From an uncultured Candidatus Saccharibacteria bacterium (GTDB lineage Bacteria; Patescibacteriota; Minisyncoccia; UBA6257; WO2-44-18), in contig CAYJVO010000001.1 of NCBI GenBank assembly GCA_964373675.1, forward strand, positions 4,327-68,326: 64,000 nucleotides of DNA, written 5' to 3'. Below the pieces are notes generated by a model that was given only the letters and a program-made list of their open reading frames with translations, ran no database searches and had not been told where the DNA came from. Every line of letters starts with the position of its first letter. Positions within the stretch are counted from its first letter, which is position 1. The translations under genes were made by a program, and so were the position numbers. Of the stretch, positions 1-64,000 are shown one piece after another.

Positions 1-69
1 GGCAATGACTGTCAGTATTGCCAAGGAAATTAAAAAATTATTTAAAACTCGGTTCATTCGCGCTGTAAG

Positions 70-789
70 TTAACCCCAAAGATTGAATTTTAATATATGC
101 CAAATTGCCGCCACGCCGTCTTTCCAATTAATTTTTTTACCCTCAGCGTAGGTACGACCGCTGTAAGCGATTCCGACTTCATAAACCCTTAATTTTTCTC
201 CGGCAACTCTGGCGGTAATTTCCGGTTCAATACCGAAGCGGTTGGAGGTAAGCTTGGGAAGGATTTTCCTCAGGCCATCTTTAGTAAATGCTTTGTAGCA
301 AGTCTCCATATCTGTAAGATTTAAATCGGTAAGCATGTTAGAGAGCATGGTAAGAATTTTGTTGGCAACATAATGCCAGAAATACAAAACGCGGTGCGGT
401 TCACCGCCGATAAAACGGGAACCATAAACTACATCCGCTCGGCCATCCATGAGGGGGGCAAGGATTTTCGGATATTCATTCGGGTCATATTCCAGATCGG
501 CATCTTGGACGATAATAAAATCGCCGGTGGCTTGCGTAAAACCGGTTCTTAAAGCGGCGCCCTTTCCCATATTTTGCGGCTGATAAACGATTTTGTGCTT
601 ATTTTCGTAGTTTTTCACTATTTCTCGGGTTTTATCGGTGGAGCCGTCGTCAACAATAATTATTTCTTTTTTAAAGTCCCGGACCAATTTTACCGCTTCA
701 ACTGCGGATAGGAGTTTTTCAATGGTTTTCTCCTCGTTGTAGATAGGTATAACAATAGAAAGAGTTTTCATTTTTTTATCGTACCACAA
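70..789 (-). CDS. Family 2 glycosyltransferase (dolichol-phosphate mannosyltransferase-like)
   Basis: 239 aa ORF. N-terminal LSIVIPIYNEE...DDGSTD and a QDADL(DxD-like) motif are typical of GT2 DPM1-like enzymes. It overlaps the upstream ORF by 14 nt, suggesting an operon. Confidence 0.8.
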   Translation of the reverse strand: MWYDKKMKTLSIVIPIYNEEKTIEKLLSAVEAVKLVRDFKKEIIIVDDGSTDKTREIVKNYENKHKIVYQPQNMGKGAALRTGFTQATGDFIIVQDADLEYDPNEYPKILAPLMDGRADVVYGSRFIGGEPHRVLYFWHYVANKILTMLSNMLTDLNLTDMETCYKAFTKDGLRKILPKLTSNRFGIEPEITARVAGEKLRVYEVGIAYSGRTYAEGKKINWKDGVAAIWHILKFNLWG

Positions 790-2203
790 AATGAACCAAG
801 GTTAAGAATCTTCCGGAATAAGGCGCGGGCATATTGCGCAGATTAGGGTTGGTATCTAATATCGGAGTGGGGAGAATTAACCAAAACGGAGGATTTACCG
901 CTACCGTATCCTCGCCAAATTGAATAACGTCCAGTTCTTTTTGAGAATAATACCTAAGCGTTTGAAGATGCCGCCAATTAAATACTCTGATATCCTCATC
1001 ATTGTGCTGATTTGCCAAGTAAAGCCCAATCGCTTTTTCGTCTATGGAGATATCCAGCGCATAAATTTTTGGTCTTACAAACGCTTCTCTAAAAGTTGTG
1101 AGGACCGCCGGAATCATCAATAAAATAAAAATAAAACGAGGGATCCAGCCCCGTTTTTCCGGGAAGAACCCGCGAATTAGTAGATAAGTCGCGGCTATCG
1201 CGCCAGCCGCGAATGGATACATTGTAGTGAAGTAGGGAAGCAAACGAGTTTTTACTATGGCAAAAAACCCAAAAACAAAGAAAGCGGCCCCAAAAACGGC
1301 AAAAACTGCCGGCAGATAGCTCTTAATTTTTTTCCGGGCAAGGGGGTAAAGTAACAAAAATCCAACACCTATTAGAGAATTAATAAAAACTGCGGTCCAG
1401 GGCTGGGAGTATTTCCAAAGCACCCACAAGTAATAATTCAGAGATACGCTGTTGCTTAATATATTTTGGGTCGCTCTTTGGATTAAATGATAACCAAAGT
1501 AGTCGTTCAAAAAAACTGATCCAAACTTAATAATTTGATAAATATGCCAGGGAGCGACAATGACAACCATTAATAAAATACCCAGCCAAAAATATTTATT
1601 TTTTAACCAGCCCCATTGTTTAAATATAAAACTCCAAATCAAAATTATCGGCACTCCTAAAAGACCGATGACGCTTTTTAACATGATGCCGATTCCTAAA
1701 CTAATGCCAATACCCGACAAGAAAAGAGGATATTTTTGCCCTTTTAGATAAAAATATACGGCCGCCAAAGCCGCCATTGTTACTGGAACATCTATTCTAG
1801 AATGCCTAGCCGCGGCCAGGAAAAACGGCATGGTTATTAATATAAGCCCGCTAAAAAATGCAATTTCCCGATCGCGTGTTAACTCCAGCATAATCAAAAA
1901 TGTAAAAATTACTCCTAAAATACCGAAAAGCGCTGATGGCAGCCGCATGGCAAATTCATTTAAACCAAATACTTTAATAGCCCCCGCCATTAACCACATG
2001 TATAAAGGAGGTTTTTCAAACCAAGGCTTATTCAGATAGGTTTGAGTAAGATAGCGATTATTTTGAACCATTTCTCTGGCCACAATCGCATAGCCGGCTT
2101 CGTCATAATCGTCCAATGGCAATCTTCCTAACGAAATAAAATAAAACCCAGAAGCCGCAATAATCAATATCAAAATTAAATACAGAGTTATTTTTTTTGA
2201 CAT
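776..2203 (-). CDS. GT-C fold ArnT/PMT-like (GT83/GT39) membrane glycosyltransferase
   Basis: 475 aa polytopic membrane protein. The first periplasmic loop carries DDYDEAGYAIVAREM...KPPLYMWLMA, matching the ArnT/PMT_2 signature (DE...KPPL). Confidence 0.7.
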   Translation of the reverse strand: MSKKITLYLILILIIAASGFYFISLGRLPLDDYDEAGYAIVAREMVQNNRYLTQTYLNKPWFEKPPLYMWLMAGAIKVFGLNEFAMRLPSALFGILGVIFTFLIMLELTRDREIAFFSGLILITMPFFLAAARHSRIDVPVTMAALAAVYFYLKGQKYPLFLSGIGISLGIGIMLKSVIGLLGVPIILIWSFIFKQWGWLKNKYFWLGILLMVVIVAPWHIYQIIKFGSVFLNDYFGYHLIQRATQNILSNSVSLNYYLWVLWKYSQPWTAVFINSLIGVGFLLLYPLARKKIKSYLPAVFAVFGAAFFVFGFFAIVKTRLLPYFTTMYPFAAGAIAATYLLIRGFFPEKRGWIPRFIFILLMIPAVLTTFREAFVRPKIYALDISIDEKAIGLYLANQHNDEDIRVFNWRHLQTLRYYSQKELDVIQFGEDTVAVNPPFWLILPTPILDTNPNLRNMPAPYSGRFLTLVHFVVR

Positions 2204-3748
2204 TTATTTTATTAAATAAACTAAAGCATCGCGGCTTTCCAGTTTTTTCTCAAAGCGAGAGTCGTTTTCTAGGAAGAAATTTACCGCCGGGTTTTGGTTT
2301 TTATTCAAAATGATATACTTAGCATTAAAATTGCTTTTTAAAACCTCATAAGTGTCCTCCAGCATTTCCCGCGTGCAGGCCTCGGCACCGCAGGTTTTTT
2401 TAGTCACTAAATCAGCGGACAGATAATGAAATTTCCAGTAAAGTTCGGGCGAATAAGCGTATTGGAAAATCGGGTCTAGGCCGCCGACATAATAGTTATG
2501 CCGGTTCCAATAAAAAAGCGGCGAAAAATGACTCCAATGCAAGTTAAAAACGATTTCGTTCAACCGGCTGCTTTCTTTTAGCCATAATGCCCCCTCCTTT
2601 AAGTAATCCGACGGATAGGCAAAACGATTAATGGAATTAATACTTTGATAAGCGGAGTAAGTAACGGAATACAGAGAAAAAATTATTAAAATCGTCGCCA
2701 CCCATTGCTGTGGTAAGTCCCGTCTAAAGGTTTTTAATGCTGGCAAAAGATAACTGACAACGGCGGCAATTAAAATCCATCCAAAAGCAACCCATAAGTT
2801 ATAAGTTCTGCGAGCGACAATAATGGACAGAAGAAACGAAATTATAGAAATAGCACCAGAGCTTAAAAGAATTGTTTTTTGCCAATTTTCCGCCCGATGA
2901 ATCCGTTTGGTTAATATCCAAGCCATTAAAACAGCCGCGGCTATCCAAATCAATAAATAAAGACCAAAATTAGAAAATAAAATTTTTAACCCCAGCGGAA
3001 AATTTTCTTCTCCAAAAAGCAGTGGCAAGCCGCTCTGTTTTTCAATGATCTGCCGCAAAACTTGGATGTAAAAAAGTTTGATTGCGTCGATAGGATTGGG
3101 TCTGGCTAGCCAGCCGACTGTAACTCCGAAAAATGCGCCCAAGCCGACTAGCCAAACAAAACGCTTTTCTATCAACAATTTAACCCCCAGTACTGCGGCG
3201 GCGATAAAAATTGGCAGCCACACGAAATTAAGATGGACCCAGGCAATGCCAAATGAAGCAAGAAACGCCCCCCAAAAATTTTCTTTGACAAAAAAATAAA
3301 ACAAAAGCGGCGCCAGCGCCAGAGAAATTAATTGGGGACGAACCATCAAAAGCTGGGTTAAAACATTGGGAGCGGAAAAAAAGAGTAAAACCGGCCATAA
3401 AAGTGGCCATTTAAAATTCAGCCGGCGCGCGATTAAAAAGTACAGTATTAAAAGTCCGGCCGTGAAAACTATACCCGCAATTTTAAATGACCAAGGTTCG
3501 GGGAGCCAGGAGAAGGGGATTAATAAAACTCCGAAACCGTGCCAAAGAGAAGCGGAAAAGGTTTTCATAACCGAGTACTGGGTCCAAGGGAAATCAACTG
3601 TAAAAATTCCCTTCTCGGTCAAAAGCCGGCTGAAGCCAAAATAGTAAAAAGTATCAGGGTCGGCGATATTGGCAGAGGCAAAATGAAAAACTGCCGAAAC
3701 AATAATCAGTAATAACAACGCAACCGGCCAATGATATTTTTGCGCCAT
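2204..3748 (-). CDS. Polytopic membrane protein, putative GT-C-like glycosyltransferase or hypothetical
   Basis: 514 aa with many predicted TM helices followed by a C-terminal soluble domain. Co-oriented and abutting the two glycosyltransferase genes. No diagnostic motif recognised. Confidence 0.4.
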   Translation of the reverse strand: MAQKYHWPVALLLLIIVSAVFHFASANIADPDTFYYFGFSRLLTEKGIFTVDFPWTQYSVMKTFSASLWHGFGVLLIPFSWLPEPWSFKIAGIVFTAGLLILYFLIARRLNFKWPLLWPVLLFFSAPNVLTQLLMVRPQLISLALAPLLFYFFVKENFWGAFLASFGIAWVHLNFVWLPIFIAAAVLGVKLLIEKRFVWLVGLGAFFGVTVGWLARPNPIDAIKLFYIQVLRQIIEKQSGLPLLFGEENFPLGLKILFSNFGLYLLIWIAAAVLMAWILTKRIHRAENWQKTILLSSGAISIISFLLSIIVARRTYNLWVAFGWILIAAVVSYLLPALKTFRRDLPQQWVATILIIFSLYSVTYSAYQSINSINRFAYPSDYLKEGALWLKESSRLNEIVFNLHWSHFSPLFYWNRHNYYVGGLDPIFQYAYSPELYWKFHYLSADLVTKKTCGAEACTREMLEDTYEVLKSNFNAKYIILNKNQNPAVNFFLENDSRFEKKLESRDALVYLIK

Positions 3749-3751
3749 ACT

Positions 3752-4738
3752 TTATTTCACTACTTCGCGAAGTTTCTGAAGCACTGAGATTAGAGATTCC
3801 AAAACCGAGGCCAACTCTTTTTTAATAGCCGAGACAGACTGAGTGGAGGCGCATAAACTGCTGAAGTTTGAACCGCCGGATTCGTCATACCAATAGCGGT
3901 AGTGCAGCTTGCTTTCCGTATCAACGTTTTCCGGATCAATTGCTCCGTAAATATCGCCTTGCTTAAACAGTAAAATTCCTTGGTAGCAAGAACTAATTCT
4001 ATTGGTGGTTGGATTAACGATGAGAGCTGAAGGATCATAAAGCCGAACGGCTTCTTTATGCTTTGTAAAAGTATAATTAGCGGCATCAGTAAAATTGCAA
4101 ATATTTGAAATGCCTTGGTAGCCAATTATCTCAACATTCTCGCACGCGGAGAATTGCGAGCGAGTTTGATTGGCAATGAAAGCAGCCGGATCGCCCGGCG
4201 TAAGATAGCCGCGATGTTCGCGGGCATAACCGCCAGTATAAACAAATTTAGCCGGCCCGATGCTGAAAGTTCGGTTATTATCCACAATCCCGGTGCCGGT
4301 TTTGATTAACGGTCCTACAGGCGCGAGGACGGGTGGGGGTGGCGTTGGGGCTGTAGTCGCGGTCGGTTGTTCTTCTACAGGAGGCGTTAGTGTCGGTGTT
4401 GGAGCGGCTGGAACTTGGGCAAGCTCTGCTAATTTGGCACGGGTTTTTGGACCAACAATTCCTACTGGTTCAATGCCGTTTTTTGTCTGAAATCTTTTTA
4501 CTGCCGCTTCAGTTAGTTTACCAAAATAACCAGTTGCCAAACCTTCGGGATAAAGTTCTTTGTCTTGAGCTAAATACTGCTGAATGGCCTTTACATCATC
4601 TCCGCGCGTGCCCAAAAACAAAGCCCGATTTATCACCGGCGCGACTATAGAAGGAGTTGTAGTTTGAGCTAGCGCTGTAATGCCGATTGCCAGCGTTAAA
4701 ATCAGACCCAATAATCTTTTAACACCCATTGGTTTCAT
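3752..4738 (-). CDS. Secreted protein with peptidoglycan-binding (PG_binding_1-like) domain and Pro/Thr-rich linker
   Basis: Signal peptide MKPMGVKRLLGLILTLAIGITALA. The LFLGTRGDDVKAIQQYL...GYFGKLTEAAVKRFQTKNGIEPVGIVGPKT motif matches the PG-binding repeat. A PT-rich linker is followed by an unknown C-terminal domain. Confidence 0.7.
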   Translation of the reverse strand: MKPMGVKRLLGLILTLAIGITALAQTTTPSIVAPVINRALFLGTRGDDVKAIQQYLAQDKELYPEGLATGYFGKLTEAAVKRFQTKNGIEPVGIVGPKTRAKLAELAQVPAAPTPTLTPPVEEQPTATTAPTPPPPVLAPVGPLIKTGTGIVDNNRTFSIGPAKFVYTGGYAREHRGYLTPGDPAAFIANQTRSQFSACENVEIIGYQGISNICNFTDAANYTFTKHKEAVRLYDPSALIVNPTTNRISSCYQGILLFKQGDIYGAIDPENVDTESKLHYRYWYDESGGSNFSSLCASTQSVSAIKKELASVLESLISVLQKLREVVK

Positions 4739-4782
4739 TATAATAATTTCAAAGTAAATACACTACCTAAGTTATTCCTTAT

Positions 4783-4859
4783 TGGCTGGGGAGCTAGGGC
4801 TCGAACCTAGAAGTCTCCTGCTCCAAAGGCAGGCGTGTTACCAATTACACCACTCCCCA
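4783..4859 (-). tRNA. tRNA-Gln (anticodon UUG)
   Basis: The reverse complement folds as a cloverleaf: acceptor UGGGGAG/CUCCCCA with the U1:A72 pair typical of bacterial tRNA-Gln. Anticodon stem CCUGC/GCAGG, loop CUUUGGA, T-loop TTCGAGC, encoded CCA. Confidence 0.85.
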
Positions 4860-4976
4860 ATATTTGCATAAAGCATCTACTTTGAGAATAACTAAATCGA
4901 GCACTAAATGTGCTCGATTTAGTTTACCTTTTTTCTTACCCTTCGTAAATCCCAGACCTGTAGAGGTATTCATTAC

Positions 4977-5058
4977 TTTATTCTCCTTCGCCGAAAACCC
5001 CGGGCGGCCTACTCCGCCGAAGTAGCTTCAGCTACGAAGGCTGGATAAGGCCGTGGAG
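4977..5058 (+). repeat. Dispersed ~85-bp element, family A copy 1 (candidate structured RNA)
   Basis: Near-identical copies at 22721-22810 and 32015-32105, all on the + strand. Contains palindromic hairpins GTAGCTTCAGCTAC. Confidence 0.6.
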
Positions 5059-5068
5059 CTACATTTAT

Positions 5069-5096
5069 TTGACATAATTCGTCAAAGCGCTATAAT
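5069..5096 (+). promoter_or_regulatory. Sigma70-like promoter (TTGACA-16nt-TATAAT)
   Basis: Exact -35 and -10 consensus hexamers with a 16-nt spacer, about 50 nt upstream of the CDS at 5148. Confidence 0.5.
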
Positions 5097-5147
5097 TTAT
5101 AATATATAGAAAGGTCGGAAAAATCAGTATATGTTTTTAATTTAAGT

Positions 5148-5906
5148 ATGCGTTTTCGCGTTTTATTTATTATAGGAACACTTGCTGTTCTTTTAGTCGT
5201 CGGTGTCGCTCAGGCGAACCATTCTTGGGGAGGGTATCACTGGGCGCGTACCGCCAACCCATTCACCTTGAAGCTTGGCGACAACGTTGGAGCGGTCTGG
5301 GACGGCCACCTTACTACCGCATCAGGCGATTGGAGCGTGTCTTCGGCGTTAGACACCACAATTATTGCCGGTCAATCCAAAGGGAATTGTCGGCCCACCA
5401 ACGGGCGGGTAGAGGTTTGCAACAGAACCTACGGTTTCAATGGCTGGCTTGGTTTGGCGCAGATCTGGGTTACCAGCGATCAGCATATCACCAACGGTGT
5501 GGTCAAACTCAACGACACTTATTTCAACACCCCGACTTATAACACTCCGGCCTGGCGAAATCTTGTAGTGTGTCAGGAAATCGGCCATACGATTGGCCTT
5601 GATCATCAAGACGAGAATTTCAGCAATCCACCACTCGGCACTTGCATGGATTACTCAAGCGATCCTACGCCCAACCAGCATCCTAATCAGCATGACTACG
5701 ACCAACTGGAAGCGATCTACGCTCACCTTGATTCAGTAACCACGCTTTCCCAATCAAACGTTTCTAATAGGCGTGATGCCAATCACGAAGATTCGGGAGA
5801 ATGGGGTAAGTCCAGGAAGCGTGACGCTCGCGGCCGAACATCCATCTACGAACAAGATCTCGGCAAAGGCGAAAAGGTGTTCACCTTTGTATTCTGGACA
5901 GAATAG
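5148..5906 (+). CDS. Secreted metzincin-like protein (putative zinc metalloprotease, non-canonical motif)
   Basis: Signal peptide MRFRVLFIIGTLAVLLVVGVAQA. The QEIGHTIGLDH stretch fits HExxHxxGxxH with Gln in place of the first His. A downstream Cys/Met segment (GTCMDYSSDP) resembles a Met-turn, snapalysin-like. Confidence 0.5.
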   Translation: MRFRVLFIIGTLAVLLVVGVAQANHSWGGYHWARTANPFTLKLGDNVGAVWDGHLTTASGDWSVSSALDTTIIAGQSKGNCRPTNGRVEVCNRTYGFNGWLGLAQIWVTSDQHITNGVVKLNDTYFNTPTYNTPAWRNLVVCQEIGHTIGLDHQDENFSNPPLGTCMDYSSDPTPNQHPNQHDYDQLEAIYAHLDSVTTLSQSNVSNRRDANHEDSGEWGKSRKRDARGRTSIYEQDLGKGEKVFTFVFWTE

Positions 5907-5934
5907 GTACGCAGGAAAAACCTTCGTAAAAAAA

Positions 5935-5964
5935 ACAGCCCGCAGACAAGGGGCTGTTTTTTTT
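5935..5964. terminator. Bidirectional rho-independent terminator
   Basis: CAGCCCGCAGACAAGGGGCTG hairpin flanked by an A-run upstream and a T8 run downstream, between convergent genes. Confidence 0.7.
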
Positions 5965-5966
5965 GC

Positions 5967-6115
5967 TTCATCCCGCCGTCGGCGGGATGAAGCCCGAAAC
6001 CACGGGCCGCCACGCCCCGCCAAAGGCGTGGGGCTCCGCCGAGTCTGACTCGGCGGAGCCGAGTCTGACTCGGCTCCGCTTACAGCGAGGCCAAGGGTAA
6101 GGTCGGGGAGTGGCT
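5967..6115. repeat. Cluster of GC-rich perfect palindromic hairpins
   Basis: CTTCATCCCGCCG-TC-GGCGGGATGAAG, CCACGCC...GGCGTGG, and CTCCGCCGAGTC-T-GACTCGGCGGAG followed by a second CCGAGTCTGACTCGG unit. Local GC is far above surrounding DNA. Confidence 0.6.
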
Positions 6116-6595
6116 TCATAAACTAATCACTCCAGGCTCCACGGCATCTTTATCAATTATAAATTGCATCATAAATGGTTCTCCATCCTTATTAGTAATG
6201 GGTAGGTCGTTTGCCGAATTAAACACTTGATCGCCATCATCTCGATGAAGCATTGCAAAAAGTGTTTCGCCGTCTTGCGACATACGCGAGATAGGTATTG
6301 AGAAATTCTCGTTATCGCCGGCAGAAAGAAGGCGGCTTTTGCCGATTACAGCGCCTGGATTTCCGTTTTTTTCTTCGTGGATAACCACAAAACCGTCCGC
6401 CTCAAACGCGGCAAAACTAACCGCAATTTTTTCTCCAGGTATCTGGTCCGGAACATAAATCGCGTTCGCTCCCAAACGAAAACCACTCGTTGTTTCTTTG
6501 GTATTTTCAAAACCAATTTTATATCCAAAGTAATAACTGAATCCGATTCCAAGCGTAAAAACCGCGATTAACAAGAAAAGAACTTTTGTTTTCAT
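6116..6595 (-). CDS. Hypothetical membrane-anchored protein
   Basis: 159 aa with N-terminal TM helix MKTKVLFLLIAVFTLGIGFSYYFGY. No recognisable domain. Confidence 0.5.
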   Translation of the reverse strand: MKTKVLFLLIAVFTLGIGFSYYFGYKIGFENTKETTSGFRLGANAIYVPDQIPGEKIAVSFAAFEADGFVVIHEEKNGNPGAVIGKSRLLSAGDNENFSIPISRMSQDGETLFAMLHRDDGDQVFNSANDLPITNKDGEPFMMQFIIDKDAVEPGVISL

Positions 6596-6671
6596 AATAT
6601 ATTTATGACCCTATTCTTTCAAATTTTCAATAATCGCCACTTCCAGCGGCCCAATCGCCCTTCGACGCGGC

Positions 6672-7784
6672 TCAGGACTGTTGTAAGTTTTCTATGATGG
6701 CAATTTCCAAAGGTACAACAGCAAACGGGCTGTAGCGCATTTCGCTGTAAGCCCGGATTAAAGATTTTAGCAAGTTAATATGTTTTGGAACATTGATCTG
6801 TCGGCTGTGTTCTTTTAATTGCTCCAGCTCTTTTTGAGTGAATTCTTTTTTAAAAAGATTCTCCAGCGCCGGATCAAATTTCAAACTTAAAGTACGCCGC
6901 AGGTAGTGAATTAATTCTTTGTTTAAATCAACAAGGTTGTATCCGCCCTCATTGATTTTTGCCAAATACTCTAAAGCGCCATTGAGGTTGCTTTTCAAAC
7001 AAAAATCAGCCAATTTTGCGGTTCGGGTAAATCCCACTTGCCCTAAAATTTTTTCTACTGTTTCGGTATCTACCGCGGTTTCCAAAGAAGCGAGCTGATC
7101 CAACAGCGATTCGGCGTCCCGCAAGCTGCCCTCGGCAGCGGCAGCGATTAGCTCAATTGCGTCTTCAGTAATCCTCAATTTTTCCACCGACGCTATTTTC
7201 CGAAGTTTACCGACAATCTGATCAATCGCCAGTTTATGAAAGTGGAATCGTTGGGTGCGTGAAACAATAGTCGGTAAAACTTTTTCGTATTCGGTGGTGG
7301 CTAAAACAAAGACTACGTGAGCCGGCGGCTCTTCCAAAGTTTTTAACAACGCGTTAAAAGCGTCTTTAGTAAGCATATGAGTTTCGTCAATGATAAAAAC
7401 TTTATGCGGATAGGAAGTGGGGGAGAGTCTGGAGCTTTCTTTTAAATTTCGGATTTCATCTATACCGCGATTAGAAGCAGCATCAATTTCAATCACATCC
7501 AGCGCCTGACCAGTGTCTATATCTGCGCAGGGCTGACAGTTGTTGCAAGGTTCTCCATTAAGGCGAAATTTTTCATTTTTCTGCCGCAGAGCACAGTTAG
7601 CAAGTTTGGCAACGAGGCGAGCAGCAGTAGTTTTGCCAGTGCCGCGCGGCCCGTAAAATAAATAAGCATGCGCCAGTTTATTTTGTTTGGCGGCATTTTT
7701 AAGAACAGTTACTATGTGATCTTGGCCAAGGAGGTCTTCTAAAAGTTTCGGCCGATATTTGCGGTAAATCGCTAAAGCCATCAC
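6672..7784 (-). CDS. dnaX: DNA polymerase III subunit gamma/tau (short form)
   Basis: YRKYRPKLLEDLLGQDHIV, Walker A GPRGTGKTT, a Zn-binding C..C..C cluster and an SRC-like motif. At 370 aa it lacks the tau C-terminal domains. Confidence 0.85.
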   Translation of the reverse strand: MMALAIYRKYRPKLLEDLLGQDHIVTVLKNAAKQNKLAHAYLFYGPRGTGKTTAARLVAKLANCALRQKNEKFRLNGEPCNNCQPCADIDTGQALDVIEIDAASNRGIDEIRNLKESSRLSPTSYPHKVFIIDETHMLTKDAFNALLKTLEEPPAHVVFVLATTEYEKVLPTIVSRTQRFHFHKLAIDQIVGKLRKIASVEKLRITEDAIELIAAAAEGSLRDAESLLDQLASLETAVDTETVEKILGQVGFTRTAKLADFCLKSNLNGALEYLAKINEGGYNLVDLNKELIHYLRRTLSLKFDPALENLFKKEFTQKELEQLKEHSRQINVPKHINLLKSLIRAYSEMRYSPFAVVPLEIAIIENLQQS

Positions 7785-7859
7785 TTGAAATTATAAACGA
7801 CTCTTGATGGTATCTCAAACCTTATTCCTTAATCTTGCCCTTCCTTTTATAATAAAAAG

Positions 7860-9047
7860 GTGAGGATCGGATACGTTATAATTTTTACTTCATTAATTCT
7901 GATTTTGGCAGGCCTTTTTTTATTTTTAGGCAAACCAACCGTATTTAAGATTACGGCTGAGTTTCAAAATAGCATCGGTACCAATCTGGATATTGAATCT
8001 CAAAAACCGCTAGCCAATCCGCCAGCAATTATCAAAGCCATCTATGCCACTAATTGGTCGGCCGGCAGCCCCAAGAAGCTGAATTATCTTATTAACCTTA
8101 TCAAAGAAACGGAACTAAATGCCATAGTTATTGATGTTAAAGATTTTTCCGGCTATGTGGGCTACAACACGCATTTGGAACTACCACAAAAATACAAGGC
8201 CGTGGAACTTCGCATCCCTCAGCTTAATAAACTGGTAAAGCGTCTTCATGATGAAAATATTTATGTTATTGGCCGCATCTCGGTTTTTCAGGACCAGCGT
8301 TTGGCGCTGGCGCGGCCAGATCTCGCGCTGCACAGCAGTTCCACCGGCGCAGTTTGGAAAGACAATAAAGGTTTGATGTGGCTAGACACCGCCTCCAAAG
8401 AAGTTTGGGATTACAATATTGCTATTGCTAGAGAAATTTTGGATCGGGGGTTTGATGAAGTAAACTTTGACTATGTACGATTTGCCTCTGACGGCAATTT
8501 GAATGACATTAAACACCCATTTTGGGATGAGAAGACTTTAAAAACGCTGGTGGTCCGAAATTTATTTAAATATATGCGTGAACAGCTGCCGAGCGCTAAG
8601 CTTTCCGCCGACCTTTTTGGTTTGGTAACGGTAAACACTGACGGTTTAGGAATCGGTCAGCATTTGGAATACGCCCTGCCTTACTTTGATGCCATTGCCC
8701 CAATGGTCTATCCATCGCACTATTTTAAGGGATTTATTGGATACGAAAATCCAGCGGAGTACCCGTATCAAATCGTGAAATATTCCTTGGATACGGCGGC
8801 TGCCAGAATTAAAAATTATAAATTAAGAATTAAGAATGAGGTAGGGACAACTACGCCAATCAAAATTGCCAAGCTTCGGCCGTTCCTTCAGGATTTTGAT
8901 CTAGGCGCCGATTATAACGAACAAAAAATCCGCGCTCAAATCCAGGCAGTCTATGACACGGCCAGTTCTTCACCGGAACTCTTTGACGGCTGGATGCTGT
9001 GGAACGCATCAAATATGTACACGAACGATGCATTGTCGCCAGAATGA
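7860..9047 (+). CDS. Membrane-anchored putative glycoside-hydrolase-like TIM-barrel protein (GHL/DUF4015-like)
   Basis: GTG start, N-terminal TM, and AIVIDVKDFSGYVGY...FDEVNFDYVRF motifs resembling COG1306/GHL families. Family assignment is tentative. Confidence 0.5.
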   Translation: MRIGYVIIFTSLILILAGLFLFLGKPTVFKITAEFQNSIGTNLDIESQKPLANPPAIIKAIYATNWSAGSPKKLNYLINLIKETELNAIVIDVKDFSGYVGYNTHLELPQKYKAVELRIPQLNKLVKRLHDENIYVIGRISVFQDQRLALARPDLALHSSSTGAVWKDNKGLMWLDTASKEVWDYNIAIAREILDRGFDEVNFDYVRFASDGNLNDIKHPFWDEKTLKTLVVRNLFKYMREQLPSAKLSADLFGLVTVNTDGLGIGQHLEYALPYFDAIAPMVYPSHYFKGFIGYENPAEYPYQIVKYSLDTAAARIKNYKLRIKNEVGTTTPIKIAKLRPFLQDFDLGADYNEQKIRAQIQAVYDTASSSPELFDGWMLWNASNMYTNDALSPE

Positions 9048-9050
9048 ATA

Positions 9051-9144
9051 GACTACGAAAATAGGCTACGAAATACGAAAAAGTACGAAATTTATTAAGT
9101 TTTATGCTTTTCGTATATTCGTAAAAATTTCGTATTTCGTAGCC
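9051..9144. repeat. Family B palindromic 'TACGAAA' element, copy B1
   Basis: GGCTACGAAATACGAAA...TTTCGTATTTCGTAGCC terminal inverted repeats around an AT-rich core. Fills the spacer between the GH-like gene and scpA. Confidence 0.7.
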
Positions 9145-9152
9145 AACTTATT

Positions 9153-9863
9153 ATGGATTACGAAGTTAAACTTGAACAATTTTCCGGGCCGCTGGATAAA
9201 CTGCTCCAATTGATTGAGGAGCGTCATTTAGACATTACCCACATCAGTTTGGCAGAGGTAACCGCCGATTTTTTAAATTATGTTAAAAAACTCGGAGCAA
9301 CCGCCGAGCCAAAAATTTTAGCCGATTTTCTGGTAGTGGCGGCTCATTTGGTTTTGATAAAATCAAAAACTCTTCTTCCTTCACTGGAACTAACTGAAGA
9401 AGAAAAAACTGACATCAAAGATTTGGAGAGTCGCCTTAAGCTTTATCAGGAATTCAAACGAGCCGGCGAAGCAATAAGAAAACTTTGGTTAAAGAACAGC
9501 CGTTCGTTCGGTCGGCCGCTGTTTATGAACTTGGGAGACGAATCATTTTTTTATCCGCCTAAAAAATTGACTACTCAAGATTTAATAAACAGTCTTCGCA
9601 AAATACTTTCCGCTTTGCAGGATCTGGTTCCAAAAATAGCAAAAATTAAAGAAACAGTCATCAGTATTGAAAGCAAAATCCGGCATCTTCTCGCTCGCTT
9701 CCAGGAGACAGCTGAACACAGCTTTAAAAAAATTGCCGAAAAAGGATCGCGTAAAGAGATAATTGTGATTTTCTTGGCAGTCCTGCATTTATTAAAAGAT
9801 CGTTTGATTCAAGCAGAGCAAGAAAAACAATTTGGGGATATAATATTAAAAAAATCTAAATGA
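9153..9863 (+). CDS. scpA: Segregation and condensation protein A
   Basis: 236 aa, LEQFSGPLDKLLQLIEERHLDITHISLAEVTADFL matches ScpA. The stop overlaps scpB. Confidence 0.85.
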   Translation: MDYEVKLEQFSGPLDKLLQLIEERHLDITHISLAEVTADFLNYVKKLGATAEPKILADFLVVAAHLVLIKSKTLLPSLELTEEEKTDIKDLESRLKLYQEFKRAGEAIRKLWLKNSRSFGRPLFMNLGDESFFYPPKKLTTQDLINSLRKILSALQDLVPKIAKIKETVISIESKIRHLLARFQETAEHSFKKIAEKGSRKEIIVIFLAVLHLLKDRLIQAEQEKQFGDIILKKSK

Positions 9864-10447
9864 AAGAACTAATTGTTAAAATTGAAGCTCTACTATTCAT
9901 CTACGGTGAGCCAATGCCTTTTAAAAAAATTGCCAAGACTTTAGGCATCTCAGAATCCGAAGCTAAAGAAGCCGTGGATCAGCTTGCTGAAAAATTAAAG
10001 AATCGGGAAAGCGGATTGTGGCTGGTGAGCGATTTGGAGAAAGTTCAGCTTGTTACCAAGCCAGAATTTTCTGACTTACTTGAACAAATGATTAAAGAAG
10101 AGCTTAAGGAGGAACTTTCGTCGGCTTCTCTGGAAGCGCTCTCTATTATTGCTTACTCCGCCCCGGTTTCCCGGGCGGAACTGGATTACATCCGAGGCGT
10201 CAATTCCAGCTTTATTTTGCGCAGCTTGCTGCTTCGGGGGCTGGTAGAAAGAGAGATGGATCCTAAAGGAGGCAATGCTTTTGTCTATCGCCCCAGCCTG
10301 GACTTGCTTAAATACCTTGGTGTCTCTAGATCAGGAGACTTGCCGGAGTTCTCCAAATTTTCCCAGCTGATAGCAGCCGTCCGTCAAACTGACGAAAAAC
10401 CGGCGGAAGTACCGATTCAACCCGATGCTCAAAACCCAACACCTTAG
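9860..10447 (+). CDS. scpB: Segregation and condensation protein B
   Basis: 195 aa, EALLFIYGEP...LEALSIIAYSAPVSRAELDYIRGV winged-helix ScpB motifs. Confidence 0.85.
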   Translation: MKELIVKIEALLFIYGEPMPFKKIAKTLGISESEAKEAVDQLAEKLKNRESGLWLVSDLEKVQLVTKPEFSDLLEQMIKEELKEELSSASLEALSIIAYSAPVSRAELDYIRGVNSSFILRSLLLRGLVEREMDPKGGNAFVYRPSLDLLKYLGVSRSGDLPEFSKFSQLIAAVRQTDEKPAEVPIQPDAQNPTP

Positions 10448-11312
10448 CTTAATTTTTACCGGATTGATTTTTCTTTTAGTTCTGTTTGGCAACATAAATT
10501 ACGGCGCTCGTGAATCCGAATGGCCGACTTTACAAGAGTCGGTTAATTCCACTGCCTTGAGTGAAAGCGCGCAGGTCATTCCAGGACCCTTTCCGCAGTT
10601 GATTGCTGTTCCGCCGACAGTTTCCGCAGAAGCGGTTTTAGTTCTAGAAGTAAAATCCGGCAAAAAATTGCTAGACAAAAATTCTTACAAACAATGGCCG
10701 ATCGCGTCTCTAACTAAATTAATGACGGCGGTAATCGCTTTAGAAAAAATCGGTCCTGACAAAATCATCGTTATTGACGAGCGGGCCGTTTCCGCCGAGG
10801 GAATTGCCGGCGGATGGCAGATAGGAAATCGGGCTTCAGTTCAAGAATTAATTGAAACTATGATGCTAGTTTCCAGTAATGATGCGGCAATGGCGCTTGC
10901 CAATTTTTATGGCTATGAGGTTTTTGTAAATGCTATGCGCGAAAAGGCCAATGCGCTGGGAATGAAAAATATGACCTTTGCCGATCCGATGGGATTATCA
11001 TTGTTAAACCAGTCGTCATTGGAAGATATGGCTAAACTCGCGGTTTATGTCTATGAAACCCATTCGGAGATTTTAGCTTGGAGCCGCCAGCCAGAAATTG
11101 AAATTTTAGACAGAAAATTGTTAAATATAAATAAGTTTGCCAACCGGCCGGATTGGCTTGGTGGCAAGACCGGTTTTATTGACGAGTCCGGCGGAAATTT
11201 AATATCTTTTTTTGAATACAACAATCAACCCATTCTTATAATTATTTTCGGAGCTCAAGACCGTTTCGTTGAAACCGAAGTAATATATAATTGGGTAAAA
11301 AGCTTTTTATGA
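10425..11312 (+). CDS. D-alanyl-D-alanine carboxypeptidase (S11 family, PBP5/DacC-like)
   Basis: Signal/TM at the N-terminus, SxxK active-site ASLTK, SxN (SSND) and KTG motifs. Confidence 0.8.
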   Translation: MLKTQHLSLIFTGLIFLLVLFGNINYGARESEWPTLQESVNSTALSESAQVIPGPFPQLIAVPPTVSAEAVLVLEVKSGKKLLDKNSYKQWPIASLTKLMTAVIALEKIGPDKIIVIDERAVSAEGIAGGWQIGNRASVQELIETMMLVSSNDAAMALANFYGYEVFVNAMREKANALGMKNMTFADPMGLSLLNQSSLEDMAKLAVYVYETHSEILAWSRQPEIEILDRKLLNINKFANRPDWLGGKTGFIDESGGNLISFFEYNNQPILIIIFGAQDRFVETEVIYNWVKSFL

Positions 11313-12334
11313 TTGCCCTCCAAGCTATTCGCATTTTGGCTTTTTCCGTTGTCGCTTTCTTGACGGCGATGTTTTTAACGTCTTTTATCATCCGGATTCT
11401 TTATAAATTTCATTTTTATAAACAGATTAGAACAAAAGAACAAACGCCTATATATTCCAAACTTCACGAAAAAAAATCCGGCACACCCACTATGGGCGGC
11501 GCGATCATCTGGCTTACGGTTTTGGGTTTGGCGCTGGTCTCCGCGCTGATTGGTAACTATTTTAATTTTGTGGACCGCGCTCAAACTTATTTGCCGATCG
11601 CCGCCATGTTTATTGCCGCCATTTTAGGGCTTACTGATGACCTGCTGGGGGTTTTAAAAATCGGGCCTCACGGCGGCGGATTGAGGGTGAGTCAAAAACT
11701 GGTTGTTTATCTCTTGATTGCGCTGATCGGCGCTCTTTGGTTCTACTACCGTTTAGACTGGAATGTCTTGAATATTCCTTTTGTCGGTAATGTGGAAATC
11801 GGCTGGCTCTATGTTCCTTTTTTTGTATTTATAATCGTTGCCAGCGCGTTTTCCGCAAATGAAACCGATGGCTTGGACGGTTTGTTGGGCGGAGTAATGC
11901 TTTTTGCATTCATTGCCCTGACCGTCGTGGCTTTTGTGCTTGGCCGCTATCATCTGGCAGTTTTTGGCGGCGTCACTGCGGGAGCGCTGCTCGCATTTCT
12001 GTGGAACAACATTTATCCGGCGCGATTTTTTATGGGAGATACCGGGTCAATGTCTTTAGGAATAACTATGGGAGTTATTGCCATGCTCACTAACACGACC
12101 CTTTTACTTCCCTTCTTCGCTTCTATTCTAGTGATTGAATCTCTATCGGTAATAATCCAAGTTGCCAGCAAAAAACTTCGCAATGGCAAAAAAGTGTTCT
12201 TGTCCGCGCCGATTCATCACCATTTTGAAGCTATTGGCTGGCCGGAAACCAAAGTTACTATGAGGTTTTGGATTATTTCGGCAGTCTTCAGCGCCTTAGG
12301 TTTAGTGATTTTCTTTTTGGACAGATACCTATAG
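11291..12334 (+). CDS. mraY: Phospho-N-acetylmuramoyl-pentapeptide transferase
   Basis: 347 aa polytopic. DDLLGVLKIGP, NETDGLDGL and HHHFE motifs are diagnostic of MraY. Confidence 0.9.
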   Translation: MGKKLFMIALQAIRILAFSVVAFLTAMFLTSFIIRILYKFHFYKQIRTKEQTPIYSKLHEKKSGTPTMGGAIIWLTVLGLALVSALIGNYFNFVDRAQTYLPIAAMFIAAILGLTDDLLGVLKIGPHGGGLRVSQKLVVYLLIALIGALWFYYRLDWNVLNIPFVGNVEIGWLYVPFFVFIIVASAFSANETDGLDGLLGGVMLFAFIALTVVAFVLGRYHLAVFGGVTAGALLAFLWNNIYPARFFMGDTGSMSLGITMGVIAMLTNTTLLLPFFASILVIESLSVIIQVASKKLRNGKKVFLSAPIHHHFEAIGWPETKVTMRFWIISAVFSALGLVIFFLDRYL

Positions 12335-12368
12335 GTTCAAAGTTAAATGACGGTGTTATAATTGAATT

Positions 12369-13862
12369 ATGGTACTGCTTAAAGGCGTCCAAGTAGTTGA
12401 CGGTTCCGGGAGACCGCCGTTTAAAGCCGAGGTTTTGTTAAAAGACGACAAAATCTCCGCCATTGGAAATTTCCCAAACAAAAAAGCCGACCTTATTCTA
12501 GATGGCCTTGGCAGTTATTTAATGCCGGGATTTATTGATATCAATACCGATTCTGACCACTATCTTTCTCTTTTTACCAATCCGGCCCAAAAAGATTTTA
12601 TTGCCCAAGGTGTCACTACTATTATCGGCGGCCAGTGCGGATCTTCGTTGGCGCCCTTACTTTACGGCACTCTGGAATCAATCCGCAAATGGACCGACAC
12701 CAATTTAATAAATGTTAATTGGCACACCGTGGACGAATTCTTTAGAGTTTTAGCCCGCATTAAACTCGGCGTTAATTTCGGCACTTTAGTTGGTCATTCC
12801 ACTATCCGCCGCGCTTTGATTGGTGAAGATCTGCGCCGCCTCACAGCGCAAGAAACAGTGATTTTTAAAAAACTGCTGATGGACGCACTGACTGAAGGAG
12901 CGCTGGGTCTTTCTAGTGGATTAAGTTACGCGCATTCACGCAACACTCCTTACGAAGAATTGAAAGAATTAGCAGATGTCGTGGCGAAACACAACGCCGT
13001 GTACACCACTCATTTAAGAAGCGAAAGAGAGGGGCTGACGGCGGCGGTTAATGAAACTTTAAAGTTGGCTCACGAAACCGGCGCCACAACTATCATCAGC
13101 CATTTTCGTCCCCACATTGGATTTGAAACAGATTTTGAAGAAGCTCTGCAAATGATTAATGAAACCTCGGAGCACACACCGATTTATTTTGATGTTTATC
13201 CTTTTGACACCAGCATTATGCCAATCTATACCCTTTTGCCGCTCTGGGCGCAAAATGGCGGTTTGGAAGTAATGAGATCAAATATTGAAACACCGACGAT
13301 TCGGGAAAAAATTCTTAAAGAACTGCCACCGCTTAAAAAAGATGACTTGGTAGTGGCTCAAGCTTTTAATGCACCTTATCTGGTAGGAAAAACTTTAGGA
13401 ATGGTTTCGGAAAATCAAAATCTCAATCTTAATGAAGCGCTGCTGAAAATAATGTCCGCCACCGATCTGCGCGCCTTAGTTTTTTATAAAAATCTTAACC
13501 TTGACTTGATTGTCAAAAGTTTAGAGAGCGGGAAATCGTTAATTGCTTCTAACGCCGCCAGTCTTCCGGAAAACGCACAGACGGTGAAGCACGAACGATT
13601 TGTCAATACTTTCCCAAAATATCTGAGTATGGCCGCTCAAAAAGAAGTGAGATTGATAGAAGAAGCGGTTAAAAAAATAACCTCCCAGCCAGCCAGCATC
13701 TTTAATATTAAAAATCGGGGATTAGTTAAGGAAGGTTATTTTGCTGATTTGGTTCTTTGGAAAAACAATAAAATTCAAGCAACTTTTGTCAATGGCCAGT
13801 TGGTTTACGATGAAGGAAAGTTTTTAGACGCATACGCGGGAACAATCGTTAAAAGCCACTAG
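12369..13862 (+). CDS. Amidohydrolase-superfamily N-acyl-D-amino-acid deacylase (D-aminoacylase)-like
   Basis: 497 aa. VQVVDGSGRP...LMPGFIDINTDSDHY metal-binding start typical of the D-aminoacylase family. Confidence 0.7.
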   Translation: MVLLKGVQVVDGSGRPPFKAEVLLKDDKISAIGNFPNKKADLILDGLGSYLMPGFIDINTDSDHYLSLFTNPAQKDFIAQGVTTIIGGQCGSSLAPLLYGTLESIRKWTDTNLINVNWHTVDEFFRVLARIKLGVNFGTLVGHSTIRRALIGEDLRRLTAQETVIFKKLLMDALTEGALGLSSGLSYAHSRNTPYEELKELADVVAKHNAVYTTHLRSEREGLTAAVNETLKLAHETGATTIISHFRPHIGFETDFEEALQMINETSEHTPIYFDVYPFDTSIMPIYTLLPLWAQNGGLEVMRSNIETPTIREKILKELPPLKKDDLVVAQAFNAPYLVGKTLGMVSENQNLNLNEALLKIMSATDLRALVFYKNLNLDLIVKSLESGKSLIASNAASLPENAQTVKHERFVNTFPKYLSMAAQKEVRLIEEAVKKITSQPASIFNIKNRGLVKEGYFADLVLWKNNKIQATFVNGQLVYDEGKFLDAYAGTIVKSH

Positions 13863-13909
13863 AGGTTAGAGACTAGTAGCTAGGGACTATTCCCTAGTGG
13901 CTAAAAATA

Positions 13910-15001
13910 ATGAAACGCTACGGCTCTCCAGATTACGTCATTATTACAATCATCGGCCTGCTGGTAATTTTCGGTCTGGTAATGCTGGCCAGCGCTTCTT
14001 CTAATTTAGGACAAAGCCGATTCAACGATACTTATTACTATCTCAAGCATCAAGTACTGTACGGCCTCAGTTTGGGATTAGTAGGATTTGTTTTAGCATC
14101 TAAGATTTATTACCGCTGGTACCAAAAGACGGCTTTTTTGATGGTGCTAATCAGCATCGGTTTGTTAGTATTAGTCTTTTCACCTTTAGGAATAGGCGTC
14201 AGCAATGCCGACCGGTGGCTTAAATTAGGACCGATTACTTTTCAGCCAGCCGAACTTTTAAAAATAACTTTCATTTTATATTTGACCGCTTGGTTAAGTA
14301 AAGATCAAAGCCGATCACAAAGCTTCACTAAGGGATTTCTGCCGCTTTTGTTAGTAACGGCGATTATTAGCGGATTACTGCTGAAGCAGCCGACCACCAG
14401 CATGGCAGTATTGTTGCTGGCGACGGCTTTTATTATTTATTACGCTAGCGGAGCTAAGCTGGCTTATCTGGCTGGTCTAACGCTTGCCGGCATCATAGCC
14501 GTTTCACTGGTAATCTTTACTACCCCTTACCGGTTCAATCGGATTATGAATTTTTTAAATCCGGAGGCTAACCCTCTGGCCGGCGGGTATCATTTAACTC
14601 AAGCGTTGATCACTATTGGCTCCGGAGAATGGTTAGGTGTGGGTTACGGCCAGTCAACTACAAAAATAAAATATCTACCCGAACCGGTGGGCGATTCTAT
14701 CTTTGCTGTCATTGCCGAAGAATTAGGATTTATCGGTTCATTATTTCTTATTACGTTATTCACGGTGCTGATTCTGCGGATTTTTATGCTAGCCAGAAAA
14801 ACTTCTGATCGCTTTGCTAAGCTTACACTTATCGGTTTTAGTTCTCTGATTGCTATTCAAGTTTTTATGAACATAGGCGCCATCTCCGGACTAATACCGC
14901 TCACTGGCGTGCCCCTTCCTTTTATCAGCTATGGCGGCACGGCTTTAGCGGTTTTTATGACCATGAGCGGAATAATCGTCAATATCTCAAAATATTCTTA
15001 A
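13910..15001 (+). CDS. ftsW: SEDS family peptidoglycan glycosyltransferase FtsW/RodA
   Basis: 363 aa, 10 predicted TM helices. QPAELLKI and PLTGVPLPFISYGGTA motifs. Confidence 0.85.
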   Translation: MKRYGSPDYVIITIIGLLVIFGLVMLASASSNLGQSRFNDTYYYLKHQVLYGLSLGLVGFVLASKIYYRWYQKTAFLMVLISIGLLVLVFSPLGIGVSNADRWLKLGPITFQPAELLKITFILYLTAWLSKDQSRSQSFTKGFLPLLLVTAIISGLLLKQPTTSMAVLLLATAFIIYYASGAKLAYLAGLTLAGIIAVSLVIFTTPYRFNRIMNFLNPEANPLAGGYHLTQALITIGSGEWLGVGYGQSTTKIKYLPEPVGDSIFAVIAEELGFIGSLFLITLFTVLILRIFMLARKTSDRFAKLTLIGFSSLIAIQVFMNIGAISGLIPLTGVPLPFISYGGTALAVFMTMSGIIVNISKYS

Positions 15002-15022
15002 TTCCTTGATATAATTTAATAA

Positions 15023-16195
15023 ATGAATAAAGAAACCCGAATTTTGTTAACCGGCGGCGGAACCGGCGGGCACATTTATCCGCTGTCGGCCGTCGCCAAA
15101 AAAATTCAGGAACAGACCCCGAATGCGGACATTGCTTATGCCGGCCAGCCAGGCGGTTACCGCGGCATTTTAGAACAGCACAATATAAAAATTTTAAGTG
15201 TGGTCTCCAGCAAGTGGCGCCGTTATTTTTCGCCTTTAAATGTCCTGGAGGTTTTCCGTTTTTTTATTGGCTTCTTGCAGGCGTTTTGGAAGATTTATTG
15301 GTTTATGCCGGACGCTCTTTTTTCCAAAGGCGGTCCCGGCGCCTTACCAATAATTCTTGTCTGCCGATTTTATCTGATACCAATAGTAATTCATGAGTCT
15401 GATGTCATTCCCGGTTTGACCAGCATAATTTCTGCCCGGTACGCTAAAAAAATTTTCCTTGCTTTTGAGGAGGCCGAAGGTTATTTCCAAAATAAAAATA
15501 CTGAGGTTGTGGGACAGCCGGTTAGAGATGAAATCGCCTCTGGCGGATTGCCACCATCGGAAACCAGAAAAATGCTTGGTTTTTCCGCCGATCTACCAAT
15601 GATTTTGGTTATAGGCGGTTCACAAGGATCAACGCGAATTAACGATTTTATTCTTTCTAATCTCAAACTTCTGCTGGAGAAATTTCAAATCTTGCATCAA
15701 ATCGGAGAAAATAATTATAAAGATTACAACCAAGAATATGAAGTGGAAAGCCGGCGATTGAGTCCGTTGCTAAAAAGCCGTTATCATTTTGCCGCTTATT
15801 TAAACAATAGTCATCCATTCACGATGGCCAGTGCTTTGTCAGCGGCAGACGCGGTAATTTCCCGCGGAGGAGCGAGCGCAATATTTGAAATTTCCGCTTT
15901 AGGTAAACCATCAATTCTGATTCCTCTGCCTGAATCCGCCCGCAATCATCAGGAAGCTAACGCTTATGCTTTCCAAAAAACTGGCGCCGCTATTGTAATT
16001 GAAGAAGAAAACCTGAAACCCAATCTCTTTGAAAGTATTTTGGAAAATCTTTTTTCCGCCTCCGGAGGCGGAAAAAATCTCCAGAAATTACAGATGATGT
16101 CCGAAGCGGCTAAAAGATTTTATAAACCCCAAGCAGCAGAAAAAATCGCCTCTTATATATTGAAATTGCTTAATGAAAATAAATATGGCCATTAA
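15023..16195 (+). CDS. murG: UDP-GlcNAc--MurNAc-pentapeptide-undecaprenol GlcNAc transferase
   Basis: ILLTGGGTGGHIYPLSAVA N-terminus and a GT-B fold C-terminal GGSQGS motif. Confidence 0.9.
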   Translation: MNKETRILLTGGGTGGHIYPLSAVAKKIQEQTPNADIAYAGQPGGYRGILEQHNIKILSVVSSKWRRYFSPLNVLEVFRFFIGFLQAFWKIYWFMPDALFSKGGPGALPIILVCRFYLIPIVIHESDVIPGLTSIISARYAKKIFLAFEEAEGYFQNKNTEVVGQPVRDEIASGGLPPSETRKMLGFSADLPMILVIGGSQGSTRINDFILSNLKLLLEKFQILHQIGENNYKDYNQEYEVESRRLSPLLKSRYHFAAYLNNSHPFTMASALSAADAVISRGGASAIFEISALGKPSILIPLPESARNHQEANAYAFQKTGAAIVIEEENLKPNLFESILENLFSASGGGKNLQKLQMMSEAAKRFYKPQAAEKIASYILKLLNENKYGH

Positions 16196-16206
16196 AATGA
16201 GCAGGT

Positions 16207-16332
16207 CTACAAAATACGAAATCTTACCAATATACGAAACCGATTTGGTATATTCGCCTGCCTGCCGGCCTTGCTCCGCCGAAGCGCTACGCGAAGGCGA
16301 TGCAGGCAGGTACTATTTTCGTATTTAGTAAC
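16207..16332. repeat. Family B element, long variant with GC-rich inner palindrome, copy B2
   Basis: Near-identical to 46728-46858. Outer arms CTAC.AAATACGAAA/TTTCGTATTT.GTAG and inner arms CCTGCCTGCC...GCAGGCAGG. Fills the murG-gltX spacer. Confidence 0.75.
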
Positions 16333-16338
16333 TTATAG

Positions 16339-17790
16339 ATGATTACAAAATTAAAAAAAATCCGAACCCGCATCGCGCCTTCGCCAACGGGTTATTTTCA
16401 TATTGGCACTGCCCGAACCGCGCTTTTTAACTGGCTTTTTACCAAACAGCAGGGCGGGAAATTTATTTTGCGCATTGAGGATACTGATTTAGAGCGATCC
16501 GATAAAAAATTTGAAAAGGATATTATGGAGAATCTTAAATGGCTTGGCCTGGATTGGGACGAAGGACCAGTCGCAGCTGCGACTGGTCAAAGATCAAAGA
16601 TCAAAGGTCAAATGTATGTAGGCGACTGCGGGCCGTATCGGCAAAGTGAACGATTAGAAACCTATAAAAAATATATAAACAGACTACTGGATCAAAAACT
16701 TGCTTATTATTGCTTTTGCACCCCGGAAGAACTGGAAGAACAGCGGCAAGCAATGTTGGTTCAGGGATTAGCCCCTAAATACAGCGGAAAATGCAGCGCC
16801 TTGAGTGCAATAATAACCAAAAAGAATCTAGCAGTTCAAAAATCGCACATTATTCGTTTTCGGGTGCCGCAAACAACCGTAACTTTTAAGGACATTATTC
16901 GCGGCCCCATCAGCTTTGATGCCTCATTGATTGGAGATATCGCTATCGCTAAAGATCCGGAAATTCCGCTTTATAATTTCGCCGTGGTGGTGGACGACTA
17001 TGAAATGGAAATTTCTCATGTGATTCGCGGCGAAGACCATGTTGCCAATACCCCAAAACAAATCTTACTTCAAAAAGCTTTAGAATTTCCCCAGCCGGAA
17101 TACGCCCATCTCCCTCTTATTTTGGACCCGGATCGGCATAAAATGTCCAAAAGATATTCCGCTGTTTCGGTAGCCGAATATCGCAACCAGGGATATTTGC
17201 CGGAAGCAATGATTAATTTTATGGCGCTGCTTGGCTGGCATCCCGGACCGGTAACACCAAAAGGTTTTGAAAGAGAAATTTTCAGCTTACAAGAATTAAT
17301 TCAAGAGTTTAATTTGGAGCGAGTGCAAAAAGCCGGCGCGGTTTTCAATATTGAAAAACTAAACTGGATTAACGCGCAGTATATTAAAAAACTTTCAGAT
17401 AAAGAGCTGGCGAAAATGCTTAATTTTAAAAACCTTAAAGTGATTGCTTTAGCGAAAGACAGAATGAAAAACCTTTCGGATTTTCACGAATTAGCTGACT
17501 GGGCAATAAAATTGCCGGATTATTCCGCAGACCTTTTAATCTGGAAGCAAACATCGAAAGAGGTGATAAAGGAAAATTTAAGGCGGGCGCTGGAAATTTT
17601 AGAATCCGGAGAAAGAAATGACTTAATGAAGCTGGCAGAAGAACGGGGCAGGGGTGAGGTATTGTGGCCGGTCCGCGCCGCTCTATCCGGCAAAGACGCG
17701 TCTCCGGGCCCGCTGGAAATGATTGAAGCTTTGGGTAAAAAAGAAGCAATCAAGCGGCTGAAAATCGCCATCAAAAAACTTGAATCATGA
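16339..17790 (+). CDS. gltX: Glutamyl-tRNA synthetase
   Basis: Class I HIGH-type SPTGYFHIGTART and a KMSKR motif. 483 aa. Confidence 0.9.
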   Translation: MITKLKKIRTRIAPSPTGYFHIGTARTALFNWLFTKQQGGKFILRIEDTDLERSDKKFEKDIMENLKWLGLDWDEGPVAAATGQRSKIKGQMYVGDCGPYRQSERLETYKKYINRLLDQKLAYYCFCTPEELEEQRQAMLVQGLAPKYSGKCSALSAIITKKNLAVQKSHIIRFRVPQTTVTFKDIIRGPISFDASLIGDIAIAKDPEIPLYNFAVVVDDYEMEISHVIRGEDHVANTPKQILLQKALEFPQPEYAHLPLILDPDRHKMSKRYSAVSVAEYRNQGYLPEAMINFMALLGWHPGPVTPKGFEREIFSLQELIQEFNLERVQKAGAVFNIEKLNWINAQYIKKLSDKELAKMLNFKNLKVIALAKDRMKNLSDFHELADWAIKLPDYSADLLIWKQTSKEVIKENLRRALEILESGERNDLMKLAEERGRGEVLWPVRAALSGKDASPGPLEMIEALGKKEAIKRLKIAIKKLES

Positions 17791-17807
17791 ATCAAGAATT
17801 ATGAATT

Positions 17808-19034
17808 ATGAAGCGACTATTTCAACTTATTTTTATTTGTACATTCTTTATTCCCGCTGTGGTTGCGGCTGTTCCCGAGAATCTGAATAAAGCCATTGAA
17901 GAAAAAGTACGAGCACTCCAGGAAATCAATACCCAAATAGAAAAAACCCAAAAAGAAATTGACTCCGCCCAAATTCAGCAAAAAACCCTCAAGAGAGAAT
18001 TAGGCAACCTGAACTATGGCATTAACCAGCTTAATCTTTCCATTAAATCCAGCGAAATTGGCATTGAAAAACTAAATTTAGAGCTGGAAGTTCTTCAGTA
18101 CGATATTCAGGATACCGAAATAACAATTCAAACTAAACAGTTGGCAGTCATTAAATTCCTGCGTGAATTGCAACAAAAAGACAATGAATCTCTTCTCTTG
18201 GCAATGCTGAAAAAGAAAAGCTTGGCGGACAGCTTCTTTGAACTGCAAAGCATTGATGCCCTTAATAACCAGCTTTCTTTGGAAGTTAAAAACCTCCAAC
18301 AGCTTCAAAGCAAGCTCCAAGACAAATTTAACAAAAGGAGTGTTAAAAAACAGCAATCAGTCCTAGAAAATAATAATTTAAAGAATCGTCGGGAAATTTT
18401 TACTGACCAAAAAAGTGCTCGCGTCACTCTTCTATCCCAAACCCAAAATCAGGAGAAAATTTATCAGCAGCAGCTGAGCGAACTGGAGAAAAAACAACGC
18501 GCTATCAGCGATGAAATCGGCGTAATTGAAGACGAATTGAGGCGCACTTTTGATCCCAGTATTTTACCGATTAAAAGGCCTGGGGTTTTAGGAAAACCGG
18601 TAGCAGGCCCCTTAAGTCAGGAGTACGGGCAAACGGCCGTCGGGCGCCGCCTTTATAAAAATGGATTTCACAACGGCGTGGATTTCCAAGCGGCGATTGG
18701 CACTCCGGTTTTTTCTGCTGAGGGCGGCGAAATTATTGCAGTCGGCAACAATGGCCGACTGCAATACGGAAAATATGTCTTGATCAACCATCCTAATAAT
18801 TTAACCACTCTCTATGCCCATTTGTCCCGTCAGCAAGTTAATAAAGGCGATTTTGTAAAAAGAGGCGATTTGATCGGCTACAGCGGCAACACCGGTTACT
18901 CCTTTGGCCCCCACGTCCATTTAACGGTTTATTGGGCGCCCAGCGTTCGCTTAGAAAACTTCCCCAGCTGCAACTGCGGTTTAGTACCGCTCGGCATTAC
19001 CATTAATCCTTTAGATTATTTAGAACGTTTATAA
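17808..19034 (+). CDS. M23 family metallopeptidase with N-terminal coiled coil (EnvC/murein hydrolase activator-like)
   Basis: Signal peptide, long Q/L/E-rich coiled coil, and a C-terminal HxxxD / GVDF...NHPNNLTTLYAHLS...HVHL LytM motif. Confidence 0.8.
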   Translation: MKRLFQLIFICTFFIPAVVAAVPENLNKAIEEKVRALQEINTQIEKTQKEIDSAQIQQKTLKRELGNLNYGINQLNLSIKSSEIGIEKLNLELEVLQYDIQDTEITIQTKQLAVIKFLRELQQKDNESLLLAMLKKKSLADSFFELQSIDALNNQLSLEVKNLQQLQSKLQDKFNKRSVKKQQSVLENNNLKNRREIFTDQKSARVTLLSQTQNQEKIYQQQLSELEKKQRAISDEIGVIEDELRRTFDPSILPIKRPGVLGKPVAGPLSQEYGQTAVGRRLYKNGFHNGVDFQAAIGTPVFSAEGGEIIAVGNNGRLQYGKYVLINHPNNLTTLYAHLSRQQVNKGDFVKRGDLIGYSGNTGYSFGPHVHLTVYWAPSVRLENFPSCNCGLVPLGITINPLDYLERL

Positions 19035-19074
19035 ATATAAATCAAAATCCGATTAGTTTGCTATAATAAAATAA

Positions 19075-19437
19075 ATGGCTCTGAAGAGACTTATTTTAGC
19101 GACCTTTCTCTTGTCGTCTTTTTATTTACCTCAAGAGAAAGATGGCCGGTTGGCGGCTATTTCCGAATCTTTTCCGAATGCGCCAATAAATTTTCTTCAG
19201 GGCTTAAAAGCCGTTAACGACGCTATTCAGAAACCTTTTAGAAATCTTCCTTTGTTTAAAAAAGCTACCGAGATTGTCTTAGCGCCCGATGTTCAAGTTT
19301 TCGGCTGGCTTAAATCAACAGGTACTTTCTTTAAAAAAATTTGGGGGGGTCTCTCCGGGGTTTTCAAATTTATTGGCCAGATCTTTGTTTGGCTGCTGGA
19401 ATTTATGGCAAAGTTAATCAGGATTGGTATTAACTAG
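19075..19437 (+). CDS. Hypothetical small secreted or membrane protein
   Basis: 120 aa with an N-terminal hydrophobic segment. No domain recognised. Confidence 0.4.
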   Translation: MALKRLILATFLLSSFYLPQEKDGRLAAISESFPNAPINFLQGLKAVNDAIQKPFRNLPLFKKATEIVLAPDVQVFGWLKSTGTFFKKIWGGLSGVFKFIGQIFVWLLEFMAKLIRIGIN

Positions 19438-19562
19438 AACCTATCTCAATAATAATCCTCAAAGAAGCATGACAACGAAATTTTCAATTTAGATAGCAAC
19501 CCAAAGGGATTCTGAAGAAAATTTACTAATATCGCGTTAGGAATTATTATTGAAATAGGTTC
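19438..19562. repeat. 20-bp inverted repeat pair bracketing an intergenic spacer
   Basis: GAACCTATCTCAATAATAAT at 19438-19457 versus AATTATTATTGAAATAGGTTC at 19542-19562, 19 of 20 complementary. Confidence 0.5.
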
Positions 19563-19563
19563 T

Positions 19564-20304
19564 ATGCCCAAACCATTCCTGTCTGTCATTATACCCGCAT
19601 ATAACGAGGCCGAGCGCCTGCCGCTGACTTTGATTGATGTTGATAAGCATTTGTCCGAGCAAGAATACTCTTACGAAATTATTGTCATAGACGATGGGTC
19701 ATCGGATAACACGACGGAAATCGTTGAACGGTTTATCCCGATGATAAAAAACTTAAAAATCCTAGACAATAAAGAAAATCAAGGAAAAGGTGCGGCAGTA
19801 AAACAAGGAATGCTTATTGCTAAGGGTAACTGGCGGCTTTTTATGGATGCGGACAATTCAACCTCTATTTCCGAATTTAATAAAATGCTCCCGTATTTAA
19901 AAGAAGGTTACGATATTGTTATTGGTTCCAGGGCTATACGCGGGGCCCAGTTAAGACCGCCGCAGCCGTTTTATAAAAGAATGCTGGGGCGATTTAGTAA
20001 TTGGTTTGTTCGCCTGATTTTAGGCCTGAAAATAAAAGATACCCAATGCGGATTTAAATGCTTTTCTGAAGAGTCTGCCGAACGGATTTTTTCTTCAATT
20101 AAAATTAAAGGATGGGGGTTTGATATTGAATCGTTGGCTTTAGCAAAATTATTTGGCTATCGGATTAAAGAAATGCCGGTATTGTGGGTTAATAATCCGG
20201 TCAGCCGTGTGAAATTTTCCGGTTATTTCAAAACTTTATGGGAAGTTATCAAAATCCGTTGGTGGCTGTGGAGAAAGATTTACAAAATCAATACAGTGAG
20301 GTAA
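19564..20304 (+). CDS. Family 2 glycosyltransferase (dolichyl-phosphate glucosyl/mannosyltransferase-like)
   Basis: LSVIIPAYNEAERL...DDGSSDNT, a DADNS (DxD) motif and a C-terminal TM. Confidence 0.8.
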   Translation: MPKPFLSVIIPAYNEAERLPLTLIDVDKHLSEQEYSYEIIVIDDGSSDNTTEIVERFIPMIKNLKILDNKENQGKGAAVKQGMLIAKGNWRLFMDADNSTSISEFNKMLPYLKEGYDIVIGSRAIRGAQLRPPQPFYKRMLGRFSNWFVRLILGLKIKDTQCGFKCFSEESAERIFSSIKIKGWGFDIESLALAKLFGYRIKEMPVLWVNNPVSRVKFSGYFKTLWEVIKIRWWLWRKIYKINTVR

Positions 20305-20314
20305 CATCAACGAA

Positions 20315-20770
20315 ATGGATTACTATTTAACCCCCGAACGGCTTGAGGAATTAAAAAAGGAATTGGAAGAGTCTAAAACTAAAAAACGTGCCGAGGTGGC
20401 CGAGCGGCTGAAAAGAGCCAAAGAATTAGGCGACCTTTCGGAAAATGTGGAGTATCAGGAGGCTCGCGAGGAACAAGCGCAGGTTGAGGGCCGCATTTTG
20501 GAATTAGAAGAGATTATTAAAAACGCTTCGGTAATTCAGAAAACCGGCAAGCAAGGCGTGGTTCAAATGGGTTCAACGGTAATAGCAGAAAAAAATGGCC
20601 AAGAAATAAAATTCCGAATTGTCGGTTCCAATGAAACCAAACCCGAGGCCGGTCAAATCTCTAACGAATCTCCTTTAGGGAAGGCATTTATGAACCGAAA
20701 AATAGGGGAAGTCGTAAAAGTCAAAACACCCTCGGGCGAAGCGACTTATAAAATTATAAAGATTGAATAA
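20315..20770 (+). CDS. greA: Transcription elongation factor GreA
   Basis: 151 aa. N-terminal coiled coil with the acidic pair D41/E44 (GDLSENVEYQEA) and a C-terminal FKBP-like domain. Confidence 0.85.
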   Translation: MDYYLTPERLEELKKELEESKTKKRAEVAERLKRAKELGDLSENVEYQEAREEQAQVEGRILELEEIIKNASVIQKTGKQGVVQMGSTVIAEKNGQEIKFRIVGSNETKPEAGQISNESPLGKAFMNRKIGEVVKVKTPSGEATYKIIKIE

Positions 20771-20778
20771 GTCCCAGT

Positions 20779-22119
20779 ATGCTTGAAGACATTATTAAAG
20801 AACGGTTAAAAACGAGAAAACCGGAATATTATCCGGCGCGAGTGAAACGGACTCATTTAATTAGTGATGCAGTAAAAAACTTCGGTTCCTTGGCTAAACA
20901 AAAAAAAACCATCTGGATCACAGGCCGAATTATGGGTCTGCGTACCCAAGGAGGGTTGATGTTTTGGGACGTTCAAGACGGCGGCGGCCCCTCGACTCGG
21001 CTCGGGACAAATAAGATTCAGGCCGTAGTCAAGAAAGACAACCTCGCCAACTTTTCCGAACTGAAAAACAATATTAACCTAGGAGATTTTGTTGGGGTGG
21101 CTGGCCCGCTTTTTAAAACTCAAAGCGGCGAAAAAAGTCTTGAAGTAAAAAACGCTCAAATTATCGTTAAATCACTGCGTCCACTCCCGTCAGTTTGGCA
21201 CGGATTAAAAGATGTGGAAGAAAGGTTTCGGAAACGCTACTTGGACATTTTATTAAATCCGGAGGTAAAAGAAAAAATTATTCAGAGATCCCAAATCGTA
21301 GAATATCTGCGGACGGCACTGATTCAAGAAGGATTTTTGGAGGTAGAAACGCCAATACTTCAGCCAATCCCGGGCGGCGCTAAAGCCCGGCCATTTGTTA
21401 CTCATTATAATGCTTTGGATGCGGATTTTTACCTTCGGATCGCGCCGGAGCTTTATCTAAAACGGCTTCTCGTCTCTGGATTTGAGAAAATTTTTGAAAT
21501 CGGCCGCAATTTTCGCAATGAAGGCCTTGACCGCGACCATAATCCGGAATTCACCATGCTAGAGCTTTACTGGGCTTACCAGGATTACAAAAGCCTGCTT
21601 AAATTCATTGAAAAAATTCTTAAAAACTTTATCTCCGCAAAGTGGGAAAAGACGACTTTTGCTTCAATATTTAAAAAACATTCGGGACGGGATTATAAAA
21701 GCGTAAAACCGGCTGAACTGGATGAAGTTTTTAACCACAAAATCCGCCCCAAAATTATCAAACCGACGGTAATTTTAGATTATCCCGAATCCGTAATGCC
21801 GTTAGCTAAACTAAAAACTGACGATCCGGCGCTAACGGAAAGTTTTCAGCTGATTGTTAATGGAGCGGAAATCGTCAAGGGCTTTTCCGAACTGAATGAT
21901 CCGGTAATTCAACGCCAGCAAATGGAGCGCCAAGAAAAAAACTTTCGTGCTGATAATGAAGTATTCTCACGATTGGATAAAGACTTTTTAGAAGCATTGG
22001 AATATGGGATGCCTCCGGCCGCCGGCTTAGGAATCGGTATTGATCGTCTTGCCGCCTTAGCCGCTCACACTCATTCTGTAAAAGAAATAATAATTTTTCC
22101 TACCCTCCGTCCCAAATGA
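20779..22119 (+). CDS. lysS: Lysyl-tRNA synthetase, class II
   Basis: N-terminal OB fold, FRKRYLDILLNPE, and class II motifs 2 and 3 (FRNEG...; GLGIGIDRL). Confidence 0.9.
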   Translation: MLEDIIKERLKTRKPEYYPARVKRTHLISDAVKNFGSLAKQKKTIWITGRIMGLRTQGGLMFWDVQDGGGPSTRLGTNKIQAVVKKDNLANFSELKNNINLGDFVGVAGPLFKTQSGEKSLEVKNAQIIVKSLRPLPSVWHGLKDVEERFRKRYLDILLNPEVKEKIIQRSQIVEYLRTALIQEGFLEVETPILQPIPGGAKARPFVTHYNALDADFYLRIAPELYLKRLLVSGFEKIFEIGRNFRNEGLDRDHNPEFTMLELYWAYQDYKSLLKFIEKILKNFISAKWEKTTFASIFKKHSGRDYKSVKPAELDEVFNHKIRPKIIKPTVILDYPESVMPLAKLKTDDPALTESFQLIVNGAEIVKGFSELNDPVIQRQQMERQEKNFRADNEVFSRLDKDFLEALEYGMPPAAGLGIGIDRLAALAAHTHSVKEIIIFPTLRPK

Positions 22120-22197
22120 AACTCCCTGGGCTTGCCCACGGAGTTTCAGAGTTTCATCCGCCAAAATTTTCGCTTCGCGAAAAATTAGGCGGCGGCC

Positions 22198-22226
22198 TTG
22201 ACAACTTAATAATTATTTGATAATAT
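22198..22226 (+). promoter_or_regulatory. Sigma70-like promoter (TTGACA-17nt-TAATAT) with GAGGTGA RBS
   Basis: Consensus -35 and near-consensus -10 hexamers upstream of the NUDIX gene. Shine-Dalgarno GAGGTGAT sits 3-6 nt before the GTG/ATG start. Confidence 0.55.
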
Positions 22227-22250
22227 AGGAGCAGTTTTTTGAGGTGATAA

Positions 22251-22700
22251 GTGGATGCTTCAGCGTTCATTCGTCTTTGGGGAAACGAAGGACAGATTTA
22301 TTTAGTACTGAACGATCAGAAAAAAATAATTAACAAACTATCCAGTGATGTAATCGGAATGAAACCGATCGGCTGGGGACTGCCCGGCGGGGGAGTTAAA
22401 GACGGAGAAGATCCTTTGCAGGCGGCTCTAAGAGAACTGCGCGAAGAAACTCCGTTTAATGCGCGCAGAATTAACCCAAAGCCGGTGATAGTAAATAAAA
22501 AAAATGGCCATCATATCAATTTTGTGTTTGACGCTTATGATCCGGAGGAAATTAAACCCGATTGGAAACCGACGGATGATCCTAAACTGGGAGTGATCGG
22601 CGGCAGATGGTTTACAATTGAGGAATGCGAAGCCGAGGAGCGTGACGGCATACTCATTTATAAATCACACCTTCGTTATATTTTTCATAGGGAACAATAA
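22251..22700 (+). CDS. NUDIX hydrolase
   Basis: Nudix box GGGVKDGEDPLQAALRELREETPF (Gx5Ex7REUxEExGU). Confidence 0.8.
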   Translation: MDASAFIRLWGNEGQIYLVLNDQKKIINKLSSDVIGMKPIGWGLPGGGVKDGEDPLQAALRELREETPFNARRINPKPVIVNKKNGHHINFVFDAYDPEEIKPDWKPTDDPKLGVIGGRWFTIEECEAEERDGILIYKSHLRYIFHREQ

Positions 22701-22725
22701 TCCCGCCACGGCGGGATTATTTATT
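22699..22725 (+). terminator. Rho-independent terminator
   Basis: ATCCCGCC-ACG-GCGGGAT hairpin followed by ATTTATT. Confidence 0.6.
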
Positions 22726-22810
22726 CTCCTTCGCCGAAAACCCCGGACGGCCTACTCCGCCGAAGTAGCTTCAGTTACGAAGGCTGGATAAGGCCGTGGA
22801 GTTTCATTTG
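22721..22810 (+). repeat. Family A element, copy 2
   Basis: Differs from copy 1 by a few substitutions, including C to T giving GTAGCT/AGTTAC, which stays G:U-compatible. Confidence 0.6.
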
Positions 22811-22838
22811 TGTAAAAGAGTAGGTTAGAATAAAAACT

Positions 22839-24038
22839 ATGTTGGATATCAATCTTATTCGCGACAATCCTAATCTGGTAAAAGAAAAAGTTGTTCAAAG
22901 AACCATTGATCCGGCGGTGGTTGACCAATTCTTGGCTTTAGATAACCGCTGGCGGGAATTAGTTAAAAAAACCGAAGAACTCCGCGCCAGATTGAACTTT
23001 TTAAGCAAGGAACGAAAAATAGAAGAGGCGAAAGCAGTAAAAGAGGAATTAAAAACTGCTGAAAAAGATCTGCCGAAAATTGAAACAGAAAGAGAGACGG
23101 CATTGAATAAAATTCCCAATCTGCCTCAAGACGGCTGGCCGGTTGGCAAAGACGAAACGGGGAATAAAGTTTTACGCGAAGTGGGGAAGAAGCCGAATTT
23201 CAAATTTCCGCCGCAGGAGTATCTCACTATTGCACAAAAGCTTGGGATTATTGATGTTGAACGCGCTGCCAAAGTCGCCGGCGCTCGCTTTGGCTATCTT
23301 TTTAAAGAGGCGGCTCTTTTGGAATTCGCCTTGATCAAATTGGTTTTTGATAAGCTAACAAAAAAAGGATTTATTCCGGTGATTCCGCCAGTAATGATTA
23401 AACCGGAAATATTGAAAGGGATGGGGCGGCTGTCCGGCAGACAAAAAGAAGAAAGATATTATCTGCCCAAAGACGATCTTTATTTAGCGGGCAGTGCCGA
23501 ACACACTATGGGACCGATACATGCCAATGAAATTTTGGAAGAAAGAGATCTACCCCGGCGCTATGTGGGATTTTCTACCTGTTTCCGCCGTGAAGCCGGA
23601 TCTTACGGCAAAGACACTAAAGGAATTTTACGGGTTCACCAGTTTGATAAAGTAGAAATGTTTTCTTTCACTAAACCGGAAAATTCCCAAAAAGAACATC
23701 AATTTTTGCTTTCTCTGCAAGAAGAATTAATGCAGGAATTGAAGCTGCCTTATCGGGTAGTGCAAGTTTGCACTGGCGATATGGGCTGGGTTGATGCGGC
23801 TCAATATGACATTGAAACCTGGCTTCCCGGACAAAATCAGTATCGCGAAACCCATTCTTGTTCCAATACCACGGATTTCCAAGCTCGGGGAATTAATGTC
23901 AAAGTCCAAAGTCATTACTTACATATGTTAAACGGCACCGCTTTTGCCATCGGCCGAATGATTATTGCCATCATTGAAAATTATCAAACCAAGAAAGGAA
24001 TTTTCAAAATACCAAAGGCATTGACGAAATATATCTAG
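22839..24038 (+). CDS. serS: Seryl-tRNA synthetase
   Basis: N-terminal coiled-coil arm, and class II motifs (FRREAGS...; GTAFAIGR). Confidence 0.9.
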   Translation: MLDINLIRDNPNLVKEKVVQRTIDPAVVDQFLALDNRWRELVKKTEELRARLNFLSKERKIEEAKAVKEELKTAEKDLPKIETERETALNKIPNLPQDGWPVGKDETGNKVLREVGKKPNFKFPPQEYLTIAQKLGIIDVERAAKVAGARFGYLFKEAALLEFALIKLVFDKLTKKGFIPVIPPVMIKPEILKGMGRLSGRQKEERYYLPKDDLYLAGSAEHTMGPIHANEILEERDLPRRYVGFSTCFRREAGSYGKDTKGILRVHQFDKVEMFSFTKPENSQKEHQFLLSLQEELMQELKLPYRVVQVCTGDMGWVDAAQYDIETWLPGQNQYRETHSCSNTTDFQARGINVKVQSHYLHMLNGTAFAIGRMIIAIIENYQTKKGIFKIPKALTKYI

Positions 24039-24053
24039 CTAGGTTTAAAGCCG

Positions 24054-24737
24054 CTATTTAGCGGCTTTTTTATAAAATACCCAATCTTTCAAACTCTGAA
24101 TTATTAGCCAACCGTCAGTAGCCGTATCAGGAAGTTGAAAAAGTTTTATTTTCCATGGAGGAAAAGGAAAAAAGAGATAAATATTAATGGGTAAAATTCT
24201 GATTGGAATGAATAAATTGCTAAGCTCATTAATAATTACGAAGATTAGGCAAAGAATCAAAATGGTGGGTATGGAAAATCCAAACCAAACACTTTGCAAG
24301 TAATAAGCGGCAGCGATCAATCCAGCGACCGCAAGAGTCAAAAGCGGACCGAATAAAGAAATAATCAATCGCTCTCTGGGATGTCTATGCAGATAATAGA
24401 AAGCTCTTGGATTATTTTCTTCTTGGACGCGTTCATCAATTTCTCCAACCGTCCTGGATTCGGCGCCGATGATTGGAATTCCTAAAATAAAATAAGTACC
24501 GTTAGGCAGTTGCTTTTGCCACAGTTTGCCGATTCCTATACGAAAAAATTTAACGTCCAACCTCAATCTTCTTTGCCAACAGTAATGCCCAAGCTCGTGA
24601 ATAATCATTTCTATAGGCACAAATAAACAAAAATAAAGCAGAATTGCTGTTAATAATTGCCCGTCGGTGAGAAAATTTAGCCATTCGGCGGGAATTACAT
24701 TGATCAGATCTGCTAACCTTTCTAGCAGCCAATCCAT
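24054..24737 (-). CDS. M50 family (site-2 protease / RseP-like) membrane zinc metalloprotease
   Basis: HELGHY inside a TM helix, followed by RRLRLDVKFFRIGIGK and GIPIIGAES, closely resembling the RseP N-terminal core. No PDZ domains seen. Start at M43 (24737) is preferred over 24863 to avoid overlapping alr. Confidence 0.65.
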   Translation of the reverse strand: MDWLLERLADLINVIPAEWLNFLTDGQLLTAILLYFCLFVPIEMIIHELGHYCWQRRLRLDVKFFRIGIGKLWQKQLPNGTYFILGIPIIGAESRTVGEIDERVQEENNPRAFYYLHRHPRERLIISLFGPLLTLAVAGLIAAAYYLQSVWFGFSIPTILILCLIFVIINELSNLFIPIRILPINIYLFFPFPPWKIKLFQLPDTATDGWLIIQSLKDWVFYKKAAK

Positions 24738-24774
24738 ATTGTTTCTGAATTTGAAAGAGCGTATAATAATTTTA

Positions 24775-25878
24775 ATGAATTTAAAAACATTTGTCAAAAT
24801 CAATGCTGCCGCCGCTAAACATAATTTCAAAAGAATTAAATCCCTCTTAACTCCCAGAACCAAACTTTGGGCAGTGGTTAAGTCAAATGCTTACGGCCAC
24901 GGCCTATTAAATTTTTCTAAATTAACCGATTCTCTTGGGGTGGCGGGTTTCTGTGTAGATAGTGTAATTGAGGGAATTAAATTGAGGGAAGAAAAAATCA
25001 AAAAACCGGTTCTGGTTCTTGGGCCAACCTTGCCTAATTTATTTAAAGAGGCTGAGAAAAAACAAATCGCTATCACCATATCTGCACTGGAACAGTTAAA
25101 TTCTTATCTGAAATCAAAATACCGGCCGGATTTCCATCTCAAAATTGACACCGGAATGCATAGGCAAGGTTTTTTCCTCCCAGAGCTTAAAAAGGCAATC
25201 CGGCAACTCAAAACTCATCAACTCAATAACTCCTTAACTGGAACCTATACTCACTTCGCTTCCGCAAAAGATCTCAATTACCCAACTTTTACAGAACAAC
25301 AGTTTGCTGACTTCCAAAAAGCGGTAAAAATTCTGGGGAGGGCCGGCTATAAAAACTTAATTAAGCATTGCGCCGCTACCGGAGCAGTTATGATTGACAA
25401 GAAATACCATTTAGACGCCGTGCGAATCGGTATTGGCCTTTATGGACTTTGGCCGTCCAGAGAACTGGAAATGCAGCTGGGTGATAAAATTAAACTAAAA
25501 CCAGTTCTTTCTTGGCACAGTATGATCAGCGAAATTAAAAATCTTAAAAAGGGTGATTATGTTGGTTATGATTTGACCGAGAGAATGCAAAAACCAACCC
25601 AAGCGGCTGTTATTCCCATTGGCTATTGGCACGGTCTTGATCGCCGGCTATCCAGTATTGGGGAAGTTCTGATAAAGAACAAACGGGCAAAAATTTTAGG
25701 CCGGGTTTCTATGGATTTGATCGTAGCCGACATTTCGGGAATTAAATGCGGAGTGAGGGATAGAGTTACAATCATCGGCGGCGCAATTACTGCCTCTGAA
25801 TTAGCTCAAAAAGTTGGCACTACCCATTATGAAATAGTGACTCGGATTAATCCGCTTATTGAAAGGGTGGTGGTGTAA
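24775..25878 (+). CDS. alr: Alanine racemase
   Basis: PLP-lysine motif AVVKSNAYGHG. Internal ATG at 24775 chosen, because the upstream extension overlaps the divergent M50 gene. Confidence 0.85.
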   Translation: MNLKTFVKINAAAAKHNFKRIKSLLTPRTKLWAVVKSNAYGHGLLNFSKLTDSLGVAGFCVDSVIEGIKLREEKIKKPVLVLGPTLPNLFKEAEKKQIAITISALEQLNSYLKSKYRPDFHLKIDTGMHRQGFFLPELKKAIRQLKTHQLNNSLTGTYTHFASAKDLNYPTFTEQQFADFQKAVKILGRAGYKNLIKHCAATGAVMIDKKYHLDAVRIGIGLYGLWPSRELEMQLGDKIKLKPVLSWHSMISEIKNLKKGDYVGYDLTERMQKPTQAAVIPIGYWHGLDRRLSSIGEVLIKNKRAKILGRVSMDLIVADISGIKCGVRDRVTIIGGAITASELAQKVGTTHYEIVTRINPLIERVVV

Positions 25879-26668
25879 CGGGATGGATCTCTATACTTCC
25901 GAAGAACAAATAAAGAAAAAGCGCCATTCTTGGAGGATCAAACTTTATATTCTCGGAGGAGGCATTGGTCTTTTGGGAATTTTAATTTTTTATGTAGTTT
26001 CTGTATCGCCGATTTTCAAAATCAAAGTAGAAATTATTGGCCATCAGCGTCTATCTCAAGAGCGCCTGCTGGAAGAAATCTACGACAATTTTTCCCAAGG
26101 TTTTTTAGGTAAAATTTTGGGCCCGGAAAATTACTTAGCTTGGCCGAAAAAAATCTCCTTAAAAAATCCTTTGTTAGCAAAACTAACAGTGGAAAAATCG
26201 ATCACTGATAAAAAAATAACTCTTATTGTTGAAGAACGTCAGCCATCCGGCATCTGGTGTTTTAATAGCCAAAAGGAACCGGATTGTTATTGGTTTGACA
26301 AAGAAGGGGTGCTTTTTGAATCGGCGCCTGCGCCGGAAGGACATCTTATTTTGCATGTTGACTACGATCAAAATAAAAAAGTTCCGCTTGGCGAATCTCC
26401 GATAAAAAAAGAGTGGCTGTCTGTTTTAAATGAAGCGGTCAATTTTTTTCAAAACCAAAACATTCCTATCAAATCTTACTCAATTATGGACTCGCTGGAA
26501 GAATTGCGCGCCAAAACTCTTATCGGCGCGGACATCCGCTTCAGTCTCCGCTTCAGCCCCCAAAATAGTCTTGCCGCCCTCGTCTTATATTTGCAAAAAA
26601 ATAATCTTAGAAACGTCGGGTACATTGATTTAACGGTAGAAAACCGGATGTATGTCAAATCCGAGTAG
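25859..26668 (+). CDS. FtsQ/DivIB-like cell division protein (TM + POTRA)
   Basis: Single TM helix (ILGGGIGLLGILIFYVVSV) followed by a POTRA-like beta-alpha region. An alternative start at 25883 would remove the overlap with alr. Confidence 0.6.
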   Translation: MKGWWCNGMDLYTSEEQIKKKRHSWRIKLYILGGGIGLLGILIFYVVSVSPIFKIKVEIIGHQRLSQERLLEEIYDNFSQGFLGKILGPENYLAWPKKISLKNPLLAKLTVEKSITDKKITLIVEERQPSGIWCFNSQKEPDCYWFDKEGVLFESAPAPEGHLILHVDYDQNKKVPLGESPIKKEWLSVLNEAVNFFQNQNIPIKSYSIMDSLEELRAKTLIGADIRFSLRFSPQNSLAALVLYLQKNNLRNVGYIDLTVENRMYVKSE

Positions 26669-26723
26669 AAGGTAAAAAGTCTATAAAGTCCCTAAAGTAA
26701 TTTATAAACTTTATAGAGGTGAG

Positions 26724-26812
26724 GGTATTCTATTTTTGCGATCGCTGGGATAAAATACCTAAATACTTAACTAACTAATAGGCTTTAAGGACTTGATGGA
26801 CTTTTCACTAAA
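26724..26812 (+). repeat. Family C ~90-110 bp element, copy C1
   Basis: GGTATTCTATTTTTGCGATCGCTGGGATAAAATACCTAAATACTTAACTAACTAAT...GGACTTGATGGACTTTTCACTA. An inverted copy lies at 40163-40249 and a partial copy at 61014-61070. Contains the 8-bp palindrome GCGATCGC. Confidence 0.7.
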
Positions 26813-28706
26813 ACTTATAGATAAATATAGATTTCCCGGCTCTTGCGTAAGGTTTATATGGTTCGGTGAGCCATTCGTATTCATCAGCCGGATTGCGCTG
26901 ACCGGCACCCAGTCTTCCTTTCGCCCCCTGAATCGTATTTATGGAAACCGCTAGCCATTCTATGCCGGCTTCTTCTTTGGGATTTCCCTTCGCAGAATTC
27001 CATAATTCCGCCGTTTCACCTAAATAATAATTTGGGTTGCTGCCGCCAAAATAGTCCACCGCAATCTTCTTAATGTCATTGTCCTGGCCATTGTCATTGT
27101 TTTGTTCAGCTACCCATGTCGCTAATCGCTTAAGATCTTGTCCCCAATCATAGTTGGAATCCACAACCCGCAAATAACCCTTGGAAGCGCCGCCGCCCAG
27201 AAAGTTAAAGTAAGAAAGAAAATTGGGGTAAACGATAATCGTTGATGCCAGAAACCAACCCAGTAAAATCGCCAAAACAAGGGCTTTAATTACCAAACCG
27301 GTAAATTCGCCAATCACCGCCATCAGCCGGACAATTTTGTTTTTATAACTCAAAACCTCTTCCAAGCTGAAAAATCGTTTTAAAACTCCGACGGCCAGGA
27401 TGTACGTAAACGGCATAGTCGGCAAAAGATGCCGGACACCGATGTTCAAAATACTGGTTATACTGGAGAGCCAGTAGATTACTACAAACAAAATCATCGC
27501 AAATTCGCTAAAATGAGTAGTCAGATACTCAAACACAATCAGCGATCTTTTAAATAGGGTGGCGAAGAGGCCGCGAAAAACTCCCGCTAGTCCTGTTATT
27601 ATGCCAAAAATAATGATTAAAAGACTCGGTAGGGGTTCTTTCAGCAAAAAAACAACCGGAAAATAATACCACCATCCTTCGTTGGAAACCTCGTCAAGAA
27701 AATAAGCAGTATTGCCGCCAGCCGCCCGCTGGGAAACCATTAAAAGGCCGAGCAAATATTCGCCGATTGGTCGTAAAACATGGTTACTGCTCATCCAGGC
27801 GACGGAATCGGCTAAAAACCGCGGCGTGAAAGTTCTTAGCAAGTTTTCAGCGTCACCAACTTGTTTTTCAATTGGGTAATTCCAAGTTAAAATCCCATAA
27901 ACTAAATAAACGGCGGCGAAACCTATCAAAAAAATCATTGCCAAAGAACGAAAATAGCGGTAAAAACGGATGGCGAAGCGCCGCATACGGCCTCGCTGAA
28001 GGTCCGTCATCTGCCAATCCCGAAAAACGCTCACTGCATAAAAAACCGTCATTAAAATAATAAAATATGGCCCAAGCAAAAAATTGGAAAATTTGAAAAG
28101 CTGGGCGATTCCAAATGCTAAGCCGGCAAAAATCAGATGCCGGCGAATGGGTGAAGATAAAAATTTTAAGAAAAAATAAACTGCCAAAAATACTCCCAAA
28201 GCGGCACCGATATCAGTAGTAACATAATGACCGTGAGCCAGTACGGTAGGAGAGAAAGCAAATAAAAAAACCGGCAGCAGCGCCCACCAGCGGCCGATCA
28301 ATTCTTTGGCAAATAAATAAATCAATATGGTTAAAATCAGTGTCAGTAAAATTGGCCCGAGACGGGACGAAAAAATAATCTTGTCTGCGTTATTGCCGCT
28401 TTCGTAAAGAAATTTAGTTCCGAGCGTCCATTGTTCATTAATGCCGGTTTGCCATTCTGCCACATCTCGCGAAAAATTCAGGTTCTGAAAAAGCAGGGGC
28501 AATCCTGCAAGAATTTTAACTAAAGGCGGGTGTTCTGGATTCAACCGGTAGTCCAAATAACGCACGTAACCGTAGCCCGCTGGTATATGGGCGAGTTCGT
28601 CCATAATCGCTGAATCGCCTCGGCTAGCACCTAGCATCCATAGACCGCTTACTATGACCATAACGATGACCAATGACCAACGAATAAAAGTGGAAAGGCG
28701 ATGCAT
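26808..28706 (-). CDS. GT-C fold ArnT/PMT-like (GT39/GT83) membrane glycosyltransferase
   Basis: 632 aa polytopic protein. First loop DELAHIPAGYGYVRYLDYRLNPEHPPLVKIL carries the DE...PPL signature of PMT/ArnT enzymes. Confidence 0.75.
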   Translation of the reverse strand: MHRLSTFIRWSLVIVMVIVSGLWMLGASRGDSAIMDELAHIPAGYGYVRYLDYRLNPEHPPLVKILAGLPLLFQNLNFSRDVAEWQTGINEQWTLGTKFLYESGNNADKIIFSSRLGPILLTLILTILIYLFAKELIGRWWALLPVFLFAFSPTVLAHGHYVTTDIGAALGVFLAVYFFLKFLSSPIRRHLIFAGLAFGIAQLFKFSNFLLGPYFIILMTVFYAVSVFRDWQMTDLQRGRMRRFAIRFYRYFRSLAMIFLIGFAAVYLVYGILTWNYPIEKQVGDAENLLRTFTPRFLADSVAWMSSNHVLRPIGEYLLGLLMVSQRAAGGNTAYFLDEVSNEGWWYYFPVVFLLKEPLPSLLIIIFGIITGLAGVFRGLFATLFKRSLIVFEYLTTHFSEFAMILFVVIYWLSSITSILNIGVRHLLPTMPFTYILAVGVLKRFFSLEEVLSYKNKIVRLMAVIGEFTGLVIKALVLAILLGWFLASTIIVYPNFLSYFNFLGGGASKGYLRVVDSNYDWGQDLKRLATWVAEQNNDNGQDNDIKKIAVDYFGGSNPNYYLGETAELWNSAKGNPKEEAGIEWLAVSINTIQGAKGRLGAGQRNPADEYEWLTEPYKPYARAGKSIFIYKF

Positions 28707-28714
28707 ATTTTTAT

Positions 28715-28743
28715 TATAAACAAAAAACCGGCTTTATGCCGGT
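28715..28743 (-). terminator. Putative rho-independent terminator (minus-strand reading)
   Basis: ACCGGC-TTTAT-GCCGGT hairpin with T7 downstream on the minus strand, directly after the small ORF at 28815-28994. Confidence 0.4.
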
Positions 28744-28814
28744 ATTGTTTATTAGCCGTGGCGTGATAGAGTCCCAGAGCCCGGGCCCGGATTGTCTATC
28801 TTAGGCAATTCTCT

Positions 28815-28994
28815 TTAGGGAAGATAATAAACCAAAACATAAACCGTTCCATCTGTGTGTTCACCGTGCCCGACAGCTGATAAAGCTATAGAAAGTATCT
28901 CGGGCTGTTCTTGCATAATCCAATCATTTATAGAATCCTCAAGCGTCTTAGTACTACCGCTCCCTGCTGCAAAAACTTTTACTCTTTCGTACAT
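28815..28994 (-). CDS. Small hypothetical protein (59 aa), absent from the ORF track
   Basis: Open frame MYERVKVFAAGSGSTKTLEDSINDWIMQEQPEILSIALSAVGHGEHTDGTVYVLVYYLP with ATG start and TAA stop. Followed by a hairpin plus T-run. Confidence 0.35.
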   Translation of the reverse strand: MYERVKVFAAGSGSTKTLEDSINDWIMQEQPEILSIALSAVGHGEHTDGTVYVLVYYLP

Positions 28995-29100
28995 TCAAAC
29001 TCACTCTTAAAATACCTGTGGTAGTGTAACAATTTACCAGTGAATTTGCAAATCATAAAACTCGCTTGTCATCGTTATAGTCATTTGTCATAGTCAATTT

Positions 29101-29499
29101 GTGATAAAGTTTCCTAAAAACACAAAAGAATATCACTGGACCCAGCATATTAAAAATAAGATGCTTTTTTACCGCCTTTCGGAGCAAAAAATCCGGTCAA
29201 TTTTAAAATCCTACGACCGCAAAGAAGGGGGGATCGCGGCCAACACAATGGCAGTTATGAAACGCAACGATACGCCAAAACGACAGGAGGAAATTTGGCT
29301 CATGTACGCCATTAGTGGAATGGGTAATGCGACAAGTAAAACGGCTAAACCGATTCGTCCGTTTAACATGTCGCGTTCTGCATTTAACAAACTAACCATG
29401 ATTAGCGCTTGGCGATATCCGGGGAAAAGCAAACCGGGGAAACTGATTCCCATACCGGACGATATTTTACAGGAAATTAAAGATGTTTGGTTCGTTTAG
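29101..29499 (+). CDS. Hypothetical protein
   Basis: 132 aa, GTG start immediately after the TGTCATAGTCA motif. Basic, with no recognisable domain. Confidence 0.4.
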   Translation: MIKFPKNTKEYHWTQHIKNKMLFYRLSEQKIRSILKSYDRKEGGIAANTMAVMKRNDTPKRQEEIWLMYAISGMGNATSKTAKPIRPFNMSRSAFNKLTMISAWRYPGKSKPGKLIPIPDDILQEIKDVWFV

Positions 29500-29540
29500 T
29501 TTCTTATGCTAAAGTTATATTGGTTCTTTAGAAGTAAAAT

Positions 29541-30479
29541 ATGAAACTGCCGTTGCCGGAAGTGAAGTACCTTTTGCGACAATCTTTTTGCAAGGATACC
29601 AGTTTCACGCCAGACAAATGGGCGCCCGAGAATCCGACCTACGGTCATTGCGCGGTTGCAGTTCTTATTGCGCAAGATATTTTAGGAGGCGAAATTCGCC
29701 GCGGACTTTTGCCTAAAGAGTGGGCGGAAAAGCTCGGATACCGGTCGCATTATTGGAATGTCGGACTAGAAGCAAAGCCTAACTATTTTGATATTACCGC
29801 GGAGCAATTCCCCAAAGATTTTCCTTATGACGATTTTATTAATGGAATGTTTGAAGAAAACCCCGATCTTGCCGACAAGCGTGAGTACCTATTGTCCAAT
29901 CCTGAAACTAAGAAGCGCTATAAAATACTAAAAGAGCGGTTCGAGGCAACGCTTCGTTCCAATCCATTGTATCTGGACGAAAAGTTTCAGCTTTGCTGGG
30001 AAACGGCTTTTGCCGGCGGACCGCGCTGCAAGAAAATGGTCTTTGCTTGTCTCGTTTATGATGGCAATCGGCTGATCTCGTGGGAAGTCAATCGGCTGAT
30101 GACCGAACGGTTCGGCCAGCCGCGATTCTGCGCCATTGATGGCTCGGAGTGCATCCGGGTGAATATCCAAAGCCGAATGGACGCGACGGTTGGTGATTGC
30201 GGACATGCCCCGGTTTGGTCGCTGGCCAGAGTTTTCGAACTCGGTTACAAACCGGGCGATCTCCCGAAACTCGACTTCTACGAAGCCGGTTTCCGCCCGG
30301 ACGGATCTCCTTGGTGGCGAAATGAACCCAGCTACTCCTGCACTTATTGTCAGAATATATTTGCGATTTTCGGACTCGACAAGATTTGGGGCACTTGCTA
30401 CAACCAGTGGATGCCTCTCCGGACGCAAGACTCTTTTTATTCCTCCGGCAAATACGCCCTTGGGGAAAAGAAAGTTTAG
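29541..30479 (+). CDS. Cys/His-rich hypothetical protein; C-terminal half weakly deaminase-fold-like
   Basis: 312 aa. GC visibly higher than neighbours, and long shadow ORFs lie on both strands. The C-terminal segment ACLVYDGNRLISWEVN...CGHAPVW...SCTYCQNIFAIFG resembles the CDA-fold layout (H-A-x ... C-x2-C) but has Pro where the catalytic Glu would be. Confidence 0.55.
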   Translation: MKLPLPEVKYLLRQSFCKDTSFTPDKWAPENPTYGHCAVAVLIAQDILGGEIRRGLLPKEWAEKLGYRSHYWNVGLEAKPNYFDITAEQFPKDFPYDDFINGMFEENPDLADKREYLLSNPETKKRYKILKERFEATLRSNPLYLDEKFQLCWETAFAGGPRCKKMVFACLVYDGNRLISWEVNRLMTERFGQPRFCAIDGSECIRVNIQSRMDATVGDCGHAPVWSLARVFELGYKPGDLPKLDFYEAGFRPDGSPWWRNEPSYSCTYCQNIFAIFGLDKIWGTCYNQWMPLRTQDSFYSSGKYALGEKKV

Positions 30480-30492
30480 AGAAAAAGACCCG

Positions 30493-31608
30493 CTAAACGG
30501 GTCTTTTTGCTAAATCATAATTTCTCCAGCCGGGTTCTCCGGTAATTTCGCGTACTTCGCCAAGCCAATCAGGAATTTCTACCCGATCGTTTTCTTTTGT
30601 AAGCTCCACTTCCAAAAGCATTAGTCCCCAACAATGATACGGCTCCAGGAATAAATCCAGTTCAAAATACTGGTTTTTCCAGATAAAACAGCATCTTTCT
30701 TTGTGGATTGTTTTCCGTTCGGGGTCCCTCTGCGATAAAAGTTCATAATATCGCTGGGCGCTGATTTGAGTTTCCCGCTCTTCCCGCGCTTTTGCTGAAG
30801 CCGACGGTATTTTAAAAGTCTGGTAATAATCTGCCGCTTCGCCTTGCTTTCGCTTTCTGATCCTGCCAGCGGTTGCCCCGCCGTCTTTGCTAACAAGATA
30901 CGCCTGATCAATGTTTAACCGTTGATAAGGAACCGGCAGTTTTTGAATACTGAATCCTTTTACTAAAAACTTTCTTTTAATTTCCAGCGAAACTGGCATG
31001 CCGATGGATTTTTGCGCCGCTCTTATCAACCGCTTCATTTTTTCTTCAAACAAGAAGGAATTATCAATAATTACCAGGTGCGGATGACCGACCCAGGCTT
31101 CCTGGGTGCGCTTATCGGTCTTACGCGCCTCTTCCGGAGTTTCATAGCGAGTAGGATTATCTAAATTATAAAATTTTTCTTTGCCATCAGCAGCCGTTAC
31201 TAAATGAAAAACCGCCTCATAACGCTTATCCCTCAAACCCACTAAACTCCAGTGATTTTTATTCAGCAGTAGCTCAAATTCTTCGGGACGCAAATAAGCA
31301 GCCATGTCCATACAACCGCGATCCATCAATAAAACCTGCTTTTTCCCACCTTTAGCACGGAGTAAATTACCGTAATGCCGCTCGTCGGACATCTGCTTTT
31401 TAATAATAGTTTCTTCAAACTTCAAATAATCCCGGCGTGAAACCCGCCGCAAAAGCTCTTGCGGCCCTATACCGCCATTAATAATTTGTGTAGCTACCTC
31501 GGGAACAACCACTACTGACAATCCATAATCGGAGAGTTTTTCATAAAGATAGTGAAGTCCAGTAGTCTTTCCAGAGCACGGCCCGCCAGTCAGGACTATT
31601 CGCTTCAT
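30493..31608 (-). CDS. P-loop NTPase (AAA_28/NadR-kinase-like) fused to a C-terminal CYTH (triphosphate tunnel metalloenzyme) domain
   Basis: N-terminal Walker A IVLTGGPCSGKTT...VVVVPEVATQII and Walker B LLMDRG. C-terminal LEIKRKFLV ... LLEVELTKENDRVEIPDWLGEVREITGEPGWRNYDLAK matches the CYTH N-terminal signature (ExExK-like) and C-terminal signature (EhEh...P.W.G.EVT..P.Y.N..LA). Confidence 0.7.
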   Translation of the reverse strand: MKRIVLTGGPCSGKTTGLHYLYEKLSDYGLSVVVVPEVATQIINGGIGPQELLRRVSRRDYLKFEETIIKKQMSDERHYGNLLRAKGGKKQVLLMDRGCMDMAAYLRPEEFELLLNKNHWSLVGLRDKRYEAVFHLVTAADGKEKFYNLDNPTRYETPEEARKTDKRTQEAWVGHPHLVIIDNSFLFEEKMKRLIRAAQKSIGMPVSLEIKRKFLVKGFSIQKLPVPYQRLNIDQAYLVSKDGGATAGRIRKRKQGEAADYYQTFKIPSASAKAREERETQISAQRYYELLSQRDPERKTIHKERCCFIWKNQYFELDLFLEPYHCWGLMLLEVELTKENDRVEIPDWLGEVREITGEPGWRNYDLAKRPV

Positions 31609-31713
31609 TAATTAACTGTCAAAAGACTATAACCATTATATATTGACCTCTCTCCACCGTCCAAATTTATTTAAAAATCTGCTATACTGGAAGCAGTTCC
31701 TTTGAAGTGTTAA

Positions 31714-32001
31714 ATGGCGTTTAAAAAGGAATGCTTGATAGAAAAAGCTACAGAAGTAGAGATATTGGACGCGCTTCGTAAAGCAGGCCATCCGTTGGAT
31801 AGACACGAATTTTTTTTACACATTTTTCTTAATAGATGCGAACTTATTGGCTACGATGGCAGTAATATAGAAAGATCGGTGACTCTTTTGGAATTTTACG
31901 ATAAATGCATAGCGGGGAATGTATTACAGACAGTATGGGCTATGATTGACCAAGGGAAAATCTGCTTAAACTTTGATAGAAAATTGGAATTGCCCAAATA
32001 A
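31714..32001 (+). CDS. Hypothetical protein
   Basis: 95 aa with no recognisable domain. Followed directly by family A copy 3. Confidence 0.4.
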   Translation: MAFKKECLIEKATEVEILDALRKAGHPLDRHEFFLHIFLNRCELIGYDGSNIERSVTLLEFYDKCIAGNVLQTVWAMIDQGKICLNFDRKLELPK

Positions 32002-32014
32002 CATTGGGCTTTTT

Positions 32015-32105
32015 TATTCTCCTTCGCCGAAAACCCCGGGCGGCCTACTCCGCCGTAGTAGCCTACGGCTACGAAGGCTGGATAAGACCGTGGAGCTTCA
32101 TTTCC
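32015..32105 (+). repeat. Family A element, copy 3
   Basis: Carries the CCGTAG/CTACGG and GTAGCC/GGCTAC variants, which are compensatory relative to copies 1 and 2. Confidence 0.6.
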
Positions 32106-32131
32106 AACTGCTATCCCGCGGGATAGCAGTT
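32106..32131. repeat. Family D 'CTGCTATC' hairpin, copy D1
   Basis: AACTGCTATCC-CGCG-GGATAGCAGTT perfect hairpin. The same stem sequence recurs in D2 and D3. Confidence 0.6.
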
Positions 32132-32223
32132 TCGGGCTACTGAATTATTCATTAAAGTAAAATTTACCCGCCCCCTAAGACGGTTTTTTGTTTTTCAAAA
32201 AGAAAAACCGGAAATGTTCGCAC

Positions 32224-32275
32224 TTTGACGCGTCAAAACACTGCTATCATGCGTGATAGCAGTGTTTCTTTTACG
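32224..32275 (+). repeat. Family D composite: TTGACGCGTCAA palindrome plus CACTGCTATCA hairpin (D2), terminator-like
   Basis: TTTGACGCGTCAAAACACTGCTATCA-TGCGT-GATAGCAGTGTT then TCTTTTAC. Near-exact inverted copy at 36231-36279. Confidence 0.65.
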
Positions 32276-32464
32276 TGTGGAAGAGATACAAATTGAAAGA
32301 TACTGGCATTAACTCTTCTACGATTATTGTTTTCCCCCAAAAGCCAAGCGTTAACGGCTTTACTCAAATTGACTAAGCGCCGTACAAATTAGGCGCAATT
32401 TGGTTTCTTTTATTAAAGACATCCGTTCTCTGGTAGTGTCAAATTCGCGGTTTTTTATTTACTT

Positions 32465-32496
32465 TTGTCATCGTCATTGTTATAGTCATGGTCATG
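32465..32496 (+). repeat. Family E 'TGTCAT(C/A)GT..ATAGTCAT' motif abutting a start codon
   Basis: TTGTCATCGTCATTGTTATAGTCATGGTCATG, with the ychF ATG inside it. Related copies at 29066-29098 (before the GTG at 29101) and 46145-46174 (before rplR, opposite orientation). Confidence 0.4.
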
Positions 32497-33504
32497 AAAT
32501 TATCCATCGGCATCGTCGGGCTGCCGAACGTCGGCAAGTCCACCCTGTTCAAAATCCTCACTAAAAACGAGGTGAATATCGCTAATTATCCGTTTTGCAC
32601 CATTGATCCGAATGTGGGTATCGTGACTGTTCCAGATGAACGGCTACAGAAACTCGCGGCCATGAGCAAATCCGCCAAGATCATTCCGGCCGTGGTGGAA
32701 TTTTATGATATTGCCGGCCTAGTTAAAGGCGCTTACAAAGGCGAGGGGTTGGGAAATCAATTTTTGTCTCATATTCGCGAAACCCAGGCGATCGTGATGG
32801 TTCTCCGCTGTTTTGGAGGAGAAGAAATTATCCACGTGGAAAATTCCGTGGACCCAATCCGCGATATGGATATCATCAACGCCGAATTAGCGCTGAAAGA
32901 CCTGGATACTATTGAAAAAGTTTGGAAAAAAGCGGAAGGAGAAGCGAAAACCGGAAACAAACAATCGCAAAAGGATCTGGAAGCGCTTAAGCTCGCGAAA
33001 GCCGCCCTAGAACAAGGAAAAAACCTAACCGAGAAAAATCATTCTGACATTCTTGAGAATGTAAGAATGAAAGAACTCAATCTTTTAATGTCTAAAAAAC
33101 AGCTGTATTTACTGAACGGCAAGCCAGAAGATGTTTCCGAAGAATTAAAAAAGAAAATCGCCGAACGGGGGGGGGATTATATTGTTGTAGACTTATCAGC
33201 TGCCGTGGATATTCCGGAATTGGTAAAAAAAGCGTACGAAATTCTAGATTTAATCAGCTTTTTCACCACCGGCGAGGACGAAACCCGCGCTTGGACTATC
33301 AAGCGGGGGACTAAGGCGCCGCAAGCCGCCGGTGTCATCCACACTGATTTTGAAAAAAAGTTCATTCGTGCTGAAACGGTAAATTGGCAAAAATTGTTGG
33401 AAACCGGCTCTTGGTCCGCCGCCAGGCAAAAAGGATTATTGCGCCAAGAGGGAAAAGAATACATCGTCCAAGACGGCGATGTAATAGAGGTTAAACACGG
33501 GTAA
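32488..33504 (+). CDS. ychF: Ribosome-binding ATPase YchF (Obg-like ATPase)
   Basis: G1 GLPNVGKST, NYPFCTIDPN, DIAGLVKGA, a C-terminal TGS domain, and AWTI..G..APQAAG.IHTDFE.GFIRAE. Confidence 0.9.
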   Translation: MVMKLSIGIVGLPNVGKSTLFKILTKNEVNIANYPFCTIDPNVGIVTVPDERLQKLAAMSKSAKIIPAVVEFYDIAGLVKGAYKGEGLGNQFLSHIRETQAIVMVLRCFGGEEIIHVENSVDPIRDMDIINAELALKDLDTIEKVWKKAEGEAKTGNKQSQKDLEALKLAKAALEQGKNLTEKNHSDILENVRMKELNLLMSKKQLYLLNGKPEDVSEELKKKIAERGGDYIVVDLSAAVDIPELVKKAYEILDLISFFTTGEDETRAWTIKRGTKAPQAAGVIHTDFEKKFIRAETVNWQKLLETGSWSAARQKGLLRQEGKEYIVQDGDVIEVKHG

Positions 33505-33534
33505 TTGGTTTTTAAAATGTTATAATAATTTATT

Positions 33535-33942
33535 ATGGCGGAAGTGAAAAGCCCCGAACAAAAACATTCTGCTTTAGAACGGGAAATTCAAATCCTCTCG
33601 GCCGAATTAAAAACTCTTAAACCTGAAACGGAAGCGGAAAAAGAAGCGCTGAAATCGCTTTTAAAAAGCCGAATTTATGGCTCCGCAACTCCCTCAATAC
33701 CAGGGGTACTTAAAAAAACCGAAGTTAAAGACAGACCAAAAATTCTTCCCGAATATTTAGAAACCGCCCCTAAAGACATCAAATTAGAAGTTGAAAAACT
33801 GCTGGATCTTGCTTGGCATAAAGGCATCGCTGCTGCTGCCCAAGAAGCGAAAAAAAACGAACCCTTAATAATTGATGGTTTTCATGATGCTCTTACTGAC
33901 AAACTTTACGAAGAATTCAAAAAGCGAAAACTGATTAAATGA
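33535..33942 (+). CDS. Hypothetical coiled-coil protein
   Basis: 135 aa, K/E-rich. The stop overlaps the start of the downstream coupling-ATPase gene, indicating translational coupling. Confidence 0.45.
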   Translation: MAEVKSPEQKHSALEREIQILSAELKTLKPETEAEKEALKSLLKSRIYGSATPSIPGVLKKTEVKDRPKILPEYLETAPKDIKLEVEKLLDLAWHKGIAAAAQEAKKNEPLIIDGFHDALTDKLYEEFKKRKLIK

Positions 33943-36218
33943 GCGTTTTGATTATTGGGTATCTAGCCGTAATTATTCTGGCAATCGGGGCCGCGGTATT
34001 TTTTATTCGCCGCTGGGCCTTACGAAAAACTTTTTTAGCGACCTTAAATTTAAAACTGCTCTTAATTCGTCTGTCAAAAAAACCCTTACCAGCGGGCGCA
34101 ACTGCCGAGGAACCGCTAAAAGAAATTAATGTTTCTGGCCAGCTATTCAGCATTTTAGCCGGCTCTAAAATACCGGTCGCTTTTGAATTAGCTGTTCATA
34201 ATGTTGGCGAGGAAATCCATTTTTATGCGGCAGTGCCGGTTAACGCGATTGAATTTGTCAAAAGACAAATTCAAGGATTCTGGCCGGATGCGCAGGTAGA
34301 GTTAAGCGATGATTACACGATTTTTAATTCTGCCGGCGCAATAGAGGCCGTGTATCTTAAACAAAAACGGGAATATTTTCTGCCGGTCCGCACTTACGCC
34401 GAAGCGCAAATAGACACTTTTCTGCCGATTTTAAGCGATTTTTCCAAACTGCAGACAATTAGCGAAGGATTGGCAATTCAAGTCATTATTAAGCCGGCGC
34501 CTTCATCGGTTAAAAAAGCGTTCATTGCTCATATTATCAACCTTAAAAAAAAGCAGGAAAAAGAACCTTCGCCGGAGGACGCGGAAAATATTAAATTATC
34601 CGAACAAAAAATTTCCAAACCGCTATTTTCAGCCAATTATCGCATTATTGCCTCTGCGCCTATACCGCTTAGAGCTCGGGAAATTCTGGATGGCGCGCTG
34701 ACTTCTCTGGTTCAATTTAGCGCGCCGCTCCGCAACGAATTTAAAGCCATTAGAGTCAAAAATCCCAAAAACCTGATAGCCAAATTTGTTTTTCGGCAAT
34801 TTGATGATCGCGAAACGATGATTTTAGGACTGGATGAACTGGTCAGCATCTTTCATTTGCCGACTTCTGCTACCGAAGTACCGCGTATTACGTGGGTAAA
34901 AGCGAGAGAGGCTCCTGCGCCGGCCGACCTGCCCAAATCAGGGGTTTTAATCGGGGAAAATATTTTCCGCGGCGATGCCAAACCGGTACGTATTGACGAC
35001 GATGATCGCCGCCGTCATGTCTATATCGTCGGTCAAACCGGCACCGGCAAGTCCAACCTTTTAATTAATATGGCCGCCAACGATATTGAAGCCGGAAAGG
35101 GGGTGGCGATTATTGATCCTCATGGCGATTTGATTGATTATCTAATCGGTCTCATTCCAGTTGACCGGAGAAACGATGTAATCTTGTTTGATCCCGGCGA
35201 TCTTCTGCGTCCCATCGGGCTTAATATGCTGGAATACAGCCCCGATCGGCCGGAGGAAAAAACCTTTATTGTCAATGAAATGCAGAGTATTTTTAACAAA
35301 CTCTTCTTGGCTGAAACGATGGGACCGATGTTTGAACAGTATATGCGCAATGCTCTTGTTCTCCTTATGGATGATATTACGCATCCAGCGACCTTGATGG
35401 AAGTGCCTCGTATATTTACCGATGCCGACTTTCGTCAAAGAAAACTCGCTCAAGCCACCAATCCGGCGGTGATAGATTTTTGGACTAAAGAAGCGCCCAA
35501 AGCCGGCGGTGAAGCGGCGCTTGCCAATATGACGCCTTATATTACTTCTAAGTTCAATAATTTTATTGCCAACGATTATGTCCGGCCGATCATTGGCCAA
35601 AAAAAATCATCTTTTAATTTCCGCCAAGTGATGGATGAAGGAAAAATCTTGCTGGTTAATCTTGTTAAAGGCAAAATAGGGGATATTAACGCCAATCTTT
35701 TAGGTATGATTGTTGTCGGTAAACTGCTGATGGCGGCACTCTCCCGCGTTGATCTGCCAGAAATTAAAAGACGCGACTTTAATTTGTATATTGATGAATT
35801 TCAAAACTTTACTACTGAATCCATTGCTACCATTCTTTCTGAAGCTCGCAAATACCGTCTTAATTTAGTCATTGCCCATCAATTTATCGCTCAACTCAGC
35901 GAAAAAATCCGCGATGCCGTTTTCGGCAATGTCGGCTCCAGTATTGCTTTTAGAATTGGCGCGGATGACGCAGAGTATTTAGATAAACAATTTGCGCCAG
36001 TTTTTTCCAAAGATGATTTGATAAATATTGATAACTTCAACGCTTATGTAAAGCTTTTGGTTGGCGGCAAAACCACTAAACCATTTAATATCCGTACTCT
36101 TCCGGCTCCAGTAGGGGATGAAGCTGTAAAACGAACTATCCGGGAATGGTCCAGTCAAACCTACGGCCGCGACCGACAGGAAGTAGAGACAGAGATTTTA
36201 ACCCGTTTGCGCACATAA
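33939..36218 (+). CDS. Type IV secretion/conjugation coupling-protein-like ATPase (TrwB/TraD/VirD4 family, TM-anchored)
   Basis: N-terminal TM (VLIIGYLAVIILAIGAAVFFI). Walker A HVYIVGQTGTGKSNLL...GVAIIDPHGDL...DVILFDPGD matches the TrwB_AAD_bind pattern. Walker B LYIDEFQNF is followed by AHQ. Confidence 0.7.
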   Translation: MSVLIIGYLAVIILAIGAAVFFIRRWALRKTFLATLNLKLLLIRLSKKPLPAGATAEEPLKEINVSGQLFSILAGSKIPVAFELAVHNVGEEIHFYAAVPVNAIEFVKRQIQGFWPDAQVELSDDYTIFNSAGAIEAVYLKQKREYFLPVRTYAEAQIDTFLPILSDFSKLQTISEGLAIQVIIKPAPSSVKKAFIAHIINLKKKQEKEPSPEDAENIKLSEQKISKPLFSANYRIIASAPIPLRAREILDGALTSLVQFSAPLRNEFKAIRVKNPKNLIAKFVFRQFDDRETMILGLDELVSIFHLPTSATEVPRITWVKAREAPAPADLPKSGVLIGENIFRGDAKPVRIDDDDRRRHVYIVGQTGTGKSNLLINMAANDIEAGKGVAIIDPHGDLIDYLIGLIPVDRRNDVILFDPGDLLRPIGLNMLEYSPDRPEEKTFIVNEMQSIFNKLFLAETMGPMFEQYMRNALVLLMDDITHPATLMEVPRIFTDADFRQRKLAQATNPAVIDFWTKEAPKAGGEAALANMTPYITSKFNNFIANDYVRPIIGQKKSSFNFRQVMDEGKILLVNLVKGKIGDINANLLGMIVVGKLLMAALSRVDLPEIKRRDFNLYIDEFQNFTTESIATILSEARKYRLNLVIAHQFIAQLSEKIRDAVFGNVGSSIAFRIGADDAEYLDKQFAPVFSKDDLINIDNFNAYVKLLVGGKTTKPFNIRTLPAPVGDEAVKRTIREWSSQTYGRDRQEVETEILTRLRT

Positions 36219-36230
36219 GACCCTTTTTTC

Positions 36231-36279
36231 CACTGCTATCATACATACTAGCAGTGTTTTGACGCGTCAAAACACTGCT
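36231..36279. repeat. Family D composite (D3), inverted relative to D2
   Basis: CACTGCTATCA-TACATAC-TAGCAGTG hairpin plus the perfect 30-bp palindrome AGCAGTGTTTTGACGCGTCAAAACACTGCT. The palindrome encodes the last 4 codons and stop of the downstream minus-strand gene. Confidence 0.65.
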
Positions 36280-38015
36280 TTAACAGTTTCCCAATACTCC
36301 GGATAACCCTTTTCTTTCATAAAGTACCACCACTCCGCGCCCCAGAGATAAAATTTATCAAAACCGGTCTTGCGGGCAAAATTTAAATTGGAACGTAATC
36401 GTTGAAGATCAAACAGTTTTAATTGCTTATTTAAAGATAAATCTGGTAAAAGTTTTGGTCCCCACGGCTCGGCTTGCAGTTCTACCACCGCATAAGGGTG
36501 CGCTAGCAAAGTTTTTAAACGATAATACCAAGCAGGAAAAAGTTGTGTAATTTGTCCAAAAGTATCGTTGTAAACATAACGATAAAGTGTGATGCCCAGC
36601 AAATCCCCGTATTTAAGCGCCCGATTCCAACTGCCAAATTCTCCGCTTTCCGTCACCATCACTGGATGCGTCAGATCCAGCGACTTAACCAATGATACTT
36701 CGTTTTTAAAAAGTCTCGGATCAAACTCACCGCATTCTCCAAACATAAAATATGGCTCGTTTTCTACCTGCCAAACTTCTAAAGTCGGGTGGTTTTTGTA
36801 GCGATCAACCAACGTTTTTAAATACTCAAGTAATTCCTGATTCCTAGTTCCTAATTCATTATTTTTTATCCACTCAGGTTTAAAGCACTCGGGCCAGCGT
36901 GGGACTTTCTGTCCGATCGCCAAAATTACTTTCGCGTCGCGCTTCGCCGCCTCATTCATCTGCCAATCTAAATCGGTGAAATTAAACTTATCATCTTCCG
37001 GTTCAATCTCGTCCCAGTAAGCAACCAGTCTTAAATTTTTAATTTTTAAATCGTCCAGTAAAGCAAGGTAGTTCTCTTTCCAGTCCAAATCCAAATTCCT
37101 GCTGAATCTTGCAGAAAAAGTGACTCCCCATTGGATATCCTGTTCTGCGGCTATTGGAATACTTTTTAGGTAACTGGCTACCACAAGAACAATGATGCCG
37201 ATGACAACAAGAGTAGTAGCGGCAATTTTTTCTTTCAAAATCCGGCCGTGAAAACTTGCTTTGAGTATTAAAAGCGCGGCGGCGAAAATTATCAAAAAGC
37301 GAAAGCTGGAACTCGCATCCACCAACGCCGGGTGACCCAAAAACAAAGCCATTGTAACCAAAAAAGCTCCGCCGGCTGACGCCGCGCGGTTTAAAAGATA
37401 CAAAATGATGTTTTTAGGTTTTTCAACGGATTTAGTAATGAGTGCCTGCCGAATTTTTGGAAACAAAAGCAAAGAAATAGCGGAAAGAAACACGCCGGCC
37501 TGTACGGCTACTAAACCGGTAATGAAGTTGGTTTGCAAGAAAACCGATTTATGCAGAGCGTTGCTTAAACCAAAAAGACCGCTGGCTGTTAGCGCCGTAC
37601 CAATGAAACGCCAGGAAAAAATCGCGCTGCCGACTGCCAAAAGACCGAATGCCACTAGCTCGCCAGTTGAAAGGTCTACGCCTAAAATAAAAAATGAAAA
37701 GATTAAAGTAAAAATAGGGGAGAAGCCGCTGATGGCCGAAAGTGCTTCAATGGCTTCCGCGTTTTTTAATGCCTTAAAACCAAAATAAAGTGCCCAAAAA
37801 AATGCCGCTCCTGCCACAAAAGCCATTACTGTTGCAATCAACGAAGGCAGCTGAAATCCAAAAGGCGCCAAAAACAGCGGCAGGAACGCTAAAATACCTA
37901 CTCCAAATGCGTACTGCAGCGGACGAGGGACAGCTCGTTTAAGTAAAACCTTATCAAAAATCGCAGATATCGCGATTAAAGCTTGGCCAAAAAGCGCTGA
38001 TAATAACCAAATCAT
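36267..38015 (-). CDS. Fusion of N-terminal polytopic membrane domain and C-terminal clan GH-A (GH5-like) glycoside hydrolase
   Basis: About 8 TM helices over the first ~280 aa. The TIM-barrel domain then carries acid/base VWQVENEP (NEP) and candidate nucleophile VMVTESG. Confidence 0.6.
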   Translation of the reverse strand: MIWLLSALFGQALIAISAIFDKVLLKRAVPRPLQYAFGVGILAFLPLFLAPFGFQLPSLIATVMAFVAGAAFFWALYFGFKALKNAEAIEALSAISGFSPIFTLIFSFFILGVDLSTGELVAFGLLAVGSAIFSWRFIGTALTASGLFGLSNALHKSVFLQTNFITGLVAVQAGVFLSAISLLLFPKIRQALITKSVEKPKNIILYLLNRAASAGGAFLVTMALFLGHPALVDASSSFRFLIIFAAALLILKASFHGRILKEKIAATTLVVIGIIVLVVASYLKSIPIAAEQDIQWGVTFSARFSRNLDLDWKENYLALLDDLKIKNLRLVAYWDEIEPEDDKFNFTDLDWQMNEAAKRDAKVILAIGQKVPRWPECFKPEWIKNNELGTRNQELLEYLKTLVDRYKNHPTLEVWQVENEPYFMFGECGEFDPRLFKNEVSLVKSLDLTHPVMVTESGEFGSWNRALKYGDLLGITLYRYVYNDTFGQITQLFPAWYYRLKTLLAHPYAVVELQAEPWGPKLLPDLSLNKQLKLFDLQRLRSNLNFARKTGFDKFYLWGAEWWYFMKEKGYPEYWETVKAVF

Positions 38016-39028
38016 ATAGGGATATAGAATTTAGGATTTAGGATTATTTTTTGGTAATCAAAGTAACTCTGCCGTGGTTTTCTGGCTAAATTATTGTCAT
38101 AATCAATTTCTACTAATCCATAGCGCGGTTTAAAACCTCTGTGCCATTCAAAATTATCAATTAACGACCAGTGGAAATAACCGCGTAGATCTATGCCAGT
38201 TTGCACCGCTTTAGCCATATTTTCTGTCATTTCCGCCAGCAGTTTTTGCCTTTTTTGATCTAAGGAATCATCAATACCGTTTTCAGTTATATAAATTGGC
38301 TTTTTATAAACATCATTTAGCCATTGTAATAATGGGATTAGTTTTTGAGGCCTGCCATAATAATTTACGCCGATAAAATCTTGAGTGCTGGCGACTCGGC
38401 TAAAAAATCTTTTACTGGTATTATTTTCCGCAATACCAACCTGCGCATCTGGATTAATTGATTTGATAATTTTATAAGCTAATCCGTGAGCCCGGGCCAA
38501 ATTTTTTAAAACCTTAAAATAGGCGAGGGAGGCGATCTTTTGTGGCGGCCAGCGGCCGACTAAGTACGAATTATTGGCGTAAACCGTCGGCTCGTTAATG
38601 GTTATCCAAAAATGCACGCTCTCCCCGAAATTTTCCGCTACCAATTTCACAAACCGCTCAAAGTAGGGGAGTATGTCCGGATTTGCCCAGCCGCCCATTT
38701 TTGCAACCCATATTGGAAAAGTAAAATGCCAAAGCGTAAGCCATGGTTCCGGACCGCGCTGTTTTAAGGCGGAGATGTATTTTTTGTAATGTTCTATCGC
38801 GAGATCGCTAAATCGGCCTTCTTCCGGCTCAATCCGCGCCCACTCAATGGAAAAACGAAAGGCATTTAATCCCAATTTTTTTGCTAAATCAAAATCCTCA
38901 TCGTAGCGGTTATAGTGATCCACGGCTTTTCCGACGTCGTAGCTCGCCGTCCAATCGTTAGTTATTCCGCCCTCCGTCTGATAGGCGGAAATCGCCGCGC
39001 CCCAAAAAAAATTTTCCGGAAAATGCAT
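38012..39028 (-). CDS. Glycoside hydrolase family 1 (beta-glucosidase-like), short form
   Basis: FFWGAAISAYQTEG, acid/base TINEP and nucleophile YITENG. At 338 aa it is shorter than typical GH1 (~450 aa). Its stop overlaps the upstream GH-A gene. Confidence 0.8.
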   Translation of the reverse strand: MHFPENFFWGAAISAYQTEGGITNDWTASYDVGKAVDHYNRYDEDFDLAKKLGLNAFRFSIEWARIEPEEGRFSDLAIEHYKKYISALKQRGPEPWLTLWHFTFPIWVAKMGGWANPDILPYFERFVKLVAENFGESVHFWITINEPTVYANNSYLVGRWPPQKIASLAYFKVLKNLARAHGLAYKIIKSINPDAQVGIAENNTSKRFFSRVASTQDFIGVNYYGRPQKLIPLLQWLNDVYKKPIYITENGIDDSLDQKRQKLLAEMTENMAKAVQTGIDLRGYFHWSLIDNFEWHRGFKPRYGLVEIDYDNNLARKPRQSYFDYQKIILNPKFYIPI

Positions 39029-39079
39029 ATACTTTAAAGTATATCAACAAATTTTTACCCCGCCATGGCGGGGTTTATA

Positions 39080-39292
39080 TTATAAAATGCCTCTTTTTAC
39101 AAAACTGAAGATGATTTCTTCGCCATCGGGCGCAGACTTAACCCTTGTCAAGATTTCCTCAAATTCATCCGGCGGCATTTCCAGCAAAATCGTCCTAATT
39201 TTTGTAGCTTTCTGGAATTCTTGAGCGTCACCGCACACAACTAATGCCCAAATATCTTTACTCGCGGGCTTTCTACTTCCATTACCACTCAC
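39080..39292 (-). CDS. Small hypothetical protein
   Basis: 70 aa ORF just downstream of the nuclease gene on the same strand. No motif recognised. Confidence 0.3.
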   Translation of the reverse strand: MSGNGSRKPASKDIWALVVCGDAQEFQKATKIRTILLEMPPDEFEEILTRVKSAPDGEEIIFSFVKRGIL

Positions 39293-39369
39293 ATTAAAAC
39301 CTAAAATAAAATAGCTAACTAAATATTACTATAAATAACCGATTTTTCGCAACCAAGCGTTGGACGCCT

Positions 39370-40155
39370 TTACTTCAAATACCCGATCCTTCTAAGCCAA
39401 TGTGCATTTTCCCATTCCCACAACCTCTTTGCCGCTAAAAATGCTTCAAAATCTTCGCGCCAATAAGGTTCTTCTTTAGTTTGTACAACTCCCTTGAGTT
39501 CGCCCCATGCGTGTTCCTCCGGCTGGCAGGGGACTGCGCCCCGAACTGGTGGATAAGCCTTGCGAATTTTTTGCCGACCGCCTTTTTCCCGCAGAGTGGA
39601 TCCGCAACGCAAACAGGTCTTGATTTGATCAATCCGCAAAATCCAGCGGGTTTGAGGATCGGGGACAGCCGGATCTTTAATCAACGCGTCCATATAAGCG
39701 GCGGTTTGCAGATTGTAATCCCGATAAAAATCTAACGAGGTCTTAATATCCATTACGCCGAATTTACCTTGATATAAGGCCATTGTGTCAATAGTGCCGG
39801 CGTAGCCGTGATCTAAATTTAAAATCCGACGTTCCACATGCTCGGGATCAACTTGAATATTGTTTTGCTCAAGAAAATCCACAAAAGCGCTGACGGCCGG
39901 AGCAATCTGAGGATTAATCTCTGGATTTTGGCCAACCATTAATTTTTCCACCGCTTCATGAATTTTTGTGCCTTCCTCGGCTGATTTTTTGGTTTGCTCT
40001 GCTGCCGCCGCGAAACTTGCCGCTTCGGCATAATAACGATACAGTGCTGGCTTGGCTTTAATGCCGACAATTTTCGTTACCCGCGGATACCAAAAGCCAT
40101 TTATCTCATAGCCGCACTGTTCTTTAAAATCTTCGGTGTCTTTATAGTCGTACAT
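39370..40155 (-). CDS. RecB-family PD-(D/E)xK nuclease with Cas4-like cysteine cluster
   Basis: Motif II GTID, motif III VMDIK, a QTAAY (QhxxY) motif, an N-terminal Cys (EQCGYE) and a C-terminal C-x2-C...C. No cas genes or CRISPR array in the window. Confidence 0.65.
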   Translation of the reverse strand: MYDYKDTEDFKEQCGYEINGFWYPRVTKIVGIKAKPALYRYYAEAASFAAAAEQTKKSAEEGTKIHEAVEKLMVGQNPEINPQIAPAVSAFVDFLEQNNIQVDPEHVERRILNLDHGYAGTIDTMALYQGKFGVMDIKTSLDFYRDYNLQTAAYMDALIKDPAVPDPQTRWILRIDQIKTCLRCGSTLREKGGRQKIRKAYPPVRGAVPCQPEEHAWGELKGVVQTKEEPYWREDFEAFLAAKRLWEWENAHWLRRIGYLK

Positions 40156-40162
40156 GAAGTTT

Positions 40163-40249
40163 TAGTGAAAAGTCCATCAAGTCCTTAAAGTCCATTAGTT
40201 AGTTAAATATTTAGGTATTTTATCCCAGCGATCGCAAAAATAGAATACC
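40163..40249 (-). repeat. Family C element, copy C2 (inverted orientation)
   Basis: Reverse complement of C1 over about 87 bp. Abuts the nuclease start codon on one side and the murC stop on the other. Confidence 0.7.
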
Positions 40250-40256
40250 TCCACAA

Positions 40257-41570
40257 TCATATTTCTTGCTTTAATAATCGGTTGGTGTATTTAACAATAT
40301 CTCCGGCGCCCATCATCGCAACGATAAAGTCGTTGCGAGAGAATAGGGGATAGTATTTAGAGATTAGTTTTTTTAGAATCGGTTTTAGCTCTTTTTGTGG
40401 GTGCTGGACATAAATTGCGTCAATTGCTTTAGCTAATCTTGCCGAAAGATCACTTTTCTCTATCCTCTTTTCTCTATCCTCTCTACCAGCAACGTGATAT
40501 GTCGGCAATACAATGACCTTATCAGCGTCTTGAAACGCCCCCAGAAACGATTTAAAGAGCGTTTTAAGACGTTCTTCTTGATGGGGCTGAAAAACGCAAA
40601 TAAGGCGGTTTTTAGGGTATTGTTCACGAAATGCGGCTAAGGTAGCTTTAATCTCGGTCGGGTGATGAGCGTAGTCGTCGTATACCTTTGCTTGATACCT
40701 GATACCTGATACCTGATACCCAAAATCACCTCGAAATTCCATCCGACGCCAGGCGCCAGTGTATTTTCCTAAACCTCGCAAAATTATTTTGTGTGGTATT
40801 CCTAAGTATTTTGCGACAGCATACGCGCAGCTGGCGTTATAAACATTGTGCTGGCCGGGAACTTTTAAAACCCTTGTAATCTCGTCCAGAATCTTTTTAT
40901 CTTTAACCGCTGAAACTACTGTGCCGCATTGCGTTTTAAATTTTTCAAAAGATTTTTTGACATTGGTAAGATTGTTATAAAAATCTAGATGCTCTTTATC
41001 AACGTTTGTAATCACTGCCACGGCGGGGAAGTAGTGCCAAAACGCGCCGCCAAACTCGTCTGCTTCCAACACCAACAGCCCCGAATTCCCTCGTCGAAAA
41101 TTCGACGACCCTGAGCCAGTCAAAGGATTACGGAATTCTTTCAACTTCGTTCCAAGAATTACCGTCGGATCCATACCGGCTTCAATTAGAACCAGCGCGG
41201 TCATGCCAGTAGTGGTGCTTTTCCCATGCGCTCCGGCGATAGCAATAGTTTTATATTTTTTAGTCAGTTCGCCAATCATTTCCGGATACGATCGGCAGGG
41301 AAGCCCCGCTTTTCTAGCCGCCCTCAATTCTGGATTGTTTTCTATGATTGCCTGATTATAAATTACTAGTCCGGATAACTTGCTAATGGCGATCGGCTTA
41401 TGACCAATAGTTATTTGAATTCCTTCTTTTTTTAACTCATCCGTAATTTCAGAAGGGGATATATCCGACCCGGAAACTGTCCATCTAGCTGACAAAAAAT
41501 AACGCGCTAAAGCGCTCATGCCAATTCCACCGATACCGATAAAGTGGGCTCTATTGCCATTTCGCTTCAT
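40257..41570 (-). CDS. murC: UDP-N-acetylmuramate--L-alanine ligase
   Basis: HFIGIGGIGMSALA N-terminus, GKSTTT P-loop and DDYAHHPTE. Internal start MKRNGNRAHFIGIGG (41570) is preferred over the 28-aa upstream extension. Confidence 0.9.
   Translation of the reverse strand: MKRNGNRAHFIGIGGIGMSALARYFLSARWTVSGSDISPSEITDELKKEGIQITIGHKPIAISKLSGLVIYNQAIIENNPELRAARKAGLPCRSYPEMIGELTKKYKTIAIAGAHGKSTTTGMTALVLIEAGMDPTVILGTKLKEFRNPLTGSGSSNFRRGNSGLLVLEADEFGGAFWHYFPAVAVITNVDKEHLDFYNNLTNVKKSFEKFKTQCGTVVSAVKDKKILDEITRVLKVPGQHNVYNASCAYAVAKYLGIPHKIILRGLGKYTGAWRRMEFRGDFGYQVSGIRYQAKVYDDYAHHPTEIKATLAAFREQYPKNRLICVFQPHQEERLKTLFKSFLGAFQDADKVIVLPTYHVAGREDREKRIEKSDLSARLAKAIDAIYVQHPQKELKPILKKLISKYYPLFSRNDFIVAMMGAGDIVKYTNRLLKQEI
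40694..40721. repeat. Heptanucleotide tandem repeat (GATACCT x3 plus one imperfect unit) inside the murC coding sequence
   Basis: Read directly. It encodes GYQVSGIRYQ in frame (21 bp = 7 aa). Confidence 0.8.
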
Positions 41571-41796
41571 TTGAGTATAATTATAACGGTTCTTTGGTGA
41601 GGATGAAATGTACCGGGACCTGAAACTCATTAACCGGATTCTAAAATTGATCAAAAATGGCGTTATAACCGGTTGGACTGATGATAAAAAATAGTAGAAG
41701 GGGAAATTTTGAACAAAGTGATGGACAGAGCTACGACTTGCAGAGAAGGCGACTGTAATTGCGGCTTTGGCGTGGCCGAGTAACCGCTAATGTTGT

Positions 41797-41836
41797 GTAG
41801 TGAAAGGCGCTGGGGGGGACAGCGCCTTTTTTGTTT
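41797..41836 (+). terminator. Orphan rho-independent terminator (plus strand)
   Basis: AAAGGCGCTG-GGGGGGA-CAGCGCCTTT hairpin followed by TTTGTTTGTT. No annotated plus-strand gene upstream, only a 20-codon Cys-rich mini-ORF at 41721-41783. Confidence 0.5.
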
Positions 41837-42067
41837 GTTATAGTGTCGCACATTATACCTTTTGTAACAGGAGACGACTATAAACTCACTACCCTGCCAG
41901 GGGTTTATTTTTATCAAGCCAGCGCCATTCTGGAACCCTACTTTTGTATTCTTTCATTAAACGGTGTGTCTCTTCTAGTTTTTCTAAATCTGCCGGATCC
42001 CAAACTTTGCATCTTGCGCCTCTGGGATTGCCAGTTGAACTTATGTTGGTCTTAAGGCCCTTATTTT

Positions 42068-42826
42068 TTATTCCGTCAACACTTCCGGGCCGTTTTCGGT
42101 GATTACTACCGTGTGTTCAAAGTGAGCCGATAATGAACCGTCGGCAGTGGCGTAGCTGTCGTCTTTTAATTGAATGATTTGCGGCGAGCCGGCGCTGACC
42201 ATCGGCTCAATAGCCAGCACCATTCCAGCTTCTAGCTTTATTCCTTTGCCTTTCTGGCCATAGTTATATACGCTTGGATCTTCATGAAGTTCTTTACCAA
42301 TGCCGTGGCCTGTTAAACCTTGAACAATCCTAAACCCGCGCCGCCGGACATAACTGCTGATAGTAAAACCGATATCGCCTAATGTTTTACTTGTTTTACA
42401 TTGTTTCACTGCCAATTTCAAAGCATTGCTGGTTGTTTCTATAAGTTTTTGGGCCAGCGGCGAAATTTTACCGATCGGGATTGTCCAAGCCGCATCCGCA
42501 TGGTAGCCGTCATAACGAACCCCGAAATCCAGCTTTAAAATATCGCCGGACTTCAATTTATAATTGTTTGGCACGCTATGAACTACTACTTCATTAACTG
42601 AAGTACAAATAGAAGAGGGGTAAGGTTTTTTTGCGCCGTAGGGACAATATCCTAAAAAAGCCGGTTGGGCACCGGCTTGAAGAATTAAACGTTTTGCGGT
42701 CTCGTCTAAACTTTTCAAATTAACACCGACATTTGCTAGAGCTATTATTTCTTTTACTATTGAAGACAAAATCTTTCCGGCAATTCGCATCTTTTTAATT
42801 TCTTCAGGGGTTTTAATAACAATCAT
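42068..42826 (-). CDS. map: Methionine aminopeptidase type I
   Basis: 252 aa. The metal ligands are conserved: D in DFGVRYDGYHAD, H in HGIGKELHE, and E in LAIEPM and FEHTVV. Confidence 0.9.
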   Translation of the reverse strand: MIVIKTPEEIKKMRIAGKILSSIVKEIIALANVGVNLKSLDETAKRLILQAGAQPAFLGYCPYGAKKPYPSSICTSVNEVVVHSVPNNYKLKSGDILKLDFGVRYDGYHADAAWTIPIGKISPLAQKLIETTSNALKLAVKQCKTSKTLGDIGFTISSYVRRRGFRIVQGLTGHGIGKELHEDPSVYNYGQKGKGIKLEAGMVLAIEPMVSAGSPQIIQLKDDSYATADGSLSAHFEHTVVITENGPEVLTE

Positions 42827-43527
42827 CTAGTATTTAGCTTCAACTGTCGCAAAATATTTTCATGAACTTTACAAGGCGCGGGTTCGCCATCTATCTCAAT
42901 CAGTTTATATCCCCTCTTTTTTAATCCATCAAATATCGGAAATGTTCGTTCCTCGTATTCCTTCAAACGGGTTTTCATAGTTTCCGGATTGTCTAAAACT
43001 CTTTTCCGTAAAGGAGCGCCGCAAATTGGGCAAGTTGTGTGATTATGGGTCTGATCAGTATATAAAATAGCGTTGCCGCAAACTGTGCAGATTTTGCGAT
43101 TTACATTGCGATGCACGGAACTCTCCGGTTTCACTGTAAGCAAAATCGGGTAAATGTTGTCTTTTCCATACGCCCTCTCTAAAACACTTATTAAACCCTC
43201 TTGGTCCGCGTCATCGCTAAAGGCCTCAAAAACCGTCCTCGGCGAGCCGCTGAAAACAATACTCATGCCGGCTTTGGCCAACTCTTGAGTTTTTTTGCTG
43301 ACAATTTTTAAAACCCAAGCGGGGGTGTTCAATTTTCCGGTATCAAAAAGTTCGCGCTCTTTTTGAACTACTGAATCACTTTGGTTTGCCGGATCATGAA
43401 CTACCTGTTCCAAAAAACGGCCGGTGTCAAAATGCACAAATCCCTGCGTCCAAGATAAAAGGTTAGCCTGAGTCCCCTTCCCTGCCCCCGGCGGACCAAA
43501 AATCATTACTGCTTTCATAATTATCAT
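42823..43527 (-). CDS. adk: Adenylate kinase (Zn-lid type)
   Basis: P-loop GPPGAGKGTQ and a lid with C-x2-C ... C-x2-C (CTVCGN...CPICGA). Confidence 0.9.
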   Translation of the reverse strand: MIIMKAVMIFGPPGAGKGTQANLLSWTQGFVHFDTGRFLEQVVHDPANQSDSVVQKERELFDTGKLNTPAWVLKIVSKKTQELAKAGMSIVFSGSPRTVFEAFSDDADQEGLISVLERAYGKDNIYPILLTVKPESSVHRNVNRKICTVCGNAILYTDQTHNHTTCPICGAPLRKRVLDNPETMKTRLKEYEERTFPIFDGLKKRGYKLIEIDGEPAPCKVHENILRQLKLNTR

Positions 43528-43580
43528 TTTATCAAAAAGCTGACTTTAATAATACACTAATTTTAATAATTATGAAAACC

Positions 43581-44852
43581 TTATTGAATAGTCTCGTATT
43601 CGCGCAGAACTAATTGAGAGTCAATTTGCTTCATAGTTTCCAAAGCGACCGACACCACAATCAAAATTGCCGTGCCGCCAATAGTTAAAGTTTGAATACC
43701 GGTTAAAATTTGAGTAATAGTTGGCAGAATAGCCACTAAACCAAGGAAGATTGCGCCAAATAAAGTTATTCGTCCTGTCACTTTAGATAAAAATTCTCCC
43801 GAAGGGTCTCCGGGCCGAATGCCGGGAATAAATCCGCCACTGCGCTGAAGATTTTTAGAAATTTCTTTAGGATCAAAAGTGACTGAAGTATAAAAATAAG
43901 TAAAAACAAATACTAAAGCAAAATAAAGTGCGCCGTACAGGAACTGATTATTTAAAAACCGGTTAACTAATTCCTGAAGACGAACAGAAAGGTCGGGGGA
44001 GAAAACTGAAAATAATTGAGCGAAGAATTGCGGAAAAAGCAAAATGGAAATGGCAAAAATAATCGGGATAACTCCGGCTTGGTTGACCTTTAAGGGTAAA
44101 TAGCTCATAGCGCCGCCGTAGATTCTATTGCCGCGAATCCTTTTCGTATAAGAAACAGGGATCTTGCGCTCGCCTTCATTAATAAATACTACTCCGGCAA
44201 TCACTAAAACTGCCAAAATCACAAAGGCCAAGTAAACAGGTAGGTTGCTAGGATCATAAGAAACCACCACGCCACGCACTAAATTCGGCAAACCACTGAC
44301 AATGCCGGCAAAAATGATTAGAGATACGCCGTTACCAAGCTTTTGCTCGGTAATCAGTTCGCCTATCCAAGTTAAAATCAGGGAACCGGCGGCAATAACC
44401 AGAATATTTTGCAGCATATCAAAAAGACCTAATGGAGCCAGCACTTGCTGGCTGATCAAAAGATTTAAAAATCCGTATCCCTGCAAAGCCGCAAGCGGCA
44501 CCGTTAAATAACGGGACATCCGGCTGAATTTTGCTTTGCCCGCAGCTCCCTCTTCGTAATATAAAGCTTTGAGCGATGGGAAAATCATTGTTAAAAGCTG
44601 CATAATAATGGTCGCGGTAATATAGGGTCCAACACCCAGCATGACGATGGAAAGATTGTCCAAGCCGCCTCCGGAAAAAAGGTTAAAAAAACCAAACAGC
44701 TGGTTTGATGATAAGAGGGCTTGAAGCCGCGCCGGGTCAATACCTGGAACAGGAATAGCTGCTAATAAGCGAAAAACGATCAGCCAAAATGCCACTATAA
44801 TAACTTTTTTTCTGATATCCGGAATTCTGAAAATTTGTAGTAATTTGTTCAT
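43581..44852 (-). CDS. secY: Preprotein translocase subunit SecY
   Basis: 423 aa with 10 TM helices. Sits immediately after rplO in the spc operon. Confidence 0.9.
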   Translation of the reverse strand: MNKLLQIFRIPDIRKKVIIVAFWLIVFRLLAAIPVPGIDPARLQALLSSNQLFGFFNLFSGGGLDNLSIVMLGVGPYITATIIMQLLTMIFPSLKALYYEEGAAGKAKFSRMSRYLTVPLAALQGYGFLNLLISQQVLAPLGLFDMLQNILVIAAGSLILTWIGELITEQKLGNGVSLIIFAGIVSGLPNLVRGVVVSYDPSNLPVYLAFVILAVLVIAGVVFINEGERKIPVSYTKRIRGNRIYGGAMSYLPLKVNQAGVIPIIFAISILLFPQFFAQLFSVFSPDLSVRLQELVNRFLNNQFLYGALYFALVFVFTYFYTSVTFDPKEISKNLQRSGGFIPGIRPGDPSGEFLSKVTGRITLFGAIFLGLVAILPTITQILTGIQTLTIGGTAILIVVSVALETMKQIDSQLVLREYETIQ

Positions 44853-45244
44853 AGGATTTTTCCTCCTGCTTTTTCAATTTTTTCTTGCGCTGATTTAGAA
44901 ACCTTTATTCCTTTTACCGTAAAGGCTTTCTTTAATTCACCATCGCCTAAAATTTTGTTTATGTCCGGCAATACATTCGGATCCACCATATTGCCGCTGA
45001 CTCGCTTTTCTAAATCACCAACATTAATTACCGCCCTTTCTTTTTGAACTAATCTTAAATTCTGAGAACCGCGCAGCTTAGGTAAACGCTGAATGTAGTC
45101 GCGTTCTGCCGGACGAATCCGGTGTCCGGAGCGAGACTTTTGTCCTTTTTGACCGCGGCCCGATGTGGTACCGCGTTTGCCGCCGCGTCCTACCCGCGGT
45201 TTCGGATATTTTCGGTGATTTGATTTTAGTTGGTGTAATTGCAT
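44849..45244 (-). CDS. rplO: 50S ribosomal protein L15
   Basis: RVGRGGKRGTTSGRGQKGQKSRSG glycine/basic N-terminal region. Confidence 0.9.
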   Translation of the reverse strand: MQLHQLKSNHRKYPKPRVGRGGKRGTTSGRGQKGQKSRSGHRIRPAERDYIQRLPKLRGSQNLRLVQKERAVINVGDLEKRVSGNMVDPNVLPDINKILGDGELKKAFTVKGIKVSKSAQEKIEKAGGKIL

Positions 45245-45249
45245 ACTAT

Positions 45250-45315
45250 TTTGTTAAATGGTTAATGCGACAGGCGACATGGAAACCCATTTTACATGCC
45301 GCATTTTACATTAAA
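45250..45315. repeat. Family F element, copy F1, occupying the rpsE-rplO spacer where rpmD (L30) is usually found
   Basis: Shares the blocks TGTTAAATGGTTA, AATGCGACA and CGCATTTTACATT with 49760-49848. Confidence 0.6.
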
Positions 45316-45323
45316 CATCGTTG

Positions 45324-45785
45324 CTACTTCTTGACTTTTAATTTCTGCAACGCCGTCAAAGCCGCTAAAGCATTGGTTAATTTATTAGGCGTGCGCCCCA
45401 AACATTTGGCAGTAATGTCTTTTATTCCAGCCAACAGCAAAACTGCCCGAACAGATCCCCCCGCTCTTAAGCCGTGCCCTTCTTTTGCCGGTTTTAACTT
45501 AACCCGTGCCGCGCTGAATTTCGCTTCAACTTCGTGAGGAATGGTTCTTCCGATCAAATTAACTTTCATTAGATGCTTTTTTGCCCGCTCTTTAGCTTTT
45601 CCTATTGCCAAAGCAACATCCGCGCCCTTTCCAATGCCAATGCCAATTCTGCCGTTTTCATCGCCAATTGCTACGGCGGCTCGGAAACGAATGCGCTTAC
45701 CCCCTGCCACTACCCTGGTTACGCGCCGCAAATCCAAAGTTTTATCTTTAAATTCGCTTTTTGGTTTTTGTTCTCTAGGAATCAT
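45324..45785 (-). CDS. rpsE: 30S ribosomal protein S5
   Basis: 153 aa with a dsRBD-like N-domain and GRRFRF-like/VAVGDENGRIGIG motifs. Confidence 0.9.
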   Translation of the reverse strand: MIPREQKPKSEFKDKTLDLRRVTRVVAGGKRIRFRAAVAIGDENGRIGIGIGKGADVALAIGKAKERAKKHLMKVNLIGRTIPHEVEAKFSAARVKLKPAKEGHGLRAGGSVRAVLLLAGIKDITAKCLGRTPNKLTNALAALTALQKLKVKK

Positions 45786-45787
45786 AA

Positions 45788-46144
45788 TTAAAATTTTAAT
45801 CCGGCTTCTCTTGCGCTTTCAGCGATTGCTTTTATTCTACCGTGGAACTTATAAAAACCGCGGCTAAAAACTACTGACTTGACGCCTAGCCGCTTAGCTT
45901 TCTCAGCCACTAATTCGCCCAAAAATTTAGCCTGCCCGGTTTTTGTTTTCGCCCCCTTTTTCAATTCTTTGGTAGAAGCCGAAGCCAAGGTATGTCCTTT
46001 ACTATCGTCTATTAATTGGGCGTAGGTATAGCGGTTGCTTCGAAAAACCGAAAGTCGCGGCCGATCAGCGGTGCCAAAAATCTTAGCCCGACTCCGGCGC
46101 TTTCTCAACTCTCTATTAAAATTTCTTTTAGTAGTCGTGGCCAT
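45788..46144 (-). CDS. rplR: 50S ribosomal protein L18
   Basis: [20 protein letters not shown] motif. Confidence 0.9.
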
Positions 46145-46169
46145 AGTTATTTGTCATAGTCATTTGCCA

Positions 46170-46721
46170 TTATGCCGCTGTCCCAGCTCCCGCGACTTTT
46201 TTGCCTTCCTTGCGGCGGATAACTTCGCCTTTATATCTAATACCCTTGCCTTTGTACGGTTCCGGCTTTTTGATTTTTCTAATCTTTGCCGCCGCTAAAC
46301 CAACGAGGTTTTTATCAATACCGGAGACAGTAATCGTACCCTTCTCAACTGCTATTTTAATGCCGGCTGGAGGCGTAAATTTGGCTGGGTGAGTAAAACC
46401 TACATTTAAAACCAGGGAATTTCCTTCCATGGTGGCGCGAAAACCCACTCCCTCAATTTCCAAAGATTTACTGAACCCGCCGGCAACGCCCTGAATGGCG
46501 TTTTTCAATAAAGCGGCTGCCGTGCCCCAATTTGCCAATGCCTGCTTATGGCTTGCTGAAGGTTTTAATAATGCTTCTTTATCTCTCAGCTCCGCGAAAA
46601 TAAAAGGCGGCAATTTCAATTCCAACGCACCTTGCTTACCTTTAACCTGCAACGTTCCAGCCGCTTCTTTTACTTCCACGCCCTCTGGTATTACAATTGG
46701 TTTTTTAGCTAGTTTACTCAT
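46170..46721 (-). CDS. rplF: 50S ribosomal protein L6
   Basis: 183 aa, two alpha/beta repeats, GKGIRYKGEVIRRKEGK at the C-terminus. Confidence 0.9.
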   Translation of the reverse strand: MSKLAKKPIVIPEGVEVKEAAGTLQVKGKQGALELKLPPFIFAELRDKEALLKPSASHKQALANWGTAAALLKNAIQGVAGGFSKSLEIEGVGFRATMEGNSLVLNVGFTHPAKFTPPAGIKIAVEKGTITVSGIDKNLVGLAAAKIRKIKKPEPYKGKGIRYKGEVIRRKEGKKVAGAGTAA

Positions 46722-46727
46722 TGTAAA

Positions 46728-46858
46728 TGACTACGAAATACGAAATCTTACCAATATACGAAACCGATTTGGTATATTCGCTTGCCTGCCGGCCTTGCTC
46801 CGCCGAAGCGCTACGCGAAGGCGATGCAGGCAGGTACTATTTTCGTATTTGGTAGCTA
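46728..46858. repeat. Family B element, long variant, copy B3 (between rplF and rpsH)
   Basis: About 95% identical to 16207-16332. Fills the 137-bp rplF-rpsH spacer from start codon to stop codon. Confidence 0.75.
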
Positions 46859-47239
46859 CTACCATATTTCAAATAGTATTACTCCCCCGACCTTGGCTTT
46901 GCGCGCATCTTTAAAAGACATGATGCCTTGGGGTGTGGAAATCACTCCTAATCCATAACCCTGTCTTACCTTTTTTAAATCGCGGTAGCCCGCATATATT
47001 CGGCGCGACGGTTTGCTCACAAATTTAATTTCTTCAATTATGCCCCCGCCGTCTTTGTATTTTAATTTAATTTCAATAATTCTCTTGGGCATCCTCCCTT
47101 TCTTTTCTGCCGATTCTATAAACTTATTTTCGGCCAGAATTTGAGCAATAGCTAAATCCATACCAGAATAAGCCGTTTTTACGGTTTCTTTTTTCGCCTT
47201 TTGGGCGTTTTTGATTTTAATTAAGAGATCTGTGTACAT
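46859..47239 (-). CDS. rpsH: 30S ribosomal protein S8
   Basis: MYTDLLIKIKNAQKAKKETV N-terminus. Confidence 0.9.
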   Translation of the reverse strand: MYTDLLIKIKNAQKAKKETVKTAYSGMDLAIAQILAENKFIESAEKKGRMPKRIIEIKLKYKDGGGIIEEIKFVSKPSRRIYAGYRDLKKVRQGYGLGVISTPQGIMSFKDARKAKVGGVILFEIW

Positions 47240-47263
47240 GGTTTTTTATAAGTCCCTAGTGGC

Positions 47264-47449
47264 TTACCAACTAGCCTTTTTTACTCCGGGTATTTCGCCG
47301 CGACTGGCTAATTCCCGAAAACAAATCCGGCAAAGACCGAATGCTCTCATAAAGCCCCGCCGTCTGCCGCAGCGAAAACAACGTCTTACTAATCGGGTAG
47401 AAAATTTTGGTTTCTTTTTTGATCTTGCGACTACGGATTTTTTAGCCAT
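47264..47449 (-). CDS. rpsZ: 30S ribosomal protein S14, type Z (zinc ribbon)
   Basis: 61 aa with [20 protein letters not shown] (C-x2-C...C-x2-C). Confidence 0.9.
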
Positions 47450-47450
47450 G

Positions 47451-47945
47451 CTAAGATTTCTTTAACGGCAACCCGAGTTTTTTGTAGAGCTGAATTGCTT
47501 GCTCGCGTCCCTTAACGGTTTTGGGCACTATTGTTGCTTGCAGCCCAAAGACTTTGGTATTTTCCGGATTAATTTCTGGGAAGACAATATGCTCTTTTAT
47601 TCCTATTGTCAAATTACCATTCTCATCCACATTTTTTAGATTAATGCCTCTAAAATCCCGAATGCGAGGAAGCACCGCCTTAATCAATTTATCTAAAAAA
47701 TCAACCATTAGTTTTCTACGCAAGGTGGCTTTTAATCCAACGATCATCCCTTCCCTGGTCTTAAAACCGGATATAGATTTTTTGGCGGGACGGATTGCGG
47801 GCTTTTGTCCGGTAATTGCCGCCATATCCCTAATAATTTCCGGCAAAATTTTTTCCGCAAAGCCCGGCGTTGTTGATAAACGACCGATTCCGGTATTAAT
47901 TACTATCTTTTCCAGATTCTCCTTTATTTTATTATCTTTAGTCAT
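47451..47945 (-). CDS. rplE: 50S ribosomal protein L5
   Basis: 164 aa, NTGIGRL...GQKP motifs. Confidence 0.9.
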
Positions 47946-47964
47946 ACAAAGAGATGTTTATCCC

Positions 47965-48005
47965 CACACCTTCTCGCGAGGTATTACACTCCGCGAGAAG
48001 GTGTG
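47965..48005 (-). promoter_or_regulatory. Strong hairpin in the rplX-rplE spacer (candidate translational-control or processing structure)
   Basis: CACACCTTCTCGCGAG - 11 nt - CCGCGAGAAGGTGTG, 15 of 16 bp, starting 20 nt upstream of the rplE start. No T-run follows on the transcribed strand. Confidence 0.45.
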
Positions 48006-48013
48006 AAGATTTA

Positions 48014-48319
48014 TTAAAACACGCTTTTACACTTTTTGCAATACCGTACCTTTTGTTCGCCTTCGGCGCGATAACCGACGCGAACTGCTTCTTTGCAATT
48101 AGCACAAACCGGCATCGCCTTTGATTCTTTTAGTGGCCGAATGTTGTTAACTATTTCCCCCTTCCCCCCTTGTTTTTTTGGACGCTGATGTTTTTTATAA
48201 ACATTAAAGCCTTCCACCGTAACAGTTGCTTTGCTGTGATCAACTCTTAAAACTCTGCCCGTCTTCCCCCGGTCTTTGCCAGAAATTATTTTAACCGTAT
48301 CGCCTTTCTTTATCCTCAT
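48014..48319 (-). CDS. rplX: 50S ribosomal protein L24 with C-terminal C4 zinc-ribbon
   Basis: KOW motif GDTVKIISGKDRGKTGRVL. The C-terminus is PVCANCKEAVRVGYRAEGEQKVRYCKKCKSVF (C-x2-C...C-x2-C). Confidence 0.85.
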   Translation of the reverse strand: MRIKKGDTVKIISGKDRGKTGRVLRVDHSKATVTVEGFNVYKKHQRPKKQGGKGEIVNNIRPLKESKAMPVCANCKEAVRVGYRAEGEQKVRYCKKCKSVF

Positions 48320-48428
48320 ATTTTTTACCGCTCCAAATCTACGAATTTGTCCGAAGTTAACGAATAGAATCCAAATAATTTTCGTGAAATGTTCGGCATC
48401 TTCGGATATTTCGGATTATTCGGATCGG

Positions 48429-48797
48429 TCATACTATTTCTTCCGCCATTGAAAAAATGGTTTCAAATCCCTTTTCTTTCAGCTCTCTGGGTATTGGCCC
48501 GAAAATACGGGTTGCTCGAGGTTCCCGCTTTTCATCAATTAAAACAGCCGCATTTTCGTCAAAGCGCACTCTTGTTCCATCGGTACGCCGCAATGGATGG
48601 CGCTGGCGAACTATTACTGCCTTGATTATATCTTTTTTCTTTACCGGTTTTCTTGGCTCAGCCGCTTGAACAGAAGCAATGATAATATCGCCGATGCGGG
48701 CATAACGCTTTCTGCTACCGCCCAAAACTCTAAAACAGCGGACGGTTTTTGCTCCGGAGTTATCCGCCACTTTTAATATGGATCTTTCTTGAATCAT
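48429..48797 (-). CDS. rplN: 50S ribosomal protein L14
   Basis: MIQERSILKVADNSGAK N-terminus. Confidence 0.9.
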   Translation of the reverse strand: MIQERSILKVADNSGAKTVRCFRVLGGSRKRYARIGDIIIASVQAAEPRKPVKKKDIIKAVIVRQRHPLRRTDGTRVRFDENAAVLIDEKREPRATRIFGPIPRELKEKGFETIFSMAEEIV

Positions 48798-48894
48798 AGT
48801 GCTTACGCAGATAACACGAACAATACTAATTTTTACGCGAATGACCCAAATTTTTGTTTTCGTGTCATTCGTGTATACGTTCGTGTTATTAGTG

Positions 48895-49146
48895 TTAAGT
48901 TAATTTACTAACAATTCTCCATCTTTTCTCTTTGGACATCGGCCTAGTTTCTTCAATCACTACCTTATCCCCTATCTTGTACTCATTGTTTTCGCTATGG
49001 GCTTTAAATCTCTTAGTTACTTTGTAGTACTTCAGATAGCGCGGGTGTTTTTTTAACCGCGTTATGGCCACCACTACTGTTTTGTTCATCTTGTCCGACA
49101 CTACAACTCCTTCCAGTATTCGTTTTTTACCCTGTTGATTAGTCAT
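48895..49146 (-). CDS. rpsQ: 30S ribosomal protein S17
   Basis: 83 aa, [16 protein letters not shown]-fold start. Confidence 0.9.
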
Positions 49147-49151
49147 ACTAA

Positions 49152-49346
49152 TTATTTATTTTGGCTTAGTATCGTCAGGATTCGGGCAATATCTTTTTTA
49201 ACTTTATGAATTTCTTTTACATTCTTAACTTTGCCGCCAGCTAAATCGTTTTTTAAATTCCACAAATTGTCGCGAAGTGAGGCCAGTATTTGTTTTAACT
49301 CTGCCCCCGGCTTAGTTTTTAATTGTTCAAATTCTTTTTTCTTCAT
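49152..49346 (-). CDS. rpmC: 50S ribosomal protein L29
   Basis: 64 aa helical protein ([17 protein letters not shown]). Start overlaps the rplP stop. Confidence 0.85.
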
Positions 49347-49756
49347 GCTTTTGATATGATTCTAGTCTTTATCGGCAATTTATGACTGGCTAAACGCAAG
49401 GCCTCCTTGGCTAATTCCGGAGCAACGCCGTCCATTTCAAACAAAATTCTGCCCGGTTTTACCGGAAAAACATAGTGATCCACCGATCCCTTGCCGCCCC
49501 CCATAGTTATTTCCGGCGGCCGTTTGGTAACTGGCTTATCCGGGAAAATCCGAATCCAAAGTTTTCCTTCCCGTTCAATAAAATTTCTAATGGTCTTGCG
49601 GGCGGCTTCAATCTGACGGGAATTAATCCACGCAGAACTCTCGGCTTTTAGTCCAAAGCTTCCGAACATAAGGGTGGTGCCGCGTGTTTCAACAGCCCGA
49701 TCTTTAGACCGTCCCTTTTGCCATTTTCTATGTTTTACTTTTTTTGGTACTAACAT
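49343..49756 (-). CDS. rplP: 50S ribosomal protein L16
   Basis: [17 protein letters not shown]-terminus. Confidence 0.9.
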
Positions 49757-49759
49757 AAT

Positions 49760-49848
49760 TATGTTAAATGGTTATATGTTCAATGCGACATGTGTAAAAT
49801 TAATTTTTAAACTTGCTTGCCACTTGTCGCATTTTACATTTCACTTTT
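49760..49848. repeat. Family F element, copy F2 (rplP-rpsC spacer)
   Basis: Shares sequence blocks with 45250-45315 and has internal inverted symmetry (AATGCGACATGTG...CACTTGTCGCATT). Confidence 0.6.
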
Positions 49849-50520
49849 TTACTTTTCGTTAAATATTTCCCCTTTATAAATCCAGACCTTGACTCCGACG
49901 GTTCCATAATTGCAAAAAGCTGTTGCTTCTCCATAATCAATATCTGCTCTTAAAGTTTGCAGCGGAAGTTTTCCCTTTGAAACCCATTCGCGCCGAGAAA
50001 TTTCCGCTCCATCAATGCGGCCGGACAATCTAATCTTCGCCCCTTGCGCATCTTTGTACTGCATGATGTTTTCCAAATATTTCTTCATGGTGCCGCGGGC
50101 AGGCCGACGCTTTTCTAAATCCCAAGCTATATTTTGAGCCATATTTTGAGCGGAAACCTCAGCTCTTTTTAACTCCTCTACATTTAAGCTGATGGAGAAT
50201 TTCGTCTTTTTTTCTTTGCGTTCTTTAAAAAGTCTAATGAGTTTTTTTTCAATCTGCTTATTAAGTTCCTCAATTCCTTTTCCGCCGCGGCCGATTATTA
50301 AACCGGGGCGGGCGGCTTTAATAAAAATCCGATAAGTTTCGCGGCTCCCCCTCTCAATGTCAATTTTCACAATGCCAGCGGGCTCCAGTTTTTCTTTAAT
50401 AATTCTGCGAATCAAAACATCCTCTTCCAGCTGATATTTATAATCTCCGCCAAACCACCTGGATGACCAGTTTTTCGTAATCCCGAGCCGTAATGAATAT
50501 GGTTTAATTTTCTGTCCCAT
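49849..50520 (-). CDS. rpsC: 30S ribosomal protein S3
   Basis: MGQKIKPYSLRLGI N-terminus and a KH domain. Confidence 0.9.
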   Translation of the reverse strand: MGQKIKPYSLRLGITKNWSSRWFGGDYKYQLEEDVLIRRIIKEKLEPAGIVKIDIERGSRETYRIFIKAARPGLIIGRGGKGIEELNKQIEKKLIRLFKERKEKKTKFSISLNVEELKRAEVSAQNMAQNIAWDLEKRRPARGTMKKYLENIMQYKDAQGAKIRLSGRIDGAEISRREWVSKGKLPLQTLRADIDYGEATAFCNYGTVGVKVWIYKGEIFNEK

Positions 50521-50528
50521 TGTAATAT

Positions 50529-50604
50529 GGCTACGAAATACGAAATTTTACTAATATACGAAATTGGTTTTGTATATTCGTACTATTTTCGTATTTAGTG
50601 GCTG
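50529..50604. repeat. Family B element, short variant, copy B4 (rpsC-rplV spacer)
   Basis: GGCTACGAAATACGAAATTTTACTAATATACGAAATTGGTTTTGTATATTCGTACTATTTTCGTATTTAGTGGCTG. Near-identical to 52366-52438. Confidence 0.75.
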
Positions 50605-51105
50605 TTATACGCTTTTCCTTCTAAATAATCTCTTGAAGAATCCCGGCCTTTCTTGTTTGACTTCTTTTTCTTTTTGCTGCTGCGGTTTTAGAGCCTTCGC
50701 CTTCGGTACTTTCTTTTTCTTTGCTTTTTTTGGAGGCGGCATAATTACAAACCGGCTCGCCAGTGGCTGAGCCGCTTCCTCCAAAGTTAAAATTACATGG
50801 CTCATTTTTTTCTGAATCGGGGTCGCTCGTCCCTGGGCCCGCGGCATGAATCTTTTGAGCATTGGGCCCTGATTAACAATGATTTGCTTAATAAACAGCC
50901 GGCTAGCATCCAGTTTTTGATTATTTTTTGCATTAGCAACCGCTGAATGCAGTAACTTTAATAATGGCTTGGCAGATCGCTGACTTCTCATTAATAATTG
51001 GGCTTCGGCTTCCTGAATCGGCAAACCTCGTAAAATATCGGCGATCAACCTGACTTTGCGAGGCGCAATACTCAAATTGTTTAATTTTACTGTTTCTTGG
51101 TTCAT
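50605..51105 (-). CDS. rplV: 50S ribosomal protein L22 with Lys-rich C-terminal extension
   Basis: L22 core (APRKVRLIADILRG), then ~55 aa of extra K/P/Q-rich sequence. Confidence 0.85.
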   Translation of the reverse strand: MNQETVKLNNLSIAPRKVRLIADILRGLPIQEAEAQLLMRSQRSAKPLLKLLHSAVANAKNNQKLDASRLFIKQIIVNQGPMLKRFMPRAQGRATPIQKKMSHVILTLEEAAQPLASRFVIMPPPKKAKKKKVPKAKALKPQQQKEKEVKQERPGFFKRLFRRKSV

Positions 51106-51109
51106 AAAT

Positions 51110-51454
51110 CTATTTTTTTACCCCCTCAGCTGTCGCCTGAACCGCCTTGGCTTTTTCTGTCTCCGATTGCGCTTGCGCCGCCTCCAGTTCACGCTGCATC
51201 TTGCCACCATGTCTGACGAATTTTCTGGTCGGCGCAAATTCTCCAAGCCGATGGCCGACCATTTCTTCTTTAATTGAAACTTCCACGAAATTCTTGCCAT
51301 TATGGACTCCAAAAGTAAATCCCACCATTTCGGGAGCAATCTCCGAACCGCGAGACCAGGTTTTGATAACCGTCTTATCGCCCGGCTTTAAATTGGCTAT
51401 CTTCTTTAATAGCTTCGGATCAACATATGGGCCTTTCTTGCTTGAACGAGTCAT
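51110..51454 (-). CDS. rpsS: 30S ribosomal protein S19 with C-terminal extension
   Basis: [11 protein letters not shown]...[13 protein letters not shown] core plus ~25 extra residues. Confidence 0.9.
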
Positions 51455-51526
51455 TTTGTGTCATGTGTCAGGTGTCAGGTGTCATGTACCGTTTTCTTGA
51501 TACTTGACACCTGATACCTGGCACGT
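51455..51526 (-). promoter_or_regulatory. Large hairpin built from heptamer repeats (GTGTCAK x4 opposite TGACACC/TGATACC) in the rplB-rpsS spacer
   Basis: GTGTCATGTGTCAGGTGTCAGGTGTCATGTACC...TGATACTTGACACCTGATACCTGGCAC. Arms are complementary over ~16-20 bp, allowing G:U pairs. Confidence 0.6.
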
Positions 51527-52357
51527 TTAGCGTATTTTTGGCCGCCTCTGCAAAATCAATTTACTTGACCATTTCTTTTTGTTGCGCGTCTTGTGGCCGC
51601 CGGTGACTTTCCCCCATAAAGTTTTCGGCCGGCGAGTGCCGCGCGGCTGTTTTCCTTCGCCGCCTCCATAAGGGTGGTCTACCGGATTCATTGCCGTCCC
51701 CCTTACTGTCGGTCTAATGCCTAGCCAGCGGGAACGCCCGGCCTTACCAATATTTACCAGATTATAATCGGGATTAGAAACTTGTCCAATGGTCGCCAAA
51801 CCGCTGGACGATACCTTACGAACTTCTTTGGAAGCAAGTTTGAGGGTGGTAAAACCGCCATCGTGCCCCAAAATTTCTGCAAAAGCACCGGCTGAACGCG
51901 CTAATCTTCCGCCGCTGCCGGGACGAATTTCTATATTATGAACTTGATAGCCGATGGGAAGATTCTTTAAAGGCAGCCGGTTGCCGACTTTTAACGGCGC
52001 ATTTTCCGAAGTAATAACAGTATCCCCCGCTTTTAGGCCTTTTGAAGCTAAAATATAACTGCGTTTGCCATCTTTATAAATGATTAAGGCGATGAAGGCG
52101 GAACGATAAGGATCGTATTCCAAGGTTTCAACTTTTGCCGGAATATTCATCCGGTTTTGTTTAAAATCTACCAAACGGTACAGTTTTTTATTTCCGCCTT
52201 CTTGGTGACGAGTGGCAATTACGCCGCGATTGTTGCGGCCGGCATTCGCGCGCAAACGAACCGTAAGCGGTTTGTACGGCTCGGTTTTGGTCAAAACCGA
52301 ATAATCAACTGAGGTCATTTGCCTTCTTGATGGACTTGTTGGTTTGTAAGTTTTCAT
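51527..52357 (-). CDS. rplB: 50S ribosomal protein L2
   Basis: 276 aa with GRNNRGVIATRHQEGG and VDHPYGGGEG motifs. Confidence 0.9.
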   Translation of the reverse strand: MKTYKPTSPSRRQMTSVDYSVLTKTEPYKPLTVRLRANAGRNNRGVIATRHQEGGNKKLYRLVDFKQNRMNIPAKVETLEYDPYRSAFIALIIYKDGKRSYILASKGLKAGDTVITSENAPLKVGNRLPLKNLPIGYQVHNIEIRPGSGGRLARSAGAFAEILGHDGGFTTLKLASKEVRKVSSSGLATIGQVSNPDYNLVNIGKAGRSRWLGIRPTVRGTAMNPVDHPYGGGEGKQPRGTRRPKTLWGKVTGGHKTRNKKKWSSKLILQRRPKIR

Positions 52358-52365
52358 TGAGATCT

Positions 52366-52438
52366 AACTACGATACGAAATTTTACTAATATACGAAATT
52401 GGTTTTGTATATTCGTACTATTTTCGTATTTGGTAGCC
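52366..52438. repeat. Family B element, short variant, copy B5 (rplB-rplW spacer)
   Basis: Near-identical to B4. Fills the spacer from the rplW stop to the rplB start. Confidence 0.75.
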
Positions 52439-52439
52439 A

Positions 52440-52721
52440 TTAATGTGGTAATATATCTAATTTTTGGCCTTCTTTCAGTGTAACGATAGCTTTCTTGTAC
52501 CCGGGCTTTATTCCAACCATTTTTCCCAGCCGGCGCGGCTTAGGCCGAGTATTTACGATATTAATCCGAATCACATCAACTTTATAAATCTCCTTGATGG
52601 CTTTTTTTATTTCCGGGCTTGCGGCTTTATCATCAACCAAAAAGATGTATTTGCCAAAAGCGCTCATCCGAGTTGCTTTTTCAGTAATAATTGGTCTTTT
52701 GACTAAAAATTTGTTGATCAT
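52440..52721 (-). CDS. rplW: 50S ribosomal protein L23
   Basis: 93 aa, KRPIITEKAT...KYIFLVD motif. Confidence 0.85.
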   Translation of the reverse strand: MINKFLVKRPIITEKATRMSAFGKYIFLVDDKAASPEIKKAIKEIYKVDVIRINIVNTRPKPRRLGKMVGIKPGYKKAIVTLKEGQKLDILPH

Positions 52722-53332
52722 TTTATTTCATTAATTGCCCGTTGATCCATTAAAATCTGCTTATATTTCAAAATATCCTCTACATTCAAAGAATTAGGGT
52801 GCGAGCTTTTCACTTTTGGCAAATTGGCTGAGGCCCTGAAAATTGTTTTATTGTCCATGGCTGGAAGCAAAAGCGCATTAAGAGTCGCATTTAAGATGCC
52901 GCTTAATTGGCTAACTAATTCCTTGGTTTTAGGATTGGCTATCACCAGTGAATCCACAATTTTTAACTCGCCATCAGCTAAACGCCGTGATAAAGCGGCG
53001 TAAATGGCGGCGCGAAGCATCTTTTTATTTATTTTTTGGGTAAAAATTTTTTCGCTGGTCGGGCCATGCGCTACTCCGCCGCCGCGCCAAATCGGTGAAC
53101 GAATGGAACCGTGACGAGCCCGGCCGGTGTGTTTTTGTCGCCAAGGTTTCCTGCCGCCGCCGCTCACCTCACCTCTACCTTTGGTGTTGGCCAGGGACCG
53201 ACGGCGATTAGCCTGCTGAGCAACAACTGCCTGATACACCAAATCAGCATTCCATTTATGCCTAAATATTTTGTCCGGCAAATCAATCTCGCCAACACTC
53301 TCCCCTCTTAAATTGTAAATTTTAGTAATCAT
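52718..53332 (-). CDS. rplD: 50S ribosomal protein L4
   Basis: 204 aa with QANRRRSLANTKGRGEVSGGGRKPWRQKHTGRAR. Confidence 0.9.
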   Translation of the reverse strand: MITKIYNLRGESVGEIDLPDKIFRHKWNADLVYQAVVAQQANRRRSLANTKGRGEVSGGGRKPWRQKHTGRARHGSIRSPIWRGGGVAHGPTSEKIFTQKINKKMLRAAIYAALSRRLADGELKIVDSLVIANPKTKELVSQLSGILNATLNALLLPAMDNKTIFRASANLPKVKSSHPNSLNVEDILKYKQILMDQRAINEIK

Positions 53333-53350
53333 GACGCTATTTGTAAATTT

Positions 53351-53773
53351 CTATTTTCTAATTTCTATCTTCCCGCTGTTATTCCCGGGCACCGCGCCTT
53401 TCAAAAAAACCAGCTTCTGTTCTTTATCTACATTAACAACCAACAAATTTTTAATCGTTGCCCGTCCGCCGCCCATTCGGCCAGGCATCCGCCTGCCCGG
53501 AAGTACTCTTTGCGCCGCAGTATTGCCGATTGATCCCGGAGCGCGGTGACGATTTTTTTGGCCGTGAGTTTTTGGGCCGCCGGCAAAACCATGCCGCTTA
53601 ACCACGCCCTGAAATCCTTTTCCTTTGGTAATTCCACTCACTTTTACAAGGTCGCCCTTCTTTACGAATTCTAAATCTGCCCCGTTTTCTAATTTTATCG
53701 GAGTGACAGCAATCGCTCGGTCATTATCAAACGTTTGAGTCATTTTTAACTTTTTACCGCTAACTTTGTTCAT
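53351..53773 (-). CDS. rplC: 50S ribosomal protein L3, unusually short (~140 aa)
   Basis: MNKVSGKKLKMTQTFDNDRAIAVTPIKL aligns with the canonical L3 N-terminus (MKGLLGKKVGMTQIF...). TKGKGFQGVVKRHGFAGGPKTHG...PGSIG aligns with the conserved central and C-terminal region. The ~60-70 residues normally between these blocks are absent. The track ORF starts 15 codons upstream (53818). Confidence 0.8.
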   Translation of the reverse strand: MNKVSGKKLKMTQTFDNDRAIAVTPIKLENGADLEFVKKGDLVKVSGITKGKGFQGVVKRHGFAGGPKTHGQKNRHRAPGSIGNTAAQRVLPGRRMPGRMGGGRATIKNLLVVNVDKEQKLVFLKGAVPGNNSGKIEIRK

Positions 53774-53844
53774 TGGATTTTTACAAAAACAACCGCTAGA
53801 CAGCGGTTGTTTTTGCACTACTGACTAGCCAGAATATTGTACGC

Positions 53845-54171
53845 CTAAACCATCTTGATTTCAATATCTACGCCGGCGGGTAAATTAAGTTTAGATAAAG
53901 ATTCTATAATTGCCTGGTTTGGATTAAGAATGTCAATTAGTCTTTTATGAACCCGCAGCTCAAACTGCTCCCGAGAGTCTTTATGAACGAAAGTTGAACG
54001 GTTAACGGTATACTTTTTAATCTCGGTGGGCAGCGGAATCGGACCAATAACCTCCGCATCCTGACGCTTAGCGGCTTCTATAATCTGCTTGCAGGAATTA
54101 TCAATTAATTTATGGTCATAGGCTTTAATCCGAAGCCGTAATTTTTCTTTTTCAACTTCCTTCTTTACCAT
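53845..54171 (-). CDS. rpsJ: 30S ribosomal protein S10
   Basis: [15 protein letters not shown]...[20 protein letters not shown] motifs. Confidence 0.9.
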
Positions 54172-54174
54172 TGC

Positions 54175-54253
54175 GATCCGCTACTAAATACGAAATTTTT
54201 ACGAATATACTAAATGTTTTTCGTACTTTCGTAAATTTTCGTATTTAGTAGCC
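54175..54253. repeat. Family B element, short variant, copy B6, directly abutting the rpsJ start codon
   Basis: CTACTAAATACGAAATTTTTACGAATATACTAAATGTTTTTCGTACTTTCGTAAATTTTCGTATTTAGTAGCC. The same element with the same junction sequence (GCGATCCG-CAT) precedes rpsG at 58218-58295. Confidence 0.75.
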
Positions 54254-54289
54254 AATGAACTTATTGTTTGATCCGTATATTGGAGCAGT

Positions 54290-55489
54290 TTACTTGAGGA
54301 TTTTGACAACAACGCCAGCGCCCACGGTCTTGCCGCCTTCGCGGATGGCAAACCGCTGTTTTTCTTCCAAGGCAACTGGCGCAATTAATTTAATGACGAG
54401 TTTGATGGTATCGCCAGGCATAACCATTTCCATACCTTGGGGCAGGGTTACCTCGCCAGTAACATCAGTGGTCCGGATGTAAAACTGAGGTTTATATCCT
54501 TTAAAGAATGGGGTGTGGCGTCCGCCTTCTTCTTTACTTAACACATAAACTTCGCTGTCAAATTCCGTATGTGGCGTCACGCTGCCCGGTTTGGCAATCA
54601 CCTGGCCGCGTTCTACATCTTCTTTTTTCAAACCGCGCAGCAAAATGCCCACATTGTCGCCGGCCCGACCCTCGTCCAAAAGCTTATTAAACATTTCAAT
54701 GCCGGTTACCACGGTTTTTTGAGTTGGCTTCAAACCTATAATTTCCACTTCTTCATTAAGCTTCACGATGCCGCGTTCCGCTCTTCCGGTTACTACCGTA
54801 CCGCGGCCCTCAATAGAAAAAATGTCTTCTATGGGCATCAAAAACGGTTTGCTGATGTCGCGAACCGGTTCAGGAATATATTCATCTAAAGCTTTGACTA
54901 AATCTAAAATCGGCTTAGCAACAGGATCGTCAGCAGACTTAGCATTAAGCGCATTTAAGGCCGAACCGCGAATGACTGGCGTAGTATCCCCCGGAAATTC
55001 GTATTTTTTTAAAAGTTCGCGAACCTCGGATTCTACCAAATCAATAAGTTCCGGGTCGTCAACTGCATCAACTTTGTTTAAGAAAACAACTAAAGCTGGC
55101 ACGCCGACTTGGCGGGCGAGCAGAATATGCTCTCTAGTTTGAGGCATCGGGCCGTCAGCCGCGGAAACTACCAGAATCGCGCCATCCATCTGAGCCGCGC
55201 CGGTAATCATATTTTTGATATAATCAGCGTGTCCGGGAGCGTCAATGTGAGCATAGTGACGCTTGTCTGATTCATATTCAGAATGGTGAAGAGCAATAGT
55301 AATGCCGCGGGCTTTTTCTTCCGGAGCATTATCAATGTCATCAACCGACTCCTCTTTTTTAGCCAAACCTTTTAAGAAAAGAATGTGGGTCAAAGCCGCA
55401 GTAAGCGTGGTTTTGCCATGATCAACGTGCCCAATAGTACCAACATTGACATGAGGTTTGGTTCTAACAAATTTTTCTTTTTCCGCCAT
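54290..55489 (-). CDS. tuf: Elongation factor Tu
   Basis: [18 protein letters not shown] and NKVD G-motifs. 399 aa. Confidence 0.95.
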
Positions 55490-55528
55490 ACTTTTTTATT
55501 TATTATTTATTCACGACAATAATCCGAT

Positions 55529-55556
55529 TTTATAGGAAACCCCCTTAATATGTCAA
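55529..55556 (-). promoter_or_regulatory. Sigma70-like promoter (TTGACA-16nt-TATAAA) in the fusA-tuf spacer
   Basis: Minus-strand reading: CTTGACATATTAAGGGGGTTTCCTATAAAATC, about 40 nt upstream of the tuf ATG. Confidence 0.5.
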
Positions 55557-55584
55557 GAGGTAAAAGGTGTAAACAAAAAACTTC

Positions 55585-57717
55585 TTATTTCTTACCTTCA
55601 ATAATCAATTGAGCCACGCTCTGAGGAACTTCCTCATAATGACTGAACTCCATGTTAAAAGTTCCGCGGCCCTGCGTCATAGAACGCAGCTTGGTCGCAT
55701 AGCCAAACATTTCTGAAAGCGGCACCTTGGTATCAATAACTTTTATGGTTCCCATTCGGTCACTCATTGCTTCAATTTTGCCTCGTTTGGAGCTTATATC
55801 GCCGGTAATGTCACCTAAAAATTCCGTCGGCATAATCACCTGCACCTTCATAATTGGTTCCAAGATCACCGGTTTGGAGCGCTTAGCGCCTTCTTGAAAG
55901 GCAATTGATCCAGCCACCTTGAAAGCCATTTCCGAAGAATCCACTTCGTGATAGGAACCGTCGTAAAGAGTAACTATAACGTCTGTCATCGGGTAGCCGG
56001 CAACAATACCTTTATTCATCGCTTCCTTAATACCTTTTTCCGTCGCCGGAATGTATTCTTGTGGAATCACGCCTCCTTTAATGGCGTTAATAAACTCAAA
56101 TCCCCTGCCGCGTTCATTGGGCTCTAATTTTAGGCGCACGTGGCCATATTGGCCGCGGCCGCCTGACTGACGGATATACTTCCCCTCTGCCTCGCCATTA
56201 GCTTTAATAGTTTCTTTATAAGCAACTTGAGGGCGACCGGTGTTGGCCTCTACATGAAACTCGCGCTTCATGCGCTCCACAATGATTTCCAAATGCAGTT
56301 CGCCCATGCCAGATATAATGGTTTCTCCGGTTTCAAGATCGCCAGCAACCCGAAAAGTCGGATCCTCTTCTCCAAGACGACGTAAAGCCACGCCCATTTT
56401 CTCCTGATCGACTTTAGTCTTTGGTTCAATGCGCATACTGATAACCGGTTCCGGAAAAATAATTTTTTCCAAAATTATTGGGTTTTCGGGGTCGCATAAA
56501 GTATCGCCGGTGGCAGTGTCTTTCAAACCGACAATGGCGCCCAAATCTCCCGCCGGAATTTCCTCAACTTCTTCACGCTTGTTAGCATGCATCCGCACCA
56601 AACGGCCCACCCGTTCCTGAAAATTCTTCGCGGAATTATAAATGTAACTGCCACGCTTCATTACGCCGGAATAAACTCTTAAAAAGGTTAAAGAGCCCAT
56701 AAACGGGTCAGCCGCGATTTTAAACGCCAAAGCTGCCATCAGCTCTTCATCTTTGGAATGACGCAGGAGTTCGGCTCCGGTTTTAGGATCAATCCCTTTC
56801 ACCGGCGGAATGTCCAGCGGCGAAGGCAGGTAATCTATAACTGCGTCCAGAACTAGCTGAACCCCTTTGTTTTTTAAGGCCGAACCGGCCAGTACCGGAA
56901 TAATTGTTCCGGCAATAGTCGCTTTACGCAAAAGCTTTTTTAATTCCTCCAATGGCGGTTCTTTGCCTTCCAAATAAGCGCTCATAGCCGCATCATCCTG
57001 CTCAACAATTTTTTCAATCAGTTCATGGCGCCGTTTTTCCGCGGCCTCCGTGTACTCTGCCGGAATATCCGTTTCCACTACTCGCTCCCCTTTTTCTCCC
57101 TCAAAATAAAATGCCTTCCTCCGTAAAAGATCTATTAACCCTTTAAACTCGGCTTCTAGTCCGATAGGAATCTGCAATGGAAGAGCGAGGGGATTTAAAC
57201 GTTCGCGAATAGACTGCAGACTCCCCTCAAAACTTGCGCCTGTCCGGTCTAATTTATTGATAAAACAAAGTCTGGGCACGCCATATTCATCCGCGTATCG
57301 CCAATTAGTTTCCGACTGCGGCTCCACGCCTGATACTCCATCAAAAACCACTACTGCGCCATCCAAAACGCGCAAAGAACGCTTCACTTCAATCGTAAAA
57401 TCAATGTGGCCCGGCGTATCAATCAGATTAATACGGTGCTCAAATTCTTTTCTGCGTTGGTCCGCGTTTAAATCCGCGGAAGTCCGCGCCACGTATGTGG
57501 GGGTCCAAAAACAAGTCGTAACGGCAGCCGTAATGGTGATGCCGCGCTCTCGTTCCTGTTCCATCCAGTCCATTACCGTATCACCGGTATGCACTTCTCC
57601 GATCCGATGAGCAACACCGGTATAAAAAAGAATCCGTTCCGAAACGGTTGTCTTTCCGGCATCAATATGGGCAATGATGCCGATATCTCTGACCTTCTCA
57701 ATAGGATAAAGCCTCAT
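55585..57717 (-). CDS. fusA: Elongation factor G
   Basis: [18 protein letters not shown] and NKLD. 710 aa, domains I-V. Confidence 0.95.
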
Positions 57718-57746
57718 GAATTCGTACTCATTTCGTATTTCGTAGC
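57718..57746. repeat. Family B half-element (single arm) in the rpsG-fusA spacer
   Basis: TTCGTACTCATTTCGTATTTCGTAGC. Right-arm sequence only. Confidence 0.5.
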
Positions 57747-58214
57747 CTACCAGGCGAAGTGCGCAAAAGCCCGGTTGGCTTCTGCCATTCTATGAGTATC
57801 CTGCTTCTTTTTAATCGCGGCTCCCTCGTTTTTAACTGCAAGCAGCAGCTCTTCCGCTAACTTCCGGGCCATTGGTTTGCCTTTTTTGGCCCGGGCAGCC
57901 CCAATCAGCCATCGGGCGGCTAAAACAAATCGCCGGTCAACGCGAACCTCGCGGGGAACTTGATAATTGGCGCCACCGATTCTTCGGGAAACGACTTCCA
58001 CCGCTGGAGCGGTATTTTCTAAGGCTTTCTCAAAAACCGAAAGAGGGTCCTGCTTGGTCTCTTTTTTTATAATATCAAAGGTGTTGTATAAAACTTTCTC
58101 TGCAACGGTTTTTTTACCCTCCTTCATTAAATAATTAATAAAGCGTCCAACAGCCACGCTTTTATACTCTAAATCCGGCGTATGTTCTCTTTTGTAATTG
58201 CGTTTCTTACGCAT
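57747..58214 (-). CDS. rpsG: 30S ribosomal protein S7
   Basis: 155 aa with [11 protein letters not shown]...[11 protein letters not shown] motifs. Confidence 0.9.
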
Positions 58215-58217
58215 TGC

Positions 58218-58295
58218 GATCCGCTACTAAATACGAAATTTTTACGAATATACTAAGTGTTTTTCGTACTTTCGTAAATTTTCGTATTTCGTAGC
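58218..58295. repeat. Family B element, short variant, copy B7 (rpsL-rpsG spacer)
   Basis: Differs from B6 at 2-3 positions. Confidence 0.75.
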
Positions 58296-58298
58296 TAA

Positions 58299-58721
58299 TT
58301 AACTTGTTGCTTCCTTCGGCATCTTCGCGCCATACCCCGACCGTTGCTGCCTTCTTGCTTCCACGCCAGAGGCGTCCAGGACGCCGCGCACAATATGATA
58401 ACGGACGCCCGGCAAATCTTTTGCGCGTCCGCCGCGAACCATAACCACTGAGTGTTCCTGTAAATTATGACCTTCTCCCGGAATATAAGCGGTTATTTCC
58501 ATTCCGTTGGTTAAACGCACGCGCGCCACTTTGCGCAAAGCAGAGTTTGGTTTTTTTGGCGTCGTAGTAAAAACCTTCAAACAGACGCCGCGCTTAAATG
58601 GCGACGCCACCTTGACCGGTTTATTTTTAAGCGTGTTGAAATAACGCCTCATGGCCGGCGCTTTGGACTTATACACAGTCACTTTTCTTCCCTTTTTAAT
58701 AAGCTGCCTGATGGTCGGCAT
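58299..58721 (-). CDS. rpsL: 30S ribosomal protein S12 with short C-terminal extension
   Basis: [12 protein letters not shown]...[11 protein letters not shown]...HNLQEHS motifs. 140 aa. Confidence 0.9.
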
Positions 58722-58760
58722 ACCGAAAAGATTAACAAATTATAAAGCTCAAAGTCAAAC

Positions 58761-59417
58761 ATGTTATACTTAAAATTAATGAATTATTTAACCGTTTTGC
58801 TGTTTCAGCTCTTCGTGCTCGTCTTTTCCGTTATCATTCACGAAGTATCTCATGGTTTAATGGCTTTACGCTTGGGGGATACTACTGCTAGAGACGCCGG
58901 CCGATTGACTTTAAACCCCTTAAAACACCTGGATTTTTTTGGTTCATTTATCGTGCCGATCACGCTTTTTCTGCTCTCCGGAGGCACTCTAGTTCTGGGT
59001 TGGGCAAAACCGGTTCCTTACAATCCTTACAATTTAAAAAACCCCAAATTAAGCGCCGCCCTTATCGGTCTGGCTGGTCCATTAAGCAATATTCTGGTGG
59101 CGCTGATTTTCGGATTGCTGATTCGCGTACCTCTGCCAGCAGAACTTGTTGTTCCCTTAACCCTGATGGCTTTTTTCAACTTTATAGTTTTTATAAATGT
59201 TTTGCTGGCGGTTTTTAATCTTGTACCTATTCCGCCGCTGGACGGTTCCAATATCCTCTTTTCTCTGATGCCGCGGCAGCTGGCTGCCATTCAAAGATTT
59301 TTGGAGCGCTACGGAATTTTTATTCTTATTTTCTTTATCTTTTTTGGATTTCAGTTTATTTTTCCGGTCGTCTACGCGCTCTATCGCCTCATTGTTGGCG
59401 GAGAAGTTGCCTTCTAA
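58761..59417 (+). CDS. M50 family membrane metalloprotease (SpoIVFB/site-2 protease-like, short)
   Basis: HEVSHGLMA (HExxH) inside TM1, and a second conserved LDG motif (PIPPLDGSNIL) in a later TM. Confidence 0.75.
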   Translation: MLYLKLMNYLTVLLFQLFVLVFSVIIHEVSHGLMALRLGDTTARDAGRLTLNPLKHLDFFGSFIVPITLFLLSGGTLVLGWAKPVPYNPYNLKNPKLSAALIGLAGPLSNILVALIFGLLIRVPLPAELVVPLTLMAFFNFIVFINVLLAVFNLVPIPPLDGSNILFSLMPRQLAAIQRFLERYGIFILIFFIFFGFQFIFPVVYALYRLIVGGEVAF

Positions 59418-59433
59418 AATCAGTGCGGGATAT

Positions 59434-59455
59434 TTACCCCCACACCTAGTTAGTT
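59434..59455. repeat. Left inverted repeat flanking the GIY-YIG mini-gene
   Basis: TTACCCCCACACCTAGTTAGTT. Its partner at 59666-59692 is AACTAACTAGGTGTGAGGGTTTACCCC, with a 15-bp perfect core CACACCTAGTTAGTT. Confidence 0.7.
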
Positions 59456-59463
59456 TCAATAGT

Positions 59464-59640
59464 ATGTTTTATGTTTATCTAATACAAAGCAAAAAAGATG
59501 ACGAATTGTATACTGGTTCTACAAATGATTTAAAAAGGAGGCTTTTGGAACATAATCAAGGATTAAATAAATCCACTAAACATCGCGGGTCATTTGAATT
59601 AATTTATTATGAAGCTTACAAATGCTTTGGGCCAACTTAA
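59464..59640 (+). CDS. Stand-alone GIY-YIG domain protein (58 aa)
   Basis: FYVYLIQSKKDDELYTGSTNDLKRRLLEHNQG is the classic GIY-YIG signature (Y.YIL.....LYVG.T.NL.RR..EH). Confidence 0.8.
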   Translation: MFYVYLIQSKKDDELYTGSTNDLKRRLLEHNQGLNKSTKHRGSFELIYYEAYKCFGPT

Positions 59641-59665
59641 ACGTCGGGTATCCAAAAGCCTCAAA

Positions 59666-59692
59666 AACTAACTAGGTGTGAGGGTTTACCCC
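59666..59692. repeat. Right inverted repeat flanking the GIY-YIG mini-gene
   Basis: Reverse complement of the left repeat, with the two differences noted there. Confidence 0.7.
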
Positions 59693-59735
59693 TTAGGTAT
59701 TTTAACTTATAATATTCTCGGTTCTTTAATAGTGG

Positions 59736-60977
59736 TTGATGAAGATAGGCATCCTCTTATCTCTATCAATATTTTCTCAAGATTCGGAATCCGTATTTAA
59801 AGCCGCCGCCGAATCAACAGTAATTATGCCCGCAGAAAATGTCTTAATGGGCGGCTTCAGCCCGAACCGGATGTCCACCGGCGTTCACGATGATCTTTTT
59901 GCCCGTTGTATTGTTTTTGAAAAGAACAATCAAAAAATGGCTTGGGTTAGCTTAGATCTACTGGGATTTTTGCGCTATGATGTGTTTCTTGTTAAAAAGG
60001 AGCTGGCTGAAAGAAGAACCCTTGATCCTTCATCGGTATTTATTTTCAGCACCCATCAGCACTCCGGTCCGGATACCCTCGGTCTTTGGGGCAGGATACC
60101 GATAGCCACGCCAGGACGCAATGAAAAATACTTGGCGGAAGTCCGACAGAAAATCGTTAAACTGATTGCCGAAACAGCGGCCAAAACCGAGCCGGCCAAT
60201 CTAAAAATAATCAAAACGGTCAGCAAGGAATTTTCCAAAAACCGACGCGAACCTGATCTCTTGGATAAAGACATCACGATACTGCTGGTAAGCAATGAAA
60301 AAAAACATATTGCCACGATTGTAAACTTCGGCTGCCATCCGGAGGTGATGTTTCGCAGCAATACCCTGATTTCCGCTGATTTTCCGGGCGTATTGGCAAA
60401 ACACCTGGAAGCTGCGATGGGCGGGACAACAATTTTCATTAACGGCATTTTAGGCGGGATGGTAACGCCGAATACGGCTGTTCTTAAAACCAATTACAGC
60501 GGCTTTGACAAATGTGAAGCAATGGGGAAATTACTGTCCCGTTGGGTAATTGATGCGGTGATTCAAAATCAAAAAGAAAAAATAAAACCTGACTGGACTA
60601 TAAAAACCGAGCACATCAAAATCCCGCTGGAGAATCACGCTTTTAAATTAGCCGTAAAGCACGGAGCGATTCCCAAATCTGAAGAAGTATTTCAAGACTG
60701 GCATCTTATAACCGAGGTGAGCGTTATAAACCTTGGTGGCGTATCAATTTTGCTGGTTCCCGGTGAAATCCTTCCCAAACTCGGTTTAGAAATCAAGGCA
60801 ATGTTTCCGGGTAAATACACAATGATGTTTACTTTGGCCAACGATGAGATTGGCTACATCATTCATCCTGATGATTGGTCGCGCGATCTTTACCGCTACG
60901 AACGCTCCATGTCCGTCGGCCCGAAAGCGGGAAAAATAATTTTGGAAACATTCAAAAAAATAGCGGTTGATAAATAG
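59736..60977 (+). CDS. Neutral/alkaline ceramidase-like hydrolase (short)
   Basis: Signal peptide. The N-terminal region ...IMPAENVLMGGF...GVHDDLFARCIVFE...WVSLDLLG follows the neutral ceramidase N-domain pattern. At 413 aa it is shorter than typical. Confidence 0.5.
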   Translation: MMKIGILLSLSIFSQDSESVFKAAAESTVIMPAENVLMGGFSPNRMSTGVHDDLFARCIVFEKNNQKMAWVSLDLLGFLRYDVFLVKKELAERRTLDPSSVFIFSTHQHSGPDTLGLWGRIPIATPGRNEKYLAEVRQKIVKLIAETAAKTEPANLKIIKTVSKEFSKNRREPDLLDKDITILLVSNEKKHIATIVNFGCHPEVMFRSNTLISADFPGVLAKHLEAAMGGTTIFINGILGGMVTPNTAVLKTNYSGFDKCEAMGKLLSRWVIDAVIQNQKEKIKPDWTIKTEHIKIPLENHAFKLAVKHGAIPKSEEVFQDWHLITEVSVINLGGVSILLVPGEILPKLGLEIKAMFPGKYTMMFTLANDEIGYIIHPDDWSRDLYRYERSMSVGPKAGKIILETFKKIAVDK

Positions 60978-60991
60978 CCGCTATTTATTTT
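60961..60991 (+). terminator. Rho-independent terminator overlapping the stop codon
   Basis: TAGCGG-TTGATAAATAG-CCGCTA followed by TTTATTTTT. Confidence 0.55.
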
Positions 60992-61013
60992 TAATGGAGG
61001 CGATGGAAGCAAA

Positions 61014-61070
61014 GGTATTCTATTTTTGTGATCGCTAGGATAAAATACCTAAATATTTAACTAACTAATA
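61014..61070 (+). repeat. Family C element, partial copy C3, immediately 3' of tRNA-Ser on the opposite strand
   Basis: GGTATTCTATTTTTGTGATCGCTAGGATAAAATACCTAAATATTTAACTAACTAATA. Only the first half of the family C consensus is present. Confidence 0.65.
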
Positions 61071-61085
61071 GTCACGCTAAGGAAG

Positions 61086-61170
61086 CGGAGGGGGCGAGAT
61101 TCGAACTCGCGAACCCTTGCGGGTTGCACGCTCTCCAAGCGTGTGCACTAGACCACTATGCGACCCCTCC
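61086..61170 (-). tRNA. tRNA-Ser (anticodon GGA), class II with long variable arm
   Basis: Reverse complement: acceptor GGAGGGG/CCCCUCC, 3-bp D stem, anticodon stem CACGC/GCGUG with loop UUGGAGA, variable arm ACCCGCAAGGGU, T-loop TTCGAAT, discriminator G. CCA is not encoded. Confidence 0.85.
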
Positions 61171-61180
61171 AGCTTTATAA

Positions 61181-61214
61181 AGTTTAAAACAAAAAATCCC
61201 GCTTCTCAAGCGGG
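61181..61214 (-). terminator. Rho-independent terminator overlapping the stop of the upstream gene
   Basis: Minus strand: CCCGCTTGAGAAGCGGG followed by ATTTTTTGTTTT. Confidence 0.6.
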
Positions 61215-62003
61215 GTTTTCGTTTTTCTTAATCAATTCAGCAATCTTTTCAAACGCAATTGTGGATTCTTTAAAACGTTTTTCAATGATCGCGAGGCACT
61301 TTTGACAACCGCTTTCCAAGTGTTCCATAAATTCTTTTTCTGTTTCCCCAGTCTCCAGACATTTAACTACGGCGCTCCGCCATTTTTCTTCTACGGCTAA
61401 AATCATATTCGTCGCCTGCAAAACCTTATTGGATTGATACCAGGATTCCACAGTGTCCGGATGCCACCAACCAGTTAACTGCGGCTGAATTATTTTTTCC
61501 GGCATATGAAATGGCGCCCGTCCCGGAGACAAAATCATGCTTAATTCGTGGTTGCCTTTTTCTTGCCGGATTCTTATAGGTTTTTGTCCCTGAAACCAAG
61601 TCCCGAATCTAACAACACACCGACGAATCGCAATATCCTGCATATGCGTGCGCTTAGTTTCTTGGGCTAAGAAATTAAGCCCGGAAGTAATATTGCTTGG
61701 CTCATCGTCATAAACCTCCGATGCTTCGCTGACCAACCGACCTAAAATCTCCGGCCGTAATTTTAAAAAGTTAAAATACGCATCCTCATAAATCATGCAG
61801 GCGCCGAGAAAATCTAAAGTTTGATCGCCCCACTGCCATACTAATTGCCAATTTCCTTTCCCATATTTTTGGTCCCACTCTTTTTGTTTTTCATCACGAT
61901 GTTTTCCTAAATACCCTGGCCGCTCAATCGTAATCCACACATTCATTATTAAACTCAAAAACGCTTTCAGTAGTATAAAATAGCTAACCGCTCCACGCAA
62001 CAA
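61206..62003 (-). CDS. Hypothetical protein directly downstream of thyA
   Basis: 265 aa (246 aa from the alternative start at 61946). Trp-rich, no motif recognised. Stop-to-start distance from thyA is 30 nt. Confidence 0.5.
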   Translation of the reverse strand: MLRGAVSYFILLKAFLSLIMNVWITIERPGYLGKHRDEKQKEWDQKYGKGNWQLVWQWGDQTLDFLGACMIYEDAYFNFLKLRPEILGRLVSEASEVYDDEPSNITSGLNFLAQETKRTHMQDIAIRRCVVRFGTWFQGQKPIRIRQEKGNHELSMILSPGRAPFHMPEKIIQPQLTGWWHPDTVESWYQSNKVLQATNMILAVEEKWRSAVVKCLETGETEKEFMEHLESGCQKCLAIIEKRFKESTIAFEKIAELIKKNENPA

Positions 62004-62032
62004 AAACCGCCGTTATCGGCGGGTTCCCAAAT

Positions 62033-62854
62033 TCACACTGCCATCGGGGCAGAAATCGCCGGATGATGTCTGTAGTTAATCAATTGAATGTCGTCCATTT
62101 TAAAATTGTCAATGCTGGTTACAGCCGGGTTTAGCCAAAGTTTCGGCAATGGCAACGGCTCGCGCTGTAACTGCGTCTTCGCCTGCTCAAAGTGATTTAA
62201 GTATATATGAACGTCGCCAAGAGTGTGAATAAATTCCCCCGGCCTCAAACCGGTTGTTTGAGCAACCAGGTGTAAAAGAAGCGCATAAGAAGCGATGTTG
62301 AACGGAACGCCTAAAAACATATCGCAGCTTCGCTGATACATTTGGAGCGACAGCCGGCCATTGGCAACGAAAAACTGAAAAAAAGCGTGGCAGGGAGGCA
62401 AGGCCATTTGCTCCAACTCGCCTGGATTCCAAGCCATCACGATAAGGCGACGATCGGACGGATTTTTCTTAATCCGGTTAATCACATCCCCCAGCTGATC
62501 GTAGGCAGTGCCGTCAGAGCGGCGCCATTTTCGCCATTGCACTCCATAAATGCGGCCAACATCGCCTTCAAATTCGGCTTTCACTTTCCAATATTCGGCA
62601 TTGGCATTGGCGTCCCAAATGTGACATCCAAGTTTCTGGAGCTCTTTTACGTCTTGGCTGCCACTGATAAACCACAAAAGTTCCGCCTTTACGAGGTCGA
62701 ATGCCACTTTTTTAGTCGTAATAATTGGGAATCCCTCGGCTATATCAAAACGCATTTGCCTTACAAACACCGAACGGTTCCCTATTCCAGTCCTATCCGG
62801 CCGATCAACCCCCCTTTCTAACACTTCCCGCAAGACATCCAAGTACTGCTTCAT
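62033..62854 (-). CDS. thyA: Thymidylate synthase (ThyA, folate-dependent)
   Basis: RTGTG-like RTGIG, PPCH (ALPPCHAFFQF), DMFLGVPFNIASYALL and HTLGDVHIYLNH motifs. Internal start MKQYLDVLREV (62854) is preferred over the 27-aa extension. Confidence 0.9.
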   Translation of the reverse strand: MKQYLDVLREVLERGVDRPDRTGIGNRSVFVRQMRFDIAEGFPIITTKKVAFDLVKAELLWFISGSQDVKELQKLGCHIWDANANAEYWKVKAEFEGDVGRIYGVQWRKWRRSDGTAYDQLGDVINRIKKNPSDRRLIVMAWNPGELEQMALPPCHAFFQFFVANGRLSLQMYQRSCDMFLGVPFNIASYALLLHLVAQTTGLRPGEFIHTLGDVHIYLNHFEQAKTQLQREPLPLPKLWLNPAVTSIDNFKMDDIQLINYRHHPAISAPMAV

Positions 62855-62949
62855 TTCCCATGCCCCTGTATCAAAAATGCTTTCGTAATAATAGCAAAAA
62901 CCAAAAAAACTTACCAAGTGGCGGGTTTCTTTCAATTCCCAATTCCTAA

Positions 62950-64000
62950 TTACATCATATCCATTCCCGGATTCGGAGCCGGCGGGGTTTTATCTTCTTT
63001 TTTTGGAATTTCCGATACTGCCGCGCCGATCGTTAAGTAGTTGGAAGCTACGGAAACGGCATTTAAAAATGCCACTTTAGTTACCTTTAGCGGATCTAAG
63101 ATGCCGGCTTGCTTAAGGTCAGTCACTTTCTGCTTATTGGAGTCAAACCCTTTCCAAAGATCCTTACTGGAAAGTTGGCTAATTACCTCAGCTGCCGATT
63201 GACCGCTATTAGCGATGATCGCTTTTAATGGCGCTTCCGCGGCGGCCATTAAAATCTGACCGGCCGGCTCTTTTGAATTCCGAAATGCTTCTCCGGCATG
63301 ATACAAAGCCATGCCGCCGCCGGGCACAATCCCCTCTTCCATCGCCGCGCGGGTAGCTGCCACTGCGTCCTCCACTCTTTGTTTCAATTCTTGCTGCGCG
63401 GATTCCGTTGGCGCGCCGACTTTAATTACGGCAACGCCGCCAGACAACTTACCCAACCGTTCCTGTAATTTCTCTTTGTCAAATTCGGAATCAGTTTTTT
63501 TAAGCTGGGCTTTAATTTGGGCAATTCGCTGATTGATCTCATCTTTTGATCCTTTGCCGCCGACAATCGTGGTGTAATCTTTATTGGAAACCACCCGATG
63601 CGCCGAACCCAACGAGTGAATATCCGCTGATTCCATTTTTTTGCCTACATCTTCAGAAATAAATTCTGCGCCGGTCACTATCGCAATATCCTGCAGCATT
63701 TCTTTTCTGCGATCGCCAAAGCCCGGCGCCTTGACTGCCAACACCGTAAATATGCCGCGCAGTTTATTGACTACCAAAGTTGCTAGCGCTTCACCATCAA
63801 CTTCATCGGCAATAATTACTAATTCTTTCTTTCCGCTCTGAACTATCTTTTCCAAAAGCGGCAGAATATCATTAATTGCCGAAATTTTTCGGTCGGTTAC
63901 TAAAATATATGGTTCTTCTAAAGCTGCTTCCATTTTCTCGGAATTAGTAATCATATACGGAGAAATGTAGCCGCGATCAAACTGCATCCCCTCCACGACT
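62950..64000 (-). CDS. groL: Chaperonin GroEL (60 kDa), C-terminal ~350 aa; N-terminus lies beyond the window
   Basis: Apical and equatorial C-terminal domain motifs (GGVAVIKVGA, the PGGGMALY variant of GGG(V/T)AL) and a GMDMM-type C-terminal tail. Confidence 0.9.
   Translation of the reverse strand, partial: VVEGMQFDRGYISPYMITNSEKMEAALEEPYILVTDRKISAINDILPLLEKIVQSGKKELVIIADEVDGEALATLVVNKLRGIFTVLAVKAPGFGDRRKEMLQDIAIVTGAEFISEDVGKKMESADIHSLGSAHRVVSNKDYTTIVGGKGSKDEINQRIAQIKAQLKKTDSEFDKEKLQERLGKLSGGVAVIKVGAPTESAQQELKQRVEDAVAATRAAMEEGIVPGGGMALYHAGEAFRNSKEPAGQILMAAAEAPLKAIIANSGQSAAEVISQLSSKDLWKGFDSNKQKVTDLKQAGILDPLKVTKVAFLNAVSVASNYLTIGAAVSEIPKKEDKTPPAPNPGMDMM

Follow-up and report, generated by a model that had tools for sequence, protein, structure and literature searches.

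To our knowledge, pseudo-deaminases are well documented in eukaryotes, with ADAT3 and the N-terminal domain of CDADC1 as examples, and are little described in bacteria. ADAT3 (Tad3), the inactive subunit of the eukaryotic tRNA A34 deaminase, is a TadA/Tad2-clade protein that acts on tRNA as a heterodimer with active ADAT2. It has Val where the catalytic Glu would be, and a carboxylate serves as its fourth zinc ligand (PMC8216470). In CDADC1, a vertebrate (d)CTP deaminase, the N-terminal deaminase-like domain has a second, active deaminase domain as its partner. The closest solved sequences to the protein described here belong to the dCMP deaminase/ComEB clade (T4 Cd, the S. mutans and human DCTD proteins, S-TIM5 and PBCV-1 bi-DCD). 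Iyer et al. name a zinc-supported insert and a Cys at the junction of helix 1 and strand 1 as synapomorphies of the dCMP deaminases (PMC3239186).

The gene analysed here lies in a 64,000-nucleotide stretch of DNA (the window) from an uncultured Candidatus Saccharibacteria bacterium (GCA_964373675.1, contig CAYJVO010000001.1, forward-strand positions 4,327-68,326; GTDB lineage Bacteria; Patescibacteriota; Minisyncoccia; UBA6257; WO2-44-18). It is a complete coding sequence on the forward strand, 29541..30479, which begins with ATG and encodes 312 residues; these are exactly the borders given in a preliminary description of this DNA. An antisense reading frame of 166 residues (29928..30428, reverse strand) and an out-of-frame one of 107 residues (30190..30513, forward strand) overlap it. 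The gene is real and conserved: 43 homologues were found; some 40 are full-length proteins of identical two-domain layout and 50-71% identity, all from Patescibacteria. An alignment-based AF2 model of the protein has a pLDDT of 87.7 and a pTM of 0.87. Pfam recognises only a YunG domain (residues 7-138) and leaves the C-terminal part unassigned, and NCBIfam gave no match to the protein. The deaminase resemblance proposed in the preliminary description holds for residues 146-312 or so, and the N-terminal YunG domain had been overlooked there. That description had also called the protein Cys/His rich, which is correct for Cys (3.5% versus 0.52 +/- 0.60% in the other reading frames) and wrong for His, which is low (1.0% versus 1.7%). 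Trp makes up 3.2%.

The C-terminal half (residues 146-312; 29976..30476, forward strand) is a CDA-fold domain of the dCMP-deaminase type that lies below Pfam detection. It has the overall fold of the CDA superfamily, a five-stranded sheet with the zinc site on helices 2 and 3, and the top 40 or so Foldseek matches in the PDB are all cytidine or dCMP deaminases, with probabilities up to 1.00. PF00383 (gathering threshold 25 bits) finds nothing in this region even at E<=1; the sister proteins score 26.6-34.5 bits, above that threshold. Homology of the window domain to PF00383 is therefore indirect, by way of the sister proteins' scores and of a profile-profile comparison (hhalign) between its clade and bona fide PF00383 proteins (99.8%, E 1.6e-27). 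With a YunG fusion that has an intact HAEE motif (P0057, PF24585+PF00383), BLASTP finds 33% identity across 309 residues (E 6e-42) and pairs GDCGHAPVW with GACDHAEEW and YSCTYC with HTCLRC. The C-domain profile of those proteins that lack the catalytic Glu of helix 2 (the Glu-less clade, to which the window protein belongs) retrieved 97 proteins from 1.84 billion representatives, many of them above the PF00383 gathering threshold. In the PDB, phmmer with the window protein returned noise only and the clade-only profile a single sub-threshold dCMP deaminase match (E 0.92). A profile of mixed clades matched the S. mutans dCMP deaminase (E 2e-9) and also the S-TIM5, human and T4 dCMP deaminases. 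The deaminase-like character first proposed from motifs is thus backed, by hhalign and BLASTP, with significant matches to CDA-family proteins. The quoted motifs are all present and, in the model, ACLVYDGNRLISWEVN forms strands 1-2 (residues 169-184), CGHAPVWSLAR the start of helix 2 (residues 220-230) and SCTYCQNIFAIFGL helix 3 (residues 266-279).

All active-site features are encoded on the forward strand. H222-A223-P224 (30204..30212) aligns with the HAE motif of P0057 and the PF00383 proteins and has Pro in place of the catalytic Glu. C267-T-Y-C270 (30339..30350), at the start of helix 3, is the CxxC pair of zinc ligands, invariant in the Glu-less and HAE clades alike, with Ser266 in place of the usual Pro. 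Both substitutions, Glu to Pro and Pro to Ser, had been noted in the preliminary description and are seen here alongside the retained H222, C267 and C270. Cys163 (30027..30029), at the junction of helix 1 and strand 1, is a predicted ligand of a second, structural zinc and is likewise invariant in both clades. The insert (30129..30200) carries C197, C204 and C220, predicted to bind the structural zinc, together with R206, S211, R212 and the clade-specific D219. The residues conserved across both clades are H222, C267, C270, C163, C197, C204, C220, N184, R206, S211 and R212. Within the Glu-less clade the predicted zinc ligands C267 and C270 are conserved at 100% and H222 at 93%. Two members (P0034 and P0060) have Tyr in place of the ligand His, which makes the universality of zinc binding in this clade questionable.

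The helix-2 Glu is missing from every member of the Glu-less clade (46/46), where position 224 is P, V, I, S, Q, Y or L and never E. The HAEE motif has lost its second Glu too, and C-[IL]-R-C its Arg. The clade has also gained acidic residues. Glu248 (30282..30284), in strand 3 (FYEAGF), is invariant in the clade and stands in place of V/I; its counterpart in the S. mutans dCMP deaminase is the V of 'YVTHFPC'. Among 207 parsable sequences, those with the helix-2 Glu have V, I, Y, P or L at this position in 162/162 cases, never E, and all of the roughly 45 without it carry Glu here, a perfect anticorrelation. Position 219 (codon 30195-30197) is D or E in 43/45 Glu-less sequences versus A, S or G in 161/162 HAE sequences.

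As a sequence pattern, C163/C197/C204/C220 matches the dCMP-deaminase synapomorphies (PMC3239186), the third insert ligand being Cys rather than His. Of the NxxP that ends strand 2, another dCMP-deaminase feature, Asn184 is invariant and the Pro is absent (NRLM). Compared with the dCMP deaminases, the window clade lacks the H-x-E Glu, the 'NA' two residues beyond it (HAPVWSLA) and the strand-3 TxxxT (LDFYEAGF), has Ser or Thr for the Pro before CxxC, and has 15 inserted residues separating strand 3 from CxxC as well as the added YunG domain. The window protein descends from dCMP deaminases. Since it lacks the defining H-x-E Glu and stays below the Pfam threshold, annotation as one should be avoided.

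The HAE-type YunG-dCMP deaminase fusions (P0057, P0051, P0052) have the same architecture and length as the window protein and, in related genomes, are found at the same position with respect to AAA_28. They share with it the zinc ligands, the structural-zinc cysteines, a CIR...SR insert and a C-terminal YALGEKK tail. The two types differ in their motifs, CxHAEE and [HF][TS]C[IL]RC in the HAE type versus C[GA]H[AGS][P/V/I..] and Y[ST]CxxC in the window clade, and in the spacing of two cysteines, which is C-x3-C in the former and C-x6-C, three residues longer, in the latter. Unlike the HAE-type proteins, the window clade has D219 and E248 and falls under the PF00383 threshold. The HAE-type fusions, to some of which JGI gives the label 'deoxycytidylate deaminase', are uncharacterised.

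The nearest conceptual analogues of the window protein are ADAT3 and the N-domain of CDADC1. ADAT3 likewise has the CDA fold with its zinc ligands kept and its catalytic Glu replaced, by Val where the window protein has Pro, and both have an extra N-terminal domain and an acquired carboxylate, whose proximity to the zinc site in the window protein is conjecture. The comparison with ADAT3 stops short of an active partner, an RNA-binding feature and a heterodimer. The CDADC1 N-domain has no close sequence relationship to the window protein, and its partner is an active deaminase domain rather than a thiol-enzyme-like YunG domain.

The N-terminal half (residues 1-145; 29541..29975, forward strand) makes the protein a member of the YunG family: PF24585 matches with 72.3 bits (gathering threshold 27; E 4.7e-20), over residues 7-138 and nearly the whole profile (positions 4-115 of 116). 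No variation is seen at T20, W27, N31, H36, C37, H70, Y71, N73, D84, Q89 and R126, whether the YunG protein is fused or stands alone. The models place Cys37 (29649..29651) at the N-terminus of a helix (37-48), His70 (29748..29750), within the HYWN motif, at the start of a strand (69-74) and Asp84 (29790..29792) on the following strand. Papain/transglutaminase-like thiol enzymes have such a layout, with Cys at the start of a helix and His and Asp on later strands. The predicted fold is similar to those of protein-glutaminase, SseI and transglutaminase-like enzymes, and the Cys-His-Asp enzymes to which the YunG domain is closest include protein-glutaminase, the SseI deamidase, LapG, the arylamine N-acetyltransferases and Atu2299. 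Conserved residues and models together point to a putative thiol enzyme in which Cys37 would be the nucleophile and His70 and Asp84 the rest of the triad. A homologue search with the N-domain alone, limited by its word index, returned two proteins, and a literature search on YunG and PF24585 found nothing useful.

The Glu-less sequences are monophyletic in a neighbour-joining tree (bootstrap 59/60). They form a single-origin, Patescibacteria-restricted offshoot of a larger family of YunG-dCMP-deaminase fusions of small-genome symbionts. Among 185,579 species genomes the Glu-less type occurs at only six loci, all of them in Patescibacteria (Giovannonibacteria, Paceibacteria and 'Saccharibacteria' MAGs). 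The HAE-type fusion is much commoner, with at least 178 clusters, and extends to other CPR lineages and one archaeal-looking contig. A few members of the Glu-less clade have an N-terminus other than YunG (P0047, P0050, P0060, P0073). Two proteins, P0039 (locus L004) and that of locus L010, are chimeras of a Glu-less-type C-domain and an N-domain closest to HAE-type proteins; the C-domain of P0039 groups with the window subclade. The C-domain has 54-72% identity among homologues and the N-domain of the full-length ones 40-70%, and most of the 30 invariant columns of their alignment lie in the C-domain. The Glu-less domain is under strong purifying selection and, because it is usually better conserved than YunG, is functional rather than decaying.

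A convergent gene for an AAA_28 P-loop NTPase/kinase-like protein lies downstream (30493..31608, reverse strand; PF13521, E 6.3e-25). Its C-terminal half contains a CYTH-like EIKRKFLV motif and has no Pfam match, so that the CYTH assignment is one of motif only; the protein has no solved relative by sequence. The arrangement with AAA_28 is kept in the window and at loci L004 (47% identity) and L015 (43% identity). The last two, one with a Glu-less C-domain and the other with HAEE and cdd, also share a 70%-identical upstream gene, which indicates that the Glu-less and HAE types occupy the same site in related genomes. The 635-residue gene upstream of P0057 was considered as an orthologue of PMT and rejected; it is an acyl-CoA-dehydrogenase-like gene, present in L004 too (70% identity). 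The positional equivalence of P0057 with the window therefore depends on the downstream AAA_28 gene (and YchF) only. The neighbours overall are housekeeping or nucleotide-metabolism genes (PMT, AAA_28, YchF, ribosomal proteins, enolase, cdd). The cytidine deaminase gene cdd is directly downstream in L008 and L015, and genes for adenosine deaminase and IMPDH are upstream in L002. Neighbourhoods vary between loci, so the link to salvage is only suggestive. No other CDA-fold gene was found within the 64-kb window.

We propose that the window gene encodes a cytoplasmic protein in which a pseudo-deaminase, repurposed as a ligand-binding module, partners the YunG thiol domain in pyrimidine salvage, and we consider this explanation as a whole to be probable. 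The catalytic-site zinc would be kept through H222, C267 and C270 and the structural zinc through C163, C197, C204 and C220. The Arg, Ser and Asn of the nucleotide-binding insert are retained, and a pyrimidine nucleotide would probably still be bound. With the proton-shuttling Glu of H-x-E lost, the C-domain would no longer deaminate; it may instead serve the intact YunG catalytic domain by binding a ligand, by regulation or as a scaffold. The ADAT3 precedent, in which a carboxylate is the fourth zinc ligand (PMC8216470), argues for this proposal, as do D219 and E248, new acidic residues that co-vary with the loss of Glu (D219 nearly, E248 perfectly). By analogy with Asp348 of ADAT3, we conjecture that one of these two carboxylates may sit in the former site of the zinc water as a fourth ligand. 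A role in nucleotide salvage would fit the cdd gene of L008 and L015, the adenosine deaminase and IMPDH genes of L002 and the conserved AAA_28 neighbour. The preliminary description had suggested an inactive or repurposed deaminase and this is the most reasonable reading, with the inactivity deduced from a single feature of the sequence, the missing Glu. The Tyr that replaces the zinc-ligand His in P0034 and P0060 counts against the proposal.

The loss of Glu from helix 2 goes without exception with a Glu in strand 3, which could equally mean that the catalytic base has moved. The C-domain would then be a still active zinc hydrolase whose general acid/base has passed from the H-x-E of helix 2 to Glu248, possibly aided by Asp219. 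It would go on deaminating or hydrolysing, perhaps acting on another cytosine derivative, in tandem with the YunG thiol domain. We regard this as possible but doubtful. The anticorrelation of the two Glu residues is perfect (162 versus about 45 sequences) and a charge such as E248, which is invariant and replaces a hydrophobic residue of a central strand, is usually functional and not structural. All three zinc ligands are kept, as are the residues of the insert, and the C-domain is usually more conserved than its partner. We know of no CDA-fold enzyme that works without the helix-2 Glu, however, and the active site has changed further, HAEE being without its second Glu and C-[IL]-R-C without its Arg. 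In ADAT3, a carboxylate gained beside the zinc site is documented as inactivating (PMC8216470). The covariation of Glu248 and Asp219 fits the pseudo-deaminase and the relocated base alike. An extended form of the latter, which we hold to be unlikely, is that the relocated acid/base (Glu248, with Asp219) has altered substrate and chemistry and acts with the YunG triad on a modified cytosine nucleotide that the cell takes from its host; for example, an N4-acyl group might be removed or transferred and the base not deaminated. 

Context and conservation pattern effectively exclude two further readings. The preliminary description had hinted at a toxin or immunity setting, and deaminase folds are indeed common in polymorphic toxins (PMC3239186), and the gene is compositionally atypical. 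But the protein has no signal peptide and no Rhs, PAAR, LXG or other delivery domain, YunG being the sole added domain, and no immunity gene lies next to it. PADLOC found no match for the gene and three neighbours, nor did NCBIfam for the gene; the kinase-deaminase architecture of anti-phage systems is absent, and no viral relatives of the protein were found. The gene has housekeeping neighbours and a position that is syntenic among relatives, and the closest relatives by structure and sequence are metabolic dCMP deaminases rather than toxin clades. A toxin, immunity or anti-phage-defence protein is accordingly most improbable. Even less credit can be given to a decaying, functionless remnant: a catalytic residue is lost and Pfam is blind to the C-domain, but the frame of 312 codons is intact, about 40 full-length homologues have 50-71% identity, the invariant columns fall mostly in the very domain that would be decaying, and the AF2 model is confident. 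The atypical composition concerns the origin of the gene and fits any of these functions. The gene has a GC content of 49.7%, and its 1.5-kb flanks have 41.1% (upstream) and 42.1% (downstream). The excess is real and amounts to 8-9 points rather than the 10 first estimated. Only 1% of 939-nt sliding windows are as GC-rich. Against 51 other reading frames of the window, z is 2.4 for GC and 3.2 for GC3, which is the highest in the window. The excess sits almost wholly in the C-terminal domain (GC 0.534 and GC3 0.613, versus 0.455 and 0.469 in the N-terminal domain). In surroundings of 43% GC the window copy thus stands out as moderately GC-rich, and a foreign origin is possible. Recent acquisition, or a swap of the C-terminal domain by recombination, from a higher-GC relative would account for the concentration of high GC3 in that domain; the nearest homologues have a gene GC of 0.48-0.51 on contigs of 46-47% GC, and domain chimeras are known within the family (P0039 and the L010 protein). 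Homologues elsewhere follow the GC of their hosts (27-54%) within about 3 points and the gene is in a block syntenic with relatives (L004), so composition is weak evidence here. Both domains are equally close to the nearest relatives (70/72% and 70/65%), which gives no mosaic signal, and no mobile element or tRNA flanks the gene. A GC excess of 6-9 points in one 0.9-kb gene could arise from amino-acid composition and sampling, and GC1 and GC2 are raised too. We judge such a recent acquisition or domain swap to be quite unlikely.

These proteins make up a bacterial clade throughout which a pseudo- or rewired deaminase is joined to a thiol-enzyme-like domain, itself uncharacterised. The analysis identifies a domain missed by Pfam and NCBIfam and places 'hypothetical' proteins of Patescibacteria as a discrete, strongly constrained Glu-less branch. 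Closely related genomes that differ in having an active, a Glu-less or a chimeric version at one locus amount to a natural experiment, and the exchange of Glu between helix 2 and strand 3 allows relocation of a catalytic residue in the CDA fold to be tested. If the acid/base had indeed relocated, this would be the first CDA-fold catalyst without the H-x-E Glu and would give the YunG family its first function. More generally, the fusion may offer a first functional handle on YunG, as a predicted Cys-His-Asp thiol enzyme tied to cytosine-nucleotide metabolism, and possibly some insight into pyrimidine salvage in ultra-small symbionts.

A scan for promoter and terminator consensus sequences was uninformative and did not list a hairpin that can be read from the sequence at 30487..30508. 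It consists of GACCCG-CTAAA-CGGGTC followed by T5, with A5 upstream, and is likely a bidirectional terminator shared by the two genes.

Two chimeric genes combine features of both kinds of YunG fusion. P0039 (L004:8001-8963) has a C-domain of the Glu-less type, sister to the window subclade, and the protein encoded at L010:4546-5481 likewise carries a Glu-less-type C-domain. The N-domains of P0039 and the L010 protein are nearest to those of HAE-type YunG-deaminases (70% and 61% identity, respectively), with at most 60% identity to Glu-less N-domains. These mixed affinities, seen in sequence comparison, suggest that HAE-type and Glu-less-type YunG-fusion genes have recombined with each other. 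The gene type also differs between related genomes at one and the same site, adjoining the AAA_28 gene (L015:2005-3617, compared with L004:5863-10112 and window 29541-31608). L015 has an HAEE-type YunG fusion with an adjacent cytidine deaminase gene; L004 has the Glu-less type. Between L004 and L015, the YunG-fusion proteins share only 44% identity, whereas the flanking acyl-CoA-dehydrogenase-like genes reach 70%.

In two members of the Glu-less clade, P0034 (L005:8001-8936; source genome 27% GC) and P0060, the helix-2 zinc-ligand histidine is replaced by tyrosine (motifs CGYAP and CDYAV). Six Glu-less proteins (P0047, P0048, P0050, P0053, P0060 and P0073) have, in place of YunG, an unannotated region of ~70-90 residues with the motif ...P..AL.YFL... 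before the CDA domain. An HAE-type YunG-deaminase gene (L017:5001-5963) lies on a 651-kb contig among genes that look archaeal, including split Rpb1-type RNA polymerase subunits and an LSM protein; from these neighbours, the fusion family may reach DPANN-like archaea.

The AAA_28 P-loop protein gene (window 30493-31608, minus strand) is convergent to the window fusion gene, an arrangement kept at three loci with 43-47% identity. The C-terminal half of its product contains EIKRKFLV, a CYTH-like ExExK motif, and matched no Pfam family or PDB sequence. Overlapping the AAA_28 stop codon is a GC-rich hairpin (window 30487-30508) with A5 on one side and T5 on the other; judged by its sequence, it is probably a bidirectional terminator, and a consensus terminator scan did not pick it up. 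The gap upstream of the fusion gene is filled by either of two mutually exclusive putative ORFs, 29101-29499 (plus strand, 132 residues) or 29211-29453 (minus strand, 80 residues). Neither gave a match in a family search, and the public gene call picks the minus-strand ORF. About 3.5 kb downstream of the fusion gene lies a VirD4/TraG-like coupling-protein ATPase gene (33939-36218, plus strand; T4SS-DNA_transf, DUF87), which also follows at the syntenic locus L004.

Only one other region of the window, 5148-5906, is as GC-rich as the fusion gene (up to 54%). It holds a plus-strand gene adjoining a minus-strand tRNA gene (4786-4859). The product, without a Pfam match, is a probable secreted protein and contains a zincin-like motif, QEIGHTIGLDH, in which glutamine replaces the first histidine.

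Follow-up and report, generated by a model that had tools for sequence, protein, structure and literature searches.

Short intergenic palindromes, several per genome and often placed between convergent genes, are known as the REP elements and BIMEs of Enterobacteria and Pseudomonas, where they combine with other short motifs into mosaics and can serve as transcript-end hairpins or protein-binding sites. Perfect dyads are also found as operators of dimeric HTH repressors of the TrpR/YerC type and, by analogy, in the multi-copy palindromes parS, NBS and the KorB operators; to our knowledge, a plain duplex operator would not be expected to have long outer stems that covary. Rho-independent bidirectional terminators have stable stems of 13–15 bp with A-/T-rich flanks, and in invertible segments and pdif modules a gene block lies between inverted short palindromic composites. 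The T4CPs VirD4, TrwB and TraD possess an N-terminal membrane anchor and a Walker A/B P-loop domain. Orphan VirD4-like genes have already been described in Patescibacteria, where most of 5,713 homologues are located far from any virB4 and a role outside conjugation has been raised as a possibility (PMC12102498).

In this study, we have analyzed a window of 64 kb, i.e., the whole stretch of DNA available to us, in which a 4-kb interval with ychF, a small conserved gene and the gene for a VirD4-like ATPase is bordered by palindromes of two families (Table 1). The H family has the core CTATCAcgcgTGATAG (CTATCA-cgcg-TGATAG), usually embedded in CACTG...CAGTG, and the P family corresponds to TTGACGCGTCAA. 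We propose that the interval is a vertically inherited operon whose borders happen to hold dispersed, protein-recognized and terminator-capable H and P palindromes, a reading that we consider probable.

Table 1. Features in and around the 4-kb interval (positions in the window; a dot marks palindromes without strand).
Feature	Position	Strand	Remarks
Ordinary terminator-like hairpin and T-run, GCCCAAATAACATTGGGC + TTTTTTATTC	31992..32009	+	Ends a 95-aa ORF (31714-32001)
R90, third copy of a ~90-nt repeat	32013..32102	+	Long imperfect hairpin; repeat search
D1, H-family perfect 26-bp palindrome AACTGCTATCCCGCGGGATAGCAGTT	32106..32131	.	Symmetric A>C / T>G core change
P palindrome TTTGACGCGTCAAA, left copy	32224..32237	.	
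D2, H-family hairpin AAACACTGCTATCATGCGTGATAGCAGTGTTT	32236..32267	.	14-bp stem, one central CpG>TpG change, then CTTTTAC
Promoter-like site TTTACT-17-TGnTATAGT	32458..32486	+	Just 5' of ychF; consensus scan only
ychF (redox-regulated ATPase YchF)	32488..33504	+	TIGR00092, 396 bits against a cutoff of 279
Conserved 135-aa partner protein	33535..33942	+	Without known domain; directly 5' of the ATPase gene
VirD4/TrwB-like (T4CP-like) P-loop ATPase, 759 aa	33939..36218	+	Domain and motif scans
D3a, decayed H copy CACTGCTATCATACATACTAGCAGTG	36231..36256	.	8-bp stem, 10-nt loop, then TTTT; 5 mismatches to family consensus
D3b, 30-bp perfect palindrome AGCAGTGTTTTGACGCGTCAAAACACTGCT	36250..36279	.	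Repeat and hairpin scans, folding
EamA-like/glycoside-hydrolase (GH) gene, convergent	36267..38015	-	Last four codons and stop (KAVF*) in right arm of D3b

The gene identities given in an earlier note on this DNA hold: YchF is recognized by its TIGR00092 match, the slot of the coiled-coil ORF is that of the 135-aa gene, and the TrwB/VirD4-like ATPase carries its Walker motifs (A, GQTGTGKS, residue 365; B, LYIDEFQNF, residue 616). The translational coupling named there is likewise present, the TGA stop of the 135-aa ORF overlapping the ATG of the ATPase gene (ATGA). Similar to T4CPs, the ATPase combines a membrane anchor with the P-loop domain; Pfam matches to T4SS-DNA_transf, TrwB_AAD_bind and TraG-D_C exceed the gathering scores, and the best PDB relative is TrwB. 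The TrwB_AAD-like region reported before does exist as a Pfam match, but it spans residues 355–404 only, around Walker A. The NCBIfam T4CP equivalogs all score far under their cutoffs. In contrast to the usual T4CPs, the N-terminus is replaced by one TM helix and a DUF8128 region of ~330 aa, the ATPase is always paired with a conserved protein of 126–137 aa, and its setting is a housekeeping one, beside a ribosomal-protein/SecY cluster. Homologues number ~4,000, and the best 120, at about 60–67% identity, are all labelled Patescibacteria. Like the orphan homologues in that group (PMC12102498), the ATPase is encoded far from any virB4. Pilus, competence, VirB4 and relaxase genes are absent from the 52 window proteins scanned, which leaves the suggested link to DNA uptake or transfer unsupported in this window; a role outside conjugation is likely.

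At both ends of the interval the repeat search of the window recovered inverted arms of 41 nt (32224–32264 and 36231–36271; 90% complementary, spacing 3966 nt), and D1 is a perfect palindrome, in agreement with what had been noted for the D2/D3 repeats and the related hairpin at 32106. The wording "near-exact inverted copies" fits only in part: the inverted arms are real, but an exact direct repeat of 22 nt, TTTGACGCGTCAAAACACTGCT (32224 and 36258), is equally shared by the ends, and the H copy in D3a has decayed. Since the sub-elements are themselves palindromic, the ends share a direct repeat too and "inverted" is not a unique description; between D2 and D3 only the P/H order is inverted. 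The strong structure at the right end is D3b and not the decayed D3a. In D3b, a P core is flanked on one side by the right arm of D3a and on the other by the first 7 nt of a second, truncated H. This palindrome wholly occupies the 48 nt that separate the stop codons of the convergent genes and, as had been observed, supplies the last codons and stop of the GH gene. The folding of the D1, D2 and D3 hairpins is far beyond that of shuffles (z = -3.6 to -5.1), with -25.5 kcal/mol for D2 (z -3.6 / -5.1). Exactly two copies of P are present in the window (32225 and 36259; ~0.21 expected), a number reached by 1 of 100 shuffles. With up to one mismatch, CACTGCTATC has six matches in the window (1.36 expected), five of them inside the D1, D2 and D3 hairpins, and seven are found for the core pattern of H, CTATCANNNNTGATAG, when up to two mismatches are allowed (1.2 expected; 0 of 100 shuffles).

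Upstream of ychF, the terminator-like hairpin forms the left edge of a 486-bp gene-free mosaic (an ORF scan of 32002–32487 found none of at least 60 aa), arranged from 31992 to 32267 in the order terminator, R90, H, P, H. The remaining R90 copies lie at 4977–5066 and 22720–22809; the third adjoins D1, and R90-homologous pieces are also found beside H copies in a related MAG (L019, L093). D2 is located ~190 nt upstream of the promoter-like site of ychF and does not overlap it.

Both families are confined to intergenic DNA and to a few related CPR genomes; the H copies occur in tandem, convergent and divergent gene contexts. The exact 26-mer H pattern (22 specified bases) recurs in several MAGs and in 22 stretches of metagenome, with zero matches in viral contigs. 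Its copy number is low, with three copies in the window and about 11 (at least 11) seen in the related MAG CAYIBZ01, which shows synteny and 70–89% nucleotide identity with the window. P lies at most 60 nt from H in three separate lineages (the window, LCOU01/L107 and L130). The CTAT/ATAG core is invariant in 33 sites, although the loci were fetched with patterns containing the core, so that the search itself accounts for part of this conservation; outer-stem covariation, conservation at orthologous sites and linkage to an HTH gene are the evidence that does not depend on the pattern. Outer pairs indeed covary, with a score of 0.311 against 0.137 for shuffles (0 of 500 as high) and 0.11–0.135 for slid controls; examples are L133, with an 11-bp extension, and L148, with AAAAACTTTT-core-AAAAGTTTTT. 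A sequence of 16–26 nt is kept across genomes whose proteins are merely about 50–70% identical, roughly half of the H copies are without a T-tract, and some copies sit on promoters. This conservation across diverged genomes, together with the many copies without T-tract or on promoters, argues that H is sequence-specific and not a mere hairpin.

The linked gene encodes a clade-specific TrpR-like HTH protein, is a neighbour of polA and is always bracketed by H. The H-HTH-H arrangement is found in L046/L132, L135/L148, L137, L150 and L149, with a varying position of the cassette; in L136 the upstream copy is present and the contig ends within the HTH gene. Among genomes with 68–70% identical HTH proteins, H is kept at orthologous positions around this gene, and the more distant L149 carries H at a different position with a symmetric G>A / C>T change. 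Similar to HTH operators, H has a perfect dyad, conserved half-sites (CTATCA / TGATAG) and further solo copies elsewhere, and one of its copies directly abuts the -10 box of this HTH gene in five to six genomes (TGATATAAT / TGGTATAGT / TGCTATGAT, ~7 nt, ATG). Unlike such operators, many H copies are not promoter-proximal, and the HTH gene always has a second copy at its 3' end. The HTH assignment is tentative (Pfam Trp_repressor E = 2e-4, below cutoff; poor structure model, pLDDT 55), and binding to H is putative. The gene is not seen in the 64-kb window, nor is there an orthologue attributable to the source MAG among the 11 homologues found; the cognate protein may thus be absent or different here.

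The earlier note had raised the possibility that the segment between D2 and D3 moves or inverts. Homologous recombination between 41-nt arms is physically possible, yet the comparison with relatives leaves this explanation scarcely credible. The pair of small protein and ATPase lies between Alr-PMT and MurC-Map-Adk-SecY in identical orientation in six relatives (L001, L002, L144, L145, L146, L147), in agreement with collinear blast matches. The partner orthologues (46–51% identity) stand immediately 5' of the ATPase in all six, and neither H nor P occurs near the pair in any of those examined, i.e., relatives carry the genes without the repeats. Recombinases and transposases are missing among the 52 window proteins scanned, which are all housekeeping or unassigned; GC content is flat, and the segment flanks (GTTCGCAC and TTAACAGT) show no target-site duplication. 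Moreover, an inversion would destroy the last codons and stop of the GH gene and cut ychF off from its promoter region, and the ends are just as much a direct repeat. The pair is a vertically inherited core pair; ychF is directly 5' of it in only four of seven genomes and is not a constant part of the unit. We conclude that the 4-kb stretch is a fixed housekeeping operon and that D2 and D3 do not mobilize or invert the intervening DNA. Variability is instead found just outside: the genes that separate the 132-aa ORF from ychF differ from genome to genome, and the GH gene and the adjacent GH1 gene (38012–39028) are missing at this position in all six relatives. H and P could accordingly be pdif/attC-like crossover sites for accessory genes, marking core/accessory junctions without bounding a mobile core, and the exact truncation of the right-hand H of D3 at the start of the GH gene, as well as small genes individually bracketed by H in relatives (the HTH gene; a 190-aa gene in L142), fits such sites. 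We nevertheless regard this as very unlikely, because no tyrosine or serine recombinase is seen in the window or the H-bearing loci examined, the far end of the GH insertion has no H remnant, the GC content is flat, and H, as a perfect palindrome, lacks an asymmetric spacer to define the crossover.

Plain intrinsic terminators whose likeness is incidental or due to local duplication are equally improbable. D2 shares with such terminators a stable stem between A- and T-rich runs and was detected by the terminator scan on the + strand, D2 and D3 look like terminators on that strand, the window is rich in perfect hairpins (22 with stems of at least 9 bp, 2.1 being expected, most of them at the 3' ends of genes), and most non-CPR matches to the hairpin pattern are ordinary A-tract/hairpin/T-tract terminators. 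The suggestion of shared bidirectional terminators is plausible as far as it goes; however, no gene lies just ahead of D2 for it to terminate and D3 lacks a T-tract on the minus strand, so terminator function at this locus is only partly convincing. What largely refutes the plain-terminator explanation already is conservation across genomes: the core sequence and not pairing alone is kept, in copies without T-tracts or on promoters, and P and H recur together. A more serious alternative, unlikely as we judge it, holds that H, P and R90 are selfish, non-autonomous REP/MITE-like palindromes spread by a trans-acting enzyme, e.g., a RAYT-type Y1 transposase, with terminator or binding roles being secondary. 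Preferential landing in hairpin loops or terminators would explain the flanks, which are complementary but non-conserved. Several identical copies in one genome, mosaic clustering, the intergenic-only distribution and several copies at contig ends of the related MAG, as expected of assembly-breaking repeats, agree with this, and the relative L147 has a Y1_Tnp gene with its own palindromes in the same variable slot 5' of ychF. Y1_Tnp is, however, absent from the window and from every H-bearing locus, and copies apparently amount to tens, not hundreds. In contrast to REP, the palindromes H and P are uninterrupted at the centre and lack a GTAG head; their 16–18-bp core is invariant, the outer stem covaries, and H is tied to the TrpR-like HTH gene. 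The retention of H at orthologous HTH positions and the symmetric change in L149 point to selection rather than recent spread.

In summary, the reading as an inherited operon with dispersed palindromes at its borders would comprise an ordinary chromosomal operon of ychF, the conserved 135-aa protein and the orphan VirD4-like ATPase, and H and P as lineage-specific intergenic elements of a small CPR clade, with a BIME-like mosaic 5' of ychF. The palindromes are probably BIME/REP-like, putatively protein-recognized and also able to act as terminators. H, and probably P, would be recognized sequence-specifically by a dimeric protein, most likely the putative TrpR-like one. Because the hairpin of a perfect palindrome is identical on both strands, the element may serve as an orientation-independent transcription stop or insulator. 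At this locus, D2 would shield ychF from read-through arriving from upstream, and D3 would end the ychF-ATPase operon where it faces the convergent GH gene.

Both ends of the 4-kb segment, which comprises ychF, a 135-aa partner ORF and a VirD4/TrwB-like ATPase gene (the latter two hereafter the pair), carry real repeats. A repeat search in the window returned 41-nt arms that are 90% complementary and separated by 3966 nt, and a related perfect palindrome of 26 bp precedes them, confirming both the repeats and the third hairpin described in the earlier note. Two palindromic sub-elements recur at these sites. The first, H, has the core CTATCA-cgcg-TGATAG, usually inside CACTG...CAGTG; its arm CACTGCTATC is matched six times in the window with at most one mismatch (1.36 expected), five of these matches lying inside the three hairpins D1, D2 and D3. 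The second, P, is the 12-mer TTGACGCGTCAA, found only twice in 64 kb against about 0.21 expected occurrences. All three hairpins fold far better than their shuffled counterparts (z -3.6 to -5.1). The description of D2 and D3 as inverted copies is correct with regard to the arms, but incomplete: since the sub-elements are themselves palindromic, the ends also carry an exact 22-nt direct repeat (TTTGACGCGTCAAAACACTGCT), it is the order of the sub-elements alone that is inverted, and the right-hand H copy (D3a) has decayed, with five mismatches to the family consensus. The real structure at the right end is D3b, in which a P core is embedded between the right arm of the decayed H on one side and a second H, truncated to its first 7 nt, on the other. 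The convergent GH gene does terminate within this palindrome (...KAVF and stop), as had been noted.

Coordinates of the features discussed, in the window or, where indicated, in loci of related genomes
Feature	Position	Description
R90 + H + P + H mosaic	32013-32267	
D1	32106-32131	H hairpin; perfect 26-bp palindrome
D2	32236-32267	H hairpin
Inverted arms	32224-32264 / 36231-36271	41 nt
P 12-mer	32225; 36259	
D3a	36231-36256	decayed H
D3b	36250-36279	perfect 30-bp palindrome
YchF	32488-33504	TIGR00092, 396 bits
135-aa partner protein	33535-33942	without domain match; stop overlaps next gene's start (ATGA)
759-aa ATPase	33939-36218	one N-terminal TM helix (residues 1-23); Walker A GQTGTGKS at 365; LYIDEFQNF at 616
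GH gene	36267-38015 (-)	582 aa; EamA-like membrane region 2-134, GH42/GH5-like TIM barrel ~314-483
R90 (~90-nt repeat)	4977-5066; 22720-22809; 32013-32102	
98-nt repeat	26719-26816; 40157-40254 (inverted); 61003-61071	
AT-rich TACGAAATACGAAA-like repeats	9060-9150; 16205-16349; 46729-46873; 50528-50607; 52373-52442; 54161-54269; 57720-57750; 58204-58312	
Example hairpins	5965-6079; 16050-16077; 22696-22721; 30482-30508; 39057-39074; 53784-53815	
Split Pol I, L148	5288-8119	H-flanked TrpR-like gene exactly between the halves; also L046/L132, L135, L137; partly L136
Y1_Tnp gene, L147	1698-2435	231 aa; palindrome core recurs at 1891-1919
Gene-free stretch, L001	8278-8997	720 bp

Inverted repeats at both ends are what an invertible segment would carry, and the earlier note had accordingly raised the possibility that the segment moves or inverts. 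This reading is contradicted by the synteny in related CPR genomes. The partner ORF (46-51% identical) and the ATPase gene occur together and with conserved orientation in six relatives, where collinear blast matches place them between Alr-PMT on one side and a 261-aa gene followed by MurC, Map, Adk and SecY on the other. The opposite orientation relative to PMT and MurC/SecY is found in none of the six, and the pair occupies the same site in all relatives examined, leaving no presence/absence polymorphism of the supposed cargo. Neither H, P nor any shared hairpin adjoins the pair in these six genomes. Moreover, ychF lies directly upstream of the pair in the window, L001, L145 and L147, is displaced in L144 and, in L002 and L146, is missing from the locus; the 4-kb segment therefore does not even form a constant unit. 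The variation sits beyond the repeats: the genes between a 132-aa ORF and ychF vary by genome, and only in the window is the position to the right of D3 occupied by two GH genes. Recombinase, integrase and transposase domains are absent from the 52 scanned window proteins, the flanks GTTCGCAC and TTAACAGT differ and thus show no target-site duplication, and GC content is flat (0.37-0.52 across 26 to 43 kb). The content of the 64-kb window is that of a housekeeping region (ScpAB, MraY, FtsW, MurG, tRNA synthetases, GreA, ribosomal-protein cluster, EF-G/Tu, ThyA, GroEL).

Several features around this locus are recorded here in their own right. A 98-nt repeat with a GGTATT...AATACC hairpin around GCGATCGC has its first two copies in inverted orientation, 95% complementary to each other and enclosing 13.3 kb within which the entire D2-D3 region lies; these arms exceed D2/D3 in length and similarity, gene order and orientation across them are unchanged in relatives, and none of the retrieved loci contains the repeat. 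The protein encoded by the GH gene is an unusual EamA-GH fusion, and neither its gene nor the adjacent GH1 gene is at this position in any of the six relatives. At the corresponding position after the ATPase gene, L001 has a gene-free, GC-richer and structured-looking stretch that could hold a non-coding RNA. In L147, the variable slot upstream of ychF is occupied by an IS200/RAYT-like Y1_Tnp gene (HUH motif NHYH), which is preceded by a 37-bp palindrome (TTTTAATTTTACGACGTCGGACGTCGTAAAATTAAAA) whose core recurs inside its own coding sequence.

The gene calls of the segment, including the translational coupling of the pair and the positions of both Walker motifs, proved correct. The ATPase is a P-loop NTPase with a membrane anchor and Walker A and B motifs, as is characteristic of coupling proteins. 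It narrowly passes the Pfam cutoffs of T4SS-DNA_transf (23.2 versus 20.1), TrwB_AAD_bind (28 versus 20.5) and TraG-D_C (23.6 versus 22), and equally narrowly the gathering score of DUF87, but remains far under the cutoff of every NCBIfam T4CP model (e.g., TraD, 38.5 versus 366). Its closest PDB structure is TrwB, with an E-value of 1e-5 over 48 residues only, around Walker A. Approximately 4,000 homologues of the ATPase can be detected; identity to the best 120, all of which originate from Patescibacteria, is about 60-67%. No linked VirB4 or relaxase was found among the 52 scanned window proteins or within ±6 kb in the six relatives, and the same 52 proteins include none of the pilus or competence genes that the earlier note had proposed to look for nearby. 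The T4SS-unlinked ATPase thus agrees with the 5,713 VirD4-like homologues that a 2025 survey reported across 2,918 Patescibacteria genomes, with virB4 nearby for only 148 of them, and whose gene may, according to its authors, have been exapted (PMC12102498). Because that survey describes the family, the VirD4-like gene is already known, and the window ATPase is an orphan T4CP homologue of the kind already described.

The palindromes themselves belong to a wider family. In a loose hairpin pattern scan of species-representative genomes, the matches listed were mostly unrelated terminators, among which the CPR copies stood out: the exact palindrome ACTGCTATCACGCGTGATAGCAGT is present in many copies in MAG CAYIBZ01, and related forms are present in other CPR genomes. 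A metagenome scan with CACTGCTATCA-N4-TGATAGCAGTG (22 specified bases) returned 22 stretches, all of the H type. The window has three H copies, all at one locus, compared with at least 11 in the related MAG. Viral contigs scanned for the 22-mer and for H gave no match, and no phage origin is therefore indicated. CAYIBZ01 shares synteny with the window, and the genes concerned are 70-89% identical at the nucleotide level; the ychF start and an AAA_28 gene across the same intergenic slot are among them. This MAG is labelled 'Candidatus Saccharibacteria', whereas the best matches of the window ATPase are labelled Parcubacteria, Paceibacterota or Wolfebacteria; one of these taxonomic labels is probably wrong.

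Every H copy is intergenic, in tandem, convergent or divergent settings. Across 33 non-redundant sites the core CTAT...ATAG is invariant, and the centre varies mainly by CpG transitions (CGCG, TGCG, CATG, TATG, TATA). At the outer-stem positions, which were unconstrained by the search patterns, pairing is above chance and involves many pair types, with a covariation score of 0.311 versus 0.137 for shuffles (0 of 500 as high) and 0.11-0.135 for slid controls; L133, for instance, has an 11-bp extension, and L148 has AAAAACTTTT-core-AAAAGTTTTT. In each of three separate lineages P is found at most 60 nt from H, and the self-complementary sequences that flank it differ from case to case. The 486 bp preceding ychF in the window are free of genes and contain, in order, the terminator of a 95-aa ORF, R90, H, a weak hairpin, P and H. 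This is a mosaic as known from REP/BIME elements, and H, a second palindrome and R90-like sequence are also found together in the related MAG. H differs from REP in lacking the GTAG head, and no RAYT (Y1 HUH transposase) or other Y1_Tnp homologue was found in the 64-kb window (tblastn with the L147 transposase) or in the H-bearing loci. Neither the mosaic nor the hairpins matched an Rfam family, whether gathering or permissive thresholds were applied; only two tRNAs elsewhere were returned. H and P are probably a lineage-specific variant of the REP/BIME or operator type, undescribed as far as our literature search showed.

The window contains further repeats. R90 forms a long but imperfect hairpin when folded (about -31 to -36 kcal/mol), without Rfam match; copies 1 and 2 are 96% identical, a terminator hairpin directly precedes each copy, a P-like hairpin (TTTGAC-ATAATTC-GTCAAA) follows copy 1, and partial homologues exist in the related MAG (L019, L093). 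For the AT-rich intergenic repeats, many of them within the ribosomal-protein/EF-Tu region, possible identities are promoter or UP-like elements and a further dispersed repeat.

H is also linked to a small HTH gene. H lies directly upstream of a gene of 131-173 aa in several genomes, abutting an extended -10 box (TGATATAAT, TGGTATAGT or TGCTATGAT) that is followed by about 7 nt and the ATG, and a second H lies directly 3' of the gene wherever the contig extends that far. A dyad of the operator type on the gene's own promoter is thus seen in the relatives only (L046/L132, L136, L137, L148, L150, L149); in the window, H is situated about 190 nt upstream of the promoter-like site of ychF. In L148/L135, L046/L132 and L137 the two halves of Pol I, 5'-3' exonuclease and polymerase, are encoded by separate genes, and the H-gene-H unit is situated between them. 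The contig of L136 ends after the upstream H and the start of the HTH gene, which follow a ~290-aa gene, and L150 carries the unit one gene farther on. L149 encodes a 53% identical HTH protein elsewhere and in the opposite orientation, and its unit is still bracketed by palindromes, with a symmetric G>A / C>T change; its Pol I halves are adjacent, save for a called 33-aa ORF. The HTH proteins of three genomes are 68-70% identical and H is unchanged among them, while the surrounding spacer cannot be aligned, which indicates sequence-specific selection. The protein is weakly TrpR-like (Pfam E = 2e-4; PF01371 precomputed for most homologues), has 11 homologues among 5.8 billion sequences and is poorly modeled (AlphaFold pLDDT 55). 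The gene is absent from the 64-kb window (tblastn), and none of the 11 homologues is traceable to the source MAG. Judging from this arrangement, the HTH protein would be the obvious candidate ligand of H.

We propose that the H and P palindromes may be recognised by a dimeric protein, most likely the TrpR-like one, and that they would act at gene borders as hairpins, stopping or insulating transcription irrespective of orientation because a perfect palindrome is identical on both strands. D2 would shield ychF from upstream transcription, and D3 would end the ychF-partner-ATPase operon facing the convergent GH gene. The earlier alternative of shared bidirectional terminators stands in part: D2 has a terminator-like form and passes the terminator scan on the plus strand, with no gene directly upstream, and D3a, which lies beyond the ATPase gene, has TTTT after it, but the minus strand of D3 has no T-tract and only about half of the H copies have one. 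That H and P are plain coincidental terminators is contradicted by their conservation across genomes. As for hairpins in general, the window contains 22 perfect ones with stems of at least 9 bp (2.1 expected from shuffles), most of them at the 3' ends of genes; perfect palindromes with 'loops' of 0-2 nt are numerous among them, and three overlap between convergent genes at 5906 and 6116.

Selfish spread in the manner of REP or MITE elements is a plausible alternative, as the complementary flanks would be accounted for by insertion into hairpins already present and L147 has a Y1 transposase with its own palindromes in the same slot; however, no Y1 enzyme accompanies H, and the conservation of H at orthologous sites favours a function. 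Variable genes just beyond D2 and D3, together with the single genes bracketed by H in relatives, have likewise suggested cassette junctions of the pdif or attC type, against which stand the absence of a recombinase and the lack of a corresponding site on the distal side of the GH insertion. Rather unlikely, in our judgement, is the most far-reaching version of the protein-bound palindromes, in which a clade-restricted TrpR-like protein would recognise both H and P, and these would form a new palindrome-and-HTH system in CPR, with the HTH gene travelling as an H-gene-H cassette and solo copies as protein-bound hairpin boundaries or even crossover points for accessory genes, represented here by both GH genes next to D3 and by the variable slot that precedes ychF. 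Four known identities were rejected. An LexA/SOS box was considered as H adjoins polA and other repair genes, but the LexA motif reported for Patescibacteria is a direct repeat and the H-linked gene is not LexA. The density of H (three sites in 64 kb) is too low for a DNA-uptake sequence, its multiple copies do not fit dif/Xer, and an MluI-type restriction-site effect was discarded because the window has an unremarkable number of ACGCGT sites (6 versus 11 expected).

In summary, the outcome for the original claim is mainly a negative one. In these CPR bacteria the gene of the orphan VirD4-like ATPase belongs to the fixed core, has a conserved small partner and is not the cargo of a mobile or switchable module; hypotheses on the role of the ATPase should therefore begin with housekeeping functions rather than conjugation. 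The surprise is the tidy palindrome-HTH linkage and not the 4-kb segment. The interest of the finding is modest and its scope narrow, covering a handful of genomes with a function that is still putative. On the positive side stands a compact, testable system: a palindrome of 16-26 bp, conserved across diverged genomes, that always brackets one small HTH gene and is otherwise scattered at gene borders. To our knowledge, almost no regulatory or repeat elements have been characterised in CPR genomes, and a defined site with a candidate binding protein of 147 aa would therefore offer a practical entry point.

Follow-up and report, generated by a model that had tools for sequence, protein, structure and literature searches.

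A foldback repeat built of TACGAAA heptamers fills gene junctions of a ribosomal-protein operon in a Patescibacteria genome

Patescibacteria genomes are among the smallest and most gene-dense of all bacteria, so repeats that persist inside their essential operons are unexpected. The window analysed here, a stretch of 64,000 nucleotides, raises this problem at positions 46728-46858, where a palindromic sequence serves as spacer filler between two minus-strand genes. The original prediction, which was made from the sequence alone, listed eight sites with shared inverted termini and read them as copies of a mobile element. The questions are what these inserts are, how they reached their sites and why an essential operon tolerates them.

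All eight predicted sites are present: seven hold a full copy of an AT-rich foldback element with TACGAAA units in each arm, and one holds half a copy (Table 1). The ideal arm consists of four units with start-to-start distances of 7, then 10-11, then 8 nt, and the two arms are joined by a short free loop. Multiple alignment gave a common element of ~74 nt, from which the two long copies differ solely by a 54-nt GC-rich palindrome inside one TTCGTA unit (between TTCG and TA). Relative to transcription, four copies run one way and three the other. Flanking genes were named with NCBIfam and Pfam, and these names bear out the claim that six copies sit in spacers of the S10/spc/str operons.

Table 1. 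Copies of the TACGAAA foldback element (c1 to c8) and associated features in the window. Coordinates of copies run from the outer CTAC to the outer GTAG.
Feature	Position	Strand	Evidence and remarks
Solo TACGAAA unit just upstream of c1	9051-9063
c1, short form, DUF4015 gene-scpA	9064..9144	+	Sequence, alignment; RNA fold -33.9 kcal/mol, z = -6.7
c2, long form, murG-gltX	16207..16331	+	RNA fold -49.1 kcal/mol, z = -4.4; opposite to c3 relative to transcription
Nested GC-rich palindrome of c2, 54 nt	16257..16310	+	Alignment
c3, long form, 125 nt, rpsH-rplF	46731..46855	+	Outer arms CTACGAAATACGAAA and TTTCGTATTTGGTAG; RNA fold of the 137-nt spacer -51.1 kcal/mol, z = -5.2
Nested GC-rich palindrome of c3, 54 nt, CTTGCCTGCC...GCAGGCAGG, inside the TTCGTA unit	46781..46834	+	Alignment: in c2 and c3 only, at the same point
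c4, short form, rplV-rpsC	50529..50603	+	RNA fold z = -6.2; ssDNA fold z = -7.5
c5, short form, rplW-rplB, left outer arm minus 2 nt	52368..52436	+	RNA fold z = -5.7
c6, short form, tuf-rpsJ	54180..54252	-	Inverted relative to c4 and c5; RNA fold -34.7 kcal/mol, z = -9.2
Extra 37 nt from the tuf stop codon to c6	54253..54289	-	Element-proximal part resembles the rpsL 3' end preceding c8 (13/17, ~18/27 positions)
c7, half element (one arm), whole 29-nt rpsG-fusA junction	57718..57746	+	0 kcal/mol, no fold
c8, short form, rpsL-rpsG	58223..58295	-	RNA fold z = -6.6
8-nt junction GGATCGCA, c8 to the rpsG start codon	58215..58222	-	Identical 8 nt at 54172-54179, c6 to the rpsJ start

This repeat occurs far above chance in the window, and all eight sites are intergenic. 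The heptamer TACGAAA/TTTCGTA occurs 44 times where ~11 occurrences are expected; 32 of these fall within the eight elements and the other 12 are background. The 15-nt arm CTACNAAATACGAAA, with up to 2 mismatches, has 16 matches against 0.9 expected from shuffles, and all but two of them are arms of the eight elements. The 10-mer core, with 1 mismatch allowed, matches 39 times where 15.6 are expected. When the seven window copies were made into a profile, it found no further copy, and the eight elements together make up ~1.2% of the window length.

A separate assembly of run ERR3478686 provides an independent check. It reproduces the gene-to-element junctions at 100% identity, and its contigs stop inside c3 and c6, where a multi-copy repeat would be expected to break them. 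The copies are thus not the product of a single assembly, and their behaviour is that of repeats. This has a practical side: such repeats break short-read assemblies at ribosomal-protein operons, which are markers for phylogenetic placement.

The str/S10/spc operon has 26 gene junctions, of which six carry the TACGAAA family and six more carry strongly folding palindromes of other short units. These other foldbacks use GGTGTCA at rplB-rpsS, ACACGAA at rpsQ-rplN, ATCCGAA at rplN-rplX and ATGCGACA/ATGTAAA at rpsC-rplP and rpsE-rplO, and there is a perfect hairpin at rplX-rplE. The TACGAAA copies had been described as running exactly from stop codon to start codon. They do lie close to both codons, but not exactly so: the base of the hairpin is 0-3 nt past the stop codon and 7-10 nt ahead of the start codon, and the tuf-rpsJ junction has the extra 37 nt. 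The fusA start codon next to c7 is intact when compared to relatives.

Whether these copies are insertions or conserved leader structures depends on what relatives have at the same junctions. By its L4 protein, the organism belongs with the Candidatus Harrisonbacteria-like Parcubacteria, and the best L4 relatives are the genomes L201, L202 and L205 (72%, 67% and 66% identical, respectively). We compared the operons of L201, L202/L203 and L204-L206, i.e., at the level of genus or species. Relatives from metagenome contigs share at most 54% L4 identity and are too distant to serve as empty sites.

At rpsH-rplF, the junction of c3, L201 and L202 have 7-11 nt, and at rplW-rplB they have 1-8 nt. 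At rplV-rpsC there are 8 nt in L202 and ~4 nt in L201 (TAA-TTAT-ATG); the overlap of these two genes given by the gene caller for L201 rests on an earlier rpsC start. The tuf-rpsJ junction is 26 nt long in L201 and holds a foldback of GCGAATG units in L202. At rpsL-rpsG, the genes overlap in L202 (TAATG), and L205 has a foldback of GCGACTAG units. A different foldback occupies rpsG-fusA in L202. The TACGAAA array is absent from all L4-relative loci examined.

The comparison of orthologous spacers proposed in the original prediction thus found compact junctions, overlapping genes or a different family in the closest relatives at all six operon sites (versus L201, L202 and L205), i.e., the filled/empty polymorphism that is one mark of a MITE. 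Because relatives have junctions of 1-11 nt (26 nt at tuf-rpsJ in L201), overlapping genes or different palindromic families, we read the TACGAAA copies at operon junctions as gains, not conserved leaders. The prediction had named as its alternative a leader present in all relatives and supported by covariation. Relatives lack the copies, and mismatches in the stems are uncompensated. The distant relative L130 has MITE-like inserts of other families where the junctions of its own relative L131 measure 3-16 nt.

The copies also show how they may have multiplied. The two long ones, predicted to be ~95% identical with a GC-rich inner palindrome, match at 121/125 positions (97%), nested palindrome included. 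Their flanks are unrelated, yet each carries the GC hairpin at the same internal point. Judging from these alignments, the composite c2/c3 element was copied as one unit, by copy-and-paste, which excludes an independent local origin for the two. Short copies are similarly close to each other: c6 and c8 match at 71/73 positions, and c4 and c5 are ~94% identical.

The pair c6/c8 differs in that the flanks are shared as well: the 8 nt GGATCGCA before the start codon and ~17-27 nt upstream, which at c8 are the 3' end of rpsL. The 37-nt stretch beside c6 is best read as flank duplicated together with the element. Because flanking sequence was carried along, the c6/c8 event points to recombination, gene conversion or read-through copying, which would fit better than precise transposition. 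An identical junction of the form CAT-TGCGATCC-GCTAC had been predicted for the sixth and seventh listed copies; it is found at the copies at 54175 and 58218, the sixth and eighth, but not at the half copy at 57718.

Other marks of transposition were sought as well. No direct repeat lies beside any window copy, no bases are duplicated in the filled/empty comparisons, and 35 copies from other genomes share no flank motif beyond the stop codon. No transposase was found in the 64-kb window, where NCBIfam had named 20 proteins as housekeeping and Pfam was run on 40 more. None lies beside the arrays in 54 loci of other genomes, where clustering of open reading frames gave housekeeping neighbours only, as did Pfam on 147 open reading frames flanking arrays. 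The idea of a MITE-like mobile element therefore stands in part: this is a dispersed, multi-copy palindromic family, gained at junctions in both orientations, but neither a target-site duplication nor a partner transposase was found.

Each of the seven full copies is predicted to fold, as RNA, into a single long imperfect hairpin (-19 to -51 kcal/mol, z -4.4 to -9.2), and as single-stranded DNA the full copies reach z -5.5 to -9.7. In the predicted RNA fold, the last 8-9 nt ahead of the AUG are unpaired in six of the seven, and 4 nt are unpaired in c2. The full foldback is the conserved unit, with the half copy c7 as the sole exception. What is conserved is sequence: the units are kept on both arms without covariation, and most copies have a mismatch at the variable position of the outer arm. 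In an alignment of 12 sequences that included other genomes, there was essentially no compensatory change over 24 predicted pairs (covariation term +0.47).

Known RNA classes do not account for the elements. Rfam at gathering thresholds found tRNAs only in the whole window, and a scan of 44000-59500 with E-values up to 1 returned nothing on the elements, so we rejected a known ribosomal-protein leader or other Rfam RNA. An intrinsic terminator or attenuator was likewise rejected, as the stems are AT-rich and have no T-run or U-tract, and no terminator-like site overlaps any copy. Site prediction over the window placed no sigma-70-like promoter or intrinsic terminator in any copy; the only notable sigma-70-like promoters precede rpsL or lie in the fusA-tuf spacer, which has no element. 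With no U-tract in the hairpins and no promoter after them, a role in attenuation or termination is unlikely.

The way in which this organism starts translation matters here. Shine-Dalgarno-like 4-mers precede 5 of 46 genes, which is the background rate, and in several genes a TATAAT stands 6-9 nt ahead of the ATG. Taken together, these signals indicate that translation in this organism starts independently of Shine-Dalgarno pairing, and often on mRNAs with little or no leader. Should the hairpins have a part in expression, they would bear on how internal cistrons are translated without Shine-Dalgarno sequences or long leaders.

The family is not confined to the window. We scanned one genome per species with the pattern AAATACGAAA-N30-60-TTTCGTATTT, which includes the outer units but neither the inner units nor the GCTAC ends, and found at least 119 stretches. 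Most of the listed matches are from Patescibacteria (Moran-, Magasanik-, Sacchari-, Lipton-, Sungii-, Jorgensen- and Doudnabacteria) and have the same design; among them, several genomes have at least 3-5 matches each. Among the matches aligned, no lineage departs from the eight units or from their spacing of 7 / 10-11 / 8 nt, whereas the loop and the spacers of 3-4 nt and 1 nt vary freely. In other lineages, the terminal CTAC/GTAG is replaced by GATAC or GTAC. With the profile of the seven window copies, full-length matches also appear in genomes of Sungii-, Lipton- and Jorgensenbacteria and in others, with scores similar to that of c1, and asymmetric inner-unit variants are common to the window copies and genomes of Liptonbacteria and Jorgensenbacteria.

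Among the matches listed from other genomes, 35 of 45 arrays are flanked by co-directional gene pairs, which is roughly what is expected for bacterial gene pairs. Measured at 43 co-directional junctions in these genomes, the median distance from the hairpin base is 3 nt back to the stop and ~12 nt on to the next start. The neighbours are a broad housekeeping mix that includes ParA/ParB, TatD, S8/L6/L18/L5, RF1, DnaN and PilB, and one Moranbacteria genome has an array at rpsH-rplF, the same junction as c3. In L014, the gene between two arrays encodes a small membrane protein.

Some arrays have stayed in place for a long time. Four pairs of genomes (L080/L107, L029/L088, L031/L071 and L086/L101) have arrays at orthologous junctions even though the flanks are only ~70-75% identical in DNA; a fifth pair, L025/L082, shares an orthologous array with flanks 91% identical. 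The L080/L107 array lies at parA-parB, with the same 5-nt gap before ATGGAGCC. In L029 versus L088, the core of the element is inverted while outer arms and flanks are in place. Across orthologous arrays, the units remain intact while spacers and loop drift. Long-lasting copies with intact units imply selection, homogenisation between copies or a copying enzyme that keeps renewing them, so this persistence looks more like the outcome of selection or concerted evolution than of a short-lived, purely selfish element. If the copies were nothing but transient selfish inserts, this observation above all would be left unexplained.

Phages were considered as carriers and rejected. In 2.9 million viral contigs, the same pattern has 9 matches, and all of them lack the full TACGAAA array architecture. 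One match, L211, is a looser palindrome of the CGAAA type.

Among known systems, REPINs come closest in behaviour. They are REP doublets that form hairpins and are copied by single-copy RAYT transposases (Bertels & Rainey 2011, PMC3116915; bioRxiv 10.1101/2021.07.10.451892), and the replicative unit is two inverted units plus a spacer in one hairpin (PMC3116915). The TACGAAA foldbacks have this layout, with two inverted arms and a short spacer that form one long hairpin of ~70-130 nt (RNA and ssDNA z -4.4 to -9.7). They are also extragenic and multi-copy, lack target-site duplications and have lineage-specific sequence variants. As with REPINs, copies come and go, and some pairs of genomes keep them at orthologous sites despite wide divergence, although the window's own relatives lack its copies. 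For REPINs, the partner enzyme is not expected beside most copies, and the same holds for the TACGAAA foldbacks. However, a REP unit is a G+C-rich imperfect palindrome of 20-40 bp with an unpaired GTAG or CGTC tag (PMC3733652), whereas TACGAAA arms are AT-rich arrays of direct 7-nt repeats and are not self-complementary. The terminal GTAG is paired with CTAC in the stem and is replaced in other lineages, so it is not a tag of the REP type. Finally, REPINs have RAYT, and no such enzyme is linked to the TACGAAA foldbacks.

MITEs, e.g., the Correia elements of Neisseria, are dispersed in intergenic DNA and co-transcribed with their neighbours, and so are the TACGAAA foldbacks. Both are short and non-coding, with terminal inverted repeats and with filled and empty sites between relatives. 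However, in contrast to MITEs such as Correia, the inverted repeats here are made of sub-repeats, and no internal promoter or IHF-type module was detected. By definition, a MITE has a short non-coding core between terminal inverted repeats of 10-15 bp or more, and a target-site duplication of 2-10 bp (PMC11602168). The foldbacks have inverted repeats of that length, (G)CTACNAAATACGAAA and its complement, at seven of the eight sites, but there is no duplication of TA or any other target, and the window, the 54 array loci and the viral contigs yielded neither a matching insertion sequence nor a transposase. The family therefore acts like a REPIN or a MITE and fits the definition of neither.

Other repeats resemble the family in single respects. 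MIRUs of mycobacteria and ERIC/IRU elements of enterobacteria also occupy intercistronic operon junctions near stop and start codons. ERIC, which is transcribed, is likewise an imperfect palindrome of about this size, but it has no sequence or unit structure in common with the TACGAAA family. MIRUs are direct tandem units with small coupling open reading frames in one orientation, whereas the foldbacks have no conserved open reading frame and occur in both orientations. A MIRU-type coupling frame was rejected for the window copies, as most frames contain stops and none is consistently open. Foldback transposons of the FB type and the sub-terminal arrays of CACTA/hAT elements have arms of short motifs in which the motif is the transposase binding site. 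These elements are eukaryotic and much larger, with known transposases and target-site duplications, so the resemblance is one of design only. TIGR arrays, found in CPR bacteria and phages, are long tandem dual-spacer units adjoining a Nop-domain Tas gene (PMC12045711). They were rejected too, as the sites here are single and dispersed and have neither variable 9-nt spacers nor an adjacent Tas-like gene.

The TACGAAA repeat sequence appears in none of the literature searched, which holds no description of it under Patescibacteria/CPR repeats, MITEs or intergenic palindromes, and a large MITE survey makes no mention of these phyla. What is new, compared to known small palindromic non-autonomous repeats, is the combination of arms made of sub-repeat arrays, a phylum-wide spread and the filling of stop-to-start junctions in ribosomal operons.

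Our preferred explanation, which we consider probable, is a non-autonomous foldback repeat that spread by copy-and-paste through a copying protein that reads the heptamers, and that is tolerated between stop and start codons. The family would have multiplied in this Harrisonbacteria-like genome in both orientations, and copies would survive where they landed in the few bases between the stop codon of one co-transcribed gene and the start codon of the next. By analogy with REPIN and RAYT, or with a MITE and its parent insertion sequence, the TACGAAA heptamers would be the recognition sites of this putative protein. In the mRNA, the predicted folding implies that the insert closes on itself, leaving stop and start ~10 unpaired nt apart as at empty sites. 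Because the insert would fold back and brings neither a terminator U-tract nor a promoter, the polycistronic transcript and Shine-Dalgarno-independent initiation downstream could both continue, which may be why essential operons tolerate it. Any effect on mRNA processing or stability would then be secondary.

A different reading, somewhat unlikely in our judgement, makes the copies host-selected RNA elements: a processing site of the RNase III type that leaves downstream mRNAs near-leaderless, a 3' stabiliser of the upstream cistron or a device for stop-start re-initiation where Shine-Dalgarno sequences are lacking, with mobility explaining only their arrival. It is compatible with the preferred explanation. 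In its favour is the persistence of arrays with intact units in the four pairs of genomes with diverged flanks, to which can be added the short median distances from hairpin base to stop and start at the 43 junctions and the occupation of rpsL-rpsG, rpsG-fusA, tuf-rpsJ and rpsH-rplF by different foldback families in different genomes. The setting also suits it, i.e., a genome that has leaderless-type promoters but no Shine-Dalgarno sequences, as may contiguous outer stems of 16-17 bp, a length that should be within reach of a double-strand RNase. However, at the same sites the nearest relatives do without such elements, having 1-11 nt or overlapping genes, stem mismatches go uncompensated with no covariation in 24 pairs, and the rpsG-fusA junction holds a half copy that does not fold. 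Moreover, primary sequence is kept on both arms, which pairing alone does not require. A co-opted RNA role in processing, stabilisation or re-initiation is plausible in an organism without Shine-Dalgarno sequences, and it would be compatible with the persistence.

That conservation of sequence rather than pairing would instead suit a reading of the arrays as DNA sites bound by some conserved protein of Patescibacteria (nucleoid-associated, partition, condensin-loading or a global regulator), with the eight units read on double-stranded DNA and the palindrome reflecting a dimeric or oligomeric binder. The invariance of units and spacing across distant lineages, where spacers and loop vary, fits such a binder, and some copies adjoin parA/parB and scpA. 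We nevertheless think it improbable: the arrays are missing from the same junctions in close relatives, their placement follows intergenic space generally (35/45 between co-directional genes) and their neighbours are a broad housekeeping mix. It is further weakened by the coexistence, in one genome, of foldbacks with quite different units (ATCCGAA, ACACGAA, GGTGTCA and ATGCGACA), which one sequence-specific protein could not read. The variety of short-unit palindromes in the junctions of this operon and of relatives might also suggest that palindromes are made in place by replication slippage and template switching, with copies being convergent, and the inverted core in L029/L088 does look like rearrangement in place. 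This local origin is scarcely credible, as c2 and c3 share an identical nested 54-nt insert at the same point in unrelated loci, c6/c8 and c4/c5 are near-identical, and asymmetric inner-unit variants recur in Liptonbacteria and Jorgensenbacteria genomes. The near-identical composite copies directly contradict de novo origin of each copy, and we rejected it.

Returning to the preferred copy-and-paste repeat, a broader version is possible, although we regard it as unlikely: a largely vertical replicator across the Patescibacteria, with a heptamer-reading enzyme other than RAYT in an arrangement like that of REPIN and RAYT and with TACGAAA and its sister families as cargo. Hosts may then co-opt the copies as stop-start couplers or processing sites that replace Shine-Dalgarno initiation on the polycistronic mRNAs of these bacteria, where leaderless-type promoters are also seen. 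If a conserved protein does read the heptamer arrays, this would be an unrecognised mobile or domesticated system spanning a whole phylum. As a side observation on the nested palindrome of c2 and c3, a CCTGCCTGCCGG module like it also occurs in unrelated repeats of the distant relative L130.

At six further junctions of the ribosomal operon (str/S10/spc), beyond those occupied by TACGAAA foldbacks, there are other short-unit palindromes with a strong fold. These share the architecture of the TACGAAA family, i.e., the same design is built from different sequences. Among the nearest relatives, the operon of Harrisonbacteria RIFCSPHIGHO2_01_FULL_44_13 (L205) carries four copies of a 122-nt foldback with TACTAAT units, all of which share the end ...CAGCGTAAGCGT, directly before the start codon. 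The same operon also contains a gene with a PD-(D/E)XK domain (PF13366; L205 4641-5188) between rpsG and fusA, flanked by TAATTAG-type repeats.

Two more distant relatives, which are also related to each other (L130 and L131), provide a clean filled/empty series, for a family other than TACGAAA: one genome has inserts of 117-227 nt, some with CCCGTTAATAATA terminal repeats, at five operon junctions, whereas the same junctions measure 3-16 nt in the other. A rearrangement is seen in an orthologous TACGAAA element found in two other genomes (L029 3037-3113 and L088 2833-2906). Its core, comprising the inner units and the loop, is inverted between the two, but the outer arms and flanks are collinear, which indicates that the core was flipped by recombination between the arms.

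Both long TACGAAA copies in the window enclose a GC-rich mini-hairpin. Its CCGCCGAAG core also occurs at 5014 and 22757, within the GC-rich repeat family of approximately 90 nt, and a CCTGCCTGCCGG stretch is present in inserts of another genome that are otherwise unrelated (L130 8286-8513 and 16021-16247), together suggesting that the module is itself mobile, as a second and very small hairpin element. Palindromic arrays of a looser kind, with xxCGAAA units (ATCCGAAA, TTCGAAA and CACGAAA), were also found in Omnitrophota, Planctomycetota and Nitrospirota MAGs, so the unit-array foldback design may reach outside Patescibacteria.

Coordinates of repeats, palindromes and genes (window positions unless a locus is named)
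Feature	Position	Context
GGTGTCA-unit palindrome	51455-51526	rplB-rpsS
ATGCGACA/ATGTAAA-unit palindromes	49757-49848; 45245-45323	rpsC-rplP; rpsE-rplO
ACACGAA-unit palindrome	48798-48894	rpsQ-rplN
ATCCGAA-unit palindrome	48320-48428	rplN-rplX
Perfect 20-bp hairpin	47946-48013	rplX-rplE
GC-rich mini-hairpin, CCTGCCTGCCGG...GCAGGCAGG, CCGCCGAAG core	16257-16310; 46781-46834	Inside both long copies
GC-rich repeats, ~90 nt, 3 copies, 67-96% identical	4977-5066; 22720-22809; 32013-32102	Intergenic
Repeats, ~70-100 nt, 3 copies, 88-96% identical	26713-26816; 40157-40254; 61003-61071	Both orientations
126-nt long-range palindrome, AACCTATCTCAATAATAAT...ATTATTATTGAAATAGGTT	19438-19563	Between two plus-strand genes
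Short putative GIY-YIG-like ORF (MFYVYLIQSKKDDELYTGSTNDLKRRLLEHNQGL...)	59418-59735	GIY-YIG by eye
Ribosomal protein L3, short form	53351-53818; L201 1336-1728; L202 9575-9997; L205 9546-9968	
Filled/empty operon junctions	L130/L131	rplW-rplB, rplN-rplX, rpsN-rpsH, rpsE-rplO, rplO-secY
Looser xxCGAAA arrays	L002, L008, L039, L055, L058, L102, L108, L120	

The window also holds repeats of other kinds. The GC-rich repeats form a family separate from the TACGAAA foldbacks, the 126-nt palindrome has no relation to them, and the remaining three-copy family carries a HIP1-like GCGATCGC palindrome. Inverted repeats of approximately 20 nt (CCCCACACCTAGTTAGTTT / AAACTAACTAGGTGTGAGGG) lie on both sides of the putative GIY-YIG-like ORF, an arrangement that resembles a small cassette carrying a selfish gene.

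Ribosomal protein L3 is short: the window's version has 155 aa, and those of the relatives from Harrisonbacteria (L201, L202 and L205) have 130-140 aa. Its match to the bacterial L3 model is confined to the C-terminal half, which means that the whole lineage lacks the N-terminal part. The rpmD gene (L30) is absent between rpsE and rplO. Shine-Dalgarno-like motifs precede genes at background frequency (5 of 46 in the window), and at five genes (7860, 12369, 15023, 19075 and 33535) a TATAAT lies 6-9 nt upstream of the ATG, a spacing which suggests that their mRNAs are leaderless.

Follow-up and report, generated by a model that had tools for sequence, protein, structure and literature searches.

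A minimal ribosomal protein uL3 without its solvent-side lobe in CPR bacteria, with indications of repeated loss

The rplC gene described here is most probably a functional gene of a Parcubacteria/Paceibacteria-type CPR bacterium, and it encodes a minimal ribosomal protein uL3 that lacks an internal lobe of about 63 residues, a lobe that appears to have been lost at least three times independently within the CPR. The probability of this reading as a whole is put at about 0.88. The gene lies at positions 53351–53773 on the reverse strand of the window, by which is meant the whole 64-kb stretch of DNA that was analysed. uL3 is a primary rRNA-binding assembly protein of the large ribosomal subunit, and it is also used as a universal phylogenetic and completeness marker.

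The open reading frame starts with an ATG at position 53773 and encodes 140 amino acid residues, beginning with MNKVSGKKLKMTQTF, followed by a stop codon. It occupies the canonical S10-operon slot between rpsJ (S10; 53845–54171, reverse strand; Pfam Ribosomal_S10, 121 bits) upstream and rplD (L4; 52718–53332, reverse strand; Pfam Ribosomal_L4, 212 bits) downstream, and the same arrangement is found in relatives. fusA and tuf lie further upstream, and on the downstream side come rplW, rplB and the remaining S10/spc genes. The encoded protein matches the Pfam family Ribosomal_L3 (PF00297) with 51.3 bits against a cut-off of 22. It also matches the bacterial L3 family TIGR03625 (L3_bact) with 144.4 bits against a cut-off of 142.9, and so clears it by a margin of just 1.5 bits. 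This latter match does not extend from end to end. The protein aligns to profile positions 95–202 of 202 only, positions ~30–94 have no counterpart in it, and the N-terminal ~30 residues align weakly by themselves (5 bits). Against the archaeal profile L3_arch the alignment starts only at position 187 of 331, and against the Pfam model only at position 212 of 369. The reading frame is intact, with neither an in-frame stop nor a frameshift. The gene at 53351–53773 is a genuine, intact gene for ribosomal protein L3.

The public gene call for this locus (P0001, in both NCBI and Logan) is 155 aa long, starts from a GTG at position 53818 and runs through a hairpin in the rpsJ-rplC spacer. The N-termini of homologues (MxKxxGKKLKMTQ) favour the ATG at 53773 over this GTG, and the public call is therefore 15 codons too long (53774–53818, reverse strand).

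Alignment with MAFFT to full-length relatives and to E. coli RplC (209 aa, reference sequence from NC_000913) reveals a single contiguous gap in the window protein, anchored by I26 (E. coli I27) on one side and F54 (E. coli F118) on the other. Along the protein, with all coordinates on the reverse strand, residues 1–26 (53696–53773) make up the N-terminal barrel β-strands (GKKLKMTQ.F...VTPI) and correspond to E. coli residues 1–27. Residues 27–39 (KLENGADLEFVKK; 53657–53695) constitute the junction, where 13 residues stand in place of 76 in E. coli (28–103); the net loss is 63 residues and the missing part corresponds to E. coli ~28/31–93. Residues 40–60 (53594–53656) contain a barrel strand and the KGKGFQGVVKR motif, with invariant or near-invariant columns. 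Residues 61–100 (53474–53593) form the retained extended loop HGFAGGPKTHGQKNRHRAPGSIGNTAAQRVLPGRRMPGRMG, which is PTC-proximal and corresponds to E. coli ~125–166. Residues 101–140 and the stop codon (53351–53473) provide the C-terminal barrel strands (TIKNLLVVNVD...LVFLKGAVPG...KIEIRK). The same split is seen with phmmer against PDB chains, where residues 7–38 match S. aureus uL3 residues 4–36 and residues 37–142 match residues 106–211, in a numbering of the window protein that runs +3 as three upstream codons were included. The missing lobe is present in all of the solved uL3 structures that were matched (83 distinct PDB sequences).

These results agree with a preliminary description of the DNA, which had placed rplC at these coordinates, had given its product as ~140 aa against ~210, and had held that ~60–70 residues (E. 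coli ~30–95) were missing between an N-terminus and later conserved blocks that both align to bacterial L3. That the difference is a deletion and not a divergence is likewise supported. The contrary reading, that the lobe is still there and has merely diverged past alignment, is so improbable as to be negligible: the weak N-terminal HMM score is all that speaks for it, while the distance from the VTPI strand to the GDxVxVSG strand is 13 residues against 76 in E. coli, and the whole protein is 140 aa long.

A lobe that is missing from the protein could in principle be encoded elsewhere in the genome, by a split gene or by a second, full-length rplC. A profile of the missing block was built from 152 full-length uL3 sequences and was searched with hmmsearch against all six frames of the 64-kb window (1419 stop-to-stop frames), with no significant match (best E=0.075, in the S17 ORF). 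Likewise, tblastn searches with the whole of E. coli L3 and with residues 26–105 alone found no second rplC in the 64-kb window. The preliminary description had seen no sign of a frameshift or an unannotated intron in the sequence, and the intact reading frame and the empty block search bear this out. The part of the genome inspected is 64 kb, which leaves some room for a split or duplicated gene. However, all of the relatives examined have the short gene in the canonical slot between rpsJ and rplD, and this explanation is judged very unlikely.

Assembly collapse, chimerism and pseudogene decay were also considered as origins of the short gene. Ribosomal protein genes of abnormal length do occur in metagenomes, as Tsurumaki et al. 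(PMC9297842) warn, and one chimeric uL3 (P0225) is present among the public representatives. Against this, the Logan assembly of ERR3478686, which is independent of the assembly of the window, contains an identical S10-L3-L4 stretch. Moreover, the best 120 homologues in a collection of 5.8 billion proteins are all 129–165 aa long and come from NCBI, JGI, ENA and Logan, with Candidatus Harrisonbacteria and Parcubacteria as the named relatives. The short architecture is found in every classifiable sequence among them (119/119), across many samples and assemblers. The intact reading frame, the canonical operon slot, the invariant functional motifs and a confidently modelled AF2 barrel (see below) also argue against an artefact or a pseudogene, which is extremely improbable.

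When 351 uL3 sequences are aligned jointly, the length of the segment corresponding to E. coli 28–100 is bimodal, with 5–14 aa in 158 sequences and mostly 65–80 aa in full-length ones, and 19 sequences fall into an intermediate class; as short forms served as seeds of the searches, these counts do not represent frequencies. Among representatives of clusters at 50% identity, 32 of the 132 usable sequences are short and 14 are intermediate. The deletion is demonstrably real, in frame, under purifying selection and widespread.

The chimeric representative P0225 is a 210-aa “uL3” whose N-terminal half is proteobacterial-like and whose C-terminal half barely differs from the short CPR form L005. 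The two halves are joined at the conserved KGKGF motif, almost certainly through chimeric metagenome assembly, and such a sequence can mislead single-gene trees. Its apparent position as a full-length sister of short L005 (73% bootstrap) was discarded once inspection revealed the chimera.

The motifs of the barrel and of the PTC loop are all retained in the window protein. The loop that approaches the PTC (E. coli ~126–166; HG..HR.PGSIG.., including G147–Q150) is fully kept in the window protein, where it reads HGQKNRHRAPGSIGNTAAQRVLPGRRMPGRMG (residues ~70–101) and aligns to E. coli H134–G166. This loop is the region of lowest entropy in uL3, with 0.66 bits in short forms and 1.16 bits in full-length forms. 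Both the KGKGFxGxxKR motif and the extended loop containing PGSIG are present, and residues K50, G53, F54, G56, R60, P79, G80, S81, I82 and G83 are invariant across 45 to 120 sequences. The entropy of the lobe in full-length uL3 is 2.23 bits compared to ~1.9 bits for the barrel strands. The lobe is thus just moderately less conserved than the barrel, and its dispensability in other bacteria is not obvious.

An AF2 model of the window protein, made with 120 homologues, has a mean pLDDT of 77 and reaches ~90 in the barrel. Its strands comprise residues 3–8, 12–16 and 19–28 (pLDDT ~87–91), 42–48 and 51–54, and 104–116, 121–125 and 135–139 (pLDDT ~90). Confidence is low at residues 56–100, as is expected for an extension embedded in rRNA. 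The 50 Foldseek matches listed for this model in the PDB are all uL3, with E values down to 2.6e-11, and the fold is a β-barrel. A full-length Parcubacteria relative (201 aa) was modelled with a mean pLDDT of 85 and with the lobe at ~97, and this model superposes over its whole length on solved uL3 with a TM-score of 0.79, or up to 0.86 on chains from assembly intermediates. The lobe of the relative is composed of strands at 31–37, 46–51 and 73–78 and helices at 39–42, 59–64 and 81–86. As judged from these models, the deletion took away an accessory lobe, consisting of three β-strands and short helices, that belongs to the globular domain on the solvent side and is inserted between barrel strands in full-length uL3. 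What is left in the short uL3 is a six-stranded barrel core with the PTC loop, for which a closed barrel is the predicted fold. The preliminary description had supposed that the missing part extends toward the peptidyl-transferase centre; this was mistaken, as the PTC loop is kept and is the most conserved part of the protein, and the lost part is the solvent-side lobe.

The short form is not confined to the close relatives of the window. Four types of PTC loop can be told apart by their signatures: type A (HGQKNRxR), to which the window protein belongs; type B (QKHSEREPG...GMRMAGRMG.DRIT), found in Nomura-, Taylor-, Yonath- and Vogelbacteria; type C (HGQSDRxR); and type D (HGHKDxxR). Short, intermediate and full-length members occur in each of the four types. 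A single-gene neighbour-joining tree of L3 was tried for counting deletion events and was set aside, as its bootstraps were too low and its Fitch count of 24 changes was mostly noise. In its place, the count rests on a neighbour-joining tree of the neighbouring proteins S10, L4, L23 and L2 (654 columns, L3 excluded, 500 bootstraps).

In this neighbour-protein tree, the clade of the window (90% bootstrap) contains 7 short taxa including the window, 3 full-length taxa (a Wolfebacteria and two Parcubacteria/Paceibacterota genomes) and 1 intermediate. In the Nomura/Taylor-type clade (94–100%), the short forms L027 and L063 (a Nomurabacteria) lie among 15–16 full-length taxa. In addition, short L083 pairs with full-length L044 (99%). 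On the single-gene L3 tree, short P0250 and full-length P0221 form a pair with 97% bootstrap. Short forms are thus nested with full-length forms in three clades, and as the regain of a homologous block of 63 residues is implausible, the trees indicate that the lobe was probably deleted independently at least three times in the CPR. The window clade may account for one or for two events, as its two short groups are separated by weakly supported nodes (39–52%).

The main competitor of repeated loss is one ancient deletion within one CPR lineage, with the other short forms explained by transfer of a short allele or by phylogenetic noise. Such a history could draw on the poor resolution of single-gene L3 trees, and the two short groups of the window clade could be sisters across their weakly supported nodes. 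However, the short forms of other clades bear the loop signature of their own clade (e.g., QKHSEREPG...GMRMAGRMG.DRIT), which argues against gene transfer, and they are distributed across splits of 94–100% support with full-length forms on both sides. Moreover, the junction is 7–20 aa long among the short forms of other lineages and its sequence differs between clades, and intermediates occur in all four signature types. One deletion is consequently rated as unlikely, and repeated loss is preferred.

The intermediates add a second aspect to the repeated losses. L009, L062 and P0122 (~182–196 aa) lack only the helical KPxxGHxKxxG stretch and keep the β-strands of the lobe, a pattern that suggests, from the alignments, that the lobe may have eroded stepwise. 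The direction of change could also be turned around, such that the short form would be ancestral and the lobe an insertion gained by other bacteria. CPR bacteria have been proposed as early diverging (abstract of bioRxiv 2024.11.29.625318), which would suit this polarity. In contrast, full-length uL3 with the homologous block is found throughout the CPR and in all of the non-CPR bacteria sampled, this stretch is longer still in the uL3 profiles of archaea and eukaryotes, and the short forms are nested inside full-length clades. An ancestral short form is exceedingly improbable, and deletion from a full-length uL3 is retained as the explanation. Of the statement in the preliminary description that this is a genuine, lineage-specific reduction, the first half holds, on the strength of the Logan assembly and the homologues. 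The second half does not, as the short form occurs in several CPR sub-lineages that also contain full-length forms, and the lobe was probably lost repeatedly.

Several records outside the named CPR groups were inspected as well. A short uL3 labelled “Clostridia bacterium” (P0361) was rejected as a non-CPR example: its operon is CPR-type, with no uL30 and a uL2 of 247 aa, and the label is therefore unreliable. The short uL3 P0311, labelled “Cloacimonetes”, is found on contigs shorter than 5 kb. A Dehalococcoidales genome (L017) shows a shortening of ~12 residues at the same place in uL3. The taxonomic labels of metagenome-assembled genomes look unreliable for several records, including L083 (JGI 3300031673 Ga0307377_10000083) and the GTDB loci L003–L011, and a large number of records that carry the title “uncultured Candidatus Saccharibacteria” group with Parcubacteria (e.g., Wolfebacteria, Harrisonbacteria).

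The spacer between rpsJ and rplC has features of its own. This 75-nt region has a folding energy of -24.8 kcal/mol (z = -4.4) and contains a hairpin at 53782–53817 (reverse strand) with a perfect 16-bp stem, GCAAAAACAACCGCU-GUCU-AGCGGUUGUUUUUGU, in which an A-tract is paired with a U-tract. The hairpin ends ~8 nt before the ATG of rplC. Similar hairpins (A-tract, CAAC, GC stem, GUUG, U-tract) with other stems (CAACCGGG, CAACAGGG) are found in the rpsJ-rplC spacers of the relatives L004, L007 and L011; the hairpin abuts the rplC start in L011 and lies in mid-spacer in L007. The hairpin resembles a terminator or attenuator that would separate tuf-rpsJ from the rplC operon. It is preceded by TTGAAA-17-TACAAT (53864–53836), a weak promoter-like site of a kind that is no commoner here than expected by chance.

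The remainder of the ribosomal protein cluster in the window (all genes on the reverse strand) has a CPR-type gene set. uS5 (45324–45785) is directly followed by uL15 (44849–45244), with no uL30 gene between them. The absence of uL30 from this position is a hallmark of the CPR. uL15 is short (131 aa), as is uL5 (47451–47945; 164 aa), whose N-terminal Pfam domain starts at profile position 8. No rRNA was found in the 64-kb window. At the other end of the cluster, map is often followed by infA, rpmJ and rpsM. Here, the ORFs just downstream of map, at 41663–41917 (84 aa) and 39370–40155 (261 aa), have no Pfam match, and a Mur-ligase gene (40257–41654) lies between the two. The cluster of this genome therefore ends at map. 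Two further proteins have extended C-termini. uL22 (50605–51105; 166 aa) carries a Lys-rich extension of ~55 residues past its Pfam domain, and uS19 (51110–51454; 114 aa) has a tail of ~30 residues rich in Ala, Lys, Glu and Gln, which resembles the alanine- and lysine-rich tail of Parcubacteria uS19 described in PMC9297842.

If the short uL3 works as its retained parts suggest, it would still nucleate or stabilise domain VI of the 23S rRNA through its barrel and would still reach the PTC through its loop, and the peripheral solvent-side contacts made by the lobe would be given up. The loss could be tolerated if slow growth makes these contacts unnecessary, or if neighbours such as the rRNA or extensions of bL19 and bL32 make up for them. 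A more far-reaching proposal, and a tentative one whose probability is well short of even, is that the lobe of uL3 is a module that CPR bacteria have discarded on at least three occasions and in steps, with the helix going before the whole lobe, that the barrel and PTC loop represent the minimal working uL3, and that the repeated loss marks a co-evolving remodelling of the 50S subunit at the corner that 23S domain VI and the 3′ end form, via rRNA truncations or extensions of the bL19/bL32 type. A natural uL3 of 140 aa would in any case mean that the barrel and the PTC loop are indispensable and that the solvent-side lobe is not. A protein of this kind would be useful for the design of minimal ribosomes and for understanding the assembly of 23S domain VI.

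The short form also has practical consequences for annotation. Ten short uL3 were scored with TIGR03625, and four of them miss the cut-off of 142.9: P0006 from a Harrisonbacteria (142.5), P0085 (140.1), L063 from a Nomurabacteria (137.8) and P0212 (126.5). The window protein passes, as do five other short uL3 with scores of 148–165. As the short uL3 straddle the cut-off, pipelines that apply trusted cut-offs can miss this marker, or fail to name it, in some CPR genomes. Furthermore, short uL3 put a gap of ~63 columns into concatenated alignments of ribosomal proteins. Both effects can bias the annotation, completeness estimates and marker-based trees of these CPR lineages.

A uL3 without its internal region has been reported before. 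Tsurumaki, Saito, Tomita and Kanai (2022, RNA 28:1041; PMC9297842) described it in some CPR bacteria, and the present finding is thus a rediscovery. The reduction appears there only in Supplemental Fig. S4, and the main text gives no boundaries, structural assignment or count of lineages or events. In the literature searched, uL3 is named alongside Parcubacteria only in that paper and in two reviews. What is added here is modest: the boundaries (E. coli ~28/31–93), the identity of the lost lobe, the case for at least three stepwise losses, and the problem with the marker threshold. A literature search for a solved CPR ribosome structure, or for an account of the contacts of the uL3 lobe, found none that was usable.

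[quoted passage not shown] The window as a whole likewise fits the CPR gene set described in PMC9297842, with no uL30 between S5 and L15, a short uL5 and uL15, and a uS19 tail rich in alanine and lysine. Compared to E. coli RplC (209 aa; TIGR03625/PF00297), the window protein has the same operon slot, GKK.GMT strand, KGKGF.G..KR motif, PGSIG loop, C-terminal barrel and KGAVPG block. It is 42–50% identical to canonical bacterial uL3 over the common part and has the same fold by Foldseek, but it lacks the 63-residue lobe and is barely recognized by TIGR03625. In the published picture, CPR ribosomes lose surface-exposed elements, and the same paper lists bL19 and bL32 as enlarged in the CPR. The loss of a solvent-side lobe from uL3 fits this general surface trimming, and the other reductions of the large subunit in the CPR, which affect the termini of uL13, the N-termini of uL2 and uL5 and the C-terminus of uL15 and include the loss of uL30, uL1 and bL9, follow the same trend. 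Unlike these, in which a terminal tail or a whole peripheral protein is lost, the uL3 of the window has had an internal folded sub-domain excised.
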